The notes under the pieces are model-generated. The model had not been told where the DNA came from and made no database searches. It saw only the letters and a program-made list of their open reading frames with translations. From Patescibacteria group bacterium (GTDB lineage: Bacteria; Patescibacteriota; Minisyncoccia; RBG-13-40-8-A): a stretch of 64,000 nucleotides of DNA. Of this stretch, positions 1 to 64,000 are shown one piece after another. The translations under genes were made by a program, and so were the position numbers. The DNA lies in assembly GCA_018897295.1 (NCBI GenBank), contig JAHILA010000009.1, positions 3,154 through 67,153 of the forward strand. The letters run 5' to 3'. Within the stretch, counting starts at the first letter, position 1; each line of letters begins with the position of its first letter.

Positions 1-51
1 TTACCACAGGTTTCCAACCTGTTGAGAGGGGTTCGACTCCCCTTACCCGCT
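1..51 (+). tRNA. tRNA-Gly(UCC), 5'-truncated by the window edge. Anticodon arm, T-arm and acceptor 3' strand ACCCGCT are visible.
   Basis: Anticodon stem ACAGG/CCTGT with loop TTTCCAA (anticodon TCC). T-arm AGGGG-TTCGACT-CCCCT. 3' end ...ACCCGCT matches the tRNA-Gly acceptor. Confidence 0.7.
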
Positions 52-62
52 TTTATAAAAAA

Positions 63-91
63 TACCCCCGACAAGTCGGGAGTATTTTTTT
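63..91. terminator. Bidirectional rho-independent terminator between the tRNA-Gly and the 3' end of rny
   Basis: A-run, then GC hairpin (CCCCGAC..GTCGGG), then T-run TATTTTTTT. Confidence 0.6.
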
Positions 92-133
92 CAAACCCTA
101 TGCTTAATTTTCCTAAGCAATAAGGTCAACCAA

Positions 134-1666
134 CTAACGAGCGTATTCAATAACACGCATTTCTCTAATCACGGTTACTTTAATTTCTCCTGGGTACTTT
201 AATTCTTTTTCAATTTCAGAAGCAATATCTTTGGCTAATTTATAGGCCTTTAAATCATCAATTTTGCCCGGATTAACGAATATTCTGATTTCTCTGCCTG
301 CCTGAATAGCATAAACTTTTTCAACGCCTTCAAATCCAGTGGCAATTTTTTCCAATTCTTCCAATCTCTTTAGATAATTTTCAAGATTCTCTTTTCTTGC
401 TCCTGGCCTGGCAGCTGAAATCGCTTCTGCTGCCTGGACAATTGATGCCTCAATACTTTCAAACGGATAATCTCCATGATGCGACTTCATTGCATCAATT
501 ATCTTCTTGTCAATATTGAATTTTTCCAATATTCTTATGCCAATATCTACATGGGAACCCTGGACTTCGTGGTCAATCGCTTTGCCGATATCATGAAGTA
601 AAGCTCCTTTTTTACAGATAATCGGGTCTGCGCCTAATTCAGAAGCCAGCATCCCAGACAAGTGAGCAGCTTCAATTGAATGTAATAAAACATTCTGCCC
701 GAAACTGGTTCTGAAAGTCAGCTTGCCTAAAAGATTTACCAAACGCGGGTCAAGCCCGACAATGCCGACATCATAAACAGCTGCTTCTCCTGCTTCTTTA
801 ATTTTGGATTCTATTTCTGTTTTTGCCTTATCAACCATCTCTTCAATTCTTGCTGGCTGGATTCTTCCGTCGACCATCAATTTCTCTAAAGCGATTTTGG
901 CAATCTGCCTGCGAGTGGGATCAAATCCGGAAATAATCAGGGTCTCCGGCGTATCATCAATAATCACTTCAACACCAGTCAACCTTTCCAGTGTTTTAAT
1001 GTTTCTTCCTTCTCTACCGATAATTCTTCCTTTGATTTCGTTATTAGGCAAAGTGACGATTGTAGTCGTTACTTCTGCTGCCTGCGAAGAAGCATATCTC
1101 TGCAAGGCAGTAACCATTATATTGTTGGCTTTCTTTTCCAATTCTTCCTTGCCCGATTTTTCAAGTTTCTGGATTTTGGCGAAAATCTCTTCTTTGTTCT
1201 GCTCTTCAACTGATTTTAGAATCTGTTGTTTCGCTTCTGCTTCAGAAAGTTTTGATATTTTTTCTAATATTTCTATCTCTTGTTGTTTTAATGTTTCTAG
1301 TTCGACTTTAATACTTCTGACTTTTTCGACTTTTTCCTGAAACTCCTTTTCTTCGTTCTCTAGTTTTCTGTCCTTGGCATCAAACATCTCTTCTCTTTTA
1401 TCCAATCTTGTTTGAATTCTTCTGTATTCTTCCTGCCTCTTGGTTTCCTCTTTTTTTATTTCATCCAACGCATTAACAACCCTATCTTTAGCTTTTAAGA
1501 TTATTTCCTGAGCCTGCGCTTTTGCTTCATTGACTAGTTTTTCTATTCTCGATTCAGCAGTATTGGCTCGTCTTTTAGCAATAGATTGGCGAGCCAAATA
1601 ACCTAAGATCGACCCGAAAATTAAAGCAACCGTTGCAACTATAAGTGGAATCAGTCCTATTACCAT
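134..1666 (-). CDS. rny: Ribonuclease Y (N-terminal TM anchor, coiled coil, KH domain, HD domain)
   Basis: KH motif GREGRNIKTLERLTG. HD motif LLHDIGKA...HH. N-terminal TM helix and long coiled coil. 510 aa. Confidence 0.9.
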   Translation of the reverse strand: MVIGLIPLIVATVALIFGSILGYLARQSIAKRRANTAESRIEKLVNEAKAQAQEIILKAKDRVVNALDEIKKEETKRQEEYRRIQTRLDKREEMFDAKDRKLENEEKEFQEKVEKVRSIKVELETLKQQEIEILEKISKLSEAEAKQQILKSVEEQNKEEIFAKIQKLEKSGKEELEKKANNIMVTALQRYASSQAAEVTTTIVTLPNNEIKGRIIGREGRNIKTLERLTGVEVIIDDTPETLIISGFDPTRRQIAKIALEKLMVDGRIQPARIEEMVDKAKTEIESKIKEAGEAAVYDVGIVGLDPRLVNLLGKLTFRTSFGQNVLLHSIEAAHLSGMLASELGADPIICKKGALLHDIGKAIDHEVQGSHVDIGIRILEKFNIDKKIIDAMKSHHGDYPFESIEASIVQAAEAISAARPGARKENLENYLKRLEELEKIATGFEGVEKVYAIQAGREIRIFVNPGKIDDLKAYKLAKDIASEIEKELKYPGEIKVTVIREMRVIEYAR

Positions 1667-1750
1667 AAATTTAAGTTACTTAATTACTTTTAAAGCTTAT
1701 CAAAATAAATATATTTTGTCAAAATTGCTATTTGTGCTAAAATTATATCA

Positions 1751-3319
1751 ATGAAACCAATAATTCTCACTATTCTTGATGGATGGGGGATTAACGCTCC
1801 CAGTCTGACAAATGCCATTTCTATGGCAAAAATCCCCAATCTCAAAAAGATGGAGGAGAATTATCCTTATTGTTCATTACAGTCATCTGCCATAGCTGCC
1901 GGCCTGCCGTGGAAAGAGGCTGGTAATTCGGAGGTTGGTCATCTTATTATCGGCAGCGGGAGAATTGTTTACCAATATCTTCCCAGAATCCTAATAGAAA
2001 TTAAAAATGGAAAATTCTTTAAGAATCAGGCATTTTTAAATACAATCAACCATGTCAAAAAGAATAATTCCGTCCTGCATTTAGTGGGATTAATTTCGAG
2101 TGGCAATGTCCATTCATACTTAGAACATATTTATGGATTGCTAGAACTAGCCAAACAAAATGACGTTGCGAATCTGCGTCTACATCTTTTTACAGACGGC
2201 AAAGATGCGCCAATAAAAGAAGGAACAAAAATTATATCGACACTAATGGAAAAATTAAAAAATCCTAATTGGAAAATCGCCTCAATTATCGGCAGATATT
2301 ATAGTATGGATAGAAACAATAACTGGGACAGAACTGAGATTGCTTACAACCTTATCACTCAAGGCATTGGCGAAAAAACCCAAGATTTAATCAAGACACT
2401 ACGAGAATATTATGACCAGGATATTATTGATACCTATATAAAACCGATTGTTATTGTTGACGAAAATCAAAAGCCGATCGGAACAATTTCGGACAATGAT
2501 GCAATTATTTTCTGGGATTTCAGGGAAGACAGCGCCAGACAGCTGACAGGAGCATTTGCTAAGGAAGATTTTGATAAATTCAAAAGAACACAGATAAATA
2601 ACCTGCTTCTCTGCACAATGATTGAATATGACAAATATTTTAATACTGAGGTGGCTTATCCGCCGACAAAAATCCAGAATCATCTTGTAGAAGTTCTCAA
2701 TGCAAACAACAAAAAAGTTTTTAAAATTGCTGAAACAGAAAAATACGCTCATGTTACCTATTTCTTTAACTGTGGCAAGGAAGAACCATATCCGAACGAA
2801 ACCAGAAAACTGATTCCTTCTAAAATTGTTTCTCATTATGAAGAAAACCCGGAAATGCAGGCAGATGAAATCACTAAAGCAATATTAGAGGGTCTAAAAG
2901 GAAATTACGATTTAATTGTGGCTAATTATGCTAATGCCGATATGATGGGCCATACAGGCAATCTTGATGCAGCTATTAAGGCTGCTGAATATGTTGATGG
3001 CGCATTAAAACCAGTCATAGATTTGGCTGAGAAAGGGGACTGCATCTTAATTATCACTGCTGACCATGGCAATATCGAACAAATGGTAAATCTGCGCACC
3101 GGCGAAGTGAAAACCGAACATACTTTAAATCCAGTGCCGTTTTATTTGATTGGGACGGAGTTCAAGACAAACAAAAAGAGCCCCAAATTCTCATTTGAGA
3201 CTCCGTGCGGAATGCTACAGGATATTGCTCCAACGATCCTCGCTTTAATGCACATTCCCCAACCCTCCGAAATGACCGGCACAAACTTACTGGAAATTCT
3301 TACTTCCTCTTATCAATAA
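1751..3319 (+). CDS. gpmI: 2,3-bisphosphoglycerate-independent phosphoglycerate mutase
   Basis: N-terminus ILDGWG. Metal-binding motifs ADHGN and MGHTG. 522 aa, typical iPGM length. Confidence 0.9.
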
Positions 3320-3884
3320 TTTCATCAATTAATCCGTAATCTTTCGCTTCTTCAGCAGACATATAATAGTCGCGGTCGCTGTCTTTTTCCACTTTATCTG
3401 TTTTTTGGCCAGTATGCTTGGCCAAAATTTTATTTAATTTCTGCTTGATTTTCAAAATATGTTTTGCGGAAATTTCAATATCGCTCGCCTGGCCGCCTGC
3501 CTCGCCCATAACTTGATGGATCATTACTTCGGAATTAGGCAAAGCCATCCTCTTTCCTTTTGCGCCTGCTGCCAGAATTACTGCTGCGCCAGAAGCAGCC
3601 ATGCCTATGCAAACCGTTGAAATGTCTGATTTTACAAATTGCATTGTGTCATAAATCGCCATAGTTGAAGTCACGCCTCCTCCTGGACTATTAATGTAAA
3701 TTAAAATATCCTTTTTAGGATCCTGATTTTCTAAAAACAATAATTGCGCAATCACTGAATTTGCTACAATATCATCAATCGGACCGCCTAAAAAAATTAT
3801 CCTGTCTTTTAACAAGCGGGAGTAAATATCATAAGCCCTTTCTCCATATTGCGATTTTTCAATAACTGTTGGTATTAAATTCAT
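3300..3884 (-). CDS. clpP: ATP-dependent Clp protease proteolytic subunit
   Basis: Ser-His-Asp region ...[33 protein letters not shown]. 194 aa. Lies immediately downstream of tig, the conserved tig-clpP order. Confidence 0.9.
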
Positions 3885-4885
3885 ATAATTTTCGCTTCGC
3901 GCTCCAAGAGCTCAAAGACTTTTTCATTTATTAATATATTCTCAGTATACTCTTTAAAAACCACTAAATCAATATTCCCGCCCTCTGGCGGGATCCCGCC
4001 CGACGGCGGGACCTTAACATTATAACGCGTTAATTCCTGATCCATCCTTTCCTCGATTTCCTGTGTAGAGGGGAGGATTTTTTCTTTGTCAGCAATCGCT
4101 TTAATACATAATCCGATTTTCACTCTCTTTCCTGCCTGTTCTCTCCATCCCTTTTTTAACTCATCAGCTGTTGCCTTGATCTGCGTTAAATAAGCCTCAA
4201 AATCCATTCCAAATTGGTCAATATTCATTTTAAACTCATTAACCATATTCTCCAGTTCTTTTTCAATCAGTTCTTCGGGCGCTTCGATTTTTGAATTTTC
4301 GACAACTTTTTCTATCAATTCAATTCTGATTCTTTGTTTCTCCACGATTTCTTTCTCCTGCATCAATCCCTGTTCAATATTCTTTTTCAGCGCTTCCAAA
4401 GAATCGAATTTCCCAAATGATTTTACGAATTCATCATTGATTTCCGGCAATTGTCTTTCCTGCACAAGGTTCATTTTTATCTTAAAATTTAGATTTTTGC
4501 CTGCAATATTTTTATTGCCCCAATCTTCTGGAACTTTCAATAAAAATTCTTTTTCTTCGCCAGCTTTCATTCCTTCCAACTCTTTTTCAAAGCCGGGTAA
4601 GAATCGGCCTTCGCCTATAATTAATGGATGATTTTTGCTTACACCATTCTCTATCTGTACTCCACCTATCCTTGTTTCAAAATCAATTTCCACCCGATTG
4701 CCTTCTTGCGCGGGTTTATTTATGGTAATGATTTTTGCCCTTGATTTTTGCAGATAATCTAAGGCATTAATAATTTCTTTCTCTTCAACTTTCAATTCTT
4801 GCTTCTTCGCTTCCAATCCTTTGTAATTTCCTAATTCAATTCTGATTCCATTTGTCATACCTGTCTCGCCGTAGTCCCGCAACAC
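3881..4885 (-). CDS. tig: Trigger factor lacking the N-terminal ribosome-binding domain (start uncertain, GTG at 4885 or ATG near 4858)
   Basis: Aligns to the PPIase and C-terminal domains of trigger factor ([24 protein letters not shown]). There is no room upstream for the ~110-aa N-domain, because the NUDIX gene ends 14 nt away. Confidence 0.75.
3977..4010. repeat. Two tandem GC-rich hairpins (CCCGCC-CTCT-GGCGGG and CCCGCC-CGAC-GGCGGG) in-frame inside tig
   Basis: Perfect 6-bp GC stems in an AT-rich coding region. They encode [11 protein letters not shown]. The same CCCGCC..GGCGGG hairpin recurs at 50437. Confidence 0.6.
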
Positions 4886-4899
4886 GGGACGAAGGCGGA

Positions 4900-5301
4900 T
4901 TAAATCTCTAAATCCTTAATTAACTTTTTAGTATTAGGCCAGGTTAAGTTTGCAACTGCTGTTTCTTTTTCGACCCACTCATAATTATCATGTTCAATAA
5001 TTGCCTGGTTCAAGGAAATTTTTTCATTCATATTAGCTTTTACTAAAAAGGTTGCAGTAATTTCGTAATCGATTCTGTCTTTTTGCCATTTCTCTGTTTT
5101 ATTTAAATCACGGATGATTTTAAAATCTTTTAATCCGGTTTCTTCTTTTATGCCTCTGATTAATACTTGTTTTAGATTTTCTCCTGGTTCTATGGTTTCT
5201 TTAAGAACTTCCCAGCCATTCCATCTTAAAATACGATGCAAAATTAAAAAATACGGCTTGCCATTTTTAATATCATAAATAATTGCTCTAACTTTTTTCA
5301 T
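4900..5301 (-). CDS. NUDIX hydrolase (likely start MKKVRAII; the ORF track's N-terminal extension overlaps nusA)
   Basis: Nudix box GWEVLKETIEPGENLKQVLIRGIKEETGL. Confidence 0.7.
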   Translation of the reverse strand: MKKVRAIIYDIKNGKPYFLILHRILRWNGWEVLKETIEPGENLKQVLIRGIKEETGLKDFKIIRDLNKTEKWQKDRIDYEITATFLVKANMNEKISLNQAIIEHDNYEWVEKETAVANLTWPNTKKLIKDLEI

Positions 5302-6595
5302 TGTCGTCCTTGCCATCCTTAGCTTTAGCGAGAGAGGGTTTCTTGGTTTTAGATTTTTTTTCTTTTTTCGGTTTCTCGTCCTCTTCTTTTTTGTCCGCAT
5401 CTTCCATCATTTTTTCACTCTTCACATCAATTTTCCAGCCAGTCAATTTGGCTGCCAATCTAACATTCTGTCCTCTTTGACCAATAGCTAAAGAAATTTG
5501 GTCTTCTGGAACAATTACCAGGGCTGTCCTTCTACTTTCATCTATTTTGACGTCAATGATTTTTGCGGGGGAAAGAGAATTAGCAATATATTTTTCTATA
5601 TTTTCGTTCCATTCAATAACATCTATTTTTTCTCCGCCCAATTCATTAATAACTGTCTGAATTCTACTTCCTTTCTGCCCAACACAGCTTCCAATCGGGT
5701 CAATTCCTTCTTCTTCTGTCCAAACCGCAATTTTGGTTCTTGAACCTGGTTCTCTGGCAATGGATTTTATCTGCACTGCGCCGGTTGAAATTTCCGGGAC
5801 TTCAATTGAGAATAATCTACTCACTAATTTAGGATAGGCGCGGGAAAGAATAATATCTGCGCCTTTCGGCGATTTTTCAACCTTTAAAATATATGACCTC
5901 AAACGCTGACCCATAAAAAACCTTTCTCCTGGAATCTGTTCTTCGGGAAATAAAACTCCTACCGCTTTACCGATGTCCAAAAATATATTTCTGCCTTCGA
6001 TTCTTTGGACAATTGCGCTCACGATTTCTCCTTCTTTGTCTTTGTATTCCTCAAAAATGACTTCTCTTTCTGCTTCTCTTAATCGCTGGATAATAACCTG
6101 TTTGGCTGTTTGCGCAGCGATTCTTCCAAAGTCAGTATGTGTTTCGAGTTTTGTCTGAATTTCGTCTTCAATTTTTGCGTTTTTCTTAATTTTCTGGGCA
6201 TCCTCCAACATTATATGTTTATATGGATTAAATCTAATTTTTTTATTGCCATCTTCATCTTTCCCGACGTCTTCCCCTAGTGGAGTCGGGACTCCGACCT
6301 CGCCTTCGGCGAGCGTCGGAGCTTCTTCTTCAATTTTGCCTTCTTTGTCTTTCTTTAGCATGCTCTCATCCACAACTAAAAAAACCTGGAAAACTTTTAT
6401 TTCCCCAGTTTTTATATCAAATTTAACTTTGATATTCTGGCCTTTTTTGCCATAATCCTTTTTGTATGCAGCAGCAATCGCCATTTCAAGGGTCTCGACG
6501 ATCTGTTCCTGAGAAATGCCTTTTTCCTCGGCAATCTGGCTCATTGCTGAAATAAATTGTTTTTGATCCATAGATTTAATGAAAGGCCCGACCAA
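5288..6595 (-). CDS. nusA: Transcription termination/antitermination factor NusA
   Basis: N-terminal domain, S1 and tandem KH domains recognisable. Lys/Glu-rich C-terminal tail. Confidence 0.85.
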   Translation of the reverse strand: MVGPFIKSMDQKQFISAMSQIAEEKGISQEQIVETLEMAIAAAYKKDYGKKGQNIKVKFDIKTGEIKVFQVFLVVDESMLKKDKEGKIEEEAPTLAEGEVGVPTPLGEDVGKDEDGNKKIRFNPYKHIMLEDAQKIKKNAKIEDEIQTKLETHTDFGRIAAQTAKQVIIQRLREAEREVIFEEYKDKEGEIVSAIVQRIEGRNIFLDIGKAVGVLFPEEQIPGERFFMGQRLRSYILKVEKSPKGADIILSRAYPKLVSRLFSIEVPEISTGAVQIKSIAREPGSRTKIAVWTEEEGIDPIGSCVGQKGSRIQTVINELGGEKIDVIEWNENIEKYIANSLSPAKIIDVKIDESRRTALVIVPEDQISLAIGQRGQNVRLAAKLTGWKIDVKSEKMMEDADKKEEDEKPKKEKKSKTKKPSLAKAKDGKDDNEKS

Positions 6596-6647
6596 AGTCG
6601 GACCGTAAATGATTAAGAAATAATATTATTATATTAAAAATCCGTTG

Positions 6648-7097
6648 TCAATACATATCACCAACTGCATTTTCTGTATGGCGAATATCATATGAGCCGT
6701 TGCGATAAACTTCTACTGCCAGAATATCAATTTGCCACGAACTATCAAACAATCTATGTTTGCTTAAATAAATTTGTGATAATTTGATTAATTTTTTCTG
6801 CTTAGCGTAAGTAATATTGTCTTCTGGCCAAAATCCGCCAGGCCCAGTTTTATTGCGCGTTTTTACCTCAATAAAAACAATGTCGTTCCTGCCCGCAACG
6901 CCAGCAACCTGCCCGCTCGCAAGCTCGCGTTGCAGGCGGGGCTGGCTTGCGTGGCGGGCGGGTTTCTCTGCAATAATATCCAATTCTCCCAGTTTGCTGT
7001 ATCTGAAATTCTTATCTAAAATTTTATATCCTTTTCTTTTTAAATATTCTCTGGCAATTTTTTCTCCCAAATCGCCTAAATCTTTTCTCTCGCACAT
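6648..7097 (-). CDS. YraN-family (UPF0102) endonuclease carrying an in-frame ~26-aa GC-rich insertion
   Basis: Conserved GYKILDKNFR...GELDIIA and IVFIEVKTR blocks are separated by PARHASQPRLQRELASGQVAGVAGRND. That insert is encoded by a ~80-bp, ~75% GC block. Confidence 0.7.
   Translation of the reverse strand: MCERKDLGDLGEKIAREYLKRKGYKILDKNFRYSKLGELDIIAEKPARHASQPRLQRELASGQVAGVAGRNDIVFIEVKTRNKTGPGGFWPEDNITYAKQKKLIKLSQIYLSKHRLFDSSWQIDILAVEVYRNGSYDIRHTENAVGDMY
6886..6966. repeat. GC-rich element (CCTGCCCGC x2 ... GCGGGCGGG) inserted in-frame in yraN
   Basis: Sharp GC island in an AT-rich gene. It shares the CCTGCCCGC / GCGGGCGGG(G) motifs with elements at 8150-8206 and 37268-37391. Confidence 0.7.
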
Positions 7098-7099
7098 TT

Positions 7100-7933
7100 T
7101 TATTCTTTCTCGTTTAATTTCTCAACTATATTTTCTGCTTTTGCCAATCCTTCCTCGCTACCAATATCAGTCCATAAACCGCGGTGGACAAATGCCAATA
7201 ATTGTTTTTTCTCTGCCAGCAGCGGAAAAATACATTCTTCAATGGCAAATGCCTCGCCTTCTTTCTTGGCGCGTATACATTTTGTCTGTAAAAGCTGCGG
7301 AGACAAAACATAAAAACCAGCATTAACATATCCAGAATATTGATATTCCGGATCTTCTTGGAATTCCACTACGCGATTATTCTTGGTCTTAACCAAACCC
7401 ATGCCTTTGACATTTTGATCATAATAAACTGCCATTGCGCCCAAAATTTCTTCATATGAAACCCTTTTTCTTAAAGGAGAGATTCCCGAGGTAATACTTC
7501 TCACAAATGATGAAGAAGAAAAGAATTTCGGTTCTGAAACATTGGTTTTATAAAATTTAATAAAGTTATTCAGGTCGAAATTACTTAAAGTATCGCCGTT
7601 CATTATTAAAAAATCCTTTTTCAAATCTTTGGAAGCTGACATTATTGCTCCTCCTGTTCCCAATGGTTTTGTTTCGACAACATATTCAATTCCCGCCACT
7701 TTTCCTATTTTTTTAGAAATATTTGCTTTTGGATCTTTGATTTTCAGATATTTTAAAATCTCTTCTGCTTTATAGTGGAGACTCAAACAGATATCATCAA
7801 ATTTATATTTTTTCAATAAATCCAATTGATATTCCAATAATGGTTTCCCTTTTATTTTAATCAGGGATTTGGGTATATTTTTCAATTTTCCAGGCAGGTC
7901 GGTTTTACCTCCTGCCAAAATAATGACTTTCAC
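7100..7933 (-). CDS. Sugar-phosphate nucleotidyltransferase (NTP_transferase family, RmlA/GlmU/ManC-like). GTG start.
   Basis: N-terminal MKVIILAGGKTDLPGKL...KPLL signature of nucleotidyl transferases. Confidence 0.7.
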   Translation of the reverse strand: MKVIILAGGKTDLPGKLKNIPKSLIKIKGKPLLEYQLDLLKKYKFDDICLSLHYKAEEILKYLKIKDPKANISKKIGKVAGIEYVVETKPLGTGGAIMSASKDLKKDFLIMNGDTLSNFDLNNFIKFYKTNVSEPKFFSSSSFVRSITSGISPLRKRVSYEEILGAMAVYYDQNVKGMGLVKTKNNRVVEFQEDPEYQYSGYVNAGFYVLSPQLLQTKCIRAKKEGEAFAIEECIFPLLAEKKQLLAFVHRGLWTDIGSEEGLAKAENIVEKLNEKE

Positions 7934-8074
7934 CCCGTACTAGATTTTCGACATATTTATGTTAGTTTTGTCGAAAATCAATTAATATTTGTAATTATAA
8001 TAATCTATTATTGATTTATCATGCCCCGATTGCGGTCCCGATAAATCGGGACCAGTCGAAAATTCAGTACGGGG
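7933..8074. repeat. MITE-like palindromic element bounded by ~20-bp inverted repeats (CCCCGTACTAGATTTTCGAC / GTCGAAAATTCAGTACGGGG) with internal hairpins
   Basis: 18/20 inverted-repeat match at 7933-7952 and 8055-8074. Internal TTTTCGACA-N15-TGTCGAAAA repeat and GGTCCCGA-TAAA-TCGGGACC hairpin. A related element sits at 46117-46186. Confidence 0.6.
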
Positions 8075-8149
8075 TTCATGCCCAGAGTTAATTTTAACTC
8101 TGCAAAATAAAAAGTCAACCCTATTTGTCGACTTAGTGGACTTGGCGAG

Positions 8150-8206
8150 AATCCCTGCCCGCCAAAGCTGCACTTGGCGCTGCGGGCGGGGAACTCGCGT
8201 CTCAAT
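8150..8206. repeat. GC-rich imperfect long hairpin (CCTGCCCGCC...GCGGGCGGGG) immediately 3' of tRNA-Ala
   Basis: Same motif family as the yraN insert. On the minus strand: GCGAG-TT-CCCCGCCCGCAG-[CGCCAA-GTGCAGCT-TTGGCG]-GGCAGGGATT-CTCGC. Confidence 0.6.
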
Positions 8207-8208
8207 TT

Positions 8209-8281
8209 TGGACCATAGCGGATTCGAACCGCTGACCTCGTCAATGCGAATGACGCGCTCTACCAACTGAGCTAATGGCCC
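8209..8281 (-). tRNA. tRNA-Ala(CGC)
   Basis: Reverse complement reads GGGCCATTAGCTCAGTTGGTAGAGCGCGTCATTCGCATTGACGAGGTCAGCGGTTCGAATCCGCTATGGTCCA. It has the G3:U70 alanine identity pair and anticodon CGC. Confidence 0.85.
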
Positions 8282-9538
8282 TTATTCGTGTCTTAGTGCT
8301 TCAATTGGATTAAGTTTGGCAGCTTTCTTAGCAGGATAAATACCGAAAACCAAACCGACAATTGCAGCAACCCCGAATGCCAGGACAACCGCGCTAACAG
8401 GAACAGCAAAACCCCAGCTTATATTCAAAACACTGCTCAAGACAATTGCTACGATAAAAGAAATCGATGTACCGCCAAGAAATCCTATGATCCCGCCGAT
8501 TAAGGTTAGGGTAATTGATTCCAATAAAAACTGATTCAAAATATCCTTATTTCTTGCGCCAACTGCTTTTCTTAAGCCAATTTCTTTTGTCCTTTCTGTA
8601 ACTGAAACCAGCATTATATTCATGATGCCGATTCCGCCGACAATTAAAGCAATCGCAGCAATAGAAGAAAGAAATGCAGTAAGAATTCCGGTAATCTGGG
8701 CCATCATATTGCTTGCTTCAACTTGGCTCATTACTTTAAAATCATCCCTGGATAAGTCCCCTTCTGGATTATAAATATTATGAGTATCTCTGAGAATAAA
8801 ACGAATATTCTCCATTAATCTATCCACAGTATCTTCATTTATAGCCCGGACAGTAATAGCGTTTAAATGATCTATTCCCAATAAAAGTTTCTGGGCAGTT
8901 GTTACGGGAATATAAACATATTCGTCATAATTCTGGAACATTTCCATCCCGCGTTCTTCCATTACGCCAATTACTTTGAAACTGGTTTTTTTAATCCTAA
9001 TCGTTTTGCCAATCGGATCTTCTTCTCCGAATAAATCTCCTGCTATTTTATAGCCCAATGTTGCCACTCTTGCCATACTTTTAACTTCTTCTTCATTAAT
9101 ATCCCTTCCAATAACTGCATGCCAATCATCCATAATATATGCTTCTGGAGTTGTTCCTATGAAAGTTATTTTTTCATCATTATTCTGATAAACAGCCCTG
9201 GCAGTTCCATAAACCATTGGATAAGCCATATCTACTAAAGGGTCTTTTTCTATTGCTTCCATGTCTTTAAGTTTTAGGGTTTTTATTGTCATCTCCTCCA
9301 ATGCCATTTCCATGCCAAAACCTCCTTTGGGATCAAATGAACCTGGTTCAATATAGATACTATTAGAACCCAAGGACTGAATTTGACCTATAATTAAATT
9401 TTGGGCGCTTCTGCCAATTGACATCATTAAAATTACCGAACCAACGCCAATAATAATGCCAAGCATAGTTAAAGCAGAGCGCATTTTATTCGTCCTTAAT
9501 GTAATAAAAGAAATTTTAAGAGAATCTCTGAGTCTCAT
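8282..9538 (-). CDS. ABC transporter permease, MacB/FtsX-like (periplasmic domain plus 4 TM helices)
   Basis: N-terminal TM helix, large extracytoplasmic domain and C-terminal FtsX-type helices. Lies downstream of the ABC ATPase. Confidence 0.75.
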   Translation of the reverse strand: MRLRDSLKISFITLRTNKMRSALTMLGIIIGVGSVILMMSIGRSAQNLIIGQIQSLGSNSIYIEPGSFDPKGGFGMEMALEEMTIKTLKLKDMEAIEKDPLVDMAYPMVYGTARAVYQNNDEKITFIGTTPEAYIMDDWHAVIGRDINEEEVKSMARVATLGYKIAGDLFGEEDPIGKTIRIKKTSFKVIGVMEERGMEMFQNYDEYVYIPVTTAQKLLLGIDHLNAITVRAINEDTVDRLMENIRFILRDTHNIYNPEGDLSRDDFKVMSQVEASNMMAQITGILTAFLSSIAAIALIVGGIGIMNIMLVSVTERTKEIGLRKAVGARNKDILNQFLLESITLTLIGGIIGFLGGTSISFIVAIVLSSVLNISWGFAVPVSAVVLAFGVAAIVGLVFGIYPAKKAAKLNPIEALRHE

Positions 9539-9541
9539 AAT

Positions 9542-10252
9542 TTATTTCAGCAGTCCATTTTTAGCGATTTTTCTGTCCGCTACTCGTTCATCGCTAACTA
9601 TCTGCCCATCTTTTAATTTTATTATTCTTCTTGCCATTTCCGCTGTATATTGTTCATGCGTGACTAAAATAATCGTATGTCCTACTTCATTTAAATCCTG
9701 TAAAATTTCCATTATTTGCTGACCTGACTTACTGTCCAGATTTCCTGTTGGCTCATCAGCAAAAATTACTGAAGGATCATTTACAATTGCCCGTGCAATT
9801 GCCACTCTCTGCTGTTCGCCTCCGGACAGTTGATTCGATAAATGCTTCATTCTATGGGAAAGCCCAACTGATTCAATCGCTTTCATAACTCTCTGCTTTT
9901 TTTCTTCCTCAGAAATTTTTGTGTAGGCAAGAGGCAATCTGACATTTTCAAAAACTGTTGTCCTGGGAAGCAGATTGAAAAACTGAAAAATAAATCCCAA
10001 TTTATTGTTTCTGACAAAAGCCAATTGGTCATCATCTAAATCTTCAATTCTTTGATTTTCAAATTTATAAACACCAGAACTTGGCCTGTCCAGGAATCCC
10101 ATAATATGCATTAATGTCGATTTGCCGGAACCGGACGGCCCCATAATTGCCAAGAATTCTCCCTTTTCAATATTAAAAGAAACCCTCTCCAGGGCCACTG
10201 TTTTTACTTCATCATCCGAATATTCTTTTCTAAGATTTTCTGCTACAATCAT
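9542..10252 (-). CDS. ABC transporter ATP-binding protein (MacB/LolD-type)
   Basis: Walker [13 protein letters not shown] signature [14 protein letters not shown]. Walker [12 protein letters not shown]. Confidence 0.9.
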
Positions 10253-10257
10253 TTATT

Positions 10258-11880
10258 TCAATTTTTCATGAATGTAATAATTTTCTCTCCTTCGCTTAAA
10301 CCGCTTAAAATTTCAATTTCCCCTTTATTGCCGCGCAATCCAGTAGTAACTTCTGTTTCTACTATTTCCTCGCCGTCTAAAACTCTGACAAATTTTTTAC
10401 TATTTTTAGAAACAACTGCTCTTTGCGGAACATTCAAGACATTATCTCTTTTCTCTGCCTGAATTGTCGCTTCCCCTGACATTCCTGATTTTATTTTTTG
10501 TTCATCTCCTTCAAATAAAATTTTTACTTTATAATAAACAACGCTGTCAATTATGGTTTTACTTGAATCAATCTCAATAATCTGGCCAAGGAACGATTCT
10601 TCTGGAAGCGCATCCAAGATTATTAAAACTGGATCATCCATGCTTACTTTGCTGATATCTGTTTCCGGGATATCAATTTCTATTTGCAATCCTTCTGGGT
10701 TAGTTAAAGATACAATTACTTTCTCGCCAACAGTAATTACTTCTCCGATTCTTACATCTATTTTTGCAATTATCCCGTCAAAGGGTGCAATAATAGAAGC
10801 ATCGCTTAATTTTTTGCTGTATTCAGCCAAGTTTGCCTTATATTTATCAACATCTGCCTGATAAACCGCGATATCAACCACGCGTGGCGAGGCTTGCAGT
10901 TTTTCTAAATCAACTTTGGCTTTATTGTAAGCACTTTCAACTGTATTGATGTTTATTTGATTCGTAACTTTCTGATTAGCAATGTCTGCCTTGGCAGTAT
11001 TAATATTGCTGACGGCAGCATTAAGATTGACAATATTCGTATCAATTGTAGTTCTATCCGTAGTAGAAACCTTTTCCCTTGTAGATGGATCACTCATTGC
11101 GGTTTTGGTATAATCCAAAGCATCTGTGATTTTCTGGAGTGCGAGCCACATATTGTCCAAAGCCGCATCAATATTGCTATATGTCGGATTTATTTCAGAA
11201 TCATCAACATAATCTTTCGCGCCTTTTATTTTGGAAGTTCCCAAATATGCTTCTTCTGCTTTGTCATTTTTATCCCTAAAAATAACGGATAAAGAATCGC
11301 TATAATAGAAATACAATCTTTCTATATCTTTCAGGTCTGCTAATGCCTTGTTATATTTACTGGAAGAATCAATTAAATATACCAAAGCTGAACCATAATC
11401 TTGATTTAAATCATTTTCTGCCTTGTCTCGAGCATCTTCAAGAGCTATTCTGGCATTTTCTAAAACTTGCTCGCTGACTTTTATTTCCTCGCTGCTTGCG
11501 CCTGCCAAAAGCTGATCTAATTTTGCTTTTACCTGACTGTAGCTTGCCTGCGCCTGCAAATACTGGCTGTAAACAGTACCGGAATCTAAACTTACTAAAT
11601 ATACCCCCTTTTTGACCTTGTCGCCAACCTTAACCAGAATTCTTTCTACTGTACCATTGGTTTTAAACCTTAAATCAATTTCATCAATTGATTGAACCAT
11701 GCCATTGGCGGAAACTTCTTGAATCACGTCTCCTCTTGCAACGAATCCTGTCTCGTATGTCGGCTTTTCGGATTTTAAAACAGGAATTAAGATAAGAACA
11801 ATAACAATCAAAACAATACCAAGAATTATCTTGGTTTTTCTTTTTAATGTTTTAATTTTCTGCAATGAATCTTTCAACAT
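10258..11880 (-). CDS. Periplasmic adaptor / membrane-fusion protein (HlyD/MacA-like) with long coiled coil
   Basis: N-terminal TM helix, biotinyl/lipoyl-like half-domains and ~250 aa of coiled coil. First gene of the adaptor-ATPase-permease operon. Confidence 0.7.
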   Translation of the reverse strand: MLKDSLQKIKTLKRKTKIILGIVLIVIVLILIPVLKSEKPTYETGFVARGDVIQEVSANGMVQSIDEIDLRFKTNGTVERILVKVGDKVKKGVYLVSLDSGTVYSQYLQAQASYSQVKAKLDQLLAGASSEEIKVSEQVLENARIALEDARDKAENDLNQDYGSALVYLIDSSSKYNKALADLKDIERLYFYYSDSLSVIFRDKNDKAEEAYLGTSKIKGAKDYVDDSEINPTYSNIDAALDNMWLALQKITDALDYTKTAMSDPSTREKVSTTDRTTIDTNIVNLNAAVSNINTAKADIANQKVTNQININTVESAYNKAKVDLEKLQASPRVVDIAVYQADVDKYKANLAEYSKKLSDASIIAPFDGIIAKIDVRIGEVITVGEKVIVSLTNPEGLQIEIDIPETDISKVSMDDPVLIILDALPEESFLGQIIEIDSSKTIIDSVVYYKVKILFEGDEQKIKSGMSGEATIQAEKRDNVLNVPQRAVVSKNSKKFVRVLDGEEIVETEVTTGLRGNKGEIEILSGLSEGEKIITFMKN

Positions 11881-11950
11881 TTTCGCAATATAGGTATTAT
11901 AAACAATTAAAATCCTCCAAGCAAGTTTTTTAAACCATATAAAAAGGAAT

Positions 11951-11983
11951 AAAAAAAAGAGCGGGGCGCTTGCCGCCGCTCCT
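11951..11983 (-). terminator. Rho-independent terminator downstream of the 12003-12257 gene
   Basis: Hairpin GAGCGGCGGCAAGCGCCCCGCTC followed by TTTTTTTT on the minus strand. Confidence 0.6.
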
Positions 11984-12002
11984 ATTTAAATCCCGCTCCT
12001 TG

Positions 12003-12257
12003 TTATCTTAAATATAAGATAACCCTCCTCGATTCTTTGATGACGCTGTGTGTGCTGTCGCCATGTAGATTTTTGGAAAGCTCCTTGATTGCCTGAAGAG
12101 ATTTTCCGGCCAATTCTTTCCCTAGCCTTTCAACGACAGAAACAACGATAATCGGTTTCCGGTCTTTGGTAATTTTCATTTGAACAGGGATGAATCTGCC
12201 ATCCTCTTCAAAATACATCTCCAAGCCCTCGCCAAACAGATTTTTTAATTTCGTCAT
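12003..12257 (-). CDS. Small hypothetical protein (start moved to MTKLKN, which has a GGAGG RBS)
   Basis: AAGGAGG lies 6 nt upstream of the ATG at 12257. A terminator follows. Confidence 0.5.
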   Translation of the reverse strand: MTKLKNLFGEGLEMYFEEDGRFIPVQMKITKDRKPIIVVSVVERLGKELAGKSLQAIKELSKNLHGDSTHSVIKESRRVILYLR

Positions 12258-12304
12258 TTTTCCTCCTTGAATCTTCAATATAGCATACTTCAACTAAAAA
12301 GTCA

Positions 12305-12334
12305 AGAAAAACAAAAAATCTCCGCAAGAGGAGA
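12305..12334 (-). terminator. Rho-independent terminator after the three-Cys-motif gene
   Basis: Hairpin TCTCC-TCTTGC-GGAGA followed by TTTTTTGTTTTT on the minus strand. Confidence 0.5.
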
Positions 12335-12369
12335 ATTTTGAGAGGATAATAAAAATTAATATAGAGGTC

Positions 12370-13194
12370 CTAATACTGATAAATTGGCAAAGGTGCGACC
12401 TTGAAAATTTTTTCTGTTTTTTTGTTATATTTTTCCTCGGTTCCGTTTTTTATATGATATTCAATTCCTTTTCTCTGACAAAAATTAATAACTCTATCTG
12501 ATTGTCTTTGATAAAAATCCTTATTATTTCCATAATTCGATTTTACATTGTAGTTTAATTTTCCAAATACAATTTTATCTACAAAAGATACAGAATTTAA
12601 AACTTCCCATATATTCTGTTCCTGTAAATTAGGCGTTGGGTATGGCTCCATACTCGCCCAAGTTTTTAATCCTTTTTTGTGTAAATATTCTAATGCCTTG
12701 ATTCTTTCTTTATATGGCGCAGAATATGGTTCAAATCTTTTCTTGAAGTTTTTGCTTAAAGAAATAAGAGTTATTCCATATTCATTATTTTGCCCATATT
12801 TTTCGATATCCATTAATTCTTTTGGATAAATCCCTTTTGTTAGAACAGTGCAACGAATATTGTCTTTATTTAATCTCTCAATTATTTTCAGAGTTAAATC
12901 TGCCACCTCTGGATATTTATACATAAAAGGATCGGTCGAAAAACATAAATGGACATATTTAATTTTATTTTTATATTTGGGAATTTCTTTCTCTAATAAC
13001 TGTAAGGCATTAGATACAATCTTGGGTTTTATCCAATCCTTATAATCTTTTATTGCCCCAGTTCTCTTTTTCATCATCATGGCATAACAGGGAAAATTAC
13101 AACCATGAGCACATCCTTCCACGTGGTTAATACAAAAATCAGCATATTCAACCCCACTTCTATATAATAAGGTTTTACGGGTTATGCTTTTCAT
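12370..13194 (-). CDS. Three-Cys-motif protein (C-x3-C-x3-C, radical-SAM-like spacing variant), function unknown
   Basis: HVEGCAHGCNFPCYA near the N-terminus. Adjacent to a TcmP-like partner gene. Confidence 0.5.
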   Translation of the reverse strand: MKSITRKTLLYRSGVEYADFCINHVEGCAHGCNFPCYAMMMKKRTGAIKDYKDWIKPKIVSNALQLLEKEIPKYKNKIKYVHLCFSTDPFMYKYPEVADLTLKIIERLNKDNIRCTVLTKGIYPKELMDIEKYGQNNEYGITLISLSKNFKKRFEPYSAPYKERIKALEYLHKKGLKTWASMEPYPTPNLQEQNIWEVLNSVSFVDKIVFGKLNYNVKSNYGNNKDFYQRQSDRVINFCQRKGIEYHIKNGTEEKYNKKTEKIFKVAPLPIYQY

Positions 13195-13209
13195 ATTTAT
13201 ATTATACCA

Positions 13210-14097
13210 TTATTTTGGGACTTTTAAAATTAAATTATGTTCTAATAATTTTAAAGCTTTAAGCTTCTCAAAATGTTTAAAAATGTCTTCTACAATCTTT
13301 TTGGCTTTATCATTATGCCCCGCATAAATTAAACAATAAAGTGGTGTATTCTTCGAATTTCTCATAATTAATGGCAGAGAAACATATTCAAACACAGATT
13401 TCAATCTTTTAATGAAGTATTCGCTTAGCTTCTTGCCATCAATGTAATCTTTTATCTTTATGGGCCCAAAAAGAGTAGACGCATCAATATACATTATATT
13501 CTGCCAGTCATTATTCCCCCAAAAGCGGTTCATTCTTTCTATGTGTTTTTGAGTAAGCTTACTTGGATTATTTAACAAACAAGCTCTATTTATTGCCATA
13601 ATGGGCATATTTAAAAATATCTCAATTGTTTTTATTTTAGCTGCCTGCTCTATTATTTCCCAACTTATATTCATTCCAAAGGGATCTAAAAACACTAAAA
13701 CTCTTTTAAAACTACTATATGGAAACTGCGGTATCAATTTAGTGAGAACCTCATTGCAATCATCATTTTTTATTATTATCTCTAAATCTTTAAATCGTCT
13801 TTTAATAGATTCTAGTTTTTTTATTCTCCATTTTTCTTTCTCTATAAAAAAATATGCAGTAAAAGGGTTTTTAATGCTCAAGGCGCAACATGGAGAACCA
13901 TCTATAAATCGTTTTTCATCTCTAGCTTTCGGCTTACCAGTTCCGGCGAAAGCATCAATATAATAATAACCTTTACACCACCTTTGATTCTTCATTATTT
14001 TAGTGTAAGCCTCTAAATATTTCTTTAATAAAGAAAGTTTGTCTTCTGACCATCTGCCAACTTCATCAAATTGATCTTTTTTTCTTATAATTTTCAT
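13210..14097 (-). CDS. TcmP-like partner protein with a SAM-methyltransferase-like FAGTG motif
   Basis: YIDAFAGTGK motif (MTase motif I-like). From memory, this resembles the 'three-Cys-motif partner protein TcmP' family. Gene pair arrangement. Confidence 0.45.
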   Translation of the reverse strand: MKIIRKKDQFDEVGRWSEDKLSLLKKYLEAYTKIMKNQRWCKGYYYIDAFAGTGKPKARDEKRFIDGSPCCALSIKNPFTAYFFIEKEKWRIKKLESIKRRFKDLEIIIKNDDCNEVLTKLIPQFPYSSFKRVLVFLDPFGMNISWEIIEQAAKIKTIEIFLNMPIMAINRACLLNNPSKLTQKHIERMNRFWGNNDWQNIMYIDASTLFGPIKIKDYIDGKKLSEYFIKRLKSVFEYVSLPLIMRNSKNTPLYCLIYAGHNDKAKKIVEDIFKHFEKLKALKLLEHNLILKVPK

Positions 14098-14195
14098 AAA
14101 TTTTTTCCTCTCCCCGCCCCGCCAACCAATATTAGTATCTGGTAGTTAGTATTTAGTATATACGATTAATTATGTAAACTTACTCTCTTGTTTCT

Positions 14196-16883
14196 TTAAT
14201 TATTTTTTAAAATCCTGACCACTCCCTCATTCGCATCGACCTCAATCAAATCGCCGTCTTTTAAAATATCGGTGGCGATTTTTGTGCCAATAATACAGGG
14301 CTTTTTCATCTCTCTGGCCACAATTGCCGCATGACAAGTAATCCCACCTTCGTCTGTAATAAAGGCTATGGCCTTTTTCATTGCTGGAAGATACTTTGGC
14401 ATGGTCATAGCAGCAACAAGTATATCTCCTTTTTTGACTTTATCAATATCAAAAACTTTTGATACTTTTTTCACAACGCCTTTTACTTTGCCCTTATAAG
14501 CTATCTGCCCTTTAATTTCATTCCCTTTATATTGGGTTTCTCCGGAAACCGCAGATTTATTATCTTCTAATTTTATTCCTAACTTATCTAAATTCTCCTG
14601 TGGGTTTCCAGTATATACTTTTTCTTTATAATAAATAAATCCCTTTTCTCTTTCATTTATCTTTTCAATAAAATTAGGATCTTTAATTTCCCCAGACCAT
14701 ACTTCCTCTGGTAAAATAAATCTTGTTTTTCCTTTTAATTTAGGAAAAAATCTTCTTAAAGCCTCTTCAAAAATAATTTCAGGAGTTTCATTATGCCCTT
14801 GTGTCTTTTCTCTGGCATCTAGGGCAATTTTTTTTAATTCTTCATCTACAGAAAGAGTTGGAATTATAAATATAATAGCCGTATAAGACCATACAAAAGC
14901 ATAAAGTTCTTGTACTTTTCTTAACTCCTTTAAATTTTTTATTTTCTTTTTGCCAGCATAATATTGTTTTAATTGACTAAATAAATCCAAGAAATTTTTA
15001 ATTTGTCCTATCATATACTCTTTTTTCTGGCATTTTTTAAATATGCTTCCAAAAACTCTTTTTAATTCGTTGGGTTCATAGTATATACTGACTAAATCTC
15101 CTCCTTTATAAACCGCGCAGGCTTCTGTTATTCCATCCCTGACTATCTTTTTCATTCCTTCACCCATAGAATTATACCAACTAGCTAATCTAAAGAAAGA
15201 ATACTCCCTGGAGTGTTCTTTTGTGAAAACTTTTATCTGTTCGTCATCAAATTTAATATTCTCTTCTTTAATTAATTTATCTATTTCCTCCCCGACATAA
15301 AACTTGTTTTGATAATATACATATCCATTCGATCTTTCCCTAAGCTCTTTTTTGATTATTTCCCTATTTTCAAAAACTTCTTCTGGCAATATATACGGAA
15401 TTTCATTCTCCCTATATCTTCCCTTATAAATTGTTTTTAGTCCTTTTTTTAAAACATCGTCAAATATATCATCATACCTCTCTGTCTTTTCTCTAACATC
15501 CATTGAAATTTTTAAATTTTCCTTAGGAAGATAAGTTAAATTCGGCACAATAAAAACTATACCCAAAAGAGTATAATAATCTTTATATCTATTATAGAAC
15601 CAATTCAGCTCTTCTTTTGAGGTAATGGTTTTCTTTCTCTCTAAATAAGGCAAGAATTCATCAAACATTTCTAAAAATTTCTTTGTAATTTCCTTAACAA
15701 ACCTTATCGATTTTGCTTTTTTGCCAATGACTTCAAATAATTTTTCAAGATCTGTTTTATAATAATAAACCTTTACCAAATTTTCTCCTTTTTTAAAACG
15801 GATTAATGTATGAGATAATCCAATATTTCCAATAAAATCTTTAACATCAGGCGTTATACTTTTTAACCAAACTCCAACCTTGAATAAGCTCATTTCTCTA
15901 GCATGACCTTTTTCTAAAAATAACTCTATTTTTGTAATTTTATCGCCCAAGGTTGTAATCGGTCTGCTTTGAACAATATAAAATTTATTGTTGGCAAATG
16001 CCCATTCAATATCAACCGGAAAACCATAATGATTTTCTATTTTTAAAATTAACTCGGATAGTTTAAGGATTTGTTTATCAGATAAAACCTGCTTTTCTCC
16101 TATTTTTTTCGGGATTGATTTCCATTCGCTACCATTAATTTTGGCTCTATATAGACCTCTGTCCTGAATATTCACATTAATATCAATAATTCTTCTCGGT
16201 TTCTTCTCGACCACATAGCTGTCTGGCGTAACCTGACCGGAAACAATTGCTTCTCCTAAGCCAAAGCTGGCTTCAATAATCAATTGATTTTCATCCTGCG
16301 TAACCGGATGAACAGAGAAAGCAACGCCGGATATTTCGCTATCTACCATCTTTTGAACTACCACAGCTACCGAGATTTTTTGCTTGTGCAGATTTTTTTC
16401 GTATCTGTAGAATATAGCGCGCGGAGTAAATAATGAAGCCCAACACTTTTTAACATTTTCCAAAAGATTTTTCTCGGTTGTATTTAGATACGATTCCAAC
16501 TGTCCTGCCCAAGCTGCTGAAGAACTATCTTCGGCAGTGGCGCTGGAACGAACTGCTACATATTTTGCTTTTAATTGTTTAAATGATTTTTTTATTTCGT
16601 TAGAAATAATTTTTGGCATTTCTGCATTTAGAATCAGCACTTTTATTTTTTCCGAAGCGTCGTCAATTGTATGAATTTCTTTGTGATTTACATTATCTAA
16701 GATTGAATCTATCTCCACGTTTAAATCCGTCTCTTTTAAAAATTGCTCAAATGCATCAGATAAAATAATAAATCCAGGAGGAATCGGAATTCCTGCCTGG
16801 GTCATTTCTCCAAGAGATGCTCCTTTGCCGCCGGCAATAGACGCATCATTTTTATTTATTTGTTTAAAGGTTTTAATAAACAT
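14196..16883 (-). CDS. PEP-utilizing-enzyme family phosphotransferase (N-terminal PPDK-type ATP-grasp, C-terminal phosphohistidine swivel domain; rifampin-phosphotransferase/PpsA-like architecture)
   Basis: N-terminus ASIAGGKGASLGEM...IPIPPGF. C-terminus GGITCHAAIVAREMKKPCIIGT...DGDLIEVDANEGVV. Internal ~90-aa duplication. Confidence 0.7.
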   Translation of the reverse strand: MFIKTFKQINKNDASIAGGKGASLGEMTQAGIPIPPGFIILSDAFEQFLKETDLNVEIDSILDNVNHKEIHTIDDASEKIKVLILNAEMPKIISNEIKKSFKQLKAKYVAVRSSATAEDSSSAAWAGQLESYLNTTEKNLLENVKKCWASLFTPRAIFYRYEKNLHKQKISVAVVVQKMVDSEISGVAFSVHPVTQDENQLIIEASFGLGEAIVSGQVTPDSYVVEKKPRRIIDINVNIQDRGLYRAKINGSEWKSIPKKIGEKQVLSDKQILKLSELILKIENHYGFPVDIEWAFANNKFYIVQSRPITTLGDKITKIELFLEKGHAREMSLFKVGVWLKSITPDVKDFIGNIGLSHTLIRFKKGENLVKVYYYKTDLEKLFEVIGKKAKSIRFVKEITKKFLEMFDEFLPYLERKKTITSKEELNWFYNRYKDYYTLLGIVFIVPNLTYLPKENLKISMDVREKTERYDDIFDDVLKKGLKTIYKGRYRENEIPYILPEEVFENREIIKKELRERSNGYVYYQNKFYVGEEIDKLIKEENIKFDDEQIKVFTKEHSREYSFFRLASWYNSMGEGMKKIVRDGITEACAVYKGGDLVSIYYEPNELKRVFGSIFKKCQKKEYMIGQIKNFLDLFSQLKQYYAGKKKIKNLKELRKVQELYAFVWSYTAIIFIIPTLSVDEELKKIALDAREKTQGHNETPEIIFEEALRRFFPKLKGKTRFILPEEVWSGEIKDPNFIEKINEREKGFIYYKEKVYTGNPQENLDKLGIKLEDNKSAVSGETQYKGNEIKGQIAYKGKVKGVVKKVSKVFDIDKVKKGDILVAAMTMPKYLPAMKKAIAFITDEGGITCHAAIVAREMKKPCIIGTKIATDILKDGDLIEVDANEGVVRILKNN

Positions 16884-16887
16884 TATT

Positions 16888-17922
16888 TTATTTTGCTTTC
16901 TTGATTATTTTAACTATTCCTTTATTCGCATCTACTTCCACTAAATCACCATCTTTAAAAACTTTGGTAGCAATTTTAGTGCCCATAATACATGGAATCT
17001 TCATCTCTCGACTAACTATCGCAGCATGACAAAGAAATCCTCCTTCATCTGAAATAATGGCCGAAGCCTTCTTAATAACTGGCAGATAGTCCGGAGTTGT
17101 CCCATGGGCAATCAAAATATCATCTTTTTTCATTTTACTAAATTCTCTAATTGATAATATTATTCTTGCCTTACCCCTAACTTTTCCTTTATATGCTGTA
17201 ATACCTTTTATTTCAGTTGTATCTTTTTTTTCAAATCTAAATCTTTTTATTTGTTTAAATTCGCTGATTGTTTTTTTATTAGTAACTACAATATCTTCAA
17301 ATAGAATAAACTCCTTAAGTTTTGGTTTGTACCTTTTTAAATAAGCTGGTAAAAATCTATTTTTTAGCAAGTAATTGTCCATTTCACCGCCAGGAGTGAA
17401 TAGTTTTTCAGTTTTAATCCTTGCCTGCTCGCATTTTTTTACCAACAACTTATCTTTTATAGGAATTTTTAAATCTTTGGCTAAATAAGGAATTATGAAT
17501 GTTAAAGCTTCAAATGCTAATATTTCTGACGCTAAATAAAAAACCTTTGAATCAGAAGTTTTATTTGAGGCATTTCCATTGGAAACAGATTTAAACTCTC
17601 TGACCTTCTCATAGTAATCTATTATTCTTTGATGCAGGATTTTATTACCAGTATTTGAATTTATCTTCTTAACAAGACAGCCGGTGAATCGTTTAAAATT
17701 GACAAAAAACTCATATAAATTTCTGGAATTCTTATAAATCAAAACATTCTTATAAATCAGGCAGCCACTTTCCCTTTTTAATAAACGGGTATAAGCATGA
17801 TAGATTGCAAACAAATAAGGAAAACTATATGGCCTTAAAAATATTAAAGAAGTACTCTTATGAGTTAAAAATTGATTTATTCTCTTGTCTATATCTTTAA
17901 TATCCATTTTACCTACCTTCAT
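16888..17922 (-). CDS. Protein with C-terminal PEP-utilizers mobile (phosphohistidine) domain
   Basis: C-terminus GGFLCHAAIVSREMKIPCIMGTKIA...DGDLVEVDANKGIV, paralogous to the C-terminus of the upstream 895-aa protein. Confidence 0.6.
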   Translation of the reverse strand: MKVGKMDIKDIDKRINQFLTHKSTSLIFLRPYSFPYLFAIYHAYTRLLKRESGCLIYKNVLIYKNSRNLYEFFVNFKRFTGCLVKKINSNTGNKILHQRIIDYYEKVREFKSVSNGNASNKTSDSKVFYLASEILAFEALTFIIPYLAKDLKIPIKDKLLVKKCEQARIKTEKLFTPGGEMDNYLLKNRFLPAYLKRYKPKLKEFILFEDIVVTNKKTISEFKQIKRFRFEKKDTTEIKGITAYKGKVRGKARIILSIREFSKMKKDDILIAHGTTPDYLPVIKKASAIISDEGGFLCHAAIVSREMKIPCIMGTKIATKVFKDGDLVEVDANKGIVKIIKKAK

Positions 17923-18790
17923 TAATAACTTCTTCCAATAGCTCTTTATTTATATTTTTACTAAACTCAAAAATTATGTCTCCGTCTTTTTCTTTTTTAT
18001 AGTCAATCCAAATCTCTGGGATTCCTGGCTTTCTGTTTAATATTTTGATATCAAATCCCTCAGTAAAATCAAATCCTTGATTATCTAAAGCTTTAATAAA
18101 TTCATCTCTTTCTTCTCTGTCTTTAGTTTTATCAATGATTTTTGCTAGAAATGATTCGGTAACACCCAAATGCGAAGCTAAAAATCGTTCTAAGGTATCC
18201 GAATATTTTTTCTCTTTATCTTGCACTAATACATCCCATTTAGGCGCAATGTTTAAATATTTTAAAATAATTCCAGATATTTTTGCTGCGGCCTTAGAAT
18301 AAGTAAGGTTTTCATTATCATTCAACTTTTCAGCCAGTTTATCGCTTTGCTCAACAATAAATTTTAACCCCTCGCTTTTTTTAAAAGCTGAAAAAACTTC
18401 TTGGACATATTTAGAATCCCAATCTCCTACAGGAAAATCTAATCTTTCGTCCACGGCTATTTTAGAGCCAACCTTTATCTTCTTATCCAGTTTTTCCTTT
18501 AATCCCTCTAATGATTCTTTTCCTGTAATTTCTTCTTGCTTTCCAGCCATTACAAAACCAGCAGTTTCTTGGGCTCTTTTCCTGGGGCTGCCAAAAGCCA
18601 CGGCTTGTTCTATGTCTTGTATTTTGCTTTTTTTAATTGCTTGCTCTCTGCCAGTTGCTGTTAGTCTACGCTCGAAATCACTTTTCTCCTTATTTCCTGG
18701 TTCTTGTTCGGCATGGCGAAAAAATTTTAAAACAATCCGGGAAGTAAATCTTTCCGGTGATTTTTCTTTTTCAAAATTAAAGTTATTCAT
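17909..18790 (-). CDS. Histidine phosphatase superfamily protein (SixA/PGAM-like)
   Basis: RHAEQE (RHGE-type) catalytic motif near the N-terminus, followed by LTATGREQA. Its 3' end overlaps the next gene by 14 nt, indicating an operon. Confidence 0.45.
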   Translation of the reverse strand: MNNFNFEKEKSPERFTSRIVLKFFRHAEQEPGNKEKSDFERRLTATGREQAIKKSKIQDIEQAVAFGSPRKRAQETAGFVMAGKQEEITGKESLEGLKEKLDKKIKVGSKIAVDERLDFPVGDWDSKYVQEVFSAFKKSEGLKFIVEQSDKLAEKLNDNENLTYSKAAAKISGIILKYLNIAPKWDVLVQDKEKKYSDTLERFLASHLGVTESFLAKIIDKTKDREERDEFIKALDNQGFDFTEGFDIKILNRKPGIPEIWIDYKKEKDGDIIFEFSKNINKELLEEVINEGR

Positions 18791-18848
18791 ATTTTTATTA
18801 GATTTATATTGATTAGTTAATTATCCTTAATTATTAAAAATTTTTATT

Positions 18849-20531
18849 CTACACCTCAATTATCACTGGCAAAACCATTGGTCTTCTGCGGGTTTTGCTG
18901 TATAAAAACTGGCCTATTTTATCCCGTAAATTATCTTTGACATACACCCAATTAATCGGCACTCCAGCAACAGTTGTATGCTCAACGATTTCTTTAACTT
19001 TCTTACGCGCCTCAGCCAATAATTCTTTTGATTCCTTCATATAAATAAATCCTCGGGAAATTATGTCGGGGCTATTTTTAACTTTGCCGGTTTGCCTGTC
19101 AATTGTGGCTATAATCACAAACATCCCATCTTCAGCCATTGTCTGGCGGTCACGCAAAACAATGTGGCCAATGTCGCCAATGCCCAATCCATCCACAAAA
19201 ACATAATTAGTGTCGGCTTTTTTGTTTAAAATTTTAGCTCTTTTGTTTTGGAATTCAATTATTGAACCATTATCCAGAACGAATATTTTTTCCTTAGGAA
19301 TCCCGACTTGCATTGCCAGTTTTGCTGCTTCTTTCAGGAAATAATGATTGGCATAAACCGGCAAAAAGAAATCCGGTTTGATTTGTTTTATTATTTCTTT
19401 AATACTTTCAGCATTGGAATGTCCGCTAATATGAACATCCATTATATTATTATGTACAACATTATCGCACTTGCGATAAAGCCCGTCTTTTAATCGTTGA
19501 ATTGTTCTTTCGTTTCCAGGAATTACTGATGATGAAAAAATTATTGTATCATTTTTCTTAACACGGATAAATCTATGTTCGTTGGTGATTATACGCGATA
19601 AAACTGCATTACCTTCACCCTGCGCCCCGGTACAAATAACTATAATCTTGTTTTCTGGATATTTGCGGATGTCATTCACAGGAATCAATACTCCTTCACC
19701 AGTTTTTATATATCCCAATTTTTGGGCTATCTCAATATTCATTTTCATGCTATAGCCGTCAAGAATAACCTTTTTACCGATTCCTCTGACATATTCAATA
19801 ATATGGCCGATTCTTTTTATCTGGGAAGAAAAAGTGCCGATAATTACTTTGCCCGTCGCCTCCTTGATGAGTTTTTCCAAATTGGCGTTCATATCCTTTT
19901 CTGAAACCAATTCACGATTGGTATCAAGCGATCCTAAGCTTTCAAGCATCAAAATTCTTGGTTTTGGCAATAAAGACAAATGGTTATAGGTAATTGCCTG
20001 CTGATTGTCTGATTTTTTCTCCATTGTCCAATCACCCGGATGAATCACTGTTCCGTCCGGTGTATTAATCACAACGCCAACTGCATCCATAATTGAGTGC
20101 TCCACATTAAAGAAACTAATTTTAAATCTGCCTAAATTAAGCCGGTCATTAACTGATTTAATTTTTATTGTTTTCAGATGTTTTATTGATTCCTTGGAAT
20201 ACTCCTCCATCCTTCTTTCAATCATGGCAATGGTCAAGTCCCTGCCAATAATCGGCGGGAAGCCAAGCTTCTTCAAAAGCAGGGGAGCTGCGCCAATGTG
20301 GTCAAGATGTCCGTGGCTGAAAATTACTCCGCGGATATTTTTTTCTCTACCTTTTAAATAGTTGACATTAGGAATTATAAAATCGATACCTGGCATGTTT
20401 TCTTCCGGAAATTGAATGCCCATATCCAAAATAACAATATCATCGCCATATTCAAAAACAGTCATATTTCTGCCAACTTCTTCCATCCCGCCAAGCGGGA
20501 TAATTCTTAATTTGTTTTTTTGTTTTTCCAT
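18849..20531 (-). CDS. rnj: Ribonuclease J (metallo-beta-lactamase/beta-CASP)
   Basis: HxHxDH motif IFSHGHLDHIG and beta-CASP region. 560 aa. Confidence 0.85.
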   Translation of the reverse strand: MEKQKNKLRIIPLGGMEEVGRNMTVFEYGDDIVILDMGIQFPEENMPGIDFIIPNVNYLKGREKNIRGVIFSHGHLDHIGAAPLLLKKLGFPPIIGRDLTIAMIERRMEEYSKESIKHLKTIKIKSVNDRLNLGRFKISFFNVEHSIMDAVGVVINTPDGTVIHPGDWTMEKKSDNQQAITYNHLSLLPKPRILMLESLGSLDTNRELVSEKDMNANLEKLIKEATGKVIIGTFSSQIKRIGHIIEYVRGIGKKVILDGYSMKMNIEIAQKLGYIKTGEGVLIPVNDIRKYPENKIIVICTGAQGEGNAVLSRIITNEHRFIRVKKNDTIIFSSSVIPGNERTIQRLKDGLYRKCDNVVHNNIMDVHISGHSNAESIKEIIKQIKPDFFLPVYANHYFLKEAAKLAMQVGIPKEKIFVLDNGSIIEFQNKRAKILNKKADTNYVFVDGLGIGDIGHIVLRDRQTMAEDGMFVIIATIDRQTGKVKNSPDIISRGFIYMKESKELLAEARKKVKEIVEHTTVAGVPINWVYVKDNLRDKIGQFLYSKTRRRPMVLPVIIEV

Positions 20532-20579
20532 TTTATTTTAATAAGTTTAAAAATTAATTTCTTAATGAATCGGGCTGTA

Positions 20580-22409
20580 TTATTCTACAGTCACTGATTT
20601 AGCTAAATTTCTCGGTTTATCTACGTCTAACCCCTTCAAAACACTACAATAATAAGCGAAAAGCTGTAAAGGCACAACGGACAAAATCGGCGTTAACATT
20701 TCTAAGGTTTTGGGAATATAAATTACATCTTTGGTTAATTTTTTAATTTTTTCATTGCCTTCGGTTGCTAATACTAAAATCGGACCGCCCCGGGCTTTAA
20801 TTTCCTCTAAGTTGGAAATCATTTTTTCATAAACGCTGTCTGAAAAAGCAAGACCAAAAGTAGGAAAATTTTTATCAATTAAAGCCAAGGGTCCGTGTTT
20901 CATCTCACCAGCTCCGTAACCCTCGGCATGAATGTAAGAAATTTCTTTAAGTTTCAAAGCTCCTTCTAGGGCAATCGGATAATTATATTTCCGACCGAGA
21001 AAGAGAAAATTTTTAGACCGATAATATTTTTTAGCCAATTTTTTGACGAGTGGCGCTTGTTTCAAAATTTTTTCCACCAAATCCGGCAGATACTTCATTT
21101 CTTCCGTAATTCGTTGTCCCATAACCAAAGACATTTGTCTTTGTCTGCCTAAAAACAAGGTTAATAGAGCCAAGATATAAAGCTGAGAAGTAAAAGCTTT
21201 GGTTGAAGCAACTGCCGTTTCCAAACCAATATGATTATAAATACCAGCGTCAGTTTCCCGGCTAATGGTTGAGCCGACCACATTAACAATTCCCAAAGTT
21301 AAGATTCCTTTTCTTTTAACTTCCTTTAAAGCAGCCAAGGTGTCAGCTGTCTCGCCAGATTGAGAAATACAGAGCAAGGCCGTTTTTTTGTTTAAAATCG
21401 GTTTGCGATAACGGAATTCAGAAGAAAATTCTACTTCCACCGGTATTCCCGCATACTCTTCTAACATATATTCACTCACCAACCCGGCGAAATAAGCTGT
21501 GCCACAAGCCACAATAATTAATCGTTCAATTTCCCTTAGTCTATCTTGAATATTTTCTAAACCGCCTAATTTAGCTAAACCTTCTTTTTCAATTAAGCGA
21601 CCGGCCATTGAATTTCTTAAGGCTTCGGGCTGCTCAAAAATTTCTTTTAACATAAAATGAGGATAGCCAGCTTTTTGGGCTTTTTCTAAATCCCACTCTA
21701 AAACTTCGGTTTTTTTCAACAAATTTTCCCGAGCTAAATTGGTAAAATTCATTCCTTTCGGAGTAATTATGGCAATTTCCCCATCGTTTAAATAAACAAC
21801 TTTTTTGGTATGAGCCAAAATTGCCGAAGCATCAGATGCCACGATACTTTCGCCATCGCTGACCCCGATTAAAATCGGTGAAGACATCCTAGCCGCTACG
21901 ATTTTTTCCGGATCATCTCTGGAAATAACGGCTAAACCGTAGGTGCCCTTAATAAGTTTTAAAGCCCTGATAACCGCTTCTTCCAAATTGCCCCGAAAAA
22001 ATTTTTCAATTAAATGGGCTAAAACTTCGGTATCGGTTTCGGATAAAAATTTATGACCCTCTTTAATTAATTTTTCTTTCAATTCTCGGTAATTTTCAAT
22101 AATCCCGTTATGAACCAAAAAAATATTTTTTTGACAATCCCAGTGGGGATGAGCGTTTTCTTTGGTCACGCTACCATGAGTTGCCCACCTAGTATGACCG
22201 ATACCCCAACAACCTTTTGGTTTTTTCTTTTCGGTCAAATTGATCAAATTGTCAATCTTACCCATTGTTTTTAGGGTGATAATTTTATTATTTTCACTGC
22301 CTACGCTTAAGCCGGCCGAATCATAACCTCGGTATTCCAAACGTTTTAAGCCATCTAAAATTAAAGAAGTGGCTTCTTTTTTGCCTAAATAACCAATAAT
22401 CCCACACAT
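20580..22409 (-). CDS. glmS: Glutamine--fructose-6-phosphate aminotransferase (true start MCGIIGY)
   Basis: Catalytic Cys after the initiator Met, two SIS domains, C-terminus ...KPRNLAKSVTVE. Confidence 0.9.
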   Translation of the reverse strand: MCGIIGYLGKKEATSLILDGLKRLEYRGYDSAGLSVGSENNKIITLKTMGKIDNLINLTEKKKPKGCWGIGHTRWATHGSVTKENAHPHWDCQKNIFLVHNGIIENYRELKEKLIKEGHKFLSETDTEVLAHLIEKFFRGNLEEAVIRALKLIKGTYGLAVISRDDPEKIVAARMSSPILIGVSDGESIVASDASAILAHTKKVVYLNDGEIAIITPKGMNFTNLARENLLKKTEVLEWDLEKAQKAGYPHFMLKEIFEQPEALRNSMAGRLIEKEGLAKLGGLENIQDRLREIERLIIVACGTAYFAGLVSEYMLEEYAGIPVEVEFSSEFRYRKPILNKKTALLCISQSGETADTLAALKEVKRKGILTLGIVNVVGSTISRETDAGIYNHIGLETAVASTKAFTSQLYILALLTLFLGRQRQMSLVMGQRITEEMKYLPDLVEKILKQAPLVKKLAKKYYRSKNFLFLGRKYNYPIALEGALKLKEISYIHAEGYGAGEMKHGPLALIDKNFPTFGLAFSDSVYEKMISNLEEIKARGGPILVLATEGNEKIKKLTKDVIYIPKTLEMLTPILSVVPLQLFAYYCSVLKGLDVDKPRNLAKSVTVE

Positions 22410-22429
22410 ATAGTAAAAATTTATCAATC

Positions 22430-22572
22430 GGGGCACCCACGGGGCACCCAGATTCGAACTGGGACTACTGACTCCCCGCCTGCCAACGCCTGAGCTTTTC
22501 GGACTGCCGAGATTTGCACTCGGGCTAAATCCTCCCGAAGGACTCGTGCTACTATTACACTACAGCCCGGAT
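22430..22572 (-). other. tRNA-like structured element or remnant in the glmS 5' region
   Basis: Minus strand shows a D-arm-like TAGTGTAATAGTAGCAC, an anticodon-like stem-loop AGTCC-TTCGGGA-GGATT (CGG), and a canonical T-arm CCCAG-TTCGAAT-CTGGG. The acceptor strands (CGGGCTG vs TGCCCCG) do not pair. About 60 nt of GC hairpins sit between the anticodon arm and T-arm. An 11-bp tandem duplication GGGTGCCCCGT occurs at the 3' end. Confidence 0.4.
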
Positions 22573-22573
22573 T

Positions 22574-24256
22574 TTATTTTTTATTTAAAAAATCCGATAT
22601 TTTTTGGAGGATTTCATTAGGTTTACAATTTTGCTTTATCCATTTTTTTGCTTTTTGTTCATTCATCGATTCATCATCATATAATCCTAACACTTTTTTT
22701 GCTAATTCTTCGTTAACCCTGTAAAAAGCTTCAAGGTCTTTAATTTTAACGCTACCGGTTTTAAAATTAAACTCAATTATTCCCTTTTCAAACATTTCAT
22801 TCAGAGTATAAATTCCTGCGGAATAATAAGGATCTTTTTCAGAACTATCAAATAGATATTCTAAAGAAGTTTCTATTGTCGCTACTGCCCATTCCTCTTT
22901 CGTTCCACCAATGCCGCCTTTTTCAATTATTCGCGGAAGCAACCACCTGTAAACTTGCTCTGCTGCTAGTTCATCAATAACCATATTATTTTCTGCGCCC
23001 ATTCTTATAACACCTGGATCGTCTGGTTTATGAAAATGGCCGAATTCGTGAAATCCGGTGAGAAAAAATGATTTTTCTAAATTATATGGTTCTCCAGAGT
23101 TTTCAACTTTAAAATTTTTATCTTTAGCCATTTTGTTGAAAAATTTTGCATGTTCGCCAAGATAAATAACAGCCGTAGACTCGTCCTCTTGCGCAATTCC
23201 TTTCATGAATAAATTAACACCATAATCACCAATAGAATTAACGAATTTAACTTTTTTCCCTACGGTATGATATCCCTCTTCTTCAAGACATTCTGCCATG
23301 ATTTTTTGACTATATGAAATATCTTTTTCTCTTTGAATATTTTCTTGGTCTTGGATTTTTAAACAAATTCTCAATTCCGGATCATGGTAAGGCGGCTTTA
23401 AATATCCCGATTCATATGAAGATGGAACTATTAAAATGGGAAAGTCGGATAGAATAGATTTACCGTAAAGTTCAACAACCTCTTCGTGGCGTTTATCTAT
23501 TTTATTAACATCTCGTTCATTATAAAAATTAATTAAAGCTTTTATATAATCTTTAAAAATATTTCCTCCCTGTATTTTTTCCCAATTTATCGGCATTTGT
23601 AAAATTTCTTCAAATTTTCTAGAAATATACTGAGTATCTTTGGGAAATAATTCATTAATGGTGTGTAGTTGTTTATCGTCCGGTAAATAAAGACGGTTTG
23701 TAGATGTTTCTTTTGGTGGTTTCTGAGATAATCCAGAAAACGCTAAAAAACGAATAAAAAGATTATCGGTTCTCATAGAGGCATCTATTGTTTTTAAAAC
23801 TACCTCTCTTAACTCTGAATTTAATCCCAGTTTTTTAAGTTCTTCTTCTTCAGCACTAGATATTATCTCTTGGTAAATTTTTGTTTCTATATGCTTAACA
23901 ACATGTGCAGCAATAGCTATTAAAACTTCTCTTCTCTGACCCCTTATCTCCGGCATGCTCTCTGGCCAATTATTTACAATTGCATCAATTATTTTTTCGT
24001 TCGGAAGTTTCTCCATAGAGAGTGTCTCATTTTTGAAAGAAATTACTTTATCGTTTATATGTTCTGATACAAGTTTCTGGACATTATTAAAAAGCTCTAA
24101 AGAATTTTCCCACTTCCCGATTTTTTCGGGTATGTTTTTCTTAAAATCAATATAACCCTCAAGCAATCCGAGTGTATTATAAATATTTTTGAGTTTTGGT
24201 TTCGACTCAATTAATTTTTCTTGTTTTGCTTCTATTTTCGGTTCTTTTTCTATCAT
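22574..24256 (-). CDS. Hypothetical protein with HEXXH zincin-like motif
   Basis: FHEFGH motif. No other recognisable domains. 560 aa. Confidence 0.4.
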   Translation of the reverse strand: MIEKEPKIEAKQEKLIESKPKLKNIYNTLGLLEGYIDFKKNIPEKIGKWENSLELFNNVQKLVSEHINDKVISFKNETLSMEKLPNEKIIDAIVNNWPESMPEIRGQRREVLIAIAAHVVKHIETKIYQEIISSAEEEELKKLGLNSELREVVLKTIDASMRTDNLFIRFLAFSGLSQKPPKETSTNRLYLPDDKQLHTINELFPKDTQYISRKFEEILQMPINWEKIQGGNIFKDYIKALINFYNERDVNKIDKRHEEVVELYGKSILSDFPILIVPSSYESGYLKPPYHDPELRICLKIQDQENIQREKDISYSQKIMAECLEEEGYHTVGKKVKFVNSIGDYGVNLFMKGIAQEDESTAVIYLGEHAKFFNKMAKDKNFKVENSGEPYNLEKSFFLTGFHEFGHFHKPDDPGVIRMGAENNMVIDELAAEQVYRWLLPRIIEKGGIGGTKEEWAVATIETSLEYLFDSSEKDPYYSAGIYTLNEMFEKGIIEFNFKTGSVKIKDLEAFYRVNEELAKKVLGLYDDESMNEQKAKKWIKQNCKPNEILQKISDFLNKK

Positions 24257-24260
24257 AATT

Positions 24261-25721
24261 TTATTTTATCCAATGTTTTTCTCTGATTTTTAAATCCTCT
24301 TCTTCTTTTTTTTCTTCAATCTTCCCTCTGGCCAATTTACGCAAAACTTCGAGATTTTGTTCGTTTAATTCTTTAACCCTGTTTTCCAAGTATTTTTTAT
24401 TATTCTTTTTCGGGTCTTCGATTACCTCTGCCAATAAAACATCCAAAATCGCGCCAACCTTGGGACTGGGCTGGATTGATAATAATTTCATTATATCATT
24501 GCCATTGATTTTCAACATCTTGACGGAAATCGGATCTTTGGAAACTTTTTCAATCATATATTCAATTGTTCTTAAGCGATACGGTTTTTCTTTTGGCCTG
24601 CCCATTCCAAGACGATCCGCCACCCTTAAATTAATTAAATCACTAATATTTTCTGTGCCGACTCTTTTAATTAATCTCCTCGCGCCAGCGTCGGTCAGCC
24701 GTTCCGGGTCTGAAACAAACATATGATTTTTAACCAGCAAAACCACTTTATCAATAAATTTATTCGGAAATTTTAATCTTTGTAAAATCTTAAAAGTGAA
24801 TTTAGCGCCAATATAATCGTGATTGTAAAAAGTAGAATCAGGGCCTTCGCCTGCTTTTGCCACTGGTTTGCCGATATCATGAAATAATGCAGCGACTTTT
24901 ACTTCTAAATTGAATTTCTTTTTCGAGGCCTCGTCCAAAGAGCGCATTGAATGCTCATAAATATCATAAATATGATGTTTGTTCTGGCTTACGCCCACGC
25001 CTTTTTCTAGTTCCAGTAGAATATATTTCAATAAATTTGCCTGTCTTAATAAATCAATTCCGTGGGCTGCTTTTTCGGTTTCAAAAATCTTAATTAATTC
25101 ATCCCTAATTCTTTCGTTGGAAATCATCTGAATCCAATCGGCATTTTTCTGAATTGCTTTAAAAGTTTTTTCTTCAACAGAGAAACCCAGGGTGCAAGCG
25201 AAGCGCACTGCTCTTAACATTCTTAATGCATCCTCGCTAAATCTTTCATCTGCTTTGCCCACGGTGCGAATAATTTTATTCTTCAAATCCTTTTGTCCGT
25301 CAAAATAATCAACAATCTTTTTATCTTTGTTTAATGCAAGCGCATTAATTGTAAAATCTCTCCTGCCCAAATCTTCTTCTAATGTTTTGGCAAAAGTTAT
25401 TTCATCCGGATGGCGCTTATCAGAGTATTTACCTTCCAGTCTGAATGGCGTGATTTCAACAACTTTTAAAGTTTCATCTTTGGCATTGGTAATCACGCTC
25501 ACTGTGCCGAATTTATTTTCATAAAAATTCTTGGGAAATAATTTCCTGATTTGTTCTGGTTTAGCATTGGTAGTAATGTCCCAATCTTTTGGCTTTTGAC
25601 CCAATAATAAATCCCTGACACACCCGCCAACAATATACACTTCGAAGCCCTGCCTCGACCCAGAGGGGCGGGTTTTCTCCAATTTTTCCAATATTAAATT
25701 AACTTCTTTTGGAATTATCAC
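24261..25721 (-). CDS. cca: CCA-adding tRNA nucleotidyltransferase with HD domain
   Basis: Pol-beta NT motif IVGGCVRDLLLG..DWD. HD motif HDIGKP. Confidence 0.85.
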   Translation of the reverse strand: MIIPKEVNLILEKLEKTRPSGSRQGFEVYIVGGCVRDLLLGQKPKDWDITTNAKPEQIRKLFPKNFYENKFGTVSVITNAKDETLKVVEITPFRLEGKYSDKRHPDEITFAKTLEEDLGRRDFTINALALNKDKKIVDYFDGQKDLKNKIIRTVGKADERFSEDALRMLRAVRFACTLGFSVEEKTFKAIQKNADWIQMISNERIRDELIKIFETEKAAHGIDLLRQANLLKYILLELEKGVGVSQNKHHIYDIYEHSMRSLDEASKKKFNLEVKVAALFHDIGKPVAKAGEGPDSTFYNHDYIGAKFTFKILQRLKFPNKFIDKVVLLVKNHMFVSDPERLTDAGARRLIKRVGTENISDLINLRVADRLGMGRPKEKPYRLRTIEYMIEKVSKDPISVKMLKINGNDIMKLLSIQPSPKVGAILDVLLAEVIEDPKKNNKKYLENRVKELNEQNLEVLRKLARGKIEEKKEEEDLKIREKHWIK

Positions 25722-25758
25722 AATATTTTTTATAAACTACTTTAAAATATTTTTCAAG

Positions 25759-25803
25759 TTATCCACAGAACAACCTTGACATTAATCTTTTTGATGATAT
25801 ACT
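25759..25803 (+). promoter_or_regulatory. Sigma70-type promoter (TTGACA-N16-TATACT) preceded by a DnaA-box 9-mer TTATCCACA
   Basis: TTATCCACA at 25759-25767. TTGACA at 25776-25781. TATACT at 25798-25803. Confidence 0.55.
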
Positions 25804-25887
25804 GATAATGCAGTCGCAAGATTGCCCTGCTCGCGGATGCGAGTCCGAGATTTAAACTTCGCCTTTCAAAGGCGAGGTTTTGTTTTT
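25804..25887 (+). ncRNA. Candidate small RNA of about 80 nt with its own promoter and intrinsic terminator (it also contains a 15-codon ORF MQSQDCPARGCESEI)
   Basis: The promoter sits immediately upstream. GC-rich hairpins (CTCGC-GGAT-GCGAG, CGCCTTT..AAAGGCG) are followed by GGTTTTGTTTTT. The element is convergent with the NYN gene, whose stop codon lies inside the terminator stem. Confidence 0.4.
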
Positions 25888-26516
25888 ATAAAAGTAATGC
25901 TCTTTTTTACTCTTTGAGCATTAATATTTAAATCTGCTCTTTCTTTGAGATAATGCGTGATATATCCAGCACTAAATAAAATCACCTTTTTCCCTTTTCT
26001 TCTTAAAAAATTTAACAAATAAGCAAAATCTGCATCACTAGAAAATAAACAAAACGTATCATAATCATTCAGAAATCTTATTGCATCAATACAAATTTCA
26101 GTGTCAAAATTACACTTTGGAATATAAATATATCTACCTTTATTATCTTGACTTATATATCTTGTTGTATTTTTTTCTTCTAAAGAGTCTAAATAATGTT
26201 TAATTCTTTGAATTGGTTTAGTAACTGTTTTATTAAAATATTGTCTCGCCTTACTAATAATTTTAATAGATTTTGGGTTTTTTGGATCCAAACCGAAATA
26301 AAATCTTTTATGTTCTGAAAATAAATTTATAAAACTTGCTAATTTTTCTATATCAACTACTAATTTTTTATCTTGCGGTAAAATATTGTCATCACCATCT
26401 CTCTCGTCTCTCTCATACCAATAATTTACGTTCCCAAAATCAACAAAACTATAAATCTTGCCAAATTTATTTTTATCTATTTTTAAGTTTTCTAACTTAA
26501 ACTCTTGTAAGTCCAT
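25866..26516 (-). CDS. NYN-domain (LabA/DUF88-like) protein
   Basis: VDFGNV ... FCLFSSDADF ... KVILFS motifs typical of NYN/LabA. Confidence 0.6.
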   Translation of the reverse strand: MDLQEFKLENLKIDKNKFGKIYSFVDFGNVNYWYERDERDGDDNILPQDKKLVVDIEKLASFINLFSEHKRFYFGLDPKNPKSIKIISKARQYFNKTVTKPIQRIKHYLDSLEEKNTTRYISQDNKGRYIYIPKCNFDTEICIDAIRFLNDYDTFCLFSSDADFAYLLNFLRRKGKKVILFSAGYITHYLKERADLNINAQRVKKSITFIKTKPRL

Positions 26517-26589
26517 TCTTATTTAAACTATAGCTTAAAGACCGACTTTTAGCAATAAAAAGAATGCCTTTCGCAGCTGCGAGAGGCAT

Positions 26590-27240
26590 TCAGCGTGAAA
26601 ATGGATAATCTTTGTTTGAAACTTTGGAAATAGCCCACATAATAGTGTTGGTAGTTGCATCTACGGATTTGTCCAAAGAGGTAAGAAAAAAACCAGGATC
26701 AAAAACGACTCTTTTCTCTTCGCTCCGAAGCTTATGAAACTCCCTGAAGCTAAAAGCCGGAATACCGAAACAGCCGGTTGGAATGATTTCTTTCGCAGAA
26801 AGCAGTGCCATAATTGAAACTCCTCGACGTCCTCTTAAGAGTTGTTTTTCGGCATTCTGACGACCCTCGGGAAAAATAACGACAATATGTCCTTGTCCCA
26901 ATAATTCAACTGCCCTGGTTAGACCCGCGCAATTGGCCGGCAGATAACCGATTCTTTCATCCAGTACATTAACAAGAACAGTAGCAATGGAATAGCGAAG
27001 AATTCTGTGCTTTATTCTTGTGCTTCCCAAGAAATACATTTTTTTCATTCGGGGATTGAAATAGCGCCGCAGAAAATTTCTTAAAACAGTGATAATAATT
27101 AACGGATCATAGGCTGTCCCATGATTGGCAGCAATGATAAATCCGTCGTTTCTCGGCAAGTTTTCTAGTCCCTTTACTTCGGCAGCCTGATTTTTGAAAA
27201 GAAAATAGATTATCCAATGAATAACTTTATAAAAGAACAT
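26590..27240 (-). CDS. plsC: 1-acyl-sn-glycerol-3-phosphate acyltransferase
   Basis: NHGTAYD (HX4D) and FPEGRQ motifs. Confidence 0.75.
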   Translation of the reverse strand: MFFYKVIHWIIYFLFKNQAAEVKGLENLPRNDGFIIAANHGTAYDPLIIITVLRNFLRRYFNPRMKKMYFLGSTRIKHRILRYSIATVLVNVLDERIGYLPANCAGLTRAVELLGQGHIVVIFPEGRQNAEKQLLRGRRGVSIMALLSAKEIIPTGCFGIPAFSFREFHKLRSEEKRVVFDPGFFLTSLDKSVDATTNTIMWAISKVSNKDYPFSR

Positions 27241-27332
27241 TTTTCACCTCCTTCCCAATACCCAACTTCGGTCTGGAACCAAATTTTTGAAGGTAAATTT
27301 GGGTCTTTTCCGAAGTTTTACTTGACCCGTCT

Positions 27333-27470
27333 CGGTAGGGGTCTTATATTACTATCTTAGCATAAAGTATGATATTTTGCGAGTGTCTCATTTCTTCAGC
27401 TTTAAAGCTAAAATAAGACGAATGAGACACTACTTGAGGTTGTTTTGAGTGTCTCATTTAAAAAGAGTTT
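27333..27470 (+). promoter_or_regulatory. Promoter (TTGACC-N17-TATATT) plus structured leader or sRNA with a three-copy repeat AGTGTCTCATT
   Basis: Copies lie at 27383 and 27449 (direct) and at 27423 (inverted, forming a 12-bp stem). A perfect palindrome AGCTTTAAAGCT sits in the loop. A T-rich tract follows. Confidence 0.35.
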
Positions 27471-28338
27471 TAACAATATTTTCGTCATGAATATTCTGTG
27501 TTGCTCGGAAAAGTTTATCAAAATCCGATACAGCAATAGCCTTATAGATTTTTCTTATATCAATATCCTTCCAAATATCCGATTGGAGAATCTGCCAATT
27601 GGTCTCATCTATAAAATCTCTTTTAATAAAAGGGTAATAGATAAAAAGAATATTGAAATCGCCAACAGAAAATTTTTCCTTCGCTCCCTCGGCTAGATTT
27701 TTTATCCTATTTAGCAACCAATTCTCGTCATCTCCAGAATAAGAATTATCCATAAAAACTTTTCTAGAATCTTTTATACTACTATTAAAATATACGATAT
27801 CAAATTTATAAGAATAAAATTCTGATTGCGTATCATGTTCGAGTTTCTGCTTTAAACAATTTACTACATCTTGATATAATTGATTTTGAATTGAATTATC
27901 GTCTAATAATTTTACCATAATATCTCTTTGTTCATTTACTTTGCTCTGAGAACCAACACTGTATTTTATAAATATTTGAAAGTTCAACTTTCTCCACTGA
28001 GAAAAATTTTTATCCAAATAATCTGCTAAATTGACTATGATCTCTTGTTCTTTGAAATTCTCCTTATCAAAACTCTTTATCTCAATATATTTATCAGTAT
28101 CAACTTTAATATCGGGATTCTTGTCTTTAAGAATTTCTACAGAATGCTTGCCATGGAATAAATATTCCACAATTTTCAGTTCTATCCAAATTCTATATTT
28201 ATTATCTAAACTTCCATGTTCGAAATCTTTCTTCTTTCCTATAATGCCTGCGATCTTAGTTTGCGCCAAAAAATCTATAATATCACGAGCTTGACGCTCC
28301 ATGTCTTCCCAAGACGCAAAATGTAATTTTTTAACCAT
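27454..28338 (-). CDS. Hypothetical protein (defense-island context)
   Basis: ORF only. No recognisable motif. Confidence 0.4.
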   Translation of the reverse strand: MVKKLHFASWEDMERQARDIIDFLAQTKIAGIIGKKKDFEHGSLDNKYRIWIELKIVEYLFHGKHSVEILKDKNPDIKVDTDKYIEIKSFDKENFKEQEIIVNLADYLDKNFSQWRKLNFQIFIKYSVGSQSKVNEQRDIMVKLLDDNSIQNQLYQDVVNCLKQKLEHDTQSEFYSYKFDIVYFNSSIKDSRKVFMDNSYSGDDENWLLNRIKNLAEGAKEKFSVGDFNILFIYYPFIKRDFIDETNWQILQSDIWKDIDIRKIYKAIAVSDFDKLFRATQNIHDENIVKTLFK

Positions 28339-28344
28339 AACTTT

Positions 28345-29082
28345 TTAGGAATTAACATTTAGTCCTTTGCCAAAAACGGCAGCCCATATTCCCCATTTTC
28401 CCCATATGGTAATGTGATATAACATTGAACCATAAATATCCTTAGCATACCGGACAATAAATCCTGGGCCTCGATTAGTCCTAACTCCATTTTTTTCCAG
28501 TATATTATTCAATTCCGATAATTCCAACTCAACGGCTTCTATTGAATCCGGAAGATGAATGATTTCAATATTTCTATCGGTATTAATGAGTTGACCCATT
28601 AATTTGAATTCCAATCCTCTAATCATTTTCTCGGTAATTGGATCTAATAACTCCGGTATTCTAATATTAACCAATAAAGATCTATCAAAAGTATTATCGG
28701 GACCAAAATTTTTTAGAAGACCACTGGGCATTTTATTAGTATATATTAAATCGGGAATAATTTTCTTAATATTGGCTTCTTTACGTTTTCTGTCTTTCTC
28801 ATTCGTCGCAGACGAAAGATCATATAAACGAATAGCTTTTTTTAAGACACCCAATGAAGCAATATTATTGCTATCTGTGCATATAGCCATTTTTTTATAT
28901 GTCTCTTCTTCGATTTTGCCCAACTCTTTATTGCATCTAAGGCAGGCAGGGGCAACCCATTTCTCCATGTCTTGAGGCGTTGAATCTGGATACCATGATT
29001 TAGGAAAAATATGGTCTTCCGTAAGTTCTTCAAAATATTTTAAACAATGAACACAATATTGATTGGTAAATTTTTTAGACAT
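28345..29082 (-). CDS. HNH endonuclease domain protein
   Basis: CVHCLKYF...EDHIFPKSW...APACLRCNKELG (CxxC...DH..P...CxxCN). Confidence 0.6.
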   Translation of the reverse strand: MSKKFTNQYCVHCLKYFEELTEDHIFPKSWYPDSTPQDMEKWVAPACLRCNKELGKIEEETYKKMAICTDSNNIASLGVLKKAIRLYDLSSATNEKDRKRKEANIKKIIPDLIYTNKMPSGLLKNFGPDNTFDRSLLVNIRIPELLDPITEKMIRGLEFKLMGQLINTDRNIEIIHLPDSIEAVELELSELNNILEKNGVRTNRGPGFIVRYAKDIYGSMLYHITIWGKWGIWAAVFGKGLNVNS

Positions 29083-29097
29083 TTAAATCTTTTTAAA

Positions 29098-30183
29098 CTA
29101 ACTTTTTATTAATTTCATCAAATCCTCATCGTTCTCATGGCCCTTCAATCTCCCAGTTAAAATTCCTAATCGATAATTTATTCCCTCGTTCATTAATCGC
29201 CAGTTAGTATTTTCGAGGGTTTGCTTTAAAAGTTTTTTAAGTTGAGACCGACTATCATATTCTTGACGGTCTTCTTTGTCATCTTGAACAGTAAATCTAA
29301 CAACTACATCTCGGTTAATTTCTGGTTTAGAGAACTCCCATTTACTATAACCTTCCTTTTCTGATTTTGGAGTTAAAAGCTTCTTAAGTCCAGCAACTGA
29401 AAGCTTTTTGATTTTAGCAATAACTTTAGTTATTTTTTCTTTTTCTTTTATCCCTTCTATTGTTTCCATAAGATGCTTTAATTTCATCTCGGATCCAATA
29501 TATTCTTGGCCTTTTTCTCCTGATAAACAAAATCTTCTACGATCTCTTTCGAAATTCTTATCTATTTTTTCCTTTGGAGAATTAAGGTCAAGTATTTCTC
29601 TACCTTTATGACCGCATTTTTTACAGGCGTAGGTAGTGATAATTCTATCTTCTTTCCGAGTATCGTTTGTCTTAACTTCACTTGAGCATTTTTCGCAAAT
29701 ATGCGGTTTGGGCTTCCATTCTTCTCCATCTTCGAATACTGCCCGCCTTGGTTTACATTCATTCGGACATTCAAAGAAAAATAGGATTCGTTCTTCTCCC
29801 TTAAGTTCATAGCCGTGAAAATCCTTTAATGTTGCCGTCATTTCCGAGCCACATTTTTTGCAGAAAATATCTATTGGCGTGACTGCGTTTTCTAATTTCT
29901 TATCTTTTGCTTTATCTCGCTCCATCCATTCTCTTATTGTTTGCGATTTTTTAGAATAACGCTCTCCCTTAACAAAATACAGCATAGTTGGAACAACGAC
30001 TCTTACTGTAAATTCTTTTTTAATTTTATCCTTTTTAGATTTATCGGTCTCTATCGAGATTTTATCTCCTGATATTCCTCGTTTTTCTAAACGCCTGCAT
30101 TCTTCAATAGTTAAGCGATCATAAAGATCGCTATAATAGGATGTGGACTTCAGGTATTTATATGCCGTTTTCATTTCAGACAT
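29098..30183 (-). CDS. Multi-zinc-ribbon hypothetical protein
   Basis: At least four CxxC pairs (CKKCG, CPNEC, CEKCS, CKKCG). Confidence 0.45.
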   Translation of the reverse strand: MSEMKTAYKYLKSTSYYSDLYDRLTIEECRRLEKRGISGDKISIETDKSKKDKIKKEFTVRVVVPTMLYFVKGERYSKKSQTIREWMERDKAKDKKLENAVTPIDIFCKKCGSEMTATLKDFHGYELKGEERILFFFECPNECKPRRAVFEDGEEWKPKPHICEKCSSEVKTNDTRKEDRIITTYACKKCGHKGREILDLNSPKEKIDKNFERDRRRFCLSGEKGQEYIGSEMKLKHLMETIEGIKEKEKITKVIAKIKKLSVAGLKKLLTPKSEKEGYSKWEFSKPEINRDVVVRFTVQDDKEDRQEYDSRSQLKKLLKQTLENTNWRLMNEGINYRLGILTGRLKGHENDEDLMKLIKS

Positions 30184-30185
30184 TT

Positions 30186-30365
30186 ATTGTTCTCTTTCGT
30201 AGTACGGACATTTTTCACAGAGCAACTCACCAAGTTGATTACCGATCATTGGATGGGTGCATCGTGAAGTTTTAACCGCATCGGTAAGTCCAGCTATACT
30301 TTCATTTGATGCCCTACTTTTAATCACTTCTTTTTTATAATACTTACAGTCGGTTTTTTCCATAA
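30186..30365 (-). CDS. Small (~59 aa) zinc-finger protein, not in the ORF track, translationally coupled to the downstream gene
   Basis: ATG at 30365. CKYY...CTHP...CEKCP. Its TAA stop directly abuts the ATG of the 29098-30183 gene (TAAATG). Confidence 0.4.
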
Positions 30366-30416
30366 TGTTTTTTATTTTTTATTAATTTTTACCATTATTT
30401 TTTAGTTTTTATAGAC

Positions 30417-30878
30417 TTATTTCCCCACCATAATAGTAAGTGTTGATTCATTTTGGAATTTCTCGTCTACGCCAACAAATAATAATTTTTCCTTATTTTT
30501 AAAAAACATTATATTCTTCTCGGTGTAATTAGTCTCCCAACCGAATCTCGATAAATTTTCTTTGTAGAATCTTATTACTTCTTCTTGTGGTAAATTAACT
30601 TCGTAGCTAAAACTTTCGTCTTGCTGGGCCGTGGTAGAAGTCTCTGGTTGGTAAGGAGAATATTCTTTAAGAATTGCTCCTGTTGGTAAAGGTATATTTT
30701 TATGTTTTTCAACAAATGTATCTATTGTTTCAATCTGTTCAGAGGTTTCGGAAGATATTTGTTCCGGTTGTGCTATTTCTGCTTCTTTCTTTTGGCCATC
30801 CGTACTAACAATAACAATAATAACGATAATTAAAAGAATTACTCCGCCTACAATATAAGGTATTTTTTTCTTACTCAT
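30417..30878 (-). CDS. Membrane-anchored hypothetical protein
   Basis: N-terminal TM helix. 153 aa. Confidence 0.4.
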   Translation of the reverse strand: MSKKKIPYIVGGVILLIIVIIVIVSTDGQKKEAEIAQPEQISSETSEQIETIDTFVEKHKNIPLPTGAILKEYSPYQPETSTTAQQDESFSYEVNLPQEEVIRFYKENLSRFGWETNYTEKNIMFFKNKEKLLFVGVDEKFQNESTLTIMVGK

Positions 30879-30909
30879 ATTTTTCTATTAATTTTTATCT
30901 AACCAAAAT

Positions 30910-31731
30910 CTACGGACAATTTAGGGCTTTTCGCCAACCGGCATTTAGGGCTTCTTGTTCTGAACAAAACCATTTTTCACCTCGAGCTTCATCTATTTTG
31001 GTTACATTATAAGAACTACATCCAGGCAAATGATATATCTTTTCTCCGGATGAGCTTATATTCCCTTTAATTAGACAGGAACTACTGGCTGGTTCTTCTT
31101 TTTGTTCTGCTGGTGGTAATACAGATTCTTCTTGTTCAGTAGTCGTTGGACATGCGTTCCATAATCCTCGTTTAGCTTCTCGGGCTTCCTGTTGGGCTTT
31201 TACGAATTGATCTTGATATTTTATATCTGGCGGATAAGAATACGAATAAGCAAAACCTTGTTTTACCAATTCGAGATTTATAAAAGCATCGCCAACCCAA
31301 ACATATCTTAAAAGCCGATCATATTTATCCCTATCTGTGATGTCTTTTTCTAAACGAATTTCTTTACCTTCAACTAATTCTTTGTTCTTGTTGGAAGCCT
31401 CTACTCCAAAGCATTGAACTGGTTTTCGGGGATCAACTGTTTCTGGCGTATCAATTCCAATATATCGAATTCTTTCTCCGCCCTCGATTTCAATAGTATC
31501 GCCATCAATAACCCGCGTAATCTTAAATAGACCAGTATTACTCTTATCCTGAACAGGTATATCTGTTATAGAAGAAGTTTGGGATTCAGCTTGAGGTTGA
31601 TTTTGAGATTCAATTTGAGATAAATTAGATTGATTATTTTTTGATCCAGAACCAATTGCAATTCCAATAAACAATATCAAAATAGCACCTACTATAATTA
31701 ATATTGTTTTCTTTTTACCAATAAACTTCAT
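30910..31731 (-). CDS. Secreted/anchored thermonuclease (staphylococcal nuclease fold) with C-terminal Cys-rich domain
   Basis: SNase block DGDTIEIEGGERIRYIGIDTPE...YDRLLRYVW. N-terminal TM helix. C-terminal H-PGC..Y...WFC...C module. Confidence 0.7.
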   Translation of the reverse strand: MKFIGKKKTILIIVGAILILFIGIAIGSGSKNNQSNLSQIESQNQPQAESQTSSITDIPVQDKSNTGLFKITRVIDGDTIEIEGGERIRYIGIDTPETVDPRKPVQCFGVEASNKNKELVEGKEIRLEKDITDRDKYDRLLRYVWVGDAFINLELVKQGFAYSYSYPPDIKYQDQFVKAQQEAREAKRGLWNACPTTTEQEESVLPPAEQKEEPASSSCLIKGNISSSGEKIYHLPGCSSYNVTKIDEARGEKWFCSEQEALNAGWRKALNCP

Positions 31732-31735
31732 AAAT

Positions 31736-32782
31736 TCATTTTTTAATTAAAATTTTGCGTCTTTGCCATGCGGGTTCCATGTATCTATTCTTCTTCGCCC
31801 AATCTTTTAAATATTTGATTCGATTTTGTATTCTCTTTTTTTCATTTCCCCGCATTTTTTTTAAAAGATTTTTTTCATTTTCAAACCACTTCTTAAAACC
31901 AGGACCCTTGATCATTTCTTTATCAAGATCAATAACCTGTTTTTCAATCTTTTCTTTTGTCATGTCCGGCAACCTTTTAATGTCCTTCATAATTTTTTTA
32001 ACATGCTGATCATTTTTTGCTATTGACTCCAGCACAGCAAATACTTTCTTGCCTATAATATCTTTGAACCTCTCGATTTGAAACCGATCCAATCCTCCAA
32101 ACGACGGGGTATCGATGCCAAATTTTCTAAAATAATCAAATTTAATAACCCCAAGCGGATATTTAATCAAATGCAACACAGATAATACTTTAACGATTTC
32201 TTCAAATGTGGAAAACCACATATTAAATCCCCCAACTTCGAACGTCTGACAATTTGATTTAAATAATCCGATCTCATTGGAATAGCTATGTCCTTTCGAA
32301 TGGGCAAAGTTATGTAAAAATCCTAATTTTAAAATTCTGCTTTTCAAATCATGTTTTTTTTGAAATGCTTGAATATTTTTATATTGCTCTAATTTGCCCC
32401 AAATTTCTCTGTTGCGAGGAGTATCCTTGTCTGACCGTAGCCATTCTTTAATGATTATATGCCCATCGTCGTTCAAGTTCCAATAAACAGACAACAGTCC
32501 CAATTCTAAGCTAACTCTCAAGGAAACCATCGCTTGCTTATAAAGCCCAAACAGACAAAGATTAAAGGAAATCTGTAATTCTTCCCATGAGTCTTTCCAT
32601 GGAAAAATGTGACCCGACCAAAAGCTGTCTATTGTTTCTGGAATCACTGACTCAATATCATAATATGCCCAAAACAATTTAGAAATTTTCTCTTTTAAAT
32701 CTTTTTTTTCAATAAAACTTACAGATTCTTTATAAACCTGAATACTTTTCTCGCACTTATATGTTAAGGGTGAGATATCCAT
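31736..32782 (-). CDS. Hypothetical protein
   Basis: ORF only. Confidence 0.4.
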   Translation of the reverse strand: MDISPLTYKCEKSIQVYKESVSFIEKKDLKEKISKLFWAYYDIESVIPETIDSFWSGHIFPWKDSWEELQISFNLCLFGLYKQAMVSLRVSLELGLLSVYWNLNDDGHIIIKEWLRSDKDTPRNREIWGKLEQYKNIQAFQKKHDLKSRILKLGFLHNFAHSKGHSYSNEIGLFKSNCQTFEVGGFNMWFSTFEEIVKVLSVLHLIKYPLGVIKFDYFRKFGIDTPSFGGLDRFQIERFKDIIGKKVFAVLESIAKNDQHVKKIMKDIKRLPDMTKEKIEKQVIDLDKEMIKGPGFKKWFENEKNLLKKMRGNEKKRIQNRIKYLKDWAKKNRYMEPAWQRRKILIKK

Positions 32783-32794
32783 AGATAAGGTCTT

Positions 32795-33130
32795 TTAGAA
32801 GATAAGATGACCCGCGATTAATCCAATTGCAGCTACCATAATGTTTATCAGGATATTTATATAAAATGACTTTTTGTCTCGTTTATCAAGATATTCTTTC
32901 ATTTTTGGCATTGAAAAATCTAATTCTGATACCAATTTTTTCACATTGTCATCATCAATTGCTATCTCGGAATTATAGACATCTCTCAATCTATTTAAAT
33001 TTTCTTGTAATTCAGAAATGTTTTCTGAATTCGCAATCTTTTCTAGTGCTTCAAATGCTTCTTTTCTTTCTCTTTCCCACTCTTCTTGTAGGTGCATTTC
33101 ATATTGTACATCTTCTATTGTTGTTCCCAT
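32795..33130 (-). CDS. Hypothetical protein with C-terminal TM helix
   Basis: ORF with a hydrophobic C-terminus. Confidence 0.35.
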   Translation of the reverse strand: MGTTIEDVQYEMHLQEEWERERKEAFEALEKIANSENISELQENLNRLRDVYNSEIAIDDDNVKKLVSELDFSMPKMKEYLDKRDKKSFYINILINIMVAAIGLIAGHLIF

Positions 33131-33133
33131 ATG

Positions 33134-34039
33134 CTATTTTACAAACTTTTCGTGATTTTGCTCACGATAGTTTTTACATTTACATCTCTTGACCTTACAT
33201 TTTTTAACATAATCATCTAAATTACTCCCTGCTTTTTTCATTTTATTCGTATTGACATGACTCACTTTCTCATGGCCGCAAATACATTTCCGAAAAAGTC
33301 CTTTTCTTTCTGCCCATTTTGTAATTTCCTTTACAGATGTAAATCCTGGGGGAATCCTTGTTTTTTCTTCACGTATTTCTATCTCGTCACTAACTTCATC
33401 GGATATTCTTTCTCTCTCGGCCCGCTCAGAAAATATTTTAGTGTCTTGAATCAACTTTGATCCTAAAATTTGCTTTAATTTTTCAGGATCTTTGGTATCA
33501 ACCTTTCTCAAAATGTCTTTGTGAACTGCTTTTTTATCTTCCTCTGTCACTTTTCTGGCTATAGTCATCCCAACACCTTTTTGTATCTGTTCCGATTCCA
33601 ATCCATATACTATATTCCATAATCTTTGGAATACAAGCTCATATCTATCTAAAACCAATCCCAGATGAGCATATTCAATTTCGCTTATAAGAAATCTGTG
33701 GATGACTTTGTTTCTAAAATCGTAAAGTGCGTTAATATCGTCAAAAATATCTTTTTCTAAAATTGCTTTCTCAAATGCATATTTATAAATATCCCTTTCG
33801 GAGTAGTAATCTCTATCATCATCTTGATGTATATACTTTACATCAAAATCAGAAGATCGATTCTTAATTTGTTGTTTAAGTACAAGCGCTATGCGACAAA
33901 ACCCATCTATGAGCGTAGCGTATAAAACCAAGGCTTCAATCAAAAACTCCTGTTTATGTGATCTTTGCAACAACATCCTTGCTGCACCAACGCCATTTAT
34001 AAAATTTTCTAGTTTTTCAAAATCTGTTTTGTCACTCAT
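33134..34039 (-). CDS. Hypothetical protein with HEPN-like R-x4-H motif (possible abortive-infection/defense protein)
   Basis: FRNKVIHRF motif. C-terminal Cys cluster CICGH...CKVKRCKCK. Confidence 0.35.
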   Translation of the reverse strand: MSDKTDFEKLENFINGVGAARMLLQRSHKQEFLIEALVLYATLIDGFCRIALVLKQQIKNRSSDFDVKYIHQDDDRDYYSERDIYKYAFEKAILEKDIFDDINALYDFRNKVIHRFLISEIEYAHLGLVLDRYELVFQRLWNIVYGLESEQIQKGVGMTIARKVTEEDKKAVHKDILRKVDTKDPEKLKQILGSKLIQDTKIFSERAERERISDEVSDEIEIREEKTRIPPGFTSVKEITKWAERKGLFRKCICGHEKVSHVNTNKMKKAGSNLDDYVKKCKVKRCKCKNYREQNHEKFVK

Positions 34040-34167
34040 ATATTTTCTAAAACTTCTCCGATTTTCGTTTCTATCAGCTCAATTGGGCAGCGATTGACGG
34101 TGATGATTTCTTCTTCCTTTTTCGCTTCAGCGACGAACTGTTTTTGAATTCCAAATGGCATAAATAA

Positions 34168-36837
34168 TCATTTTGAATTCTCAATAATTTTAATCTCTTC
34201 CGGGGTTAAACCGTAAAGTTTATAAACCTTCTCATCAATAATTTTATCGGTTTTTTCGATTTCTGATTTAATTTTTTCCCATTTATCAGAATTTTTAGTT
34301 GTTTTTCGGAGTTCTTTATTCAGTAAAATCATTTTATCGGCCAGTTCAATAAAAGGTTTCTGTTGAATATGAGATAATATTTTAATTGGTAACTTATCTA
34401 AATTCCTTCTTTTTATATAGGGAAATACCTCAGGATTTGTTATAAAAAATTTATTATAAATATAAGTAAAAAGTTTTGAATTTAATAAGGATAGTAAATA
34501 CTCTTCTAAATATTTTTTATCTTTAACAATGATATTATATAATGATTGAATGGTAAAAAATTGATTTTTATCAATACACGCAACAAGATTGCTACCAGTT
34601 TTTCTTAAAAGAATTTTCTTTTTAGACAAATAAATGCTTTCTTTGTCATTACTATGAATTTTTGATTTATCAAAATTAACGAAATTACCACGATCAAAAT
34701 ATATCCAACTATCAATATCCTTACCGCTTAAAACGGGTTTACTGTTTTTAAAAATTGGGTTATTTGCAATCATTTCTTTTTGGCCACCAGTCATAATCCC
34801 AATATAGTTTAAGGCAATCTTTCCTAATTCAATAGAATCAATTCTCATTTTATTCAAAATTTGTTCAGCAATAATATTGCCTGGAAAATTAAAAACATAT
34901 TTTTCATTTTGCAAATAAATATCCTGACTTAAATGTTTTTGATTATTCTCGTTGAATAAATCGTCAAATAATATTAAATTCCCTTTATTGTTTTTATTCT
35001 TTTCAAAAACAAAAATAACGCTATCAACAATAACACCACCGAATACATTTGGAGGTAATTTATTAAATAATTTTATTTTAGTATTGTCTAACAAAAATTT
35101 TCTGATTTTCAAAGAATAGAAATTGGCCAAAAAATTCCAGGGCGTGATAAAAGCAATTAATCCATATTCTTTTGATATTTTTAATGCTTTTTCAATAAAT
35201 AAAACATATAAATCTAATTTGTCATAAGCGGATTCAAAATTTTCAATATAAAATTTCTTTACATTTTCAGAAATTTTTCCATATTTACTGGTAACATATG
35301 GCGGATTCCCAATAATTACATCAAACCCTCCTTGCTTAAAAACCTCAGGAAATTTCTCCTGCCAATTAAACGGATTTTTATCGCGAAAATTTTTGCCAAA
35401 ATATTTTTTCAACTCCTCGTCTGTGCCCGAAATTAGCGAATTACCATTTTCGATATTTCCACTAAGATTTGGTAATTTTGTTTGACTATCAAAGGTATTT
35501 AAAAGTAAATTTAATCGTGCTAATTCAACGGCCTGCTGATCTAAATCTACTCCATAAATATTATTCGTTAAAATTTGAATTTTTAATAATCCATTTGGCT
35601 TAACTCCAAATTCAACATATTTTTTAATCACAAGATTCATCGCTGCCACTAAAAACGAACCCGAACCACAAGCAGGATCTAAAATTTTTATCTTCTGCAA
35701 ATCGCTTATGCTCCTGCATTTATTTAATATTGGACCAAGAGCATTTTCAACAATATAATCCACAATAAATTTTGGAGTATAATATATTCCTTGCTCTTTA
35801 CGTTTTTTAAAATTTTTATCTAAATGTTCTTCTTTTTTAGACTTTTTTAATTGGTGACCAAGATAATTTTCATAAACATTACCTAAAACATCAGCTGGAA
35901 TAATAGAAAAATCATAATCATAATAATTTTTCTTACCATATAAAATATCAATCACTTTTTCTGTTGCTCCTCCAAATTCTTCCCATTTTTCAAAGGGATG
36001 TTCATCGAAAAGATTTGAATTATATATTATGTCTAGCTCTCTAAATTTTTTAATCATTGCTTGATAAGGAGTAATCCTTCCCGCTTTATCACTGGATTTC
36101 CATTCATGAATTAACGGCACTAAGGTTGGCGGTTCAATTTTTCTATCTTCGGCGCAACGAATAAAAATTAAACGATTAAGTAATTTTTGCACACCCTCAT
36201 CTATAAGATGTGAATCAATTCTTTTATCGTTCCACTGCAAAAATGCTGTAGTTAAAATTTCTCGACACTCATTTAAATCCTTAGATAATGTCTCAGTAAC
36301 TGATATTTTTTGTAATTTTTTACCAACCCTTTCAGCTTCTTTATCTAAAATATCATCATTAAATGCTTCTTTTGATAATCGCCACAATTCATCAAAGCGA
36401 TTAAGATATTCTTTATAAGTAAAAGATAGATATTTTTTACCCGCCAAAGATTTTTCTGGAGATAAGGCATTAAAGACGATTAAACTCTCAAAATCAGTAA
36501 GTATCGCCCAAGTAACGCCCTTATTCCAAGAATAGCGAATTGCTTGTTCCGCATAATCCTCACGATTCAGATCGGCAGATATTTTCTTGGCTTCCAAATA
36601 AAATTTTATTCTACCATTTAAATAGAAACCGTAATCAACACGATTACCAGAGATATGTTCCTCTAATGTTATTTCTTCTCTATTCGAAAAATCCCAGCCC
36701 AAAGTTTCAAACAATGGCTCAATAAATCCTCTTTTGGTTTCTTCTTCGGTGTATCGCAAAACTTTCTCGGTGATTTTTTCCGCTTCATATTTTGCGATAA
36801 GTTGCTTAATTTTTTCTTTTGCTTCTCGTTTAATCAT
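34168..36837 (-). CDS. Type IIG-like single-polypeptide restriction-modification enzyme (N-terminal PD-(D/E)xK nuclease fused to an N6-adenine DNA methyltransferase)
   Basis: N-terminus resembles Type I HsdR-N / MmeI nuclease (VDYGF...LEAKK). MTase motif I DPACGSGSFLVAA and motif IV IIGNPPY. 889 aa. Confidence 0.7.
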   Translation of the reverse strand: MIKREAKEKIKQLIAKYEAEKITEKVLRYTEEETKRGFIEPLFETLGWDFSNREEITLEEHISGNRVDYGFYLNGRIKFYLEAKKISADLNREDYAEQAIRYSWNKGVTWAILTDFESLIVFNALSPEKSLAGKKYLSFTYKEYLNRFDELWRLSKEAFNDDILDKEAERVGKKLQKISVTETLSKDLNECREILTTAFLQWNDKRIDSHLIDEGVQKLLNRLIFIRCAEDRKIEPPTLVPLIHEWKSSDKAGRITPYQAMIKKFRELDIIYNSNLFDEHPFEKWEEFGGATEKVIDILYGKKNYYDYDFSIIPADVLGNVYENYLGHQLKKSKKEEHLDKNFKKRKEQGIYYTPKFIVDYIVENALGPILNKCRSISDLQKIKILDPACGSGSFLVAAMNLVIKKYVEFGVKPNGLLKIQILTNNIYGVDLDQQAVELARLNLLLNTFDSQTKLPNLSGNIENGNSLISGTDEELKKYFGKNFRDKNPFNWQEKFPEVFKQGGFDVIIGNPPYVTSKYGKISENVKKFYIENFESAYDKLDLYVLFIEKALKISKEYGLIAFITPWNFLANFYSLKIRKFLLDNTKIKLFNKLPPNVFGGVIVDSVIFVFEKNKNNKGNLILFDDLFNENNQKHLSQDIYLQNEKYVFNFPGNIIAEQILNKMRIDSIELGKIALNYIGIMTGGQKEMIANNPIFKNSKPVLSGKDIDSWIYFDRGNFVNFDKSKIHSNDKESIYLSKKKILLRKTGSNLVACIDKNQFFTIQSLYNIIVKDKKYLEEYLLSLLNSKLFTYIYNKFFITNPEVFPYIKRRNLDKLPIKILSHIQQKPFIELADKMILLNKELRKTTKNSDKWEKIKSEIEKTDKIIDEKVYKLYGLTPEEIKIIENSK

Positions 36838-36975
36838 ATTTCGACTTCGCTCACTATAAATAATTCTCCTTCATCTTACCACATTTTGACCTTTAAGTAA
36901 ACTAGCAATTTTATAAAATTGCTTAAAAATATATGAATATAATAGCTGAAAAACAAAGAATTGTTTCTGGAAAAT

Positions 36976-37020
36976 TAGGGAAAATAAAAAGCATGAAATC
37001 GAAAGATTTCGTGCTTTTTT
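36976..37020. terminator. Bidirectional intrinsic terminator ending the minus-strand tRNA array
   Basis: 11-bp stem AGCATGAAATC-GAAA-GATTTCGTGCT flanked by A/T runs on both sides. Confidence 0.65.
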
Positions 37021-37043
37021 GGACGCCTTTCGGTCGCCCTAAG

Positions 37044-37117
37044 TGGTACCCCCACAAGGAATCGAACCTTGGTCAATTGCTTAAAAGGCAACTGCTTTAC
37101 CATTAAGCTATGGGGGC
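37044..37117 (-). tRNA. tRNA-Lys(UUU), CCA encoded
   Basis: GCCCCCATAGCTTAATGGTAAAGCAGTTGCCTTTTAAGCAATTGACCAAGGTTCGATTCCTTGTGGGGGTACCA. Confidence 0.85.
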
Positions 37118-37170
37118 ATATTAAGTCCCGACGATTCTGTCGGGACCCCGACCACTTCGTGCGTCGGGGC
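37118..37170 (-). repeat. Duplicate of the tRNA-Lys 5' end (GCCCCCATAGC) fused to GC-rich hairpins (GTCCCGAC..GTCGGGAC, CCCCGAC..GTCGGGG)
   Basis: 12-nt copy of the tRNA 5' acceptor/D region, followed by two perfect 7-8 bp GC hairpins. Confidence 0.5.
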
Positions 37171-37221
37171 TATGGGGGCGTATTTAAAATAATAGATTTT
37201 AAAAAGCATTTAGTCAACTTA

Positions 37222-37413
37222 TGCGCGTGGGAGGACTCGAACCCCCAACCGTCTCCTTAAGAGGGAGCTGCCCCGCCCGCCTTGCTTCGCCGATTATATG
37301 CGCCCACCAGGACTCGAACCTGGGACAATCTCCTTAAGAGGGAGCTGCTCTACCAACTGAGCTATGGGCGCGTCAAGGCGAAGCGGGCAGGTCTACCATT
37401 GAGCTACACGCGC
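37222..37413 (-). tRNA. Interrupted tRNA-Lys(CUU): 5' part 37392-37413 and 3' part 37222-37271, separated by a 120-nt intervening segment that contains another tRNA
   Basis: The joined halves give a canonical 72-nt tRNA (GCGCGTG-TA-GCTC-AATGGTA-GAGC-A-GCTCC-CTCTTAA-GGAGA-CGGTT-GGGGG-TTCGAGT-CCTCC-CACGCGC-A) with a 7/7 acceptor pairing. The intervening segment begins and ends with complementary GC-rich arms. Confidence 0.55.
37299..37371 (-). tRNA. tRNA-Lys(CUU), intact, nested inside the interrupted copy
   Basis: GCGCCCATAGCTCAGTTGGTAGAGCAGCTCCCTCTTAAGGAGATTGTCCCAGGTTCGAGTCCTGGTGGGCGCA. Confidence 0.85.
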
Positions 37414-37441
37414 GCTTTTCAGTTAACCGAGTTTGACTCGG

Positions 37442-37513
37442 TGCCCTCGGCAGGATTCGAACCCGCAACTACGCGTCCGAAGCGCGTCGTGTTATCCGTT
37501 ATACCACGAGGGC
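37442..37513 (-). tRNA. tRNA-Arg(UCG)
   Basis: GCCCTCGTGGTATAACGGATAACACGACGCGCTTCGGACGCGTAGTTGCGGGTTCGAATCCTGCCGAGGGCA. Confidence 0.8.
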
Positions 37514-37770
37514 GACATTTTTATGTATCCGTCCGAAATTATCTTTTCTACATAATCTTTTCTTTTTAATTTTTTCAACCTTTGTTCTATCCATCTGGCA
37601 GTTTTTAAATTTGCGTATTCTTGCGAAAAAACTAATACAGGATTTTCCATCCGATTAGTAGTTTGAGTGTAGCCATGATCATGTTGTTTTATTCTTCTTA
37701 TTAAATTACTCGTGCTACCAATATAGAATTTATTATTTTCATCTTTAAGTATATAAACGTATGCTTTCAT
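37492..37770 (-). CDS. GIY-YIG nuclease family protein (YhbQ-like). The annotated 3' end overlaps tRNA-Arg by ~22 nt.
   Basis: YVYILKDENNKFYIGSTSNLIRRIKQH GIY-YIG motif. 92 aa. Confidence 0.6.
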   Translation of the reverse strand: MKAYVYILKDENNKFYIGSTSNLIRRIKQHDHGYTQTTNRMENPVLVFSQEYANLKTARWIEQRLKKLKRKDYVEKIISDGYIKMSPSWYNG

Positions 37771-37789
37771 AAATATCTGCTCCGACGCT

Positions 37790-37875
37790 CCGATTTTTAT
37801 GTCGGAGGTCGGAGCCCCGTACCCCCGACATTATGTCGGGGCGTCGGGGTTTCACCATAGGGGCGAAGAATTCAA
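37790..37875. repeat. Cluster of nested GC-rich hairpins (GCTCCGAC..GTCGGAGC, CCCCGACA-TTA-TGTCGGGG)
   Basis: Perfect 8-bp GC stems between the GIY-YIG gene and the small ORF at 37959. Confidence 0.5.
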
Positions 37876-37958
37876 TTATAGAATAGCTTAAAAATATCCA
37901 TTGGTCAAACTTGACAAAATCTCAGATATATGATAAAATTAGATTTAAGGAGGCTAAG

Positions 37959-38183
37959 ATGAAAAAAACGAATAACAAGCGACTAGAAGAAATGTTTGAT
38001 CCGGATATTTGTACTTTAAACACCGATGCAGTTATTAGTGATGGATCCGCAATTCCTATTTTATCTACGAACCCCCCGCTAATACAAAATATTTCTTTCC
38101 CTGTAAAAATTATTACTCGTGAAGGAAAATTTTGGATAGCCAAAATGGAAAACGGAGAAATCATCAGTATCGAATTATGTTAA
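37959..38183 (+). CDS. Small hypothetical protein (74 aa) with strong promoter, RBS and terminator
   Basis: TTGACA..TATGATAAAAT promoter. AAGGAGG lies 5 nt before the ATG. A terminator follows. Confidence 0.5.
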   Translation: MKKTNNKRLEEMFDPDICTLNTDAVISDGSAIPILSTNPPLIQNISFPVKIITREGKFWIAKMENGEIISIELC

Positions 38184-38184
38184 A

Positions 38185-38230
38185 CCCCCTCTCGCCTATA
38201 AAACAAAAACGAGAGGGGTGTTTATTATTT
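38185..38230 (+). terminator. Rho-independent terminator
   Basis: CCCCTCTCG...CGAGAGGGG stem followed by TGTTTATTATTT. Confidence 0.6.
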
Positions 38231-38249
38231 CATAAAAAACTTTAAAAAA

Positions 38250-39404
38250 TCAAAATCCAATCAGATAATAAAATCCCAGCCCGAATAAAACGATTGCTTC
38301 AATTAGATTTAACCATGTCATTGCTTTACTTGAAGCAATTTTAATGTTCATTGTAAAAACAGCAATCAAGAAAACAATAATCTCATCAATCATGTAAAAC
38401 AATAAATATAGCGCTATGTAAAAAATATATGCCCCAACTGAAACTTGCGCTTTCGCCAACAGCCCGGCAAAAAGAACAGGAATAATAGCCGAACAAGGAA
38501 ACTCAACAATTGTAATCACAATTGCAAAAATAAAAATACTTATTAAAATTGCCCATAATCCCCGAGACTCCTTGAAACTTTTTTGTATTTTTGAAGAAAA
38601 TTTATTTACCAAGCCATTGTTGTTCATATCACAAGCTGGCCCGTATTTCCTGTATTTTAAAAATTGTTTTAAGAAATAAATCCCGCCCATAATCCCCAAG
38701 ACGCCGACAAAAATATTCATTATTTTCAAATAAGGGCCAAGAAAATAAAACAATTGATACCATAAACCGATTAAAATCCCATAAACAATAGTTGTAGTCA
38801 AAATAAAAGTTCCGCCAAAAAACAAAATCTTCTTTCTGGAACGCAAAATTATAACCAATCCCAGAATCAAGACCAACGCGCCCAGAGAACAAATATTAAA
38901 TCCGTCAAAAAAACCCAGAATTGTCGCCTGCATCAATAAAGAATATTTGCTCAAATCCACTTTGCCAATAATCGGTAAGCTTATCTTTCTCTTGTCCGTC
39001 AAAGTCCCATTTGATGGGACAAAGGAGGATAATTGTTTTTTTATCGAGTCCTCAATTTGTTTTCCAATCCCATTCTCATTATCAAATCCAGGAAAAAATT
39101 CATCGCCAACAAAAGTTAATGGAACCAAACCAATATATTGCTCCAAATTATATTTATTGCAAAGATCAATTAATTCTTTACGGCAATTTGCTTGCGAAAT
39201 TAGATGACGATTAAATTTCACATCAGGGTATTCGGGTTCAATTTTATCCAAAAATGTATTTTCTGCTTTGCAATGAAGACAGGTTTCTGAATAGAAAAAA
39301 TTTACTTCCAGTTTTGGTGTGTTGGTCTGCGCTTTCGCAAGAACAGGAAGTACAAGCAATACTCCTATTAAAACCAAAGTAGCTGAAAACAATATTTTCC
39401 TCAT
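38250..39404 (-). CDS. Membrane protein: thioredoxin-like CxxC domain fused to a polytopic DsbD/CcdA-like transmembrane domain
   Basis: Signal/TM helix, CLHC motif, then at least 6 TM helices. Confidence 0.5.
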   Translation of the reverse strand: MRKILFSATLVLIGVLLVLPVLAKAQTNTPKLEVNFFYSETCLHCKAENTFLDKIEPEYPDVKFNRHLISQANCRKELIDLCNKYNLEQYIGLVPLTFVGDEFFPGFDNENGIGKQIEDSIKKQLSSFVPSNGTLTDKRKISLPIIGKVDLSKYSLLMQATILGFFDGFNICSLGALVLILGLVIILRSRKKILFFGGTFILTTTIVYGILIGLWYQLFYFLGPYLKIMNIFVGVLGIMGGIYFLKQFLKYRKYGPACDMNNNGLVNKFSSKIQKSFKESRGLWAILISIFIFAIVITIVEFPCSAIIPVLFAGLLAKAQVSVGAYIFYIALYLLFYMIDEIIVFLIAVFTMNIKIASSKAMTWLNLIEAIVLFGLGFYYLIGF

Positions 39405-39450
39405 ACTTTTTATACTACACCAGATTTAAAAATATTTCCAATTTTAAAAG

Positions 39451-39499
39451 TTATCCACAGAAACCAACATTGACTTTCAGTTTTCTTTCGGTATATAAT
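39451..39499 (+). promoter_or_regulatory. Promoter (TTGACT-N18-TATAAT) preceded by DnaA-box 9-mer TTATCCACA
   Basis: TTATCCACA at 39451-39459. TTGACT at 39470-39475. TATAAT at 39494-39499. Confidence 0.5.
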
Positions 39500-39510
39500 T
39501 ATATTAAGAT

Positions 39511-40962
39511 ATGCTTACAAAAAAACAACAGCAAATATTGGAATATATTAAAAAATGCATAAAGAAAAATAACTACTCTCCTTCTCTTAAAGAAATAGCG
39601 AGACATTTTAAATTATCTTCTGCATCGGGCATTCATCAACACGTTGAAGCATTAAAATTAAAAGGGTATTTGAATAAATTTGAAAACCACCCACGAACAA
39701 TTCAAATTGAAAAACATGAAAGAATGATTAATATTCCAATATTGGGATTAATTGCAGCAGGACAACCGATAGAAGCAATTGAGGATAAAGAAACAATCGC
39801 CATTCCACAAAACAAAATTCCTCATTCCGGAAAATTTTACGCATTACGCGTAACCGGAAACAGTATGATTGACGAAAATATAAATGACAACGACATTATC
39901 TTGGTTAAACAACAAAATGTAGCCGAAAATGGACAAAAGATAGTGGGACTCATTGATAACAACGAAGCAACGTTAAAAAAATTCTATAAAGAAAAAAACT
40001 ATATTCGACTACAGCCAGCTAATAAAAATATGAGTCCGATTATTATTAATAAAAATCAAAATTTTAATATTCAAGGAGTAGTTGTTGATGTAATAAAAAA
40101 CGAACAAGATTTAACAGCCACTGAAACATTGCCAATTTCAAAAATTCAACAATACGACACATTGCCATTAAATGAAATTATTTGCGGTGATTGTGTTAAT
40201 GTCTTAAAAAAAATACCAGATAATTCAATTGATATGGTAATTACATCCCCCCCTTACGATAATGTTCGAACATATAATGGATTTAGTTTTAATTTACACG
40301 ACACGGGTAAAGAATTATTTCGCGTTCTTAAAGATGGCGGAATCGTAGCAATGGTTATACAAGATCAGACAAAAAACTTTGGTAAATCGCTCACGTCATT
40401 CAAGACCATTGTTGACTGGGTTGATAATATCGGATTTAAGCTTTTCGAGACTGTTATATATAAAAAACACGGCGCCGAAGGCGCGTGGTGGACAAAAAGA
40501 TTTCGAGTTGATCATGAATACATCCCTATTTTTCTTAAAGGAGAACGCCCGGCATATTTTAATAAAGAACCACTTAAAATTCCATCCAAACACGGAGGCA
40601 AAACCATGACCGGATGTGCTACACGACTAACTAATGGCAAAACATTAAAATCAAAAAAGGTCTTTATTAATCCAATGAAATGCAGGGGAACATTATGGGA
40701 TTATACTACATGTGGCGATGGCACTAAATTAAAACACCAACATCCTGCGACGTTTCCAGATAAAATTCCCTATGATCTTATACAATGTTTTTGTCCATTA
40801 AATGGCGTGGTATTGGATCCATTTGTGGGAAGTGGCACATCTGTATTGGCAGCCATCCAATTGAATAAAAATTATATTGGAATTGATATCTCTAAAGAAT
40901 ATTGTGATTTAACCAAAAAAAGAATCAAAGAAGAGGGATCAATTAATAGAAAATTATTTTAA
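39511..40962 (+). CDS. LexA-like repressor (winged HTH plus S24 peptidase) fused to a beta-class N6A/N4C DNA methyltransferase
   Basis: N-terminal ~200 aa carry a LexA-type HTH and S24 motifs (GNSM ... ILVKQQ). C-terminus carries ITSPPYDN (motif IV) before DPFVGSGTS (motif I). Confidence 0.65.
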   Translation: MLTKKQQQILEYIKKCIKKNNYSPSLKEIARHFKLSSASGIHQHVEALKLKGYLNKFENHPRTIQIEKHERMINIPILGLIAAGQPIEAIEDKETIAIPQNKIPHSGKFYALRVTGNSMIDENINDNDIILVKQQNVAENGQKIVGLIDNNEATLKKFYKEKNYIRLQPANKNMSPIIINKNQNFNIQGVVVDVIKNEQDLTATETLPISKIQQYDTLPLNEIICGDCVNVLKKIPDNSIDMVITSPPYDNVRTYNGFSFNLHDTGKELFRVLKDGGIVAMVIQDQTKNFGKSLTSFKTIVDWVDNIGFKLFETVIYKKHGAEGAWWTKRFRVDHEYIPIFLKGERPAYFNKEPLKIPSKHGGKTMTGCATRLTNGKTLKSKKVFINPMKCRGTLWDYTTCGDGTKLKHQHPATFPDKIPYDLIQCFCPLNGVVLDPFVGSGTSVLAAIQLNKNYIGIDISKEYCDLTKKRIKEEGSINRKLF

Positions 40963-41943
40963 TAATTTTCTATTGTCAATAGTATATTCTATCGCCAATC
41001 CACTAGTCATCGCCCAAGACAATGGATTTTTTTTAATCATAAATTCAAAATTTCTATTATTGGGCACAATATTTTCTTTTGTAAATTTATAAGTTTTAAA
41101 ATTAGACCATTGCCAATTTTTTGATACATATGTCCATTTTGTTAATTTAGACAACATTTTTAAAAATCTTTCCGACTTCTGTTTTTCTTCATCATTAATA
41201 CTGTAATAATTTTTCATTTTTATTATATTAACGAATTCCCCTTTAGAATTGGATATTTTGATTTTGTCGTTTCTTTTCTTGTTTTCACTTATATCACTAA
41301 TCTCAAGAAAAAAATCTTTTAACGCAATCATTAAATTGTGTATAGAGTAATGTTTATTCAAAAAGATTTTATTCAATTCATTTTCCCTTGATTCTGCGTT
41401 TAAATATTTTAACCAATCGATACAATTTTCCGGATATCCAAATAAATTTTTAAATACGCCATCCACATATAATAATGGACAAATTGCTGATTCGGGAATA
41501 GTAAATTTCTTTTTTGATCCTATTATTCCAATAAGCATATGTATTGTGGCTAATGGATATTTTAATTTAAAATTTTTATATCCATCATAATTTCTTAAAT
41601 TATTGGGTTGTATACAATTTTTAAAATTATCCCAATTTAATGGTCGTTTATTTTTATTAAATTGAACCATGTGATGCCCGATGCTTCGTATATTTTTTCT
41701 GAAAATTTCCATATCCAAAAATATGCAATCTCTAACGGAAATATTGTTATCCAACAACATCACTTTTCCGTCATAAAATCCTCTTATCTTCCAACCTAAA
41801 AAATGAGACATAAATAAACCGCATAGTAAACCATCTGCGTCTGGACTCAAAATACAATCGTGATTTTTCTCTAATATCCACGGATGATCTAAAATAATTT
41901 TTCGATAATCAATTTTTTCTATCATGTTTTTATAATACATCAC
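40954..41943 (-). CDS. Hypothetical protein, a candidate cognate restriction endonuclease convergent with the methyltransferase
   Basis: ORF only. Convergent and overlapping arrangement with the MTase gene. Confidence 0.3.
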   Translation of the reverse strand: MMYYKNMIEKIDYRKIILDHPWILEKNHDCILSPDADGLLCGLFMSHFLGWKIRGFYDGKVMLLDNNISVRDCIFLDMEIFRKNIRSIGHHMVQFNKNKRPLNWDNFKNCIQPNNLRNYDGYKNFKLKYPLATIHMLIGIIGSKKKFTIPESAICPLLYVDGVFKNLFGYPENCIDWLKYLNAESRENELNKIFLNKHYSIHNLMIALKDFFLEISDISENKKRNDKIKISNSKGEFVNIIKMKNYYSINDEEKQKSERFLKMLSKLTKWTYVSKNWQWSNFKTYKFTKENIVPNNRNFEFMIKKNPLSWAMTSGLAIEYTIDNRKLLK

Positions 41944-42020
41944 ACCTCCTCTCTTGGCAAACGATTTATTGTGTAGTATAATGATTTTATAAAAAATAAA
42001 TTAACCAGTAAAATTAATAC

Positions 42021-42287
42021 ATGTTAGGAAAAATCAAGAAAAAGAAAATTATAGGAGAACATAAAGTTCATGAAACCGACACTGGCTCGGCTGATGTTCA
42101 AATTGGAATCCTAACCGAGGAAATTGCCAAATTGGCAGCCCATCTTAAAAAACATCCAAAAGACAACCACTCCAGGCGAGGCCTTTTGGGAATGGTTTCG
42201 AAAAGGAAAAAATTACTTGAATGGCTGAAAAACGACAATGAAACGCGCTACAAAAAAGTGATTAAGTCATTGGGATTGAAAAAATAA
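42021..42287 (+). CDS. rpsO: 30S ribosomal protein S15
   Basis: HSRRGLLGMVSKRKKLLEWL motif. 88 aa. Confidence 0.9.
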   Translation: MLGKIKKKKIIGEHKVHETDTGSADVQIGILTEEIAKLAAHLKKHPKDNHSRRGLLGMVSKRKKLLEWLKNDNETRYKKVIKSLGLKK

Positions 42288-42288
42288 T

Positions 42289-42801
42289 ATGAGTATTATT
42301 AAAAATAAAGAGCAACGAGTAGGGGTGTTTATGGATGTCCAAAATATGTATCACTCGGCAAAAAATATTTACCAGGCCAGGGTGAACTTCCGTGAAATTC
42401 TGAAAACCGCAGTTGCAGGAAGAAAATTAATCAGGGCAATCGCTTATGTTGTAACCACTGAAACCGGCGAGGAGAAAGCGTTTTTAGAAGCTCTAACTAA
42501 GTCAGGAATAGAGGTGAAGAGCAAAGATTTACAGATATTCCCAGGCGGGATGAAAAAAGCGGACTGGGATGTTGGCATGGCGGTCGATGCAATTAAATTA
42601 AGCGAAAAACTGGATTGCGTTGTCTTGGTAACTGGAGATGGAGATTTTGTTCCATTGATAGAATATTTACAGGCAAACGGGCAGCAAGTAGAAGTAATTG
42701 CTTTTGAAAAAAGCGCTTCAAGCAAATTAAAGGAAACAACTGATGATTTTACTGACTTGGGCAAAAGTCCGGGGAAATATTTAATAGGAATAAGAAAATA
42801 A
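42289..42801 (+). CDS. NYN-domain (LabA-like) protein inserted between rpsO and pnp
   Basis: VGVFMDVQN ... VVLVTGDGDFVPL motifs. Confidence 0.6.
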   Translation: MSIIKNKEQRVGVFMDVQNMYHSAKNIYQARVNFREILKTAVAGRKLIRAIAYVVTTETGEEKAFLEALTKSGIEVKSKDLQIFPGGMKKADWDVGMAVDAIKLSEKLDCVVLVTGDGDFVPLIEYLQANGQQVEVIAFEKSASSKLKETTDDFTDLGKSPGKYLIGIRK

Positions 42802-42806
42802 TCTAT

Positions 42807-44939
42807 ATGAATACGAAAATCTTTAAAACAGAGATTGAAGGAAAAGAACTCTCTGTTGAATTGGGCAAATTAGCCCAACAAGCCAATGGTTCGGCATTAG
42901 TAAAATACGGACAGACTGCGGTCTTAGCGACTGCGGTTCTATCTGATAAGCCGAGCGATAGAAATTATCTCCCCCTCACAGTTGATTACGAAGAGAGATT
43001 TTATGCTGCCGGAAAAATTAAAGGCAGTCGTTTTATTAAGAGAGAAGGAAGACCAAGCGATGAAGCAATTTTAACCGGACGCTTGATAGACAGATCTATT
43101 CGCCCTCTTTTTAATCAAAAATTAAGGAACGATTTGCAGATTGTTTTGACTGTTTTGTCTTTTGACGGAGAAAATGATCCCGGGCTACCGGCGCTTATAG
43201 GCGCATCAACGGCTTTATCTGTTTCCGACATACCATTTAATGGACCAGTGGCAGGAATTTCTGTTGGCCAAGACGAGAAAGACAATTGGATAATTACCTC
43301 GACTATCAGCGCCAAGACAAAATCTGGCTCTGAGATATTTGTTTCTGGAATTGAAAAAAATAAAGACATTCTTATGAATATGATTGAAGGACAGGCGCCG
43401 GAAATGCCAGAAGCAAAAATGCTTGAAGGAATTGATTTGGCAAAAAAACACATCAAGAAATTGATTGATTTCCAAAAAGACATTGTCAAAGAAATAAAAC
43501 CAGTAAAAAGAGAGTTGGAAATCAAAGAAGCTGATGGAGAACTTAAAAAATTAATTGATGAATTTGTTGGCGACAAGCTGGAAATAGCCATTTATCACAA
43601 AGAAAAACAAGTAAGGGTTAAACAATTGAATGACATTAACAACGGCCTGGCAGAATTAATCAAAGAAAAATATCCGGAAGAATCGAAAGAAAAACTTGTT
43701 TTAGTAATAGAATATATAGATGAAAAAATTGACGAAATAACCCATTACAATATTCTTAAAAACAATAAACGTCCAGACAGCAGAAAACTTGATGAATTAA
43801 GGGACTTAAGCGCTGAAGTGGGAATATTCCCAAGAGTTCATGGCTCAGGATTATTCCAAAGAGGAGAAACCCAGGTACTTTCTGTTGTTACATTGGGCTC
43901 TCCTGGTTCAGAACAGGTTTTTGACCAGATGGAAATAGAAGGGAAAAAGGGATTTATGCATGACTATAATTTCCCTCCATATTCTGTCGGCGAAGTCGGG
44001 AGAATCGGAAATCCCGGAAGAAGAGATATTGGCCACGGCGCTTTAGCAGAAAAAGCATTAAAGCCGGCAATTCCGTCAAAAGAGGAATTCCCTTACACAA
44101 TCAGGGTCGTATCCGAAGTTCTGTCTTCAAACGGATCTTCTTCAATGGCATCTGTTTGCGGTTCGATTTTGGCTTTAATGGATGCCGGAGTGCCAATTAA
44201 AGAAAAAGTTGCTGGAATTGCTATGGGTTTAATGTTGAGCAAAGCGAAATCCGCCAAAGGCGGATTGGATTATAAGATACTTACTGACATCCAAGGCCCC
44301 GAAGACCATTATGGCGATATGGATTTAAAAATCGCCGGAACTAAAAATGGAATCAATGCCATGCAAATGGATGTTAAAATTGACGGCATTGGCATAGACA
44401 TATTAGAAGATGCATTTAAGCAAGCAAAAAAAGCAAGATTGGAAATTCTTGAAGTCATAGAAAAAACCATTAAAGAGCCGAGGCCGGAATTATCTCCTTA
44501 TGCTCCGAGAGTTTATATTCTAAAAATCAATCCAGCAAAAATCGGGATGGTAATTGGTACAGGCGGAAAAACAATAAATGAAATAACCGAACAAACTGGC
44601 GCGACTATTGAAATCGAGGATGATGGAACTATTTTCGTTACGTCCGAAAATGCTGACAATGCCAAGAAAGCAATCAGCTGGATTAAATCAATGACTCGCG
44701 AAGCAAAACTCGGCGAAGAATTCCAGGGCAAGGTTGTAAAAACAGCTGAATTCGGAGCTTTTGTGGAACTCTTCCAGGGACAAGATGGTTTGCTGCATAT
44801 CTCAGAACTCGGCGCGAAAAGAGTTGAAAAAGTTGAAGATGTTGTTAGACAGGGCGATATTGTTCATGTTAAAGTAAAGAAGATAGATGATAATGGAAAA
44901 ATTGGCTTGTCTTTAATCGAAGTCGTATCTAAAAAATAA
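42807..44939 (+). CDS. pnp: Polyribonucleotide nucleotidyltransferase
   Basis: Two RNase PH domains, a KH domain and an S1 domain. 710 aa. Confidence 0.9.
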   Translation: MNTKIFKTEIEGKELSVELGKLAQQANGSALVKYGQTAVLATAVLSDKPSDRNYLPLTVDYEERFYAAGKIKGSRFIKREGRPSDEAILTGRLIDRSIRPLFNQKLRNDLQIVLTVLSFDGENDPGLPALIGASTALSVSDIPFNGPVAGISVGQDEKDNWIITSTISAKTKSGSEIFVSGIEKNKDILMNMIEGQAPEMPEAKMLEGIDLAKKHIKKLIDFQKDIVKEIKPVKRELEIKEADGELKKLIDEFVGDKLEIAIYHKEKQVRVKQLNDINNGLAELIKEKYPEESKEKLVLVIEYIDEKIDEITHYNILKNNKRPDSRKLDELRDLSAEVGIFPRVHGSGLFQRGETQVLSVVTLGSPGSEQVFDQMEIEGKKGFMHDYNFPPYSVGEVGRIGNPGRRDIGHGALAEKALKPAIPSKEEFPYTIRVVSEVLSSNGSSSMASVCGSILALMDAGVPIKEKVAGIAMGLMLSKAKSAKGGLDYKILTDIQGPEDHYGDMDLKIAGTKNGINAMQMDVKIDGIGIDILEDAFKQAKKARLEILEVIEKTIKEPRPELSPYAPRVYILKINPAKIGMVIGTGGKTINEITEQTGATIEIEDDGTIFVTSENADNAKKAISWIKSMTREAKLGEEFQGKVVKTAEFGAFVELFQGQDGLLHISELGAKRVEKVEDVVRQGDIVHVKVKKIDDNGKIGLSLIEVVSKK

Positions 44940-44940
44940 A

Positions 44941-45927
44941 ATGGCCAACAATGAACCAATCAATTCATTACCTGAATACGAAATCAGGACAATGAAAAGC
45001 GACTTGGATAAATTGGAGGGAGGGGTACCGAAAACCCCGCCTAAAACTTTATTGATTACTCCTACTCCGGCTCCAGTCCCAACACCTACTCCAACTCCAA
45101 CCCCAATCAAAGAAATTAAAGAAATTAAGAAAACTCCTCTGCCAGAAACAGAGGAGTTTATTGCGCCTGCTCCGCCAAAAATAGTTACCAAAGAAATAAA
45201 AACAGGAACAAAACAAGAAATAAAACCAGAACAGATAAAAAAGAAGAGGTTTTATCTTATACCCATAATTATCGTTCTGGCAATAATTGCCATTGGAGTA
45301 TTCTTTTACTGGCAAGGAAGAATAGAAGAAGAACAGCAACAATTGCCACCAGTTCAACAACCAGAAGAACCACAAATATCAGTATCTTTGTTTCCTGTTG
45401 ATGAAACGAAAATAATTACAGTTGGAAATAACGCATCCCTGCTCAATCTTTTGAAAATCGAGGCGGATATAGACCAATCAGACGGAACATTCAAAAGAAT
45501 AGTACCGATAAAAAATGAAAAAGAAATTTTATTTCTAAATGAACTGATACAAGAATTAAGAATAGCAATTTATCCTTATGTTTTGCCGGAATTGAAAGAC
45601 AAATATACGCTTGTTTTATATGGCCAGAACGGAAAGAGGCGGTTTGGACTAATTATAGAAGCAATAAATACTGCTAATTTAGAAGAACAATTAAAATTCT
45701 GGGAAAAAACAATGCCCGATGATCTAAAAAATCTCTTCTTGAAAGAATCTCCAGGCGGGACAGCCAGTAAAGGATTTCACGATAATATTTATAAAGAAAT
45801 CTCCATTCGCTATATCAATTTCCCAAATCCGGAATTAACCATTGATTACGCTATTTTCAATAATTTGTTCATTTTATCCATCAGCAAAGAATCAATGTAT
45901 GGAATTATTGACAGATTGAAATTGTAG
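44941..45927 (+). CDS. Membrane protein with Pro/Thr-rich low-complexity linker
   Basis: TPTPAPVPTPTPTPTP repeat encoded by (CCA ACN) repeats at ~45060-45110. Single TM helix. Confidence 0.4.
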   Translation: MANNEPINSLPEYEIRTMKSDLDKLEGGVPKTPPKTLLITPTPAPVPTPTPTPTPIKEIKEIKKTPLPETEEFIAPAPPKIVTKEIKTGTKQEIKPEQIKKKRFYLIPIIIVLAIIAIGVFFYWQGRIEEEQQQLPPVQQPEEPQISVSLFPVDETKIITVGNNASLLNLLKIEADIDQSDGTFKRIVPIKNEKEILFLNELIQELRIAIYPYVLPELKDKYTLVLYGQNGKRRFGLIIEAINTANLEEQLKFWEKTMPDDLKNLFLKESPGGTASKGFHDNIYKEISIRYINFPNPELTIDYAIFNNLFILSISKESMYGIIDRLKL

Positions 45928-46116
45928 AACCGGTTTACCATGAGCGAAGCGCCTTAAGCGCTGAGTCGAATGGGGATAACTTGTTTAGAACATAATCCAA
46001 AGAAAACAAATCTAGTTCATCGTCAAGGCTAAAATAAGCTAATTTTGGCTCTAAAAACAGGATGCCAAGCAAAAACCTTGATATTGACTAAATTCTAAAA
46101 ACTTATCCACAACATG

Positions 46117-46186
46117 CCCCGTAGTGAATTCTCGACTGATGCAGGGCAGCATAATAATTTTAATTAGTCGAGAATCTACTACGGGG
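46117..46186. repeat. Second copy of the CCCCGTA..GAATT.TCGAC inverted-repeat element, ending 1 nt before the comM start codon
   Basis: CCCCGTAGTGAATTCTCGACT (46117-46137) pairs with AGTCGAGAATCTACTACGGGG (46166-46186) around a 28-nt AT-rich loop. A TTATCCACA box lies at 46103-46111. Confidence 0.6.
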
Positions 46187-46187
46187 T

Positions 46188-47723
46188 ATGAACAAAGTTT
46201 TTTCAGCAGCTATAACTGGCCTTGAAGCTGAACTCATAGAGGTGGAGGCGGATTTATCATCCGGTCTCCGCTTTTTTAGTATTGTCGGACTGCCGGACAA
46301 ATCAGTTGAAGAGTCCAAGGAGAGAATTGCTGCAGCAATAAAAAATAGCGGAGCAGAACCTCCGCACAAACAAAATAAAAGAGTAATTATTAATTTAGCA
46401 CCGGCTGATTTAAGGAAGGAGGGTTCAGCTTATGACTTGCCTATTGCTTTAAGCTTTCTTTTATCGTCAGGGCAGATAAAATTCGACGAGAAAGATAAAT
46501 TATTTGTCGGTGAATTGGCTTTGAATGGCGAGATCAGAAGAGCTAATGGGGTTTTGCCGATTTGTTTAATGGCAAAAGAAAAGGGAATTACCAATGTCTT
46601 TGTTCCGAAATCAAACAGCAATGAAGCAAGATTAGTAAGAGATATAAATATATTTCCCATCGAGTCATTAGTAGAACTTATTGCTTTTCTGGAAAATAGA
46701 ATTGAAATCAAACCTCTGGAGCCGTTTGGCGAGGAATTTTTAGAAGGATTTGAAATCGGATTCCAGCCAAGTGTTGATATGGCTTATATTAAAGGACAGG
46801 AAAACGCCAAAAGGGCATTGGAAATTGCTGCAAGCGGAAATCATAATGTACTCATGACTGGCCCGCCTGGATCAGGAAAAACATTATTGGCAAAAGCGAT
46901 TTCTACAATTCTGCCAAAAATGGCTTGGAGCGAAATCTTGGAAGTTACCAAAATCTACAGCATAGCTGGAAAACTTTCCCATAAAAAACCTTTAATCCAC
47001 CAGAGGCCGTTTCGCTCTCCTCATCACAGCGCATCAGAGGCTTCTTTAATTGGAGGCGGAGGCATTGCTAGGCCAGGAGAAATTACTTTGGCCCATCGCG
47101 GAATATTATTTCTTGATGAATTTCCGGAAGTGCACAGGGACGTTTTGGAAAGTTTGAGGCAGCCATTAGAAGACGGCGTAATACATGTTGCCAGAGCCAA
47201 GGCCAGTTATACTTTCCCGGCAAGATTTACATTAATTGCCGCAATGAATCCCTGCCCTTGTGGATATTATGGAGACCCTGAAAAACAATGCACCTGCAAC
47301 CAGCAGCAGATTAATAAATATCAAAGAAGGGTGTCCGGACCAATTATGGATAGGATTGATTTATATGTTGAAGTGCCGCATGTAAAATACGAAAAATTAA
47401 CTGATGAAAATATGGAGGGATCAAGCCAGACAATCAGAAAAAAAGTGGAAAAGGCCAGACAAATCCAGATTGAAAGATTTAAGGATGATAATATTGTTAC
47501 AAATTCGGAAATGAATATCCCTTTGATTAAAAAGCATTGCAGAACCGATGAGCAAGGGGAGAGATTATTGCGCAATGCAGTAAATAATCTCCATATGTCA
47601 GCGCGCGGATACCACCGCATTTTAAAATTAGCGCGTACTATTGCTGACCTTGCCGAATCACCCAGTATTACCTCGCAGCACATTGCCGAAGCCCTGCAAT
47701 ACCGGCCAAAAGTGGAAATATAG
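46188..47723 (+). CDS. comM: Mg-chelatase-like AAA+ ATPase ComM/YifB
   Basis: N-terminal Lon-like domain, Walker A GPPGSGKT, C-terminal domain. Confidence 0.85.
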   Translation: MNKVFSAAITGLEAELIEVEADLSSGLRFFSIVGLPDKSVEESKERIAAAIKNSGAEPPHKQNKRVIINLAPADLRKEGSAYDLPIALSFLLSSGQIKFDEKDKLFVGELALNGEIRRANGVLPICLMAKEKGITNVFVPKSNSNEARLVRDINIFPIESLVELIAFLENRIEIKPLEPFGEEFLEGFEIGFQPSVDMAYIKGQENAKRALEIAASGNHNVLMTGPPGSGKTLLAKAISTILPKMAWSEILEVTKIYSIAGKLSHKKPLIHQRPFRSPHHSASEASLIGGGGIARPGEITLAHRGILFLDEFPEVHRDVLESLRQPLEDGVIHVARAKASYTFPARFTLIAAMNPCPCGYYGDPEKQCTCNQQQINKYQRRVSGPIMDRIDLYVEVPHVKYEKLTDENMEGSSQTIRKKVEKARQIQIERFKDDNIVTNSEMNIPLIKKHCRTDEQGERLLRNAVNNLHMSARGYHRILKLARTIADLAESPSITSQHIAEALQYRPKVEI

Positions 47724-47760
47724 TTATCCACAATATTAACTATTGACAAGTATATCATAT

Positions 47761-48138
47761 ATGATATATACTGAATCAAGTGAATATAGAGTAAAATTCT
47801 ATATCGATCCCAAAACCAATAAGAGCTATATTTTTGAATATATCGATGATTTGGACAAAAAACAAAAAGCTAAAATTTTAAATCGGATCGAATTTTTAAG
47901 ACAATATAAAGGCGTATTAGATGAACCGTACTCAAAACACATCAAGGGTAAAATTCGCGAATTAAGAATTGATTTTGGCAAAAATAGACATAGAATTTTC
48001 TATTTTACATTTATTAAGAAAACAATCATACTCCTCCACGCATTCTTGAAACATACATCAAAAACCCCTGAATCAGAAATAAGAATTGCTGAAAATAATT
48101 ATTATGTTGTAATTAATAATCCAAAAATTTATGAATAG
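47761..48138 (+). CDS. HigB/Gp49-like type II toxin (start uncertain; the ORF track begins at TTG 47743)
   Basis: GKIRELRIDFGKNRHRIFYF...LLHAFLKHTSKTPESEI resembles the phage Gp49/HigB family. Overlaps the downstream antitoxin by 8 nt. Confidence 0.55.
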   Translation: MIYTESSEYRVKFYIDPKTNKSYIFEYIDDLDKKQKAKILNRIEFLRQYKGVLDEPYSKHIKGKIRELRIDFGKNRHRIFYFTFIKKTIILLHAFLKHTSKTPESEIRIAENNYYVVINNPKIYE

Positions 48139-48421
48139 AAAAATAAAGGCAAGAGATTTCCAAAAATATCTTGCCGAACAATTAAAAAATCCTGAATTCA
48201 AAAAACACTATAACGAATATGGGAAGCAATTGGAAGTTGCTTATCAGATTTTGAAATTACGAAAACAAAAAAATATTTCCCAAGCGCAATTGGCTAAAAA
48301 ACTTAAAACCAAACAAAGTAATATCGCTCGCATAGAAAATGGCAAACAAAACTTAAGTATACAAACCCTCAACAACATCGCCCGCGCTCTAAACAGCGAT
48401 TTAACCGTCAATTTTTCGTAA
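48131..48421 (+). CDS. HTH-XRE antitoxin (HigA-like)
   Basis: ISQAQLAKKLKTKQSNIARIENGK HTH_XRE motif. Confidence 0.7.
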   Translation: MNRKIKARDFQKYLAEQLKNPEFKKHYNEYGKQLEVAYQILKLRKQKNISQAQLAKKLKTKQSNIARIENGKQNLSIQTLNNIARALNSDLTVNFS

Positions 48422-48454
48422 AAATTAAAACAAACAAATCTATGGAATTTTGTT

Positions 48455-48482
48455 AAAAAATCCGCCTCATGCGGATTTTTAA
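48455..48482 (+). terminator. Rho-independent terminator after the TA pair
   Basis: AATCCGC-CTCAT-GCGGATT followed by TTTT. Confidence 0.6.
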
Positions 48483-48485
48483 ATA

Positions 48486-48524
48486 GAAATATAAAAATAA
48501 AGGCCACCTTATTCGGTGGCCTTT
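48486..48524 (-). terminator. Terminator for the 48509-48787 gene (the stop codon lies in the stem)
   Basis: AAAGGCCACC-GAATAA-GGTGGCCTTT followed by a T-rich tract on the minus strand. Confidence 0.55.
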
Positions 48525-48787
48525 ACGAGCTTGATACAAGGAAAATAGAATTTGAATCCGCTTGTCATGTACTCACTCGATACCTCGTTTACACAAATAT
48601 CTTCTAACAAAACGAGTTCGCATGAGATAAAACCTTCTTCATTTTCTTCCTCGCCAGAGCAATACCCTGCAAATTCAACTCTCTTGTTTAAAAAATTCTT
48701 CCTTGTTTCAAAATGAAACCCTCCTTGCCCGATTTCAACAATTTTACACTTGTCTCCAGGGCAAAATTCTTCTTTTTCCATGAGCAC
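48509..48787 (-). CDS. Hypothetical small protein
   Basis: ORF only. Confidence 0.4.
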   Translation of the reverse strand: MLMEKEEFCPGDKCKIVEIGQGGFHFETRKNFLNKRVEFAGYCSGEEENEEGFISCELVLLEDICVNEVSSEYMTSGFKFYFPCIKLVKATE

Positions 48788-48848
48788 CTCCTTTTTTGAA
48801 ATATACCATATTTATAATAAGATAAGAAGTTTTTCATTAAAACTTGAC

Positions 48849-48877
48849 AGAATTTACGGATATGCTATAATGTAAAT
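48849..48877 (+). promoter_or_regulatory. Consensus sigma70 promoter TTGACA-N16-TATAAT
   Basis: A perfect -35 and -10 upstream of the 48901 gene, which has an AAGGAGG RBS. Confidence 0.6.
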
Positions 48878-48900
48878 ATATCTTAAAAGGAGGATACGAC

Positions 48901-49188
48901 ATGACCGTTTTACAACTATTCAAGGAAAAGATGCTTGGAATCAACCAGTTTGTCCGCGCCAAAAAAACCATGATGGCCTACGGACAAGAGCTTTTCGTGA
49001 AGGGCCAACCGTACAGAATTACCAAGGTTAACGCTGATGGAATTACCATCAAAGGCAAATCAAGAAATAACTGCCAATTCATCGCTAAACCGAAACTGGG
49101 TGCCAAAAATCTGTTTTCCTGGACCAATTTTAAGCTGATCGGCAAAAACAGGAAAGGCCTAACCCGGGCCATGAAAGCCGCCAGCTGA
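48901..49188 (+). CDS. Hypothetical small basic protein
   Basis: ORF with consensus promoter, RBS and terminator. Confidence 0.5.
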   Translation: MTVLQLFKEKMLGINQFVRAKKTMMAYGQELFVKGQPYRITKVNADGITIKGKSRNNCQFIAKPKLGAKNLFSWTNFKLIGKNRKGLTRAMKAAS

Positions 49189-49201
49189 AAACAGCTCAAA
49201 A

Positions 49202-49240
49202 CGGGCAAGTCAACTGACTTGCCCGCTATTTTATTTATTA
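49202..49240 (+). terminator. Rho-independent terminator
   Basis: GGGCAAGTCA..TGACTTGCCC stem followed by GCTATTTTATTTATT. Confidence 0.65.
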
Positions 49241-49258
49241 ATCAAAATTAGGTCAATT

Positions 49259-50272
49259 TTAATATATATATCCCAGGATTCTCCAGTCGTTTCTGGAAAT
49301 AGCGCGCACGCTTTTTATTCCCAAACCCAAATAATTCATATCTGAAATAGTAATTGAATCTTCATTTACAGCTTCAACATAAGCTACATGGCCGTAACGT
49401 TTCATTATCCAGGTATTACCGCGCATAGAAATTATTGCGCCTGGCCTTGGTTCGATGCCAGTTTCAAATCCATATCCAACAGCTTTTTTTAACCAAGTTT
49501 TAGCATCCCCATTCCATGGAACATACTTTTTTTGAGCAACATACCAAGTACACTGGCCCCAAGGAAATCCATGGCTTGTACTGCCATAAGGACCAAGCTC
49601 TTCTGTACTATAAGCATAGATTTTGGCTTTTGGCGCATATTCAACCGGCTTCTGGCCATCAGGAATAATAATGTCCTGACCAATGGCCAAATTTCCATTA
49701 GCCGGCAACCCATTCATAGCAATTGTCTCTTCTGAATTGCCTTTGTATGTTTTAACAATTTTGTCCAATGTTTCGCCATTTTTAACTGTATGTTTGATTC
49801 CTGAAACCGGCAAAATAATTAGTTCTTGTCCTGCTTTAATCTTGCTTAAAGGGCTTAAGTTATTAGCCCAGAGCAGAGTATTGGTAGTTATGCCGAACAT
49901 AGAAGCAATGCCAGAAGGAATATCACCTTGCTGGACTTCATAGGTAATAATCCCGCTTCTTTCTAAAGATAGAGTAGACAGGGCTCCTGTCGGAGAATTA
50001 TTAGCCACAAAAGCGCTGTTCTGAATAACTACATTGGAGTCCTCAAAATATGACCCGTCAAAATATGATTCCTCAATTATAGTTTCTGCCAGGTTTAGAT
50101 CCTTCGAAGCATAAACAAAGGAACTTCGTCTGATCATTTCCTCTTCTTCGCTTGTTGCAGAGTCATTATTAAGACTGCCGGCAATGGCATTAGTCAAGAA
50201 TAAAGACCCAAATCCAATAAAAATAACTGCTGCTACCTTAAAATAAGGAATTTTGAGCAGTTTCTCCTCCAA
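49259..50272 (-). CDS. Secreted peptidoglycan hydrolase: two LysM domains plus a C-terminal CHAP domain
   Basis: N-terminal TM/signal. LysM-like YEVQQGDIPSGIA and HTVKNGETLDKI. CHAP GQCTWYV...GHVAYVE. Confidence 0.7.
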   Translation of the reverse strand: MEEKLLKIPYFKVAAVIFIGFGSLFLTNAIAGSLNNDSATSEEEEMIRRSSFVYASKDLNLAETIIEESYFDGSYFEDSNVVIQNSAFVANNSPTGALSTLSLERSGIITYEVQQGDIPSGIASMFGITTNTLLWANNLSPLSKIKAGQELIILPVSGIKHTVKNGETLDKIVKTYKGNSEETIAMNGLPANGNLAIGQDIIIPDGQKPVEYAPKAKIYAYSTEELGPYGSTSHGFPWGQCTWYVAQKKYVPWNGDAKTWLKKAVGYGFETGIEPRPGAIISMRGNTWIMKRYGHVAYVEAVNEDSITISDMNYLGLGIKSVRAISRNDWRILGYIY

Positions 50273-50477
50273 TAACCCAATTGTTTTGTTCTCTAAAATA
50301 AGTTTCTAGTTAAACTGATTAGCTAAACAAAAATACCTCCACTGAGTTTCGGTATTGTTAAGATTAGCATGCCTATAACCCCTTGTCAAGCTTTTTAAAA
50401 CAAAAATTTTCTCTTGTGCTATACTACAAAAATGGAAGCCCGCCCAAGGCGGGTCAGCCCTGGGCTGAAAATAAACA

Positions 50478-52418
50478 ATGGAAAACGAAAATATTTTAGA
50501 AAATCTAAACCTGGAACAGAAAAAAGCTGTCCAAACCACCGACGGCCCAGTTTTGATATTGGCTGGCCCTGGTTCCGGTAAAACAAAAGTGCTCACCCAC
50601 CGCCTATCCTACCTGATTAAGCAAGGAATCCCAGGGCAAAACATCCTTGCAGTCACTTTTACCAATAAAGCAGCAGATGAAATGAAAAAACGAACTATCA
50701 AACTCCTTACCCCGTTAGATGCCGCGCGTCTAACGGGGTTTATCGGCACCTTTCATTCTTTTTGTCTAAAAATCCTGAGAAAAGAAATAGACAAATTGGA
50801 TTATAAGAAAAACTTCGTTATTTATGACGAAGACGACCAATTAAATCTGATGAAAGAGGTAATAAAAAATCTGGAAATCAACCAAGAACAATTTCCTGCC
50901 AAAAGAGCGCTCCATGTAATTTCCTCTCTGAAAAACGAAACCATTGATTACGAAACTTATAGGGAAAATGCGCAGGAATATTTTGAAAAAACTATTGCCA
51001 AGATTTACCAAGCATACCAACTGAACTTAAAACAAAATAATGCCTTGGATTTTGATGATTTAATCATGCTTACTGTAAAATTATTTGAAAATTTCCCGGA
51101 GATTCTGGAATTTTATCAGGAAAAATACAAATATATTATGGTCGATGAATACCAGGATACTGACCCGTCGCAATACAAGCTAATAAAACTCTTATCTTCA
51201 AAATACAGAAATGTCTGTGTTGTTGGAGATGATGCCCAGTCAATTTATTCTTTTAGAAATGCTGATTTTAGGAATATTCTGAATTTCGAAAAAGATTATC
51301 CTCAAGCAAAAGTTATAACACTGGATCAGAATTACCGCTCAACACAGAATATTTTGGATGCTGCTTCGAAATTAATTTCCAAAAATGTTTATCAGAAGCC
51401 AAAAAATCTCTGGACAAAAAACCCTTCTGGCCCGCCAATATCAATCATCGGCACATGGGACGAAAAAAACGAAGCGGAATTTATTGTCCAGAAAATAAAA
51501 GAATTTTTAAAACAAGGATATAAATTGCACGATTTTGCTGTTTTTTACAGAACTAATGCCCAATCGCGCGCAATTGAAGAAGCATTTATTAAAAACAACG
51601 TTCCCTACAAATTAATCGGGGCAATTAGATTCTATCAGAGAAAAGAAATTAAAGACATTGTTAGTTATTTGAAATATATTGCTGTTAACGACTCAATGAG
51701 TTTAAAAAGAATAATCAATACTCCGACAAGAGGAATTGGCAAAATCACGCTTGATAAAATTATTAAAAATGGAATAGAAAGGGTTGCCGAGGAAAAACCA
51801 GAAGTGGGAATTTTCCACAAATTTATCCAGAAAGCCAAGGAAATCGCCATTAAAAATCCATTAACCAAGCTTTTAAAATTTATTTTAAAGGAAATTGATT
51901 ACCAAAATTACCTTAGAAAAACTTATGGCGATAATGAGCTACAGGCAGGACTTTCCGAAGACGAAGCCAGATGGCAGAACATTGAGGAATTGATAAATGT
52001 CGGAGCTGAATACGATAAATTGCCTGCCCAAGACGGATTAAAAGAATTTCTGGAAAAAACAGCGCTCCTGTCCGATGCTGATGAAATCCAAAACAACAAA
52101 GAAGTTGTACATCTAATGACTCTACATACTGCCAAGGGTCTGGAGTTCCCAATTATATTCATCATTGGCTGCGAGGAAGGCATTCTTCCTCATTCCAGAA
52201 GCTTACTGAATCCATTGGATATTGAGGAAGAGCGCAGATTATTCTATGTCGGCATTACCAGAAGCAAAACTCATCTGCATTTGGTTGTATCCCAGAGAAG
52301 AACAAGTTGGGGAAGCAAAGAGGCAAATATGCCATCAAGATTTTTGTCAGAAATCCCGGAGCATTTAATAAATTATGAAGAATACAATGGAGAAATTAAA
52401 GATTTAATAGATTTTTAA
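50478..52418 (+). CDS. UvrD/PcrA-family ATP-dependent DNA helicase
   Basis: Motif I AGPGSGKT. DEYQD motif II. Later helicase motifs present. 646 aa. Confidence 0.85.
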   Translation: MENENILENLNLEQKKAVQTTDGPVLILAGPGSGKTKVLTHRLSYLIKQGIPGQNILAVTFTNKAADEMKKRTIKLLTPLDAARLTGFIGTFHSFCLKILRKEIDKLDYKKNFVIYDEDDQLNLMKEVIKNLEINQEQFPAKRALHVISSLKNETIDYETYRENAQEYFEKTIAKIYQAYQLNLKQNNALDFDDLIMLTVKLFENFPEILEFYQEKYKYIMVDEYQDTDPSQYKLIKLLSSKYRNVCVVGDDAQSIYSFRNADFRNILNFEKDYPQAKVITLDQNYRSTQNILDAASKLISKNVYQKPKNLWTKNPSGPPISIIGTWDEKNEAEFIVQKIKEFLKQGYKLHDFAVFYRTNAQSRAIEEAFIKNNVPYKLIGAIRFYQRKEIKDIVSYLKYIAVNDSMSLKRIINTPTRGIGKITLDKIIKNGIERVAEEKPEVGIFHKFIQKAKEIAIKNPLTKLLKFILKEIDYQNYLRKTYGDNELQAGLSEDEARWQNIEELINVGAEYDKLPAQDGLKEFLEKTALLSDADEIQNNKEVVHLMTLHTAKGLEFPIIFIIGCEEGILPHSRSLLNPLDIEEERRLFYVGITRSKTHLHLVVSQRRTSWGSKEANMPSRFLSEIPEHLINYEEYNGEIKDLIDF

Positions 52419-52419
52419 A

Positions 52420-53214
52420 ATGATTGATATTAAACTAATTTTGCAAAAATATAATATTCATTCCAAAAAATATATGGGGCAGAATTTTTTGATTGATGAA
52501 AATGTTTTAAATAAAATTATTGGCGCAGCAAACCTGTCCTTAAAAGATACGGTGCTGGAAATCGGCCCAGGGCTGGGAATTTTGACTGTTGAATTGGCAA
52601 AAAGAACCAAAAAAGTAATTGCTATAGAAAAAGACAAAACACTCTGCGAGATACTAAAGAAGATTTTAAAAGAGCAGAATATAAACAATGTAGAAATCGT
52701 GAATAAGGATATTCTAAAAGTTTCTGACGAAATACCAAATTCCAATTACAAAATCGTGGCAAATATACCATACTATTTAACTTCGCCATTAATTAGAAAA
52801 TTTCTCGAAGTCGAAAACAAACCATCTCTGATGATTCTAATGGTCCAAAAAGAGGTAGCGCAAAGAATAACAGCAAAACCGCCGCACATGAGCATATTAT
52901 CCATTGCTGTACAATTTTATGCAGAACCAGAAATCATTGATTATGTCCCGAAAAGCAGTTTTTTCCCAATGCCAAAAGTCGATTCAGCAATTATCAAGAT
53001 AATACCGCAGTCTTATGTGGGACGTGCGACGTCCCACATAAATATGAAGAAGTTTTTTAAATTAGTAAAAACGGGTTTTTCTTCAAAAAGAAAAATGTTG
53101 AAAAATAATTTACCCGAAATCGACCTTGAAAAAATCGGATTAAATCCAAAAGTCAGGGCGGAAAATTTGTCAATTGATGACTGGATGAAAATTTATCGCG
53201 ATTTTTATTCTTGA
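52420..53214 (+). CDS. rsmA: 16S rRNA (adenine1518/1519-N6)-dimethyltransferase
   Basis: GQNFL motif, SAM motif LEIGPGLG, NIPY motif. Confidence 0.85.
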   Translation: MIDIKLILQKYNIHSKKYMGQNFLIDENVLNKIIGAANLSLKDTVLEIGPGLGILTVELAKRTKKVIAIEKDKTLCEILKKILKEQNINNVEIVNKDILKVSDEIPNSNYKIVANIPYYLTSPLIRKFLEVENKPSLMILMVQKEVAQRITAKPPHMSILSIAVQFYAEPEIIDYVPKSSFFPMPKVDSAIIKIIPQSYVGRATSHINMKKFFKLVKTGFSSKRKMLKNNLPEIDLEKIGLNPKVRAENLSIDDWMKIYRDFYS

Positions 53215-53257
53215 CTGACTATTTTTGTGCTATAATAAAAGTGATATAATTAAGAAT

Positions 53258-54271
53258 ATGAGATTAAAAATAAAGAACATACCATTGGCTACAATTATAC
53301 TAACAAGCATTTTTGCCGTTGGGTTAATTTTATTTGTAGGCGCTTTCTCTAAAAGAAGCGCTTTTTCCACATATAATTTATGGGGCGGCAAAGAAACCAT
53401 TATTGAGTCCGAAAGCAAAGACACAGACAATGACGGACTAAAGGACTGGGAGGAAAATCTATACAAAACCGACCCCTTGAATCCTGATACAGATGCTGAT
53501 GGATATTTAGATGGCGAAGAAATAAATTCCGGACATAATCCTTTGGTCAAGGGACCGAATGATAAACAGGTATTCTATCCTCTGCCCATTGGCAACAAGT
53601 ATAATATAACCAATCAGATATTCTCTGATTTTGATGCAATAGCAAAATCGTATATTGAGCAAAAAGACCAATATGTCAGAGATCATCCAGAAATCATTGA
53701 CCCAACGACATATATGGCCGAGGCATCTAAGGGCGCATTAGATGAAATGCTAAGAAGGGCTATGCTCTACAATGAAGCGGACTGGTCAGATAAGGCGAAC
53801 GCGGTTCTGGAAAAAAATCCGGAAATATTTCAGATTGAAATCTCAGATATTGATATAAAAATTTCCGATGACAATACTCCAGAAGCAATAAAAGCATATT
53901 TTGAAAAATTATCATCTTACGCAAAGTCAAATAATTTCCTTTTGCAAAACGAAAATTTCATCTTGTTGCAGGATTCTTTTCCCAATAATGATTTTGCCGA
54001 AGTGGATATTTTAATAATAATCAATGATGATGAAATATCTAAATTAGTTGATACCCCTGTTCCATCGTCATGGAAAGAATTACATAAAAACTTTTTAAAA
54101 ATCGCAATAACTTTGCGAAACATTTTTGTTTCTCTGAGAGGATTTGAATCTGACCCAATAAAAGCCATTATTGCGAACAATGAGATAAAAAATGTTTCAA
54201 GTCTTTGGAAATCTTTTGAACAAAATCTTCTAAAATTAAATGAATCGCAAAATCTAAATTTAGAATTATGA
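53258..54271 (+). CDS. Secreted protein with thrombospondin-type-3-like Ca-binding Asp-rich repeats (start moved to MRLKIKN)
   Basis: Signal/TM helix, then DTDNDGLKDWEE...DPLNPDTDADGYLDGEE. Confidence 0.5.
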   Translation: MRLKIKNIPLATIILTSIFAVGLILFVGAFSKRSAFSTYNLWGGKETIIESESKDTDNDGLKDWEENLYKTDPLNPDTDADGYLDGEEINSGHNPLVKGPNDKQVFYPLPIGNKYNITNQIFSDFDAIAKSYIEQKDQYVRDHPEIIDPTTYMAEASKGALDEMLRRAMLYNEADWSDKANAVLEKNPEIFQIEISDIDIKISDDNTPEAIKAYFEKLSSYAKSNNFLLQNENFILLQDSFPNNDFAEVDILIIINDDEISKLVDTPVPSSWKELHKNFLKIAITLRNIFVSLRGFESDPIKAIIANNEIKNVSSLWKSFEQNLLKLNESQNLNLEL

Positions 54272-57200
54272 AAAAACAGATTTTTACAATCTTGTTAATC
54301 GCAACAATTCTCGGTTCAACAATAGGCGCTTTCTTGTTTAATCCCAAAAAAGCAAATGCGGTTTTCGGAATCGGAGATATAAGTATAGATATAGTAAATC
54401 AGATTAAGGACTGGGTGCTTGATCAATTGCCAAAAACAGTTGCCAGGAGCATGATGGTCCGCTTGCAACAAGAAATAGCGCGCTGGGCCCAAGGGGGATT
54501 TACAGATCAAAATAAGCCATTTGCAATGATAAGCTGGAAACAAGAAGTTAAAAACGCATTGCAAATTGCCTCTAGCAGATTTGTTAGTGAATTCAATCTC
54601 ACTCCTCTCTGCTCGCCATTCAAAGTTTCCCTCGGCACTGCCCTTGGAATTAATATGCCTGGAGGCGCAATACCTTATAGAACATACGCTGCTTGTACAA
54701 TTAGCGATATTGTGGATAATGTTGAAGAATTTTACAAAAATCCATCCATTGCCATGTATGGATGGGATACCTGGACTGCATTAGCCCAGCCAAACAATAA
54801 TTTTATTGGTTCATTTATGATGGCGGTTTCAGAAAGGAAAAGATTAGAGCAGGAAGAAATAACAGAAGTGGAAAAAGAAGTTGAAGCTGGTCAAGGAATT
54901 AAAAATGAAGCAATATGCAATCTAACCGACCAGCAAGATTGCGCGACAAATTGCAACCAGTATCCTAACATCATAAACGGGCTTCCGAATCCACTTTATG
55001 TTGCTTGTATGAAATCCTGCGAAAAATCTTCAATCGGCGCTTGTCTTGAAAAAACCACCAAAAAACTCGGTTCAGAAATAAAAACCAGCGTTGACGAGGC
55101 AATTGGAAGCGATATGGGCTGGTTAATTACTGCGGACGAAATAACAGAAATGATGAATCTGGTATTTTCCGGATTATTCAATAAACTAACTCACGGCATT
55201 AATGGAATGCTAACCAAAGGAAGCTCTTCAACAACTATAATATCCAAGAACCAGGCAGAATACGGATATTATGAAGATTACAAAAAAAACCAGACACCAC
55301 AGGACATCACAAAAGTAAAAGGAGATATTCTAAATAATATTTTAAAATCAATCCAAGGCGTATCTACTGCAGGATATGCCTGCGACAAGAGTGAACAAAT
55401 AAAGGGTGATATTTTTAGAGAAGTGGCTACGGATGTTTTAAATGAAGAGTCGCAGCACCTTTATACAGTAATGGAAGGCATTAATTTGAAACCGGACTAT
55501 GAAGTTCTTGATACGCAGCCAGCAGTTGATAACAAAATAGCGATATATGGCAAAACCTGGGATGATGTTCCTTTTAATAAATATCCGGAAAAATGCGCCA
55601 GTATTGCAAATAAAAAATGTAGCGACATTAAAACCGGTCTGCCTTATGAATTGAGTATAAATAATATTAATAGCGAATGCGCTACGGGATGCCTGGAACA
55701 GATAAATAATTACCAGGCAGAATGCTTAAGTACATTTAACGGATGCGAATATAACTGTAAAGACGAAACATGCAAAACCGCCTGCCATACTGCATATTCA
55801 GCTTGCTATAATGCGGCAAAAACAAAAGCAGTTAATGATAAAAAATGCTCAAGCATCGCAGTTGCTGATGCCTGTTTGAATGGGCAGGCATTGATAAGCA
55901 AGGCAAGAAATAGTTGCAGCGACTGTGTTAAAAAATATGAAGATTTCTGCGCATTAAAGAAAACCAAAGCAGAAAAAGACCTTTGCGTGCAAGAAAGCTG
56001 CAGTAATTATGAAGATATAAGCTCATCAATTAAAAGCGCGCAGGATTTCTATGACCGCTGCGCTTTAAATGAAACGAAATACTCCTGCGAAGTTTGTTTA
56101 AAAGAATATTTTATGCCAGCGGATTATTGCGGACAAATTTATGACTATATAAACCGCGCATTCGTTAAATATCCTGCCTTGGTTTATCATAATACCTGGT
56201 GGGGAGGATGGGTCAATTTTGAAGGGCAGTCTGAAGAACTTCTTAAAAATCCCTTTGTTGCCTGCGCCCCTCCCAATAATTCAGAATTTCTTTCAACTGC
56301 TTTAACCTGCCGCATCTTGCCTGACTTCCAGTTTCCCGGAGGAGGAACCTGTAAAACATTATGCAAAACAACTGAGGAAGAATTAAAAAATATTACTGAT
56401 AATAAACCGCAGGAACTTGATTGCATTGGACCATTAAAAGATCCAGCGCATCCAGAATGGGGAGGAGTGTGGCGTTCCGGAGGTTTGAGCCCAGGCGGAC
56501 AATATGCTACTTATTTGGCCAAGAAAAAAATCAAATGCTGCGCTGCTGTAACCGGGCATATGCCAATGGATTATAGGCTATGCAGAGGGATTACGTCAGA
56601 TCCAGTAGCTGAGGAAGAATTAGAAGGATGGTGCGATGATAAAGGCAGACCACTATGGAAAAATCCGGAATGTTTTTGCGAGAAAGGTTGGCGGCCGATT
56701 GATCTCACAAAAAATACTACAACAGGTTCTGATTTTTATTCTCCATGGTATAATGTCGGTCGCGACGAACCAGAAGAAACATGCAGCAGGGCATCAGGCG
56801 GTGTCAATATTTTAGTACCAAATATGGCAAAAGCGAATAAGGCCATTCTTGAAACTAATTCTGCTGCAGGAGGAAGTATTGTATATGTTGCTGAACACGA
56901 AGCCATTGATCCAGATTTAAATTCTTGTTTATATGAAAAAGTTTGCGCTGGAACAAATTTGCCTCTATGTGAAAACAGAACAATGACAACAAGTTGTGAT
57001 TTTGTGGCAAATCCGCCTGCTGGTATAATTTGTTCTGAAGAAACCGTTCATACTCCATCTGCTTACAATTGTTGCAATTCCGGAGGAGTAGAAAGCGGGA
57101 AAGGAGTAATAAAAGTTGAATGCGATTTAAGCGGATACAGAAACCAAGAAGTGTTTTTGGGAGTTTATGATAATGATAAAACGGATTGCAGAACTGTAGT

Positions 57201-57315
57201 TCATATGTGTATTGAATGCGACCCCAGCGACCTTGGTTATGACGGAGGCAGTTATGGATTTAGAGACAAATTAGGTAATCCCATTGACCAATGCAATTGG
57301 AAAGTTGGGATTTAA
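54268..57315 (+). CDS. 1015-aa secreted cysteine-rich protein (~70 Cys)
   Basis: Signal peptide MKKQIFTILLIATILGSTIGAFLFNPKKANA. Dense CxxxC/CxC patterns throughout. No TM helix after the signal. Confidence 0.5.
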   Translation: MKKQIFTILLIATILGSTIGAFLFNPKKANAVFGIGDISIDIVNQIKDWVLDQLPKTVARSMMVRLQQEIARWAQGGFTDQNKPFAMISWKQEVKNALQIASSRFVSEFNLTPLCSPFKVSLGTALGINMPGGAIPYRTYAACTISDIVDNVEEFYKNPSIAMYGWDTWTALAQPNNNFIGSFMMAVSERKRLEQEEITEVEKEVEAGQGIKNEAICNLTDQQDCATNCNQYPNIINGLPNPLYVACMKSCEKSSIGACLEKTTKKLGSEIKTSVDEAIGSDMGWLITADEITEMMNLVFSGLFNKLTHGINGMLTKGSSSTTIISKNQAEYGYYEDYKKNQTPQDITKVKGDILNNILKSIQGVSTAGYACDKSEQIKGDIFREVATDVLNEESQHLYTVMEGINLKPDYEVLDTQPAVDNKIAIYGKTWDDVPFNKYPEKCASIANKKCSDIKTGLPYELSINNINSECATGCLEQINNYQAECLSTFNGCEYNCKDETCKTACHTAYSACYNAAKTKAVNDKKCSSIAVADACLNGQALISKARNSCSDCVKKYEDFCALKKTKAEKDLCVQESCSNYEDISSSIKSAQDFYDRCALNETKYSCEVCLKEYFMPADYCGQIYDYINRAFVKYPALVYHNTWWGGWVNFEGQSEELLKNPFVACAPPNNSEFLSTALTCRILPDFQFPGGGTCKTLCKTTEEELKNITDNKPQELDCIGPLKDPAHPEWGGVWRSGGLSPGGQYATYLAKKKIKCCAAVTGHMPMDYRLCRGITSDPVAEEELEGWCDDKGRPLWKNPECFCEKGWRPIDLTKNTTTGSDFYSPWYNVGRDEPEETCSRASGGVNILVPNMAKANKAILETNSAAGGSIVYVAEHEAIDPDLNSCLYEKVCAGTNLPLCENRTMTTSCDFVANPPAGIICSEETVHTPSAYNCCNSGGVESGKGVIKVECDLSGYRNQEVFLGVYDNDKTDCRTVVHMCIECDPSDLGYDGGSYGFRDKLGNPIDQCNWKVGI

Positions 57316-57333
57316 ATAAAATATTAAGCATAG

Positions 57334-59475
57334 ATGAATACAAAATCAAAATTTAAAATCGTAATACCAATAATTATATTAGCAGTGGTTGTTTCTGGAC
57401 TAGCCATGCCTAGTTCTGTTAATGCAGGAGTTTTGCATGAGGCAGGAAAAGGAATTTTTAGCGTACTTGGAGAGATTATACGAACATGTTTGATGAAACT
57501 ACTTACAACTGCTGTTTCGCTCTTTGAAGGAGCTTTGGGCATAGGATTTGACAGCAAAACCACTGAAGTTGTAAAAACAGGATGGACAGCGTGTAGAGAT
57601 TTCGCAAATATGCTGTTTATCCTTATTATGGTGATAATCGCTTTTGGCACTATTTTGCGCATTGAACAATATGGAGTGAAAAAACTCCTGCCAAAAATAA
57701 TAGGAATCGCGCTTTTAATAAATTTTAGTTTTGTGCTTTGTTCGGTGATTGTTGATTTTAGCAATATTACCGCTAATTTTTTTATAAAAGACATTAAAGG
57801 AAAAATCGGTAGTCAAGGCGGTGAAAAGGGAATGATAACAGCAGTATTCGCCGATGCTTTCAATATAACGGGGACGGCTATAACTATAACGGATTGTGAT
57901 AACATCTATAAAGGACTTATATCTAATTGTAAAAGTGATGCTGATTGTGTTGAAAATGCTAACGGAATATTAAAAAAATGCAGAAAAGACCAAGGAATAG
58001 AAGTCAAAGTGGAAGATGAAGCATTTCTTGATATTTTTTTTGGAATTGTACTCGGCTCTATAGTAATGATTATGGCTATTTTTGCTTTGTCTGCCGGAGC
58101 GCTAATGATTTTATTCAGAATAATAGCTATTTGGTTTTTAATAACAATCGTTCCATTGGCTTTTATATGTTATGCATTACCTGGACTTCAAGAAAATTGG
58201 AAAAAATGGTGGACAAAATTCTTGCATTGGTGCATATTCGCCCCTGCGTATACATTTTTTATCTGGATAGCAATACAAATAGCTACTACTCAGGCAAACA
58301 AAAAAATAGGCATGATTGCCAGCCAATATGCTATTACGGGAAATTATAAAGTAACTGCAAATGCTTTTCAGAGTAATCCTGGAGGAGAATTAATCAGTTT
58401 CTTTATTATTATTGGTTTTCTTGTTGGAAGTATAGTAGTGGCGCAAGCACTTGGTATCCATGGCGCAAATGCGGTTATGAAAATAGCCACAGATACCAAA
58501 AAAGGAGTAGCCGGATGGATGGGGCGACAAGCTATGCGACCAACAAAAGGTCTCGGCAGACTTGCAGGCGCCGGCGCTTTAACGGCAGGAGGAGCATTGT
58601 TTGGCGGAAAACTTGGCAGAAGAATGCGAGCTAGAGCTACCGAAATGAGAATGAGACCTGAAAAGGATCCTCGAAACGTAGCATATGAAAGATTAATTTC
58701 TACTATGTCAGACGGGGATGTAATGAAAGAATCAATGGTCAAAGGTATAACCCCAGGACAAAAAATCAGAAAATTAATAGCTACTCGCAATGCAGCCAGA
58801 AGAGGATTATTAAGAGATGCCACTACAAATGAAGCCGGGGAAGCAATGAAAACATTTAAGGGTTTCAATGATTTTGAAGCTTATCAAAAACTAAAAGAAA
58901 CAAGACTTGATGCCATAGAAAATAATACAGAACGAGATAATACAACCCAGAAAGTGGTTCAAGAAGGAAACATCAATAAAATTCCAGCCATTGCTCTTAA
59001 AGACGAACGCGTTGTTGCCGCCCTAGGAAGATTTGCATCGGCTGTTCAAATAGAATCATTAAGAAATGCCTCTCCTCAACACGCAACAAACTTAAAAACA
59101 TCGCTAGATACTTTAACTACTGTCGGAAACGCAATTTTATCTGGTATGAGCGCTTTGGACCAAGAAAAAATCCATCATTCTTATGCCTCTCAAACCGGTG
59201 ATATAGATCGTATGTCTTCTGCGCAACTAGTGAATTGGGCAAAGAAATCTGGTGCCGATGGGATTAAAAGAATTAGTTCAGCTAGTTCATCTGCCAACTT
59301 AGAAATTTTGGCAAATAATATGCCTACCAACCAACTTGCCAATATCGTTGAAAAAATGCAAGATAATGTAGCGGCTAAAAATATGGTAAGATATCTTTCT
59401 ACCGCAACAAGCCCAATTGCTGCTGCCAATAAATTCGCTGTTAATAATAATCCCTATCTTAAAACTCTTATCTAA
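57334..59475 (+). CDS. Polytopic membrane protein, VirB6/TrbL-like, with long hydrophilic C-terminal tail
   Basis: Signal/TM helix, then at least 6 hydrophobic helices and ~330 aa of hydrophilic tail. Position is upstream of the PrgI-like and VirB4 genes. Confidence 0.4.
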   Translation: MNTKSKFKIVIPIIILAVVVSGLAMPSSVNAGVLHEAGKGIFSVLGEIIRTCLMKLLTTAVSLFEGALGIGFDSKTTEVVKTGWTACRDFANMLFILIMVIIAFGTILRIEQYGVKKLLPKIIGIALLINFSFVLCSVIVDFSNITANFFIKDIKGKIGSQGGEKGMITAVFADAFNITGTAITITDCDNIYKGLISNCKSDADCVENANGILKKCRKDQGIEVKVEDEAFLDIFFGIVLGSIVMIMAIFALSAGALMILFRIIAIWFLITIVPLAFICYALPGLQENWKKWWTKFLHWCIFAPAYTFFIWIAIQIATTQANKKIGMIASQYAITGNYKVTANAFQSNPGGELISFFIIIGFLVGSIVVAQALGIHGANAVMKIATDTKKGVAGWMGRQAMRPTKGLGRLAGAGALTAGGALFGGKLGRRMRARATEMRMRPEKDPRNVAYERLISTMSDGDVMKESMVKGITPGQKIRKLIATRNAARRGLLRDATTNEAGEAMKTFKGFNDFEAYQKLKETRLDAIENNTERDNTTQKVVQEGNINKIPAIALKDERVVAALGRFASAVQIESLRNASPQHATNLKTSLDTLTTVGNAILSGMSALDQEKIHHSYASQTGDIDRMSSAQLVNWAKKSGADGIKRISSASSSANLEILANNMPTNQLANIVEKMQDNVAAKNMVRYLSTATSPIAAANKFAVNNNPYLKTLI

Positions 59476-59489
59476 ACTAAAACTAAATT

Positions 59490-59873
59490 ATGCCGGATTA
59501 TACTAATGAATTTAGAAAAAAGGTTAGTCAATTACCTCCAGAAATAAAAGAGGTTATGCTTTCCGATAAAACAACAAGTTTAATATCTGAAATTAATAAT
59601 AAATACAAACTAAACGCGAAACAAAGCGATAAACTTCCCATCCTTATTGGAAAAATTTTCATTAAAGAAATTTCTTTCGGAGATTTTATCAACTTATTAA
59701 AAACCCAACTAAACATTGACTCTGAAATCGCAAAATTAATAACCATTGATATTGCTAAAAATATTTTTATTCCGATAAAAAGATACTTTCCAGGAATAGA
59801 ATCTTTAACGCCAAATACTACCCAACCTAAAAATGAAAATATTGTTAATCTAAAAAATTTAAATCGCGAATAA
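59490..59873 (+). CDS. Hypothetical protein in the T4SS-like cluster
   Basis: ORF only. Confidence 0.35.
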   Translation: MPDYTNEFRKKVSQLPPEIKEVMLSDKTTSLISEINNKYKLNAKQSDKLPILIGKIFIKEISFGDFINLLKTQLNIDSEIAKLITIDIAKNIFIPIKRYFPGIESLTPNTTQPKNENIVNLKNLNRE

Positions 59874-59879
59874 TACAAA

Positions 59880-60308
59880 ATGCAATTTCAAGTCCCTCAA
59901 TTTATTGATATTGAAGACAAGGTTATCGGGCCTTTGACAATAAAGCAATTCCTGTATTTACTGGCAGCAGGAGCAATCATTTTTATCCTCTATAAAATCC
60001 TGAATTTCTATGCAATAATTATTCTGGCAATACCTATTCTCGGAATCACTATTCCTCTTGCTTTTATAAAAGTCCACGGCCAGCCGTTTATAAGTATAGT
60101 TAGCAACTTCTTCAGATTTTTAAGAAAACCGGATTTCTATGTCTGGAAAAAACCAATTGGCAAAAAACCGGCTCCAGAATCAGAGGAAACGGAAAACATC
60201 AAAATTATAAAGAAAATTACGGATAAAAAGGGGCAAAATAAGCCCATAGCAAAGAATAGTTTACAGGACTTAAATTGGAAGGTTGAGACCAATAAAGAAG
60301 AAGCGTAG
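59880..60308 (+). CDS. PrgI/TcpE-like small membrane protein (VirB3 analogue)
   Basis: N-terminus MQFQVPQFIDIEDKVIGPLTIKQ followed by two TM helices. Lies directly upstream of VirB4. Confidence 0.45.
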   Translation: MQFQVPQFIDIEDKVIGPLTIKQFLYLLAAGAIIFILYKILNFYAIIILAIPILGITIPLAFIKVHGQPFISIVSNFFRFLRKPDFYVWKKPIGKKPAPESEETENIKIIKKITDKKGQNKPIAKNSLQDLNWKVETNKEEA

Positions 60309-60322
60309 GAAGAATAAATAAT

Positions 60323-60952
60323 ATGCCTATAAAATTACCCAAAAACGTCTCGGGAATACAAAAATTCATCGAGGTCAAAGAAATAAAGAATGGAGTAGCA
60401 ATTATGAAAGACAATAGTATAAAAGCTGTTTGCGCCTGCTCCAGTATTAATTTTGACCTCTTGAGCCAAGTAGAACAAGAAGCATTAGTTGCCCGATTTC
60501 AAGAATTTCTTAATGCCCTTGATTTCCCAATCCAGATAATCATTGCTTCCCGCCATTTCCAAATTGATGATTATTTAAATCAAGTCAAAGAACTTGAGAA
60601 AATACAAACCAATGAACTCCTAAGAATCCAGACCAATGAATATATCAATTTTGTCCAGAGCTTTGTTGAATTCGCAAATATAATGAGTAAGTCGTTTTAT
60701 GTTATCGTCCCTTTCAGCGTTATGGAGTCCAGGCAGGAAGGATTTTTTGAAAAAGTAAAAAACATAATTTCCAGCGCAAAATCTTCAAAACAAAAATTTG
60801 AAACGGAAAAATTCAACCAATACAAAACCCAGCTTGAACAAAGAGTAAATATGGTTGTAGATGGATTACGGGGTCTCGGCATAAAAACCATTCCTTTAAA
60901 TGATGAGCAATTAACCCAGCTTTATTTTGAATTTTATAATGTAGAAAGATAA
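60323..60952 (+). CDS. VirB4-family N-terminal domain, encoded as a separate ORF
   Basis: IEVKEIKNGVAIMKDNSIKAVCACSSINFDLLSQVEQEALVARFQEFLNALDFPIQIII matches the N-terminal region of Gram-positive VirB4 proteins (TrsE/PrgJ/Orf16-like). Confidence 0.5.
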   Translation: MPIKLPKNVSGIQKFIEVKEIKNGVAIMKDNSIKAVCACSSINFDLLSQVEQEALVARFQEFLNALDFPIQIIIASRHFQIDDYLNQVKELEKIQTNELLRIQTNEYINFVQSFVEFANIMSKSFYVIVPFSVMESRQEGFFEKVKNIISSAKSSKQKFETEKFNQYKTQLEQRVNMVVDGLRGLGIKTIPLNDEQLTQLYFEFYNVER

Positions 60953-60957
60953 ATGTT

Positions 60958-62751
60958 ATGAGTTTATTCGGAAAGAAAAAATTAGCAATTGAAGAAATTT
61001 CGGAAATAGAAGAAACAGCTGAAATTGAAGCGAGTTTGGCTGATACGATTGCGCCTTCCGCTCTTCAGATTACTTCTAATTACATCCAAATCGGCGAAAG
61101 ATTCGCCCGCACATTTTTCATCATCACTTATCCCAGATTTTTGACTGTTAATTGGCTTTCGCCGATAATAAATCTGGACAGAGTGCTGAATGTTTCAATG
61201 TTTATCCATCCTACTGATACAGGAATAATCCTTAAAAAACTAAAAAGAAAAATAACACAAATAGAATCGCAGGTAAATATGGAGCAGGAACAAGGCAAAA
61301 TAAGAAATCCGATCCTGGAGACCGCTAGAGGCGATGTAGAGGATTTACGCGATAAATTAGTCCAAGGCACTGAAAAATTCTTCAAATACGGGCTTTACAT
61401 CACGATTTTTGAAGATTCAGTTGAAAAGCTCAATGAGGCAGAAGAACAAATAATGTCTTTATTTGAAGCAAAAATGGTTTATGCCAAACCAGCAATATTC
61501 CAGCAAGACGCAGGTTTAAACTCAACCCTTCCGCTTGGCAAAGATCAACTATTTATCACTAATTCGATGAACACAGCCCCGCTCTCCACTGTTTTCCCTT
61601 TTGTATCTTCAAATCTATCTTCAAATAAAGGTATTCTTTACGGAATAAACCGCCACAATAACAGCTTGATTATTTTCGACCGCTTTTCAATGGAAAACGG
61701 CAATATGGTGATTTTCGGAAAATCCGGAGGCGGAAAATCTTATGCAGTTAAAGTGGAAATTCTCAGGTCATTGATAATGGGGACAGACGTGATTGTTGTT
61801 GATCCGGAAAACGAATACCAGCATTTAGCTGAAACAGTTGATGGCGCCTATTTCAAAATTTCCCTGTCCTCTAATAGCCATATTAATCCTTTTGATATTT
61901 CTGCGCCCGGACCGGATGAAACAACAGAAGATGTTCTGCGTTCAAAGATAATGGATTTAGTAGGATTATTGAGAGTTGCTCTCGGGGAATTAACTCCTGA
62001 GGAAAATTCAATTTTAGACAGAGCGCTGACTGAAACTTACGCTTCTAAAGATATTACAATCCAATCTGACCTGAAAAATGTCACTTCGCCGCTAATGGAG
62101 GATTTAGAAACAGTGCTTGATAATATGGAAGGAGGAGATAGAATCGCGAAACGATTACAGCGCTATACTAAAGGAAGTTTTGCCGGATTTTTAAACCAGC
62201 CGACAAACATTGATATCCATAAAAAACTTATTGTATTCAGCACCAGGGATATGGAGGATGAGTTAAAGCCAGTGGCAATGTTTTTAATATTGCAATATAT
62301 CTGGAATCTCATTCGCTCAGATATGAAGAAGAGAATTATGGTTGTTGATGAGGCATGGTGGATGTTAAAAAGCGAAGCTGGCGGGTCCTTCCTTCATGGC
62401 ATTGCCAAAAGATGCAGAAAATACTGGCTTGGGCTCACAACAATCACCCAGGATATTCCGGATTTTATGAGCTCACCATACGGCAAGCCGATTGTTTCAA
62501 ATTCATCGCTCCAGATTCTCTTCAAGCAATCTCCTTCCAGTATTGAAGTTGTGCAGCAAACATTTAATCTGACTGATGAAGAAAAATATCTGCTTTTACA
62601 GGCAGATGTTGGAGAGGGGATATTTTTTGCCGGATTAAAACATGCTGCGATTAAGGTGGTGGCATCCTATACCGAAGACCAAATTGTAACCACTAATCCG
62701 GAACAAATAGTTAAAATTAATCAGGCCAAAGAAGAATTAGCAAGACAATAA
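60958..62751 (+). CDS. VirB4/TraC-like T4SS ATPase (C-terminal ATPase portion)
   Basis: Walker A GKSGGGKS. Walker B VVDEAW. 597 aa. Confidence 0.75.
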   Translation: MSLFGKKKLAIEEISEIEETAEIEASLADTIAPSALQITSNYIQIGERFARTFFIITYPRFLTVNWLSPIINLDRVLNVSMFIHPTDTGIILKKLKRKITQIESQVNMEQEQGKIRNPILETARGDVEDLRDKLVQGTEKFFKYGLYITIFEDSVEKLNEAEEQIMSLFEAKMVYAKPAIFQQDAGLNSTLPLGKDQLFITNSMNTAPLSTVFPFVSSNLSSNKGILYGINRHNNSLIIFDRFSMENGNMVIFGKSGGGKSYAVKVEILRSLIMGTDVIVVDPENEYQHLAETVDGAYFKISLSSNSHINPFDISAPGPDETTEDVLRSKIMDLVGLLRVALGELTPEENSILDRALTETYASKDITIQSDLKNVTSPLMEDLETVLDNMEGGDRIAKRLQRYTKGSFAGFLNQPTNIDIHKKLIVFSTRDMEDELKPVAMFLILQYIWNLIRSDMKKRIMVVDEAWWMLKSEAGGSFLHGIAKRCRKYWLGLTTITQDIPDFMSSPYGKPIVSNSSLQILFKQSPSSIEVVQQTFNLTDEEKYLLLQADVGEGIFFAGLKHAAIKVVASYTEDQIVTTNPEQIVKINQAKEELARQ

Positions 62752-62752
62752 T

Positions 62753-63166
62753 ATGGAAACAGCTATATCACAAAGAGAGCAAAGCGCCAAGTTGAATCAG
62801 GATAGAGCAAAAACAGATTCAACATCAAAGCAAAAAAGCGAAGAGTCCTCTCCTGATTTTTTGGGGCTGATAATTTTTCTTCCACTTGCCGTAGTGGCTG
62901 ACCTTTTAGGCGCACTTGATTTAACCGGTTTTGGGGTCATATTAGTCAGAATTATAAATATTCCTATTCTGGGCATCTTGTGGTTATGGAGGATTTTAAA
63001 ACAAGGACCAGGAAAACAAAGCTATTCCTATCAATTGATACTTACTTTTTTAGTGGAATTATCTCCATTCGGTATAATTCCCACCTGGACTACATTCGTT
63101 CTTTATTGCTGTTTTAAAGACACCAAATTAGGTAAACAAACAATCGGAAAAATGAAAAAAATATGA
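62753..63166 (+). CDS. Small membrane protein (2-3 TM helices)
   Basis: ORF with hydrophobic helices. ATGA overlap with the next gene. Confidence 0.4.
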   Translation: METAISQREQSAKLNQDRAKTDSTSKQKSEESSPDFLGLIIFLPLAVVADLLGALDLTGFGVILVRIINIPILGILWLWRILKQGPGKQSYSYQLILTFLVELSPFGIIPTWTTFVLYCCFKDTKLGKQTIGKMKKI

Positions 63167-63897
63167 ATAAAATATTTTCCATTATAATCATCTCAATTTT
63201 ACTGGGCGTCCCGTCCACAATTTTTGCCGCGGACAGCGCTTCGGATGTCAGAATAAATAAATTTGAATTAATCTGGTCTGCTGATACATATACTCCGTAT
63301 AATTATCAAGGGAGAAATCTTCCAACAATAGGAAGCAAGGTTATAATTGACGTAGTAATTGACACTTCCGGCGGCAATCCTTTAAATCTAAAATACAGCT
63401 GGTTTTTAGAAGATATTTTCCAGCAAAGCAAATCCGGATACGGCAAAGATAGTTTCTATTTTTATGTCCAGCAGAGGCCTGGCGCATACCATACTGTAAG
63501 ATTGCAGATATTTAATGATGACAGGACGGTTTTTGAAGAAAAATCCATTCAAATTCCAATAGCTGAACCTGAAATTATCTTTTATTCCTCCAATGGCAAT
63601 TCTCATTTTTCCAATCAAGCGAGCACAATTTACACTTTTTTGGCCGGCAAGACATTTTCTTTTGTTGCCAGGCCTTATTTCTTCAGTATTAATAAATTGA
63701 CCGATTTAATCTTTGAATGGACATTCTCGGGCAAAGAATCAATAATTTCTTCGGATTATGATGCAAGTATTTTCAATTTAACTATATCGGATAAGAATAA
63801 TGGACAAACCATTAAAAGTGACCTATGGGTAAACGTTAAAAATATTTTGGACGAAACCCAAAATGCTTTCAAATCAATGAAAATTAATATTTATTAA
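63163..63897 (+). CDS. Secreted hypothetical protein
   Basis: Signal peptide MNKIFSIIIISILLGVPSTIFA. Confidence 0.45.
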   Translation: MNKIFSIIIISILLGVPSTIFAADSASDVRINKFELIWSADTYTPYNYQGRNLPTIGSKVIIDVVIDTSGGNPLNLKYSWFLEDIFQQSKSGYGKDSFYFYVQQRPGAYHTVRLQIFNDDRTVFEEKSIQIPIAEPEIIFYSSNGNSHFSNQASTIYTFLAGKTFSFVARPYFFSINKLTDLIFEWTFSGKESIISSDYDASIFNLTISDKNNGQTIKSDLWVNVKNILDETQNAFKSMKINIY

Positions 63898-63898
63898 A

Positions 63899-64000
63899 AT
63901 GAAAAAATTTTTACCCATTATAATTTTCATCATCTTATTCGCAGGAGCGTGGCAAACCTGCCAGGCGATTGATTTGCTTATAAAGGATTATCCCAGTATA
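63899..64000 (+). CDS. Secreted hypothetical protein, 3'-truncated by the window edge
   Basis: ATG at 63899. MKKFLPIIIFIILFAGAWQTCQA signal-like N-terminus. Confidence 0.35.
   Translation, partial: MKKFLPIIIFIILFAGAWQTCQAIDLLIKDYPSI

What the first reader, a model, noticed from the sequence alone, without database searches (positions are those of the whole stretch)
25759..25781. At least four perfect DnaA-box 9-mers (TTATCCACA), all in intergenic promoter regions, three of them 8-10 nt upstream of a TTGACA-like -35 element
TTATCCACA occurs at 25759-25767, 39451-39459, 46103-46111 and 47724-47732. All four are intergenic. In three the arrangement is TTATCCACA-N8-10-TTGAC(A/T) followed by a -10 element, with TTGACA at 25776, TTGACT at 39470 and TTGACA at 47743. 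Roughly one chance occurrence of a given 9-mer, or fewer, is expected in 64 kb, so four perfect copies in a fixed register with promoter elements is a clear signal. In two cases the box also lies on the other strand just upstream of a divergent promoter (cca, and the 38250-39404 gene). This could reflect direct DnaA-dependent transcriptional control of dispersed genes, a lineage-specific upstream promoter element, or a binding site for another factor that shares the motif.
Basis: partly seen in the sequence, partly recalled or inferred. Interest (0 to 1): 0.6.

Follow-up and report, generated by a model that had tools for sequence, protein, structure and literature searches.

The report
DnaA boxes phased upstream of promoters
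Four perfect binding sites for the replication initiator DnaA sit at promoters in a tiny uncultured (Patescibacteria) bacterium, three of them in a fixed "box, one helical turn, -35" layout on accessory gene cassettes, a layout that recurs with helical phasing in many uncultured phage contigs and suggests that DnaA doubles as a promoter-proximal transcription factor there.

Summary
TTATCCACA occurs 5 times (0.6 expected). Four copies are intergenic and on the + strand, at the stated coordinates. Three lie 8, 10 and 10 nt upstream of strong TTGAC(A/T)-N16-18-TATAnT promoters.

The sites share only the box, so they are not a longer repeat. They are not an oriC cluster either. The source genome's dnaA starts about 6.3 kb beyond the right end of the window.

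In 2.1 Mb of related Patescibacteria DNA the 9-mer is the most over-represented non-tRNA intergenic word. Its flanks extend it to AAGTTATCCACAR. It forms clusters beside dnaA and dnaN. It sits 7-10 nt upstream of a -35 about 30 times more often than control positions.

The closest relative lacks the LexA-methyltransferase cassette and the HigBA cassette, so boxes 2 and 4 ride on accessory cassettes. Box 1 lies in a strain-specific region. Only box 3, upstream of comM, is conserved in all relatives.

In viral contigs the same composite is common, and the box-to--35 distance shows roughly 10.5-bp periodicity in both orientations.

Best reading: single high-affinity DnaA boxes act as face-of-helix upstream promoter elements, probably activating. 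DnaA binding and the direction of the effect are untested.

The parts
25759..25767 (+). DnaA box 1 (caAGTTATCCACAGaa), lying between two divergent promoters
   Evidence: It is not conserved next to cca in any of 27 relatives inspected and has no BLAST match in the fetched loci.
25776..25803 (+). Promoter TTGACA-N16-TGaTATACT, 8 nt downstream of box 1
   Evidence: 11 of 12 matches, extended -10 TG.
25808..25890 (+). Short transcript with two small hairpins and an intrinsic terminator (stem 25854-25880 followed by a T run). It is antisense to the 3' end of the NYN gene 25866-26516 and could encode a 15-aa leaderless peptide (ATG 25808).
   Evidence: Fold z-score -3.9; terminator; no Rfam family; no copy in viral contigs.
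25729..25757 (-). Putative cca promoter TTGAAA-N17-TATAAA. Its -35 is 1 nt from the box (which is in reverse orientation relative to this promoter) and its -10 ends 7 nt before the GTG start at 25721.
   Evidence: Read. Relatives have TTGCxA-N17-TAxxxT at the same place. It was not listed by the scanner because the -10 lacks the final T.
39451..39459 (+). DnaA box 2 (aaAGTTATCCACAGaa)
   Evidence: The box and promoter are conserved upstream of the LexA-C5-methyltransferase fusion in L002 (89% over 55 nt).
39470..39499 (+). Promoter TTGACT-N18-TATAAT, 10 nt downstream of box 2. The ATG at 39511 lies 11 nt after the -10, so the mRNA is nearly leaderless.
39414..41950 (.). Accessory restriction-modification-like cassette: a LexA_DNA_bind + Peptidase_S24 + N6_N4_Mtase fusion (39511-40962, +) and a convergent 329-aa ORF (40954-41943, -). 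The closest relative L007 has 17 bp here instead.
   Evidence: Pfam; BLAST boundaries against L007, L084 and L002.
45971..45979 (-). One-mismatch box TTATCCCCA, inverted relative to box 3 and 123 nt upstream of it. It is conserved in six of the seven aligned sequences (not L004).
   Evidence: (GGGGATAAC enriched in close relatives).
46103..46111 (+). DnaA box 3, upstream of comM. It is invariant in all seven aligned sequences although mean column identity is 56%. In L007 and L003 it ends 2 nt before the comM ATG.
   Evidence: No canonical promoter nearby.
46112..46187 (+). Imperfect ~20-nt-arm hairpin insertion between box 3 and the comM start, with a duplicated ATG. Absent in L007, L003 and L002; a copy lies elsewhere in L085.
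46188..47723 (+). comM/yifB (Mg-chelatase-like AAA+), flanked by boxes 3 and 4
   Evidence: Pfam.
47724..47732 (+). DnaA box 4 (taGTTATCCACAAt). It forms the first 9 nt of the HigBA cassette, immediately after the comM stop codon.
   Evidence: Conserved in L001, L002, L003 and L084; absent together with the cassette in L007.
47743..47772 (+). Promoter TTGACA-N18-TATACT, 10 nt downstream of box 4
47751..47768 (.). 18-bp perfect palindrome TATATCATA|TATGATATA spanning the spacer, the -10 and the annotated ATG. It is a likely antitoxin operator.
   Evidence: Read.
47724..48494 (.). Toxin-antitoxin cassette (Gp49/HigB-like 47761-48138, HTH_3 antitoxin 48131-48421, terminator) flanked by 9-bp direct repeats GAAATATA(G/A) at 47715-47723 and 48486-48494
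   Evidence: Pfam; the empty site in L007 and the alignment.
54711..54719 (-). Fifth exact box, inside the 1015-aa ORF. Probably a chance occurrence.
   Evidence: Coding boxes show no flank bias.

Best explanation
These are genuine high-affinity DnaA boxes used singly as upstream promoter elements. In three of four cases the box sits one helical turn upstream of the -35 of a strong sigma-70-type promoter, with its centre near -48 to -50. DnaA bound there would lie on one face of the helix next to RNA polymerase and modulate initiation. I think activation or recruitment is the more likely effect. The driven units are a small RNA, a LexA-methyltransferase fusion and a HigBA module, so their expression would follow the amount or nucleotide state of DnaA. 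The box-plus-promoter unit is portable: boxes 2 and 4 belong to cassettes missing from the closest relative, box 1 lies in a strain-specific region, and the same composite recurs in uncultured phage contigs. Box 3 (comM) is conserved but not in this register. There DnaA more likely occludes the region around the start codon or acts as a roadblock. What is shown: the motif, its enrichment, its conservation, its register and its phasing. What is inferred: that DnaA is the binder, and the direction of the effect.
For: Enrichment. (1) There are 5 exact copies against 0.6 expected, 4 of them in the 6.6% of the window that is intergenic.

(2) In 1.29 Mb of comM-neighbourhood loci from Patescibacteria, TTATCCACA is the top non-tRNA intergenic 9-mer: 52 observed, 2.3 expected, in 36 loci. 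56 of 83 boxes are intergenic although only 11% of that DNA is intergenic.

Identity as a DnaA box. (3) 48 non-redundant intergenic boxes have biased flanks (A at -2 in 32 of 48; G at -1 in 22 of 48 with A only 3; purine at +1 in 35 of 48). Coding boxes have no such bias. The extended motif AAGTTATCCACAR matches the GTTATCCACAG form of E. coli oriC boxes R1 and R4 (my own knowledge).

(4) In relatives the same 9-mer forms clusters next to dnaA and dnaN and in long non-coding regions. Five Patescibacteria DnaA proteins keep the domain IV motif GGRDHTTAMHA.

(5) The source genome has dnaA about 6.3 kb beyond the right end of the window, with three phased imperfect boxes in the rpmH-dnaA spacer.

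Link to promoters. (6) 11 of 68 intergenic boxes have a good promoter at offset 7-10, against 0.33 expected. At least six are independent sites (contexts).

(7) Box 3 is invariant in all seven aligned sequences (six relatives plus the window) while its flanks diverge. Boxes 2 and 4 are conserved wherever their cassettes occur.

(8) In viral contigs AGTTATCCACAG-N7-9-TTGACA occurs in at least 120 loci, up to 4 per contig, and nearly all have a correctly spaced -10 that the search did not require.

(9) With a free gap of 0-30 nt, promoters that have a -10 cluster at box-to--35 gaps of 8-12, 17-21 and 28-30 (forward orientation) and 4-10, 15-20 and 26-32 (reverse orientation). Rayleigh p is about 1e-9 and 1e-8 after de-duplication.

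(10) No DnaA-like protein is encoded in the fetched viral stretches, which points to a host factor.

(11) DnaA is an established activator and repressor, including at nrdAB through high-affinity boxes that stabilise RNA polymerase (PMC8203912).
Against: There are no binding or expression data. Domain IV of this genome's own DnaA was not seen; only 14 N-terminal residues were.

Most known DnaA-regulated promoters use several boxes, whereas these are singletons.

Site 3 has no canonical promoter.

At site 4 the only in-frame start codon (47761) lies upstream of the predicted transcription start, so either the promoter call or the ORF start is wrong (note).

Site 1 is not conserved anywhere.

An unbiased sample of 129 viral AAAGTTATCCACAG sites had no promoter at offsets 7-10 and consisted mostly of tandem origin-type arrays. 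The composite is therefore a minority use of the box.

The hosts of the viral contigs are unknown.

Box density is about three times higher in comM (origin-proximal) loci than in cca loci, which also fits a role in replication control.

Helical phasing argues for a contact with polymerase but does not decide between activation and repression.
Confidence: 0.6

Rival explanations
1. DnaA binds these boxes, but their main role is replication control. As origin-proximal high-affinity sites they would titrate or store DnaA, like B. subtilis DnaA-box clusters or E. coli datA. Any effect on transcription would be incidental.
For: The window lies 22-45 kb from dnaA. comM lies within 10 kb of dnaA/dnaN in Magasanikbacteria. 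Box density is about three times higher in comM loci than in cca loci. Origin-proximal DnaA-box clusters regulate initiation in B. subtilis (PMC3245932).
Against: Known titration loci are clusters, and these are single boxes at least 1.6 kb apart. Boxes 2 and 4 are on cassettes that the closest relative lacks. A titration role does not explain the fixed 8-10 nt register or the 10.5-bp phasing with promoters.
Confidence: 0.15
2. The motif at promoters is bound by another protein with DnaA-box-like specificity, either a host or phage transcription factor or a domain-IV-only paralogue. It would coincide with the DnaA box only in sequence.
For: Promoter-associated boxes are singletons with a strict register, unlike classical DnaA regulation. 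The composite is common in phages. No experiment ties DnaA to these sites.
Against: The 9-mer and its flanks are identical to those in the clusters beside dnaA and dnaN. No DnaA-like or domain-IV-like ORF was found in 433 fetched viral stretches. The motif is asymmetric, so it does not fit a dimeric helix-turn-helix factor such as LexA or HigA. The HigA-type palindrome at site 4 is a separate element. Boxes at comM persist in relatives that lack the LexA-methyltransferase cassette at this locus.
Confidence: 0.15
3. The boxes are part of the chromosomal origin (a dispersed oriC) at the strand-switch near 39.4 kb.
For: Gene orientation and GC skew flip at about 39.4-42 kb, and box 2 sits at the flip.
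Against: dnaA with rpmH-rnpA-yidC-jag lies about 30 kb to the right. The skew magnitudes fit a single replichore plus a coding-strand effect (my arithmetic). There is no box cluster or unwinding-element-like region. The equivalent divergent spacer in L084 has no boxes, and in L007 it is 30 bp. Box 2 arrived with an inserted cassette.
Confidence: 0.03
4. It is chance, a composition effect, or part of a longer repeat or mobile-element end unrelated to promoters.
For: Box 4 is the very first 9 nt of an inserted cassette flanked by 9-bp direct repeats. The intergenic DNA is A+T-rich.
Against: 0 of 100 shuffles reach 5 copies. Only the box is shared among the four sites (alignment A1). Box 2 lies 37 nt inside its cassette. 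There is strong enrichment and conservation in independent loci.
Confidence: 0.02

Closest known systems
DnaA-regulated promoters of model bacteria (E. coli dnaA and nrdAB; B. subtilis dnaA, sda and the replication-stress regulon; Caulobacter DnaA regulon)
   Same: Consensus DnaA boxes lie in or just upstream of sigma-70 promoters. At nrdAB, high-affinity boxes upstream of the promoter are thought to stabilise RNA polymerase (PMC8203912). There are links to DNA-damage and replication genes (uvrB and recN are co-regulated with LexA).
   Different: Here each promoter has a single box in a narrow register (8-10 nt from the -35), with second and third classes one and two helical turns further upstream. 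The boxes sit largely on accessory cassettes and phage-like DNA rather than at core replication genes. The organism is an uncultured Patescibacteria member and nothing has been tested experimentally.
B. subtilis oriC-proximal DnaA-box clusters, and E. coli datA and DARS
   Same: They are high-affinity DnaA sites outside oriC, near the origin and in intergenic regions, and some also regulate neighbouring genes (PMC3245932).
   Different: Those are clusters of several boxes. These are singletons in register with a promoter, and two or three of the four are strain-variable.
Monomeric activators MarA, SoxS and Rob (class I and class II promoters)
   Same: This is an analogy of mechanism only (my own knowledge). 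An asymmetric site for a monomer works in either orientation, with the allowed orientation depending on distance from the -35 and on the face of the helix.
   Different: The protein family is unrelated. It was not tested here and is offered only as a model of how a single asymmetric box could act.
DnaA stimulation of phage lambda pR / ori-lambda transcription
   Same: A phage promoter uses host DnaA as a transcription factor, with contact to RNA polymerase proposed (cited in PMC8203912).
   Different: In lambda the boxes lie downstream of the promoter (my own knowledge). Here they are upstream at about -50, and up to four copies occur per contig.
UP element
   Same: It occupies the same position (-40 to -60) upstream of the -35.
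   Different: UP elements are A/T-rich and read by the alpha C-terminal domain in one orientation. This motif has a C-rich core, occurs in both orientations, and also forms origin-type clusters.

Membership tests
DnaA box (binding site of DnaA domain IV) | 9-mer matching TTATNCACA, ideally TTATCCACA | tested here: met
   Five exact matches.
DnaA box (binding site of DnaA domain IV) | The same word is used in clusters at oriC, dnaA and dnaN in the lineage | tested here: met
   Clusters upstream of and downstream of dnaA (L063), upstream of dnaN (L075), and triple-box arrays in Magasanikbacteria loci. In the source genome, three imperfect phased boxes lie in the rpmH-dnaA spacer.
DnaA box (binding site of DnaA domain IV) | The organism encodes DnaA with conserved base-contacting residues in domain IV | tested here: inconclusive
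   The dnaA start (MTNHELWQTVLSEI) was found 6.3 kb right of the window next to rpmH-rnpA-yidC-jag, but the contig ends there. Domain IV GGRDHTTAMHA is conserved in five other Patescibacteria DnaA proteins.
DnaA box (binding site of DnaA domain IV) | Physical binding by DnaA | not testable with these tools
   Needs EMSA, footprinting or ChIP.
DnaA-regulated promoter | Box within or adjacent to a functional promoter, at a non-random position | tested here: met
   Sites 1, 2 and 4 have spacers of 8, 10 and 10 nt to 11-of-12 promoters. There is about 30-fold enrichment at offsets 7-10 in related loci and helical phasing in viral contigs. Site 3 does not meet this feature.
DnaA-regulated promoter | Transcription changes when DnaA or the box is perturbed | not testable with these tools
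   No expression data are available.
oriC / DnaA-box cluster (DBC, datA, DARS) | Several boxes within a few hundred bp, plus for oriC an A+T-rich unwinding element, usually next to dnaA | tested here: not met
   The boxes are at least 1.6 kb apart. Relaxed TTWTNCACA matches show no cluster, and one-mismatch boxes are not enriched. There is no dnaA or dnaN in the window.
UP element | A/T-rich sequence, fixed orientation, found only at promoters | tested here: not met
   The core is CCAC. Both orientations are used. The motif also occurs in non-promoter clusters.
LexA (SOS) operator or toxin-antitoxin operator | Dyad-symmetric or repeated half-sites overlapping the promoter | tested here: not met
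   The motif is asymmetric and only the 9-mer is shared (A1). A separate 18-bp palindrome lies inside the site 4 promoter. Boxes persist in relatives that lack the LexA fusion at this locus.
Dispersed repeat / MITE | Homology extending beyond the short motif | tested here: not met
   In alignment A1 only the box columns are invariant.

The most novel reading that the evidence does not exclude
A single consensus DnaA box placed on a defined face of the helix about one, two or three turns upstream of the -35 is a portable promoter module. Phages, toxin-antitoxin and restriction-modification cassettes, and the regulator-poor Patescibacteria would use it to wire gene expression directly to the host replication initiator. 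That would make DnaA a major global transcription activator in this phylum and a growth or replication sensor for its mobile elements.
Probability: 0.35. Interest if true: 0.7.

Novelty: new variant of a known kind. Interest (0 to 1): 0.55.

Why it matters
Patescibacteria have tiny genomes with few recognisable regulators, and almost nothing is known about how they control transcription. If the replication initiator doubles as a promoter-proximal factor, that would be a simple, testable way of coupling gene expression to the replication cycle. The targets would include a methyltransferase fused to LexA, a toxin-antitoxin module, a small RNA and comM.

The same layout, helically phased, appears in many uncultured phage contigs. 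This suggests a general way for mobile elements to read the host's replication state. It also gives a ready-made sequence signature for finding such promoters in metagenomes.

At the level of this window alone, the finding is a new instance of a known phenomenon: DnaA acting as a transcription factor.

Tried and rejected
- **Longer repeat.** Rejected: only the box aligns among the four sites.
- **oriC at the strand switch.** Rejected: there is no box cluster, dnaA lies about 30 kb to the right, and the equivalent spacer in relatives is empty.
- **Known RNA family for the site 1 transcript.** None found at gathering score or at E <= 10. Rfam also found nothing but tRNAs in the long non-coding, box-rich regions of seven relatives.
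- **Conservation of site 1.** It is absent next to cca in the 27 cca-linked metagenome loci inspected, of 80 fetched, absent by BLAST, and absent from viral contigs.
- **Retrieving full-length dnaA of the source genome.** The NCBI contig that would cover it was never returned; only a Logan contig ending 41 nt into dnaA was. The RNase Y look-up found nothing.
- **Host assignment of the viral contigs.** Best tblastn hits to cultured phages are only 25-31% identical and span many host genera. Comparison with the Patescibacteria loci gave only a weak excess of hits (32 against 16) and a few tRNA-like matches.
- **Phage-encoded DnaA or domain IV protein.** None found in the fetched stretches.
- **Literature.** There are no papers linking DnaA boxes with Patescibacteria/CPR promoters, or LexA-methyltransferase fusions with Patescibacteria. 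The Patescibacteria SOS paper (Sanchez-Osuna et al. 2017) is not held.
- **Canonical promoter for comM, and a divergent one for the 38250-39404 gene.** Neither was found.

Full report
**Observation.** TTATCCACA occurs exactly five times in the window. Four copies are on the + strand at 25759, 39451, 46103 and 47724. Dinucleotide-preserving shuffles give 0.60 copies on average and never five. One-mismatch variants are not enriched (27 found, 18.8 expected). With ORFs and tRNAs mapped, only 6.6% of the window is intergenic, yet four of the five boxes are intergenic.

TTGACA 25776, TTGACT 39470 and TTGACA 47743 lie 8, 10 and 10 nt after the box. Each is followed at 16-18 nt by TATACT, TATAAT or TATACT, scoring 11 of 12 matches. 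Site 3 (46103) has no canonical promoter. A divergent cca promoter, TTGAAA-N17-TATAAA, abuts box 1 and ends 7 nt before the GTG start (read). No canonical divergent promoter exists at site 2. Only the box is shared by the four sites (alignment A1), so this is not a longer repeat.

**Organism and location.** The gene content is typical of Patescibacteria (CPR). The ComM protein is encoded identically on a contig of GCA_018895295.1. Its relatives are Patescibacteria/Paceibacterota MAGs.

Gene orientation and GC skew flip near 39.4-42 kb, which at first suggested an origin. A Logan contig overlapping the right end of the window shows otherwise. It carries jag-yidC-rnpA-rpmH on the - strand, followed by the start of dnaA (MTNHELWQTVLSEI) about 6.3 kb beyond the window end. 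The rpmH-dnaA spacer holds three phased imperfect boxes, cAATCCACA, cAATTCACA and TTATTCACA. The window is therefore origin-proximal, with the boxes 22-45 kb from dnaA, but it does not contain oriC. There is no box cluster. There is no dnaA or dnaN in the window. The equivalent divergent spacer in relatives has no boxes (L084) or is only 30 bp long (L007).

**The motif is the phylum's DnaA box.** I analysed 81 sequences (80 comM-neighbourhood loci plus the window, 1.29 Mb). In them, 56 of 83 boxes are intergenic although only 11% of the DNA is intergenic. TTATCCACA is the most over-represented intergenic 9-mer after tRNA-derived words: 52 observed, 2.3 expected, in 36 loci.

Forty-eight non-redundant intergenic boxes have biased flanks, giving AAGTTATCCACAR. 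Coding boxes have no such bias. This extended form equals the GTTATCCACAG of E. coli oriC boxes R1 and R4 (my own knowledge).

In Magasanikbacteria and other loci the same word forms clusters upstream and downstream of dnaA, upstream of dnaN, and in long non-coding regions. Five Patescibacteria DnaA proteins keep the domain IV motif GGRDHTTAMHA. Box density is roughly three times lower in 0.82 Mb of cca-neighbourhood metagenome loci (21 boxes). So part of the enrichment is related to origin proximity.

**Conservation and cassette structure.** Box 3 is invariant in all seven aligned sequences (six relatives plus the window; 80-96% ComM identity) while the surrounding columns average 56% identity. 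An inverted one-mismatch box 123 nt upstream is conserved in six of the seven (not L004).

In L007 and L003 box 3 ends 2 nt before the comM ATG. In this window an imperfect ~20-nt-arm hairpin is inserted between them, and a second copy of it lies elsewhere in L085.

The closest relative, L007, lacks two segments that the window has. The first is 39414-41950: box 2, its promoter, a LexA_DNA_bind-Peptidase_S24-N6_N4_Mtase fusion and a convergent ORF. The second is 47724-48494: box 4, its promoter and a Gp49/HigB-HTH pair. This second segment is flanked by 9-bp direct repeats, and the box forms its first 9 nt.

L002 carries a LexA-S24 fused to a C5-methyltransferase at the same place, with the same box and promoter. 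Site 1 and its small transcript are found next to cca in no relative and nowhere else in the fetched DNA. In L084 cca and comM are only about 6.3 kb apart. Thus boxes 2 and 4 ride on accessory cassettes, box 1 lies in a strain-specific region, and only box 3 is core.

**Register with promoters.** Over 2.1 Mb of Patescibacteria loci, 11 of 68 intergenic boxes have a stringent promoter starting 7-10 nt after the box, against 0.33 expected from control positions. At least six are independent sites: window sites 1, 2 and 4, L040, L088 and L092. Reverse-oriented boxes cluster at 6-7 nt (contexts).

Up to four copies occur per contig, and nearly all have a correctly spaced -10 that the pattern did not require. 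An unbiased sample of AAAGTTATCCACAG in viral contigs consisted mostly of tandem origin-type arrays and had no such promoters. The composite is therefore a distinct, minority use of the box.

With the gap left free (0-30 nt), de-duplicated promoters that have a -10 cluster as follows. In the forward orientation the box-to--35 gaps are 8-12, 17-21 and 28-30 nt. In the reverse orientation they are 4-10, 15-20 and 26-32 nt. Rayleigh p is about 1e-9 and 1e-8 at periods of 10-11.5 bp. TTGACA matches without a -10 are spread out. The window's gaps of 8, 10 and 10 fall in the main forward class.

No DnaA-like ORF occurs in the fetched viral stretches. Their hosts remain unknown, with only a weak affinity to Patescibacteria.

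**Mechanism.** The box centre lies near -48 to -50, or one or two turns further upstream. The preference for one face of the helix, in either orientation, is what one expects of a protein that touches or bends DNA towards RNA polymerase.

DnaA is a documented activator and repressor. At nrdAB, high-affinity upstream boxes are thought to stabilise the polymerase-DNA complex, and DnaA co-regulates SOS genes with LexA (PMC8203912). I therefore favour DnaA acting as a promoter-proximal factor, more likely as an activator. This would tie expression of the small RNA, the LexA-methyltransferase fusion and the HigBA module to DnaA level or nucleotide state.

For comM, the box sits right at the start codon without a promoter in register. 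That suggests occlusion or a roadblock instead.

The rivals are listed with their weights in the Rival explanations section: origin-proximal titration, another factor with the same specificity, dispersed oriC, and chance or repeat. The first two cannot be excluded without experiments.

**Open problems.**
- At site 4 the only in-frame start codon (47761) lies upstream of the predicted transcription start. An 18-bp perfect palindrome (47751-47768) covers the spacer, the -10 and that ATG (note).
- Domain IV of the source genome's own DnaA was not retrievable.
- Searches of the held literature found no report connecting DnaA boxes with CPR promoters.

**Verdict.** The DnaA-dependent promoter reading is the best supported, at about 0.6. 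The kind of element is known (DnaA as a transcription factor). What appears new is the architecture: a single box, phased with the promoter, portable on cassettes and phage DNA.

Noticed in passing
window 39511-40962 (+), with 40954-41943 (-); L002 3311-4870: A complete LexA (DNA-binding domain plus S24 autopeptidase, with the AAG cleavage site, GNSM serine and a lysine) is fused to an N6/N4 DNA methyltransferase. It sits in a 2.5-kb restriction-modification-like cassette absent from the closest relative. A relative has LexA fused to a C5-cytosine methyltransferase at the same locus. LexA-methyltransferase fusions were not found in the literature searched.
   Followed up: partly
window 47715-48494: A 0.77-kb HigB(Gp49)/HigA cassette is inserted exactly at the comM stop codon and flanked by 9-bp direct repeats GAAATATA(G/A). 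The empty site is seen in L007.
   Followed up: yes
window 46112-46187; L085 14649-14724: A hairpin element of about 76 nt (imperfect arms of about 20 nt, MITE-like) is inserted between box 3 and the comM ATG, with a duplicated ATG. It is present in some relatives (L001, L084, L004), absent in others (L007, L003, L002), and has another copy elsewhere in L085.
   Followed up: partly
window 25808-25890 (+): An orphan small transcript (two hairpins plus an intrinsic terminator; z-score -3.9) is antisense to the 3' end of an NYN-domain gene. It could encode a 15-aa leaderless peptide, MQSQDCPARGCESEI. It has no Rfam family and no homologue in the fetched loci or in viral contigs.
   Followed up: partly
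window 47743-47779: The annotated HigB start codon (ATG 47761) lies inside the predicted promoter, upstream of the expected transcription start. An 18-bp perfect palindrome (47751-47768) covers it.
   Followed up: partly
L162 8865-9053 (equivalent to window coordinates about 70,166-70,354): The rpmH-dnaA spacer of the source genome has three tandem imperfect DnaA boxes 9-11 bp apart, followed by the dnaA start. The classic jag-yidC-rnpA-rpmH|dnaA arrangement lies just outside the window.
   Followed up: partly
window 25866-37513: A strain-specific island lies between cca and a tRNA cluster. It includes an NYN protein, an acyltransferase, an 889-aa type II restriction/methylase-like protein (34168-36837) and a GIY-YIG-like ORF (37492-37770). 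It is absent in L084, where cca and comM are 6.3 kb apart.
   Followed up: partly
L054 7857-9129 (also L042, L037, L063, L073 about 1.6 kb upstream of comM; L053, L057, L059 beside ychF): Magasanikbacteria have repeated triple-box arrays, TTATCC(A/C)CA-N12-TTTTCCACA-N3-TTATCCACA, followed by TGTATA...TATACA palindromes. They lie in 0.6-1.3-kb non-coding regions that also contain a G+C-rich, structured-looking segment (L054 about 8640-8960) with no Rfam match.
   Followed up: no
window cca 25721, lexA fusion 39511; L040 17597: Several genes start 5-11 nt after the -10 element and have no Shine-Dalgarno sequence. This suggests frequent leaderless or near-leaderless mRNAs in this lineage.
   Followed up: no
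L023 5916 and L030 66: These are orthologous promoters. In one the box abuts the -35 directly. In the other a 30-nt G+C-rich hairpin is inserted between the box and the -35, which shifts the box by about three helical turns.
   Followed up: no

Follow-up and report, generated by a model that had tools for sequence, protein, structure and literature searches.

The interrupted gene lies on the minus strand of the window (the whole 64-kb stretch of DNA that was analysed), between positions 37222 and 37413. It is a tRNA-Lys(CUU) gene, here called A, whose two parts are separated by 120 nt consisting of a hairpin arm, a second tRNA (B) and the complementary arm. The 5' part of A (37392..37413; 22 nt, GCGCGTGTAGCTCAATGGTAGA) corresponds to nt 1-22 of the tRNA and contains the 5' strands of the acceptor stem and the D-stem, the D-loop and, from the 3' strand of the D-stem, its first two bases. 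The break in A is located between nt 22 and 23, within the 3' strand of the D-stem. The left arm, CCTGCCCGCTTCGCC (37377..37391), starts flush at the break, and its terminus, CCTGCCCGC, is common to the copies at 6888 and 8154. A 5-nt leader, TTGAC (37372..37376), joins the arm to the inner tRNA; a tRNA-Lys locus on another contig, L123, also has GCCTTGAC followed by the 5' end of a tRNA-Lys. The inner gene is a complete tRNA-Lys(CUU) of 73 nt (37299..37371), called by ARAGORN and scoring 69 bits with the Rfam tRNA model. CCA is not encoded in B (a CCA-adding enzyme gene is located at 24261-25721), and B is presumed to be the working gene. The trailer TATAATC (7 nt) and the right arm, GGCGAAGCAAGGCGGGCGGG, follow (together 37272..37298) and end flush at the break; the right arm matches 20 of 21 bases of GGCGAAGTCAAGGCGGGCGGG, which adjoins a split tRNA-Ile in L002. 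The 3' part of A (37222..37271; 50 nt, nt 23-72) reaches on its own 44 bits with a tRNA-Lys profile (E 2e-12) and 25 bits with the Rfam tRNA model. When both halves are joined, ARAGORN calls a 72-nt tRNA-Lys(CUU) with a 7/7 acceptor stem.

The minimum-energy fold shows two nested cloverleaves. The arm helix spans the first to the last inserted base; it is continuous (9+6 bp), and both junctions coincide with its flush end. The initial annotation had described this layout (22 nt + 120 nt + 50 nt with a nested tRNA-Lys(CUU)), which matches the minus strand base for base, and it had correctly predicted both a canonical 72-nt tRNA from the joined halves and mutually complementary arms whose helix begins at both junctions. 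Folded as DNA, the insert gives z = -3.2, and none of 200 shuffles was equally stable. Folded as RNA, the 206-nt region is no more stable than its shuffles (z = -1.2), so the fold energy of the full precursor is not evidence by itself.

The arrangement was found identically in GCA_018895295.1, in an independent Logan assembly of SRR11548473 and in GCA_022013755.1. Since the data are short-read metagenome assemblies, A and B share identical blocks of 20 and 26 nt and L130, one of the three contigs, is chimeric a few bases beyond, an assembly artefact (repeat collapse or chimeric joining of two tRNA-Lys genes) was considered. It is extremely improbable: the three assemblies carry the same sequence, and a 455-kb contig of another organism (L005) shows the same architecture. 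All four junctions are unique and far longer than the blocks shared by A and B, so that repeat collapse is unable to create the arrangement; the tandem-repeat collapse raised in the initial annotation is not the cause.

The arms belong to a hairpin family that is dispersed through the window. With no more than one mismatch, CCTGCCCGC occurs 15 times against 3.3 expected, a number reached in none of 100 shuffles. Three full copies have the paired termini CCTGCCCGC...GCGGGCGGG: 6888-6962 (with a further copy nested inside), 8153-8191 and 37272-37391. A half-copy lies at 22474-22490. The member at 6888..6962 (plus strand), which holds a second copy nested in its loop, is located within yraN (UPF0102), where it is in frame and adds 75 nt, or 25 amino acids, relative to PDB 3fov. 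The member at 8153..8191 (plus strand, z = -5.1) follows tRNA-Ala(CGC) downstream at a distance of 17 nt and is oriented opposite to the tRNA. Both copies, to which the arms had already been related, are real. Beside tRNA-Pro(CGG), the right-hand half of the architecture is found (22440..22490, minus strand): the arm GGCGTTGGCAGGCGGGG, identical to an arm in L088, precedes a 3' fragment that comprises the T-arm and acceptor strand of a different, older tRNA. The inner stems vary while complementarity is kept (TTCGCC/GGCGAA, CAAAG/CTTGG, CCAGC/GCTGG), and related arms occur in L005, L002, L088, L042 and L109. Double hairpins are also present in frame in NusA and trigger factor. The lengths of the intragenic elements (75, 60 and 36 nt) are all multiples of 3, so the elements are translated and not spliced out. 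Multi-copy dispersal with conserved inverted termini and presence/absence polymorphism at an orthologous site (uninterrupted in L011 and L056) are both features of miniature palindromic elements. No target-site duplication flanks the three full copies, no transposase was detected among the scanned window proteins, and neither a GTAG or CGTC tag nor a RAYT transposase was seen.

All three tRNAs of the cluster that contains A are preceded by remnants of older copies and by GC hairpins. At the upstream end, a promoter-like site (37908-37880, minus strand) lies just upstream of a 15-nt tRNA-Arg remnant, GCCCCTATGGTGAAA (37850..37864, minus strand), which matches the intact tRNA-Arg of L011 at 14 of 15 positions. 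A double (nested) GC hairpin (37780..37849, minus strand; z = -7.8) lies between this remnant and a free-standing GIY-YIG nuclease gene (37492..37770, minus strand; Pfam PF01541, E 1e-12), the 3' end of which overlaps an intact tRNA-Arg(UCG) of the 'new' type seen in L056 (37440..37513, minus strand; 27 nt upstream of A). The nuclease gene is 79 nt upstream of A in the same tRNA operon; its 92-aa product consists of the catalytic domain only (about 87 aa), without a DNA-binding domain. Downstream of A, a 16-nt copy of the tRNA-Lys(UUU) leader and first 11 nt (AATAC + GCCCCCATAGC; 37169..37184, minus strand) is a direct repeat of 37107-37122 (family D9, 94%). An ORF-less double hairpin, CCCCGAC..GTCGGGG TCCCGAC..GTCGGGA (37126..37169, minus strand; z = -4.3), connects this remnant to the intact tRNA-Lys(UUU), the last gene of the cluster (37044..37117, minus strand); base 37169 (C) may be the start of the double hairpin or the end of the remnant and is counted in both. 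The whole cluster is thus overwritten, by the old tRNA-Arg remnant, double hairpin, GIY-YIG gene and new tRNA-Arg on one side of A and by the repeat and double hairpin before tRNA-Lys(UUU) on the other.

Homologues of the GIY-YIG protein are abundant in Patescibacteria, and the order of the module (tRNA nt 1-15, double hairpin, GIY-YIG gene, complete tRNA) was the same in all seven homologue families sampled. The position of the gene differs among relatives, being in tRNA-Arg here and in tRNA-Lys(UUU) in L011, and it is absent from L056. The 120-bp insert in A contains no nuclease gene. A neighbouring 11-kb island encodes a restriction-modification fusion protein and HNH-like, SNase-domain and NYN-domain proteins; no integrase or transposase was found in the insert, the island or the other scanned window ORFs.

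Two syntenic relatives, L011 and L056 (70-85% protein identity on either flank of the cluster), each have an uninterrupted tRNA-Lys(CUU) between tRNA-Arg and tRNA-Lys(UUU). Comparison with related genomes, suggested in the initial annotation, therefore finds a plain gene at this site. The L011 gene shares the acceptor stem of A (GCGCGTG, 7/7) and its variable loop. Among 113 tRNA-Lys(CUU) genes, this acceptor occurs on just one other contig. B shows 78% identity to A but 94-95% to tRNAs in L022 and L014, contigs of other Patescibacteria; judged by sequence, B is foreign to A. Simple tandem duplication of A as the origin of B was rejected, the identity being only 78%.

Nested tRNA genes with flush junctions and related arms are also present in other genomes. 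In L005 (Falkowbacteria), a tRNA-Gly is split at 35|36 by CCCGCCTGCC..tRNA-Gly..GGCGGGCAGG, and the outer copy has a C31.T39 mismatch. The cargo includes ~30 nt of the gene's own promoter region and ~25 nt of downstream sequence, so the inner copy is a copy of the same locus. A tRNA-Ile in L002 (a Saccharibacteria MAG) is split at 35|36 and nested at least two times, with the insertion repeated at the same site in the cargo copy; this multi-level nest is from a short-read co-assembly and is partly masked. Four tRNA-Lys loci (L123, L074, L042 and L109) have decayed outer copies: in the L123 copy the anticodon arm is missing and the T-stem is mismatched, and the L074 copy has an acceptor mismatch and three more hairpin insertions. 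Copies disrupted by a hairpin only are found in L011 (copy iv), L091 and L056. The L056 hairpin is partly an inverted copy of the adjoining D-loop, which we read as a fold-back signature. Break points recur after nt 11, 15 and 22. In the flanking sequence that was inspected, no GIY-YIG gene was seen beside the L005 or L002 nests.

The comparison loci were gathered by a tRNA-Lys pattern, so the frequencies are not unbiased; L002 and L005 were met by chance. Genome contigs scanned with the 3' 22-mer of A gave only tRNA-Ile(GAU) genes, in five CPR MAGs, and no tRNA-Lys. In metagenome contigs, the A-type T-arm pattern gave 0 matches, and the shared anticodon-arm 20-mer identified 120 loci. The gene was intact at the match in all 120, so the exact A|arm junction did not recur among them. 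The literature searched gave no account of nested tRNA genes, nor of GIY-YIG modules within the tRNA genes of Patescibacteria.

The observed anatomy, the membership of the arms in a dispersed family, the uninterrupted orthologous site, the recurrence elsewhere and the decay of outer copies make it likely that the resident tRNA-Lys(CUU) A is a recent pseudogene, cut by a hairpin cassette that brought a replacement tRNA, B. Type A would be the resident tRNA-Lys(CUU) of the lineage, recently interrupted at 22|23 by a 120-bp cassette, and the cassette would be a GC-rich hairpin of the dispersed family with a variable, self-complementary interior, the loop of which holds B. Release of B from the operon transcript would be carried out by RNase P and 3' processing, with CCA supplied by the CCA-adding enzyme. 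B is probably expressed and A silent; the halves of A would be a young pseudogene while B does the work. The complete arm-B-arm unit was not found a second time in any other setting, and it is the parallel cases with different tRNAs that suggest that the cassette may move as a unit. In the second reading of the initial annotation, a GC element had disrupted one of the tRNA copies through insertion or duplication. Insertion is borne out by the uninterrupted relatives, the dispersed arms and the recurrent nests with decay, and tandem duplication is contradicted by the 78% identity. More widely in Patescibacteria, small hairpin-bounded elements, among them the 'double hairpin + GIY-YIG nuclease' module, may enter loops and stem ends of tRNA genes and would persist because each supplies a functional version of the tRNA that it disrupts, either brought along or regenerated by duplication. 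We think it likely that they are a previously undescribed family of tRNA-targeting mini-elements that offset their own damage with a spare tRNA. Our guess is that insertion begins with a structure-directed cut in hairpin or cloverleaf DNA, after which donor sequence is copied in; the GIY-YIG nuclease might take part.

A specific mechanism within this explanation is homing, in which the neighbouring GIY-YIG enzyme, or a relative acting in trans, would cut tRNA genes and A would be repaired, much as introns home, from a donor tRNA-Lys gene with arm-B-arm already inside it, giving a spare tRNA and no splicing. The proximity of the gene in the same operon, its polymorphic position, the constant module and the recurrent break points all point this way, as does the L002 insertion repeated at the same site of its cargo copy. 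Phage T4 provides a precedent: its SegB is a GIY-YIG homing enzyme encoded among clustered tRNA genes (PMC2330249). However, a bare catalytic domain has no DNA-binding domain for site specificity, the modules use CCCCGAC-type hairpins at 15|16 and the cassette in A differs in both respects, and the inspected flanks of the L005 and L002 nests show no such gene. The nuclease is putative, and we consider homing possible but doubtful. Insertion might also have involved no mobile cassette at all: after a hairpin or break arose in A, error-prone, template-switching repair would have copied a paralogous tRNA-Lys with short flanks into the loop, and selection would have kept the working tRNA. The L005 inner copy derived from its own locus, the existence of hairpin-only disruptions, the fold-back signature in L056 and the frequent nesting of hairpins in the loops of other hairpins are consistent with such repair. 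We think it unlikely, as neither A nor the gene of either relative is of B's sequence type, which calls for a foreign donor, the arms are conserved between distant lineages, and both junctions are flush with target bases neither lost nor gained.

The alternative to a pseudogene is that A remains functional. Bulge-helix-bulge tRNA introns have their splice sites in 3-nt bulges on either side of a 4-bp helix, and archaeal-type tRNA introns depend on the EndA splicing endonuclease and an RtcB-type ligase in an archaeal or eukaryal host. The fold has no 3-nt bulges and no bulge-helix-bulge at the junctions, and neither EndA nor RtcB is among the 22 proteins of the 64-kb window scanned against Pfam. 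An archaeal-type intron or split tRNA, the first reading in the initial annotation, is not supported, because the host is bacterial, the bulge-helix-bulge is absent, the hairpins are kept in coding genes and outer copies are disabled elsewhere. An archaeal origin of the window was rejected, NusA, trigger factor, ClpP and a LexA-like protein being bacterial and the sources naming Patescibacteria. Group I introns have a conserved P1-P9 core, are typically >200 nt, are modelled in Rfam as Intron_gpI and lie in the anticodon loop. No group I core was detected here, Rfam giving tRNA only, both at the gathering threshold and at E up to 10 (Plastid-ycf2 matches are antisense tRNAs); the insert is 120 nt with 73 nt of tRNA, and its site is in the D-stem, not the anticodon loop. 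As in intervening sequences excised by RNase III, the base of the helix coincides with the insertion point. Either the 120 nt could be removed, or B could be cut out by RNase P and RNase Z while the helix holds the pieces of A, so that A and B would come from one transcript. This would be a new, non-archaeal bacterial tRNA intron or two-piece tRNA, by analogy with 23S rRNA sequences excised by RNase III. It would fit the perfect halves of A, the helix running from both junctions, the related arms that adjoin the breaks in the split tRNA-Gly and tRNA-Ile of other classes and the unusually common tRNA introns of Patescibacteria, 35/36 included (PMC13011429). We nevertheless judge it very unlikely. 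There is no bulge-helix-bulge and no group I or II core; the hairpins stay in frame in yraN, NusA and trigger factor, where they evidently remain in the RNA; in other genomes the outer copies have been disabled by mutation (C31.T39 in L005, and the changes in L123, L074 and L109); relatives have a plain gene; a 35|36 split is unable to decode without exact ligation; and lysine codons are already covered by tRNA-Lys(UUU) and B. We give scarcely any credence to the general form of this proposal, a new kind of bacterial intervening sequence in which host enzymes would cut at helix-marked sites and rejoin or hold A while the excised piece becomes a second tRNA, one precursor yielding two nested tRNAs, and likewise for the 35/36 tRNA-Gly and tRNA-Ile in other Patescibacteria. 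The halves of A are flawless and the helix aligns them perfectly, as would be the case for a processed intervening sequence, and this counts against a pseudogene; recency of the insertion may account for the flawless halves.

Several known systems resemble the cassette in part. Integrative elements that use tRNA genes as targets restore the 3' end with attP sequence. They share with the cassette the tRNA gene target, the restoration of function by element-borne sequence and the displaced fragment that stays behind. They differ in that the insert here is 120 bp, not kilobases, no integrase was found, with no recombinase in the insert or the 11-kb island, and the duplication is a whole nested gene instead of a 3'-terminal one. 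In Allomyces mitochondria, Paquin, Laforest and Lang (1994, 2000) reportedly described a mobile GIY-YIG ORF with a foreign atp6 C-terminus between double-hairpin elements. Such free-standing homing-endonuclease cassettes, which take part of the target gene with them and include phage T4 SegB, are similar in being selfish insertions in or beside an essential gene, with a donor-derived copy that preserves function, a fragment of the displaced original left alongside, GC-rich (double) hairpins at the junctions in an AT-rich genome and a GIY-YIG gene in the tRNA cluster. Unlike them, the 120-bp insert is ORF-less, carries a whole gene and not part of one and is nested without target loss or duplication, and the putative nuclease is a bare catalytic domain. 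Rickettsia palindromic elements (RPE) are said by Ogata et al. in 2000 to be palindromic miniature elements that insert into genes. Palindromic miniature elements inserting into genes also include the GC clusters of yeast mitochondria (PMC4478555) and REP/BIME elements (PMC3733652). No RPE, REP/BIME or GC-cluster family is known to have a tRNA passenger or to be nested within the same tRNA. All three classes resemble the family described here in being short, GC-rich, hairpin-forming, dispersed and non-coding, with conserved ends and a variable interior, and in lying in frame in protein genes (here yraN, NusA and trigger factor), but no GTAG/CGTC tag or RAYT transposase was seen here. Interruptions outside the anticodon loop and a GC-rich helix that brings the exon ends together are also features of archaeal non-canonical introns and of split or permuted tRNAs (PMC4090602, PMC3218864, PMC3293823), and a link of mobile elements to tRNA disruption has been proposed for them. 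The present locus differs from these in its bacterial host, the absence of a bulge-helix-bulge, the complete tRNA inside and the decay of related outer copies. Patescibacteria tRNA genes contain group I introns, some at 35/36, that are missed by annotation tools (PMC13011429). These occur in the same phylum, similarly escape annotation and share their 35/36 site with L002 and L005, whereas the insert in A is a 120-nt hairpin plus tRNA at a D-stem site with no core or Rfam intron match.

Selfish elements in essential genes normally spare the host by self-splicing, as group I/II introns and inteins do. The cassettes appear to take a cheaper route for a 73-nt gene, in that a replacement copy is brought along. 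If this is true, part of the scrambled, unannotated tRNA loci of Patescibacteria would be explained, and a route for horizontal tRNA gene replacement in reduced genomes would be provided. The D-loop (15|16), D-stem (22|23) and anticodon loop (35|36) sites would then be concrete substrates for finding the enzyme by which GC hairpins enter structured DNA. In practice, tRNA finders report the inner gene only and pass over remnants and nested copies without notice; fragments of tRNAs may also be taken wrongly for split genes.

The tRNA-Lys(CUU) nest is read on the minus strand, where an interrupted outer gene (A) encloses a complete inner gene (B). The 5′ piece of A (GCGCGTGTAGCTCAATGGTAGA, 37413..37392) is followed by the left arm and leader (CCTGCCCGCTTCGCC-TTGAC, 37391..37372), the complete 73-nt B (37371..37299; ARAGORN, Rfam), the trailer and right arm (TATAATC-GGCGAAGCAAGGCGGGCGGG, 37298..37272) and the 3′ piece of A (GCAGCTCCCTCTTAAGGAGACGGTTGGGGGTTCGAGTCCTCCCACGCGCA, 37271..37222). 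Only the inner gene is detected by ARAGORN and Rfam (69 bits); the 3′ piece of A by itself scores 44 bits (E 2e-12) against the tRNA-Lys profile. Joined to each other, the outer pieces are recognised by ARAGORN as a canonical 72-nt tRNA-Lys(CUU) with a 7/7 acceptor stem. The predicted fold consists of two cloverleaves, one nested in the other, with the arm helix spanning the first to the last inserted base. The initial annotation had described just such a split tRNA around a complete one, with halves that join canonically and a helix that starts exactly at both junctions, and its description stands. Folded as DNA, the insert exceeds each of 200 shuffles in stability (z = -3.2); the whole 206-nt precursor folded as RNA is unexceptional (z = -1.2), so fold energy alone proves nothing. 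A resident gene has been interrupted flush, with no base lost or gained, by a hairpin-bounded segment carrying a different complete tRNA-Lys(CUU).

An assembly artefact, which the initial annotation had raised, is very unlikely. GCA_018895295.1 (contig JAHION010000027.1) matches the window, the identical arrangement is present in the independent Logan assembly of SRR11548473 and in GCA_022013755.1, A and B share only one block of 20–26 nt, and each of the four junctions is a unique sequence. The GCA_022013755.1 contig (JAKLPU010000123.1) follows the window exactly for 2010 nt; beyond this, about 29 nt into the 3′ piece of A, it switches to unrelated GC-rich sequence, probably a chimeric join at the tRNA, and the A/B junctions are unaffected.

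Two metagenome contigs, L011 and L056, encode proteins 70–85% identical to those of the window on both sides of the tRNA cluster and are true syntenic relatives. In both, the genes run Arg, Lys(CUU), Lys(UUU), and tRNA-Lys(CUU) is uninterrupted. The L011 gene shares its acceptor stem (7/7) and variable loop with A and differs from it in the T-stem by compensatory changes. Among 113 tRNA-Lys(CUU) genes, a set in which L011 was entered twice, L011 is the only other contig with A's acceptor sequence. B is 78% identical to A vs 94–95% to tRNA-Lys(CUU) genes on other contigs. The start of the L011 tRNA-Arg (GCTCCTATGGTGAAA) is identical at 14 of 15 positions to a remnant upstream of the window's gene for a GIY-YIG nuclease, and the intact tRNA-Arg of the window belongs to the L056 type. 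From these resemblances, A and the Arg remnant are the old genes of the lineage, and B and the present tRNA-Arg are later arrivals. L011 also has two tRNA-Lys(UUU) copies in which 8 nt (the D-stem 3′ strand and the anticodon-stem 5′ strand) are replaced by the hairpin TCCGTCGGCTGACGGA; one adjoins the intact tRNA-Lys(UUU), and in the other a GIY-YIG gene cuts the copy short.

The arm termini CCTGCCCGC...GCGGGCGGG also bound a 75-nt hairpin element in yraN (6888-6962) and a 39-nt element beside tRNA-Ala (8153-8191), the two sites to which the arms had initially been related. A T.G asymmetry is constant across all copies, one of which is nested in the loop of another, and the inner stems vary in sequence and keep their complementarity. 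Judged by these features, the arms belong to a dispersed hairpin element. At 22440-22490 (minus strand), downstream of tRNA-Pro(CGG) and 8 nt from it, comes the arm GGCGTTGGCAGGCGGGG, which is identical to one beside a tRNA-Lys in L088; next is the 3′ portion (T-arm and acceptor 3′ strand) of a different tRNA, and the whole resembles the right-hand half of a further nested cassette. Relative to the Pfam UPF0102 profile and PDB 3fov, the yraN copy adds 25 aa in frame. Double hairpins of a second family (CCCCGAC..GTCGGGG type) lie in frame in nusA (6262-6321, 60 nt), inside a 46-aa segment absent from the Thermotoga NusA structure, and in the trigger factor gene (3976-4011, 36 nt). All three lengths (75, 60 and 36 nt) are multiples of three; the elements are therefore translated as part of the protein, with no removal from the RNA. 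In this they are like the Rickettsia palindromic elements.

Nesting recurs in other genomes. In L005 (Falkowbacteria, 455-kb contig; 900-1150, minus strand), the segment interrupting a tRNA-Gly(UCC) at 35|36 consists of CCCGCCTGCC.., a complete tRNA-Gly accompanied by some 30 nt of its own promoter region, and ..GGCGGGCAGG; outer and inner copies are 97% identical, and the outer has a C31.T39 mismatch. In L002 (Saccharibacteria; 1500-1940, minus strand), the outermost gene, a type-1 tRNA-Ile(GAU) with the sequence of L001's intact gene, is interrupted at 35|36 by arms enclosing a type-2 tRNA-Ile; this second gene is broken at 35|36 in turn, with the same arms enclosing an intact type-2 gene. 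Its arm (GGCGAAGTCAAGGCGGGCGGG) matches that of the window at 20 of 21 positions. This nest comes from a partly masked short-read co-assembly; if real, it is a re-insertion into the cargo copy. Four further loci (L123, L074, L042 and L109) each have an intact tRNA-Lys(CUU) with complementary flanks within pieces of an older tRNA-Lys that has lost its anticodon arm, or has stem mismatches or extra hairpins. Flank-to-flank pairing energies at the recurrence loci are -25 to -42 kcal/mol vs a median of -13 over 106 loci. Besides 35|36, breaks recur after nt 11 (ATAGC|CCCG, four loci) and after nt 22–23 (GGTAGA|, at least five loci). The outer copy is flawless (window, L002), slightly damaged (L005) or ruined (others), the range that neutral decay after insertion predicts. 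Among 366 distinct tRNA contexts in the comparison loci collected, 80 include a fragment of that tRNA no more than 350 nt away. In L005 the intact tRNA-Ile is preceded by a 5′ fragment of tRNA-Ile whose D-loop holds a hairpin (3200-3290, minus strand). Elsewhere (L013, L037, L039, L066, L069, L072, L099, L115, L119 and others) the last 15–22 nt of a tRNA (Leu, Cys, Tyr or Lys) are repeated exactly 100–170 nt downstream, preceded by an inverted T-arm copy, a ~45-nt stem-loop and a conserved motif (GTACTGAAC.TGTA or CCTGTACTGCTCC); no Rfam family was found for this arrangement.

Of the two readings initially proposed, an archaeal-type intron-containing or split tRNA is not supported. Bulge-helix-bulge motif and group I core are both absent (fold, Rfam), the host is bacterial, mRNAs retain the hairpin family, outer copies elsewhere have decayed, and the relatives have a plain gene; that A is spliced by a new processing pathway is highly improbable. 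Insertion mediated by a GC element is supported by the uninterrupted gene in the relatives, the dispersed arm family and the recurrence elsewhere, which extend it beyond this locus. The locus is most likely a young pseudogene (A) with its replacement (B). Group I introns at 35/36 have been described in Patescibacteria tRNAs (PMC13011429), a paper that mentions neither hairpin cassettes, nested tRNAs nor GIY-YIG modules; the literature otherwise gave only archaeal, algal and mitochondrial analogues. The interest of the locus is an apparently undescribed family of tRNA-targeting cassettes bearing a compensating tRNA.

B would be part of the operon transcript, from which RNase P and 3′ processing would free it, with CCA then added (a CCA-adding enzyme gene lies at 24261-25721). 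A would be a dead gene for which there is no need, since both lysine codons are already served by tRNA-Lys(UUU) and B, and the cassette may persist because it replaces what it breaks. Insertions sit in the loops, or at the ends of stems, of hairpins and tRNA cloverleaves, which suggests that folded DNA is recognised. There are three candidate routes: repair of a nuclease-induced break from a donor that bears the cassette (homing), movement in trans of a MITE-like element, and a two-step route in which a hairpin inserts first and the rescue copy enters its loop afterwards. The last of these fits the L005 cargo, which includes a promoter of its own.

The host is a Patescibacteria (CPR) bacterium with a G+C content of about 35%, and the nest lies in a small minus-strand tRNA operon. 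A promoter-like site (37908-37880) is followed by the 15-nt tRNA-Arg remnant (37864..37850), two nested GC hairpins (37849..37780), the GIY-YIG gene (92 aa, 37770..37492) and intact tRNA-Arg(UCG) (37513..37440). After the nest, a further promoter-like site (37217-37189) precedes 16 nt that repeat the tRNA-Lys(UUU) leader and first 11 nt (37184..37169), an ORF-less double hairpin (37169..37126) and intact tRNA-Lys(UUU) (37117..37044). Both copies of this 16-nt direct repeat, with the double hairpin between them, span 37107-37184, and the junction ATAGC|CCCG is also present in L042, L109 and L123. Each of the three tRNAs of the cluster thus has, upstream of it, the remnant of a homologous tRNA and then GC hairpins. 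An ~11-kb island (about 25700-36900) begins immediately after tRNA-Lys(UUU) and is absent from L011 and L056; it holds an 889-aa restriction-modification fusion (MmeI/Eco57I-like), HNH-like, SNase-domain and NYN-domain proteins and several unknowns; no integrase was found in it. At 39511-40962 (plus strand), a LexA-like DNA-binding domain is fused to an S24 peptidase and an N6/N4 DNA methyltransferase. Contig JAHION010000027.1 ends at 41304, so the window derives from joined contigs or a longer assembly; the synteny with L011 runs on across this point.

The GIY-YIG protein has hundreds of homologues in Patescibacteria. The contexts of six further families (L131-L134, L136/L138, L145-L148, L155, L158, L159) were examined with that of the window (37492-37864, minus strand), and all seven have the order first 15 nt of a tRNA, double GC hairpin, ~87-aa GIY-YIG ORF and complete tRNA (Arg in six, Phe in one), with the insertion point in the D-loop at 15|16. 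The ORF end frequently overlaps the tRNA, and one direct repeat extends to 20 nt, leader included. The gene sits at tRNA-Arg in the window and at tRNA-Lys(UUU) in L011, and is absent from L056. Read from these contexts, the module is a conserved mobile unit that restores the tRNA downstream, and the tRNA promoter apparently drives expression of the ORF. Free-standing homing-endonuclease genes, T4 segB among them (PMC2330249), are similar. The module's hairpin family and site are not those of the A cassette, which leaves its connection with the A/B nest circumstantial. In L054 a GIY-YIG gene and a tRNA-Lys(CUU) lie together inside another tRNA. That contig also has a tRNA to which the anticodon UUA is assigned ('tRNA-Stop') and whose anticodon loop is unusual, and a truncated copy of this tRNA upstream of the GIY-YIG and tRNA-Lys(CUU) pair (6954-7028 and 7355-7420, minus strand).

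Follow-up and report, generated by a model that had tools for sequence, protein, structure and literature searches.

The gene examined here, carried on a 64-kb stretch of Patescibacteria DNA (the window, taken at its full length), encodes a complete LexA fused through a flexible linker of ∼20 aa to an SPPY beta-class DNA methyltransferase (MTase). We think it rather likely that this fusion and a convergent gene for a 329-aa protein make up a mobile two-gene cassette of the restriction–modification (R-M) type (type II), in which the MTase bears the whole LexA as an N-terminal regulatory head. Both reading frames lie exactly where the first-pass annotation had put them, convergent and overlapping. 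Their features are listed in Table 1.

Table 1. Features of the LexA–MTase locus, in window coordinates
Feature	Position	Strand	Remarks
Perfect DnaA box TTATCCACA	39451–39459	+	10 nt 5′ of the −35 element
−35 element TTGACT	39470–39475	+	Read from sequence; position kept in orthologous promoters
Putative LexA-head operator, direct repeat TTTCAGT-TTTC-TTTCGGT	39475–39492	+	Fills the −35/−10 spacer; 11-bp period
−10 element TATAAT	39494–39499	+	11 nt before ATG; read from sequence
LexA–MTase fusion gene	39511–40962	+	483 aa plus stop; ORF list, Pfam, NCBIfam, PDB search, AF2 model
LexA winged-HTH DNA-binding domain (aa 1–65)	39511–39705	+	Pfam LexA_DNA_bind, model
Recognition helix SGIHQHVE (about aa 38–46)			Inside LexA winged HTH
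S24 peptidase/dimerization domain (aa 72–197)	39724–40101	+	Pfam Peptidase_S24, Foldseek
Codons of predicted self-cleavage bond Ala83–Gly84	39757–39762	+	Aligned with E. coli LexA A84–G85
Ser118 codon	39862–39864	+	Within S24 domain
Lys156 codon	39976–39978	+	Within S24 domain
Linker (aa 198–220)	40102–40170	+	Predicted disordered, poorly conserved; alignment, pLDDT
Beta-class DNA amino-methyltransferase (aa 221–483)	40171–40959	+	Pfam N6_N4_Mtase, structural neighbors
Motif IV SPPY	40246–40257	+	In MTase part of fusion
Motif I FVGSGTS	40822–40842	+	In MTase part of fusion
Partner gene, 329 aa from GTG 41943	40954–41943	−	Likely start ATG 41940 or 41925; candidate restriction endonuclease
DHH-like N-terminal domain of partner (about aa 10–225)	41269–41916	−	SPDADG (33–38), D58, D77, GHH (89–91)

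A whole LexA on a beta-class methyltransferase

Pfam searches of the 483-aa protein recovered LexA_DNA_bind (PF01726) at residues 2–63 (1e-18), Peptidase_S24 at residues 76–192 (1e-29), and N6_N4_Mtase (PF01555) at residues 240–470 (2e-37), the last covering profile positions 1–221 of 221. The NCBIfam lexA equivalog model (TIGR00498) scored 191 bits over residues 2–198 (cutoff 111), and the PDB sequence search matched residues 2–195 with T. maritima LexA (3k2z; 2e-35, 38% identical). In the AF2 model, the N-terminal domain has helices at 4–20, 26–32, and 38–50 plus a wing, and Foldseek matched the N-terminal half to full-length LexA structures and the S24 core to LexA C-terminal-domain structures (TM 0.75–0.82, normalized to target). 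The C-terminal half matched beta-class MTases, with N4CMT, CcrM, TTHA0409, RsrI, and PvuII as neighbors, which include both N4C and N6A enzymes; PADLOC assigned this part to MTase_II and oMTase (2e-47). SPPY (246–249) precedes FVGSGTS (438–444), which is the beta-class order, and SPPY is the form of motif IV typical for N4-cytosine MTases. The LexA-like N terminus with an S24 domain and the beta-class MTase, both proposed in the first-pass annotation, are thereby borne out. GATC, TGCA, GGCC, and TCGA are depleted in the window; this palindrome avoidance is not specific to the LexA–MTase system, and we rejected it as a guide to the MTase target.

Conservation was counted over 63 fusions from GTDB representative genomes. 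SPPY is kept in all 63, and Ser118 (in GNSM), Lys156 (in ATLKKF), and the Ala83–Gly84 bond are each kept in 62; they align with S119, K156, and A84–G85 of E. coli LexA. The S24 segment is the best-conserved stretch of the head, and the linker is the lowest-conservation block of the alignment (0.48), with pLDDT <50 at residues 199–211 of the model. The catalytic serine had been correctly named beforehand, and the lysine had been sought in ILVKQQ; that residue (K133) is not catalytic, because its position varies (K in 35 orthologues, R in 27), and the true lysine is K156. With this dyad in place, a generic HTH lacking it can be set aside. The LexA head is apparently cleavage-competent and, from what is known of the family, would be open to damage-induced cleavage.

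At 483 aa and with its C-terminal MTase, the protein departs from the stand-alone LexA form of ∼200 aa, and a junction of two ORFs produced by misassembly or frameshift had been considered. The best 120 database matches are all full-length (480–501 aa, 65%–100% identical) and come from many Patescibacteria lineages, and there are 294 relatives among GTDB species representatives. Full-length fusions of equal length occur in more than 100 independent assemblies (NCBI, JGI, ENA, Logan) besides the 63 GTDB representative genomes. With the fusion recurring in hundreds of assemblies made independently, we reject the artifact, which has a negligible probability.

A promoter with a DnaA box and a putative direct-repeat operator

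In the orthologues TATAAT lies 6–11 nt ahead of the ATG. The LexA–MTase mRNA is predicted to be near-leaderless because the −10 element stands so close to the start codon, and the gene has no Shine–Dalgarno sequence. The TTATCCACA box pointed out in the first-pass annotation is real. We counted 58 exact DnaA boxes in 615 kb of related loci, where ∼7 were expected in total, and 52 of them stand at the lexA–MTase promoter. With only six found elsewhere, we rejected the idea that the box is a general promoter element in these loci. The window holds five exact boxes (0.6 expected). Three others lie just upstream of candidate promoters, and no known ncRNA was found beneath the one at 25759, as only tRNAs reached Rfam gathering scores. 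DnaA is supplied by the host and recognizes a nearly universal site; judging from its conservation, the box probably ties this promoter to DnaA and hence to replication status. Neither recA nor dnaA was found in the window or the related loci.

A LexA-box-like palindrome had been anticipated in this promoter. Positions 39350–39560 held only weak AT-rich palindromes, and the −35/−10 spacer is filled by a direct repeat instead. Upstream of the 63 orthologous genes, the pattern (TTTCNNN-N4-TTTCNNN) is present 58 times. A strict version with identical units matched 46 times in the 615 kb of related loci (shuffles gave 0–6), 42 times at the lexA–MTase promoter; the other four copies are within shuffle expectation. 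In the window, the looser pattern had one further match, a weak one at 24236 inside a coding sequence and compatible with chance. No operator above chance was found upstream of the C and R genes or of neighboring genes in the related loci.

Bases 5–7 of the operator heptad covary with the LexA recognition helix. The helix ST[IV]HQH (SGIHQH in the window) pairs with TTTCGGT in all 11 loci that have it, including the window; STAH[F/Y/H]H pairs with TTTC[T/G]AT; HEH, SEH, or NER pairs with ..TCGGG; and xYY pairs with TTTCTAT-ATAT. This covariation argues for autorepression by the LexA head through apparent binding at its own promoter, and it lends support to the autoregulation suggested earlier.

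The partner gene and a proposed modular cassette

The partner gene overlaps the fusion gene by 9 nt at the 3′ ends. A confident model of its 329-aa product has a DHH (RecJ/Cdc45/NrnA) fold, and D35-x-D37, D58, D77, and G89-H90-H91 are invariant and resemble metal ligands; the protein had at first been described as lacking a recognizable motif, a description that these DHH-like residues overturn. It matched no Pfam model at E ≤ 0.1, the DHH and DHHA1 models included, and nothing in NCBIfam, PADLOC, PHROGs, or a phmmer search of the PDB. A profile search of PDB sequences returned no DHH protein, and none was found in the window or the related loci for a profile comparison. The absence of any PADLOC or NCBIfam match places the protein outside the known restriction endonuclease (REase) families of these collections. 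Known REases have PD-(D/E)XK, HNH, GIY-YIG, PLD, or half-pipe folds (PMC1952068, PMC2441816), and the 329-aa protein has none of these.

Of 80 related loci, 65 have the partner gene next to the MTase gene in convergent orientation. Among these 65 are loci from Bacteroidota, WOR-3, and Kapaibacteria, in which the MTase is 67%–78% identical and lacks LexA. In 29 related loci a 73-aa HTH_3 C-protein gene stands directly upstream of the nuclease gene, accompanied by conserved tandem C-box-like dyads; ahead of the 329-aa type of gene, a C-protein gene with C-box dyads was counted in 24 loci. The window copy has no C-protein gene (rpsO adjoins the partner gene instead), and no control element was identified for its nuclease gene. 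This strict synteny across phyla, the C-protein/C-box operon, and a fold of the phosphoesterase/nuclease superfamily favor the partner as the cognate nuclease, as the first-pass annotation had supposed; on the strength of the model, we regard it as a DHH/RecJ-like-fold phosphoesterase and a candidate REase. An orphan, SOS-controlled epigenetic regulator, offered earlier as the alternative, is the less supported reading.

The protein might also be a phosphoesterase that is not an REase (of the nanoRNase, pAp, or cyclic-nucleotide type) or some other defense effector, leaving the MTase functionally solitary. To our knowledge no restriction enzyme has a DHH fold; the substrates of the DHH members characterized so far are ssDNA ends, short oligonucleotides, or nucleotides, according to the descriptions of the structural matches, and neither PADLOC nor an NCBIfam naming model recognizes the protein. 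We nonetheless rate this as improbable, at about one chance in a handful: Across phyla the gene is strictly associated with a single MTase family, its convergent arrangement with overlapping 3′ ends is that of many type II systems, and genes of the 329-aa type have the same C-protein/C-box unit ahead of them as the Endonuclease_7 nuclease of a sister cassette.

That sister cassette belongs to a second class, in which the LexA head is 80%–97% identical to that of the first class and the MTase only 35%–41%. It has a convergent nuclease of the Endonuclease_7/His-Me (HNH) type and, in five loci, the same C-protein gene upstream. DNA similarity begins at the DnaA box, ends shortly after SPPY, and resumes over the C gene. 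Outside the cassette, flanks are unrelated between loci and flanking genes are not conserved. Among the nearest relatives of the clade, all 10 that were sampled are LexA–MTase fusions, with DNA MTases from five different families. A stand-alone LexA (64% identical) shares its operon with a DpnI-like REase, and this operon has the same promoter with DnaA box and direct repeat. Cassettes 65%–78% identical are spread over distant Patescibacteria classes, and one metagenome-assembled genome (MAG) has two such systems, L051 and L065, whose heads differ. Comparison of these loci indicates that the LexA–MTase gene moves as part of a modular cassette and is not an ordinary chromosomal lexA.

Variants of the head bear on how much of LexA is needed. 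Three loci (L059, L064, and L068) have the LexA DNA-binding domain alone on the MTase and keep both DnaA box and operator, and another (L050) has a different HTH (HTH_17) on the same MTase. Autoregulation thus needs no S24 domain, which might then serve dimerization alone. Together with M.SsoII and M.Ecl18kI, in which an N-terminal HTH autoregulates without proteolysis (PMC3978073, PMC2760811), these variants are in line with a head that acts as an autorepressor and dimerization module with no link to RecA or damage, its S24 domain being used for dimerization or for slow constitutive self-cleavage and turnover. A role confined to the dimer interface is not expected because the cleavage bond, the catalytic dyad, and the S24 segment are so well conserved, and we consider a head with no link to damage unlikely.

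Alternatively, the fusion could be the organism's global SOS repressor, which has captured an MTase (now SOS-regulated and orphan or epigenetic in function), and the repeats would be the LexA box of the lineage. The score above the curated equivalog cutoff, the NCBI name (LexA), and the lack of another lexA in the window fit such a role, as does a stand-alone LexA, 46% identical, that sits in a housekeeping-like context behind a similar promoter/operator (TTGAC-TTTCACC-TTTT-TGTCACC); direct-repeat LexA boxes are also established in Alphaproteobacteria (PMC8565304). Several observations weigh against it: The head travels with swapped R-M cargo between unrelated flanks, each of its closest relatives is associated with an MTase or DpnI, similar cassettes occur in distant classes, a single MAG can hold two heads, and in the window and the 615 kb of related loci the operator is confined to the cassette's own promoter but for copies at chance level. 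We give it a small probability, although the two readings are compatible, in that a cassette LexA could double as the sole LexA of a reduced genome.

Proposed switch and known systems

For the cassette reading, the related loci suggest the following scheme. A dimer of LexA heads would occupy both 7-bp repeats and repress transcription of its own gene, keeping the amount of MTase at a set level in the manner of M.SsoII and M.Ecl18kI with their N-terminal HTH, and the convergent DHH-fold protein would be the nuclease partner. From what is known of the LexA family, ssDNA–RecA filaments would stimulate S24 self-cleavage at Ala83–Gly84; such filaments form on DNA damage, during repair synthesis, or when DNA enters the cell, and would also form where the partner nuclease cut the host chromosome. 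The DNA-binding domain would detach, the promoter would be derepressed, and more MTase would be made during synthesis of unmethylated DNA, giving a type II, modification-side analog of damage-induced restriction alleviation. In related cassettes the nuclease gene is additionally preceded by a C-protein/C-box switch, which the window copy lacks. The cleaved S24–MTase fragment could also be degraded and not released, in which case damage would lower protection.

More tentatively, the two halves may be joined: The 329-aa protein would found a class of DHH-fold REases, and the locus would represent a clade of mobile Patescibacteria R-M cassettes with RecA-cleavable LexA heads and DnaA boxes. If so, a LexA head on five MTase families would wire modification to DNA-damage and replication signals, either as self-damage feedback that boosts protection or, should the cleaved MTase be degraded, as a suicide switch triggered by damage or phage.

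Control of R-M systems is known to work through C proteins, through a simple HTH head on the MTase, through methylation of a promoter, and through antisense RNA. A LexA head, if cleavable, would let a damage sensor act directly on the protective side of a type II system; we know of no description of such an input to modification in these systems. LexA of this kind is found on MTases of five families and next to DpnI, in every case downstream of a DnaA-box and direct-repeat promoter. Through the covariation, individual residues of the recognition helix (Q, F/Y, E) can be matched to bases of the operator, making LexA recognition directly testable. The partner, if it is the nuclease, would widen the range of folds known among restriction enzymes. 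CRISPR is mostly absent from Patescibacteria, which are believed to rely on taking up DNA, so that R-M regulation bears on their biology. Our literature search on LexA–MTase fusions, CPR methyltransferases, and DHH restriction enzymes found no description of the fusion architecture, and a 2025 review of R-M biology (PMC12707154) makes no mention of LexA or DnaA.

Like LexA of E. coli and T. maritima (3k2z; TIGR00498), the fusion has a winged HTH and an S24 domain with an Ala–Gly bond and a Ser/Lys dyad, and its putative operator overlaps its own promoter. Unlike LexA, it carries a C-terminal DNA MTase of 280 aa and sits in a mobile R-M cassette. Across the window and the 615 kb of related loci its operator was found only at its own promoter. 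The alphaproteobacterial LexA box is a direct repeat, GTTC-N7-GTTC (PMC8565304), and shares with the cassette operator an 11-bp period and the form (T/G)TTC-N7-(T/G)TTC; some cassette loci (L016 and L084 among several) read exactly GTTC-N7-GTTC. The cassette operator differs in specifying three further bases per unit, which vary with the recognition helix.

The DHH superfamily (RecJ, archaeal RecJ/Cdc45, NrnA, GdpP) has no detectable sequence or profile similarity to the 329-aa protein, whose motif III reads GHH in place of DHH. We know of no member of the superfamily that acts as an R-M nuclease, the role implied by the genomic slot of the 329-aa gene. As in C-protein-controlled type II systems (PvuII, Esp1396I, AhdI; PMC2175313), related cassettes have an HTH_3 gene and tandem-dyad C-box-like sites; unlike them, the cassette in the window lacks a C gene, and its M gene would be under a separate LexA-type control of its own.

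M.SsoII and M.Ecl18kI come close in design, since each has an N-terminal HTH on an R-M MTase that represses its own promoter (PMC3978073, PMC2760811), and the cassette shares with them the order of DNA-binding domain, flexible linker, and R-M MTase as well as an operator in the MTase promoter. They are C5-MTases with a simple HTH of ∼70 aa, whereas the cassette head is a whole LexA with its autoprotease, potentially destructible by a damage signal, and a conserved DnaA box is added. In type I systems, damage-induced restriction alleviation works through degradation of HsdR by ClpXP (PMC12707154). The logic proposed here is the same, namely, to shield new, unmodified host DNA during damage; type I alleviation removes the restriction subunit by proteolysis, whereas the cassette would raise modification through a cleavable repressor head.

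The fusion protein and its relatives

Both convergent ORFs named in the first-pass annotation are present in the window, and their 3' ends overlap by 9 nt (table below). The 483-aa protein, a LexA head joined to a beta-class DNA methyltransferase (MTase), scored 191 bits against the NCBIfam lexA equivalog model (cutoff 111) and matched T. maritima LexA over residues 2-195 (2e-35); several beta-class MTase structures also matched it by sequence. An AF2 model contained a winged HTH, a beta-rich S24 domain, a disordered linker (residues 199-211) and an MTase core, with a modest overall confidence (pLDDT 71, pTM 0.49) that is expected because the domains are flexibly linked. Foldseek searches with the head of the model recovered full-length LexA structures, and searches with its tail recovered N4CMT, CcrM, TTHA0409, M.BceJIV, RsrI, PvuII and MboIIA.

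Features of the cassette, the window and related loci (window coordinates unless stated otherwise)
Feature	Position	Strand	Remark
Fusion gene	39511-40962	+	483 aa; ATG at 39511
Partner gene	40954-41943	-	329 aa
LexA_DNA_bind	residues 2-63		483-aa protein, Pfam
Peptidase_S24	residues 76-192		483-aa protein, Pfam
N6_N4_Mtase	residues 240-470		483-aa protein, Pfam
DnaA box TTATCCACA	39451-39459		fusion-gene promoter
-35 TTGACT	39470-39475		fusion-gene promoter
First repeat TTTCAGT	39475-39481		fusion-gene promoter
Second repeat TTTCGGT	39486-39492		fusion-gene promoter
-10 TATAAT	39494-39499		fusion-gene promoter
Further exact DnaA box	25759-25767		before stretch of ~100 nt
Further exact DnaA box	46103-46111		before Mg-chelatase/ComM-like gene
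Further exact DnaA box	47724-47732		before Gp49/HigB-like toxin gene
Type IIG R-M enzyme gene	34171-36837	-	889 aa, Eco57I/MmeI-like
tRNA cluster and GIY-YIG-like ORF	37044-37513, 37492-37770	-	ORF of 92 aa
NYN-domain gene	25869-26516	-	predicted RNase
NYN-domain gene	42289-42798	+	predicted RNase
Inverted repeats, locus L023	1838-2118 / 6763-7057		~290 bp, flank cassette region
Inverted repeats, locus L026	2769-3055 / 6762-7048		~290 bp, flank cassette region
Operon of stand-alone LexA and DpnI-like gene, locus L084	1000-2551		LexA of 213 aa

Residue conservation was counted over an alignment of 63 full-length fusion orthologues. The Ala83-Gly84 bond, Ser118 (in GNSM) and Lys156 (in ATLKKF), which align with A84-G85, S119 and K156 of E. 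coli LexA, were each kept in 62 of the 63. We also considered that the S24 domain might serve for dimerisation only, a reading to be set beside this conservation of the scissile bond together with both catalytic residues. The lysine previously proposed as catalytic (K133, in ILVKQQ) is K in 35 orthologues and R in 27; since the position alternates in this way, K133 is not the general base. SPPY, present in every orthologue, lies N-terminal of FxGSG, the beta-class order. This form of motif IV is typical of N4-cytosine MTases.

The 120 best database matches to the fusion, drawn from NCBI, JGI, ENA and Logan assemblies, were all full-length (480-501 aa, 65%-100% identical); their sources were Falkow-, Portnoy-, Giovannoni-, Buchanan-, Pace- and other Patescibacteria. 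Among GTDB species representatives, a scan returned 294 relatives, and 80 loci were retained for comparison. Misassembly as the origin of the fusion is excluded by the recurrence of full-length fusions in so many assemblies. Public annotation names the protein either "transcriptional repressor LexA" or "site-specific DNA-methyltransferase."

Searching the head alone against 1.8 billion cluster representatives, we found that relatives at ≥50% identity were almost all long proteins. All 10 long relatives sampled were LexA plus S24 fused to DNA MTases, which belonged to five families: N6_N4 (beta class), N6_Mtase/Eco57I with TaqI_C, M.Eco57I-like, C5 DNA_methylase and D12/Dam. The closest stand-alone relative (213 aa, 64% identical) was found in locus L084 and also in L085. 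In L084, a DpnI-like methyl-directed restriction gene of the same operon starts 15 nt after this LexA gene, and the promoter carries, in order, a DnaA box, GTTCGGT-AAAT-GTTCGGT and a second DnaA box.

Promoter, putative operator and DnaA boxes

A direct repeat of the form (T/G)TTCNNN-N4-(T/G)TTCNNN, with an 11-bp period, was present in 58 of 63 orthologous upstream regions and was almost always located in the spacer between the -35 and -10 elements. Its format is shared with the alphaproteobacterial LexA box GTTC-N7-GTTC, likewise an 11-bp direct repeat (PMC8565304). We considered whether the head could be the global SOS LexA; under a strict definition of the repeat, 42 of 46 occurrences in 615 kb lay at the fusion promoter (shuffled sequences gave 0-6).

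The bases that vary within the repeat change together with the recognition helix of LexA. Helix ST[IV]HQH (SGIHQH in the window) was paired with TTTCGGT in all 11 loci having that helix, the window included; STAH[F/Y/H]H was paired with TTTC(T/G)AT; HEH, SEH or NER with ..TCGGG; and xYY with TTTCTAT-ATAT. This covariation, read from sequence, is the strongest support available here for binding of the head to its own promoter at the putative operator.

Promoters with long leaders (L001, L005, L007, L010, L048, L066 and others) also had a conserved (A/T)GTCAA 5-10 nt before the ATG. The motif is an inverted copy of TTGACTTT, a sequence made up of the -35 element and the first part of the operator; in L048 the motif could form an antisense promoter.

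The window contained five exact DnaA boxes against 0.6 expected. Across the related loci, 52 of 58 exact boxes were at the lexA-MTase promoter, with ∼7 in total expected by chance. At fusion promoters the box could point either way, was separated from the repeats by 0-14 nt and was sometimes doubled; box and repeats were both missing from most stand-alone MTases of other phyla.

Each of three more exact boxes in the window lies in intergenic DNA shortly before a candidate promoter, and in two cases a TTGAC -35 element follows after ∼10 nt; the -35 is indistinct at the box preceding the Mg-chelatase/ComM-like gene. The promoter at the first of the three is directed into ∼100 nt that lack an ORF on that strand and end in a hairpin. 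This stretch, which had no Rfam match, may be a small RNA.

Partner gene, cassette classes and mobility

A homolog of the 329-aa protein was found directly downstream of the MTase, in convergent orientation, in 65 of 80 loci. These include Bacteroidota, WOR-3, Kapaibacteria and Berkelbacteria, where the MTases are 67%-78% identical to the window MTase domain and have no LexA head. The family has ∼1044 members, in none of which a Pfam domain was found, and all named members are called "hypothetical protein." The 329-aa protein itself had no match in Pfam, NCBIfam, PADLOC, PHROGs or PDB sequences. Its AF2 model was confident (pLDDT 88.8, pTM 0.91), and Foldseek agreed on a DHH-like fold. The invariant residues D35-x-D37, D58, D77 and H90-H91 look like DHH motifs I-III, suggesting a putative active site.

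We considered that the partner might not be a nuclease, and the organization of related cassettes bears on this question. In 29 loci the nuclease gene is immediately preceded by a co-directional gene for a 73-aa HTH_3 protein, which itself has conserved tandem dyads in front of it (e.g., TATATCCCATTTTGGGATTATACCACAATAGGATATAT), an arrangement that is the signature of C-protein control (PMC2175313). The window cassette has no C gene, and rpsO is the neighbor there. In a second class (13 loci, 12 of them in the 63-fusion alignment), the same head is carried on a different beta-class MTase, only 35%-41% identical, and the DHH-like gene gives way to a convergent Endonuclease_7/His-Me finger nuclease; in five of the 13 this nuclease is preceded by the same C protein as in the DHH-like cassettes. 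In a third arrangement, seen in L088 (IMG/VR viral contigs), the head is joined to a DLPY-type MTase and another convergent ORF is present. The C-protein operon and the swapping of the convergent nuclease between classes place the 329-aa gene in the restriction-enzyme slot.

Intermediate architectures comprised an unfused LexA-like gene plus MTase (L049, L051, L052, L061), the LexA DNA-binding domain alone fused to the MTase (L059, L064, L068) and HTH_17 fused to the MTase (L050). Two contigs of one MAG, SRP257756_co1_86 (L051 and L065), carried two LexA-linked R-M systems that differ in both head and cargo: an unfused LexA-like gene with MTase, DHH-like gene and C, and a fused LexA-MTase with Endonuclease_7 and C.

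Heads of the two classes were up to 97% identical and their MTases ∼40% (L072 vs. L023, 97% and 41%; L065 vs. L028, 95% and 39%). At the DNA level, similarity between classes began ∼50 nt before the ATG, so that it took in the DnaA box, ended shortly after SPPY and resumed over the C gene; the middle of the cassette is replaced, and the outer flanks are unrelated. Flanking gene families differed from locus to locus. In ∼26 of 80 loci a tRNA (most commonly Gln) or tmRNA gene lay within ∼900 nt of the nuclease/C end and in every case shared its strand with the nuclease gene (L005-L080), which suggests that the cassette inserts beside tRNA 3' ends; no integrase was seen. Inverted repeats flank the cassette region in L023 and the related locus L026.

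The window also holds a type IIG enzyme (N6_Mtase, Eco57I and TaqI_C domains with an HSDR_N-like N terminus) 2.7 kb upstream of the cassette, so the region looks like a small defense island. A tRNA-Lys(ttt), tRNA-Lys(ctt) and tRNA-Arg(tcg) cluster is overlapped by a GIY-YIG-like ORF of a family that recurs near the cassette in seven loci, and one of two NYN-domain genes adjoins the cassette between rpsO and pnp.

A working model and its precedents

We propose a model whose steps are kept apart from the observed domain architecture, conserved cleavage machinery, operator position and covariation, synteny and cassette structure. A head dimer would repress its own promoter and so set the MTase level. 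RecA filaments would trigger self-cleavage at A83-G84, which would de-repress the promoter; modification capacity would then rise at times when the cell synthesizes unmethylated DNA or has its own DNA nicked by the nuclease. The damage response would have the opposite sign if the S24-MTase fragment were degraded once cleaved. DnaA, whose binding site is valid in nearly every host, may add an input linked to replication, and the DHH-fold protein would be the nuclease of the cassette.

In the literature searched we found no description of LexA-MTase fusions, of an R-M promoter controlled by a DnaA box or of a restriction enzyme with a DHH fold. Neither LexA nor fusions are mentioned in a 2026 preprint on CPR methyltransferases, and LexA and DnaA are both absent from a 2025 review of R-M biology. 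We class the cassette as a type II R-M system whose regulatory head is new and whose partner gene offers a candidate new nuclease fold. Its closest precedents are M.SsoII and M.Ecl18kI, which also carry an HTH head on an MTase, but there a C5-MTase (PMC3978073, PMC2760811), and the C-protein systems (PMC2175313).
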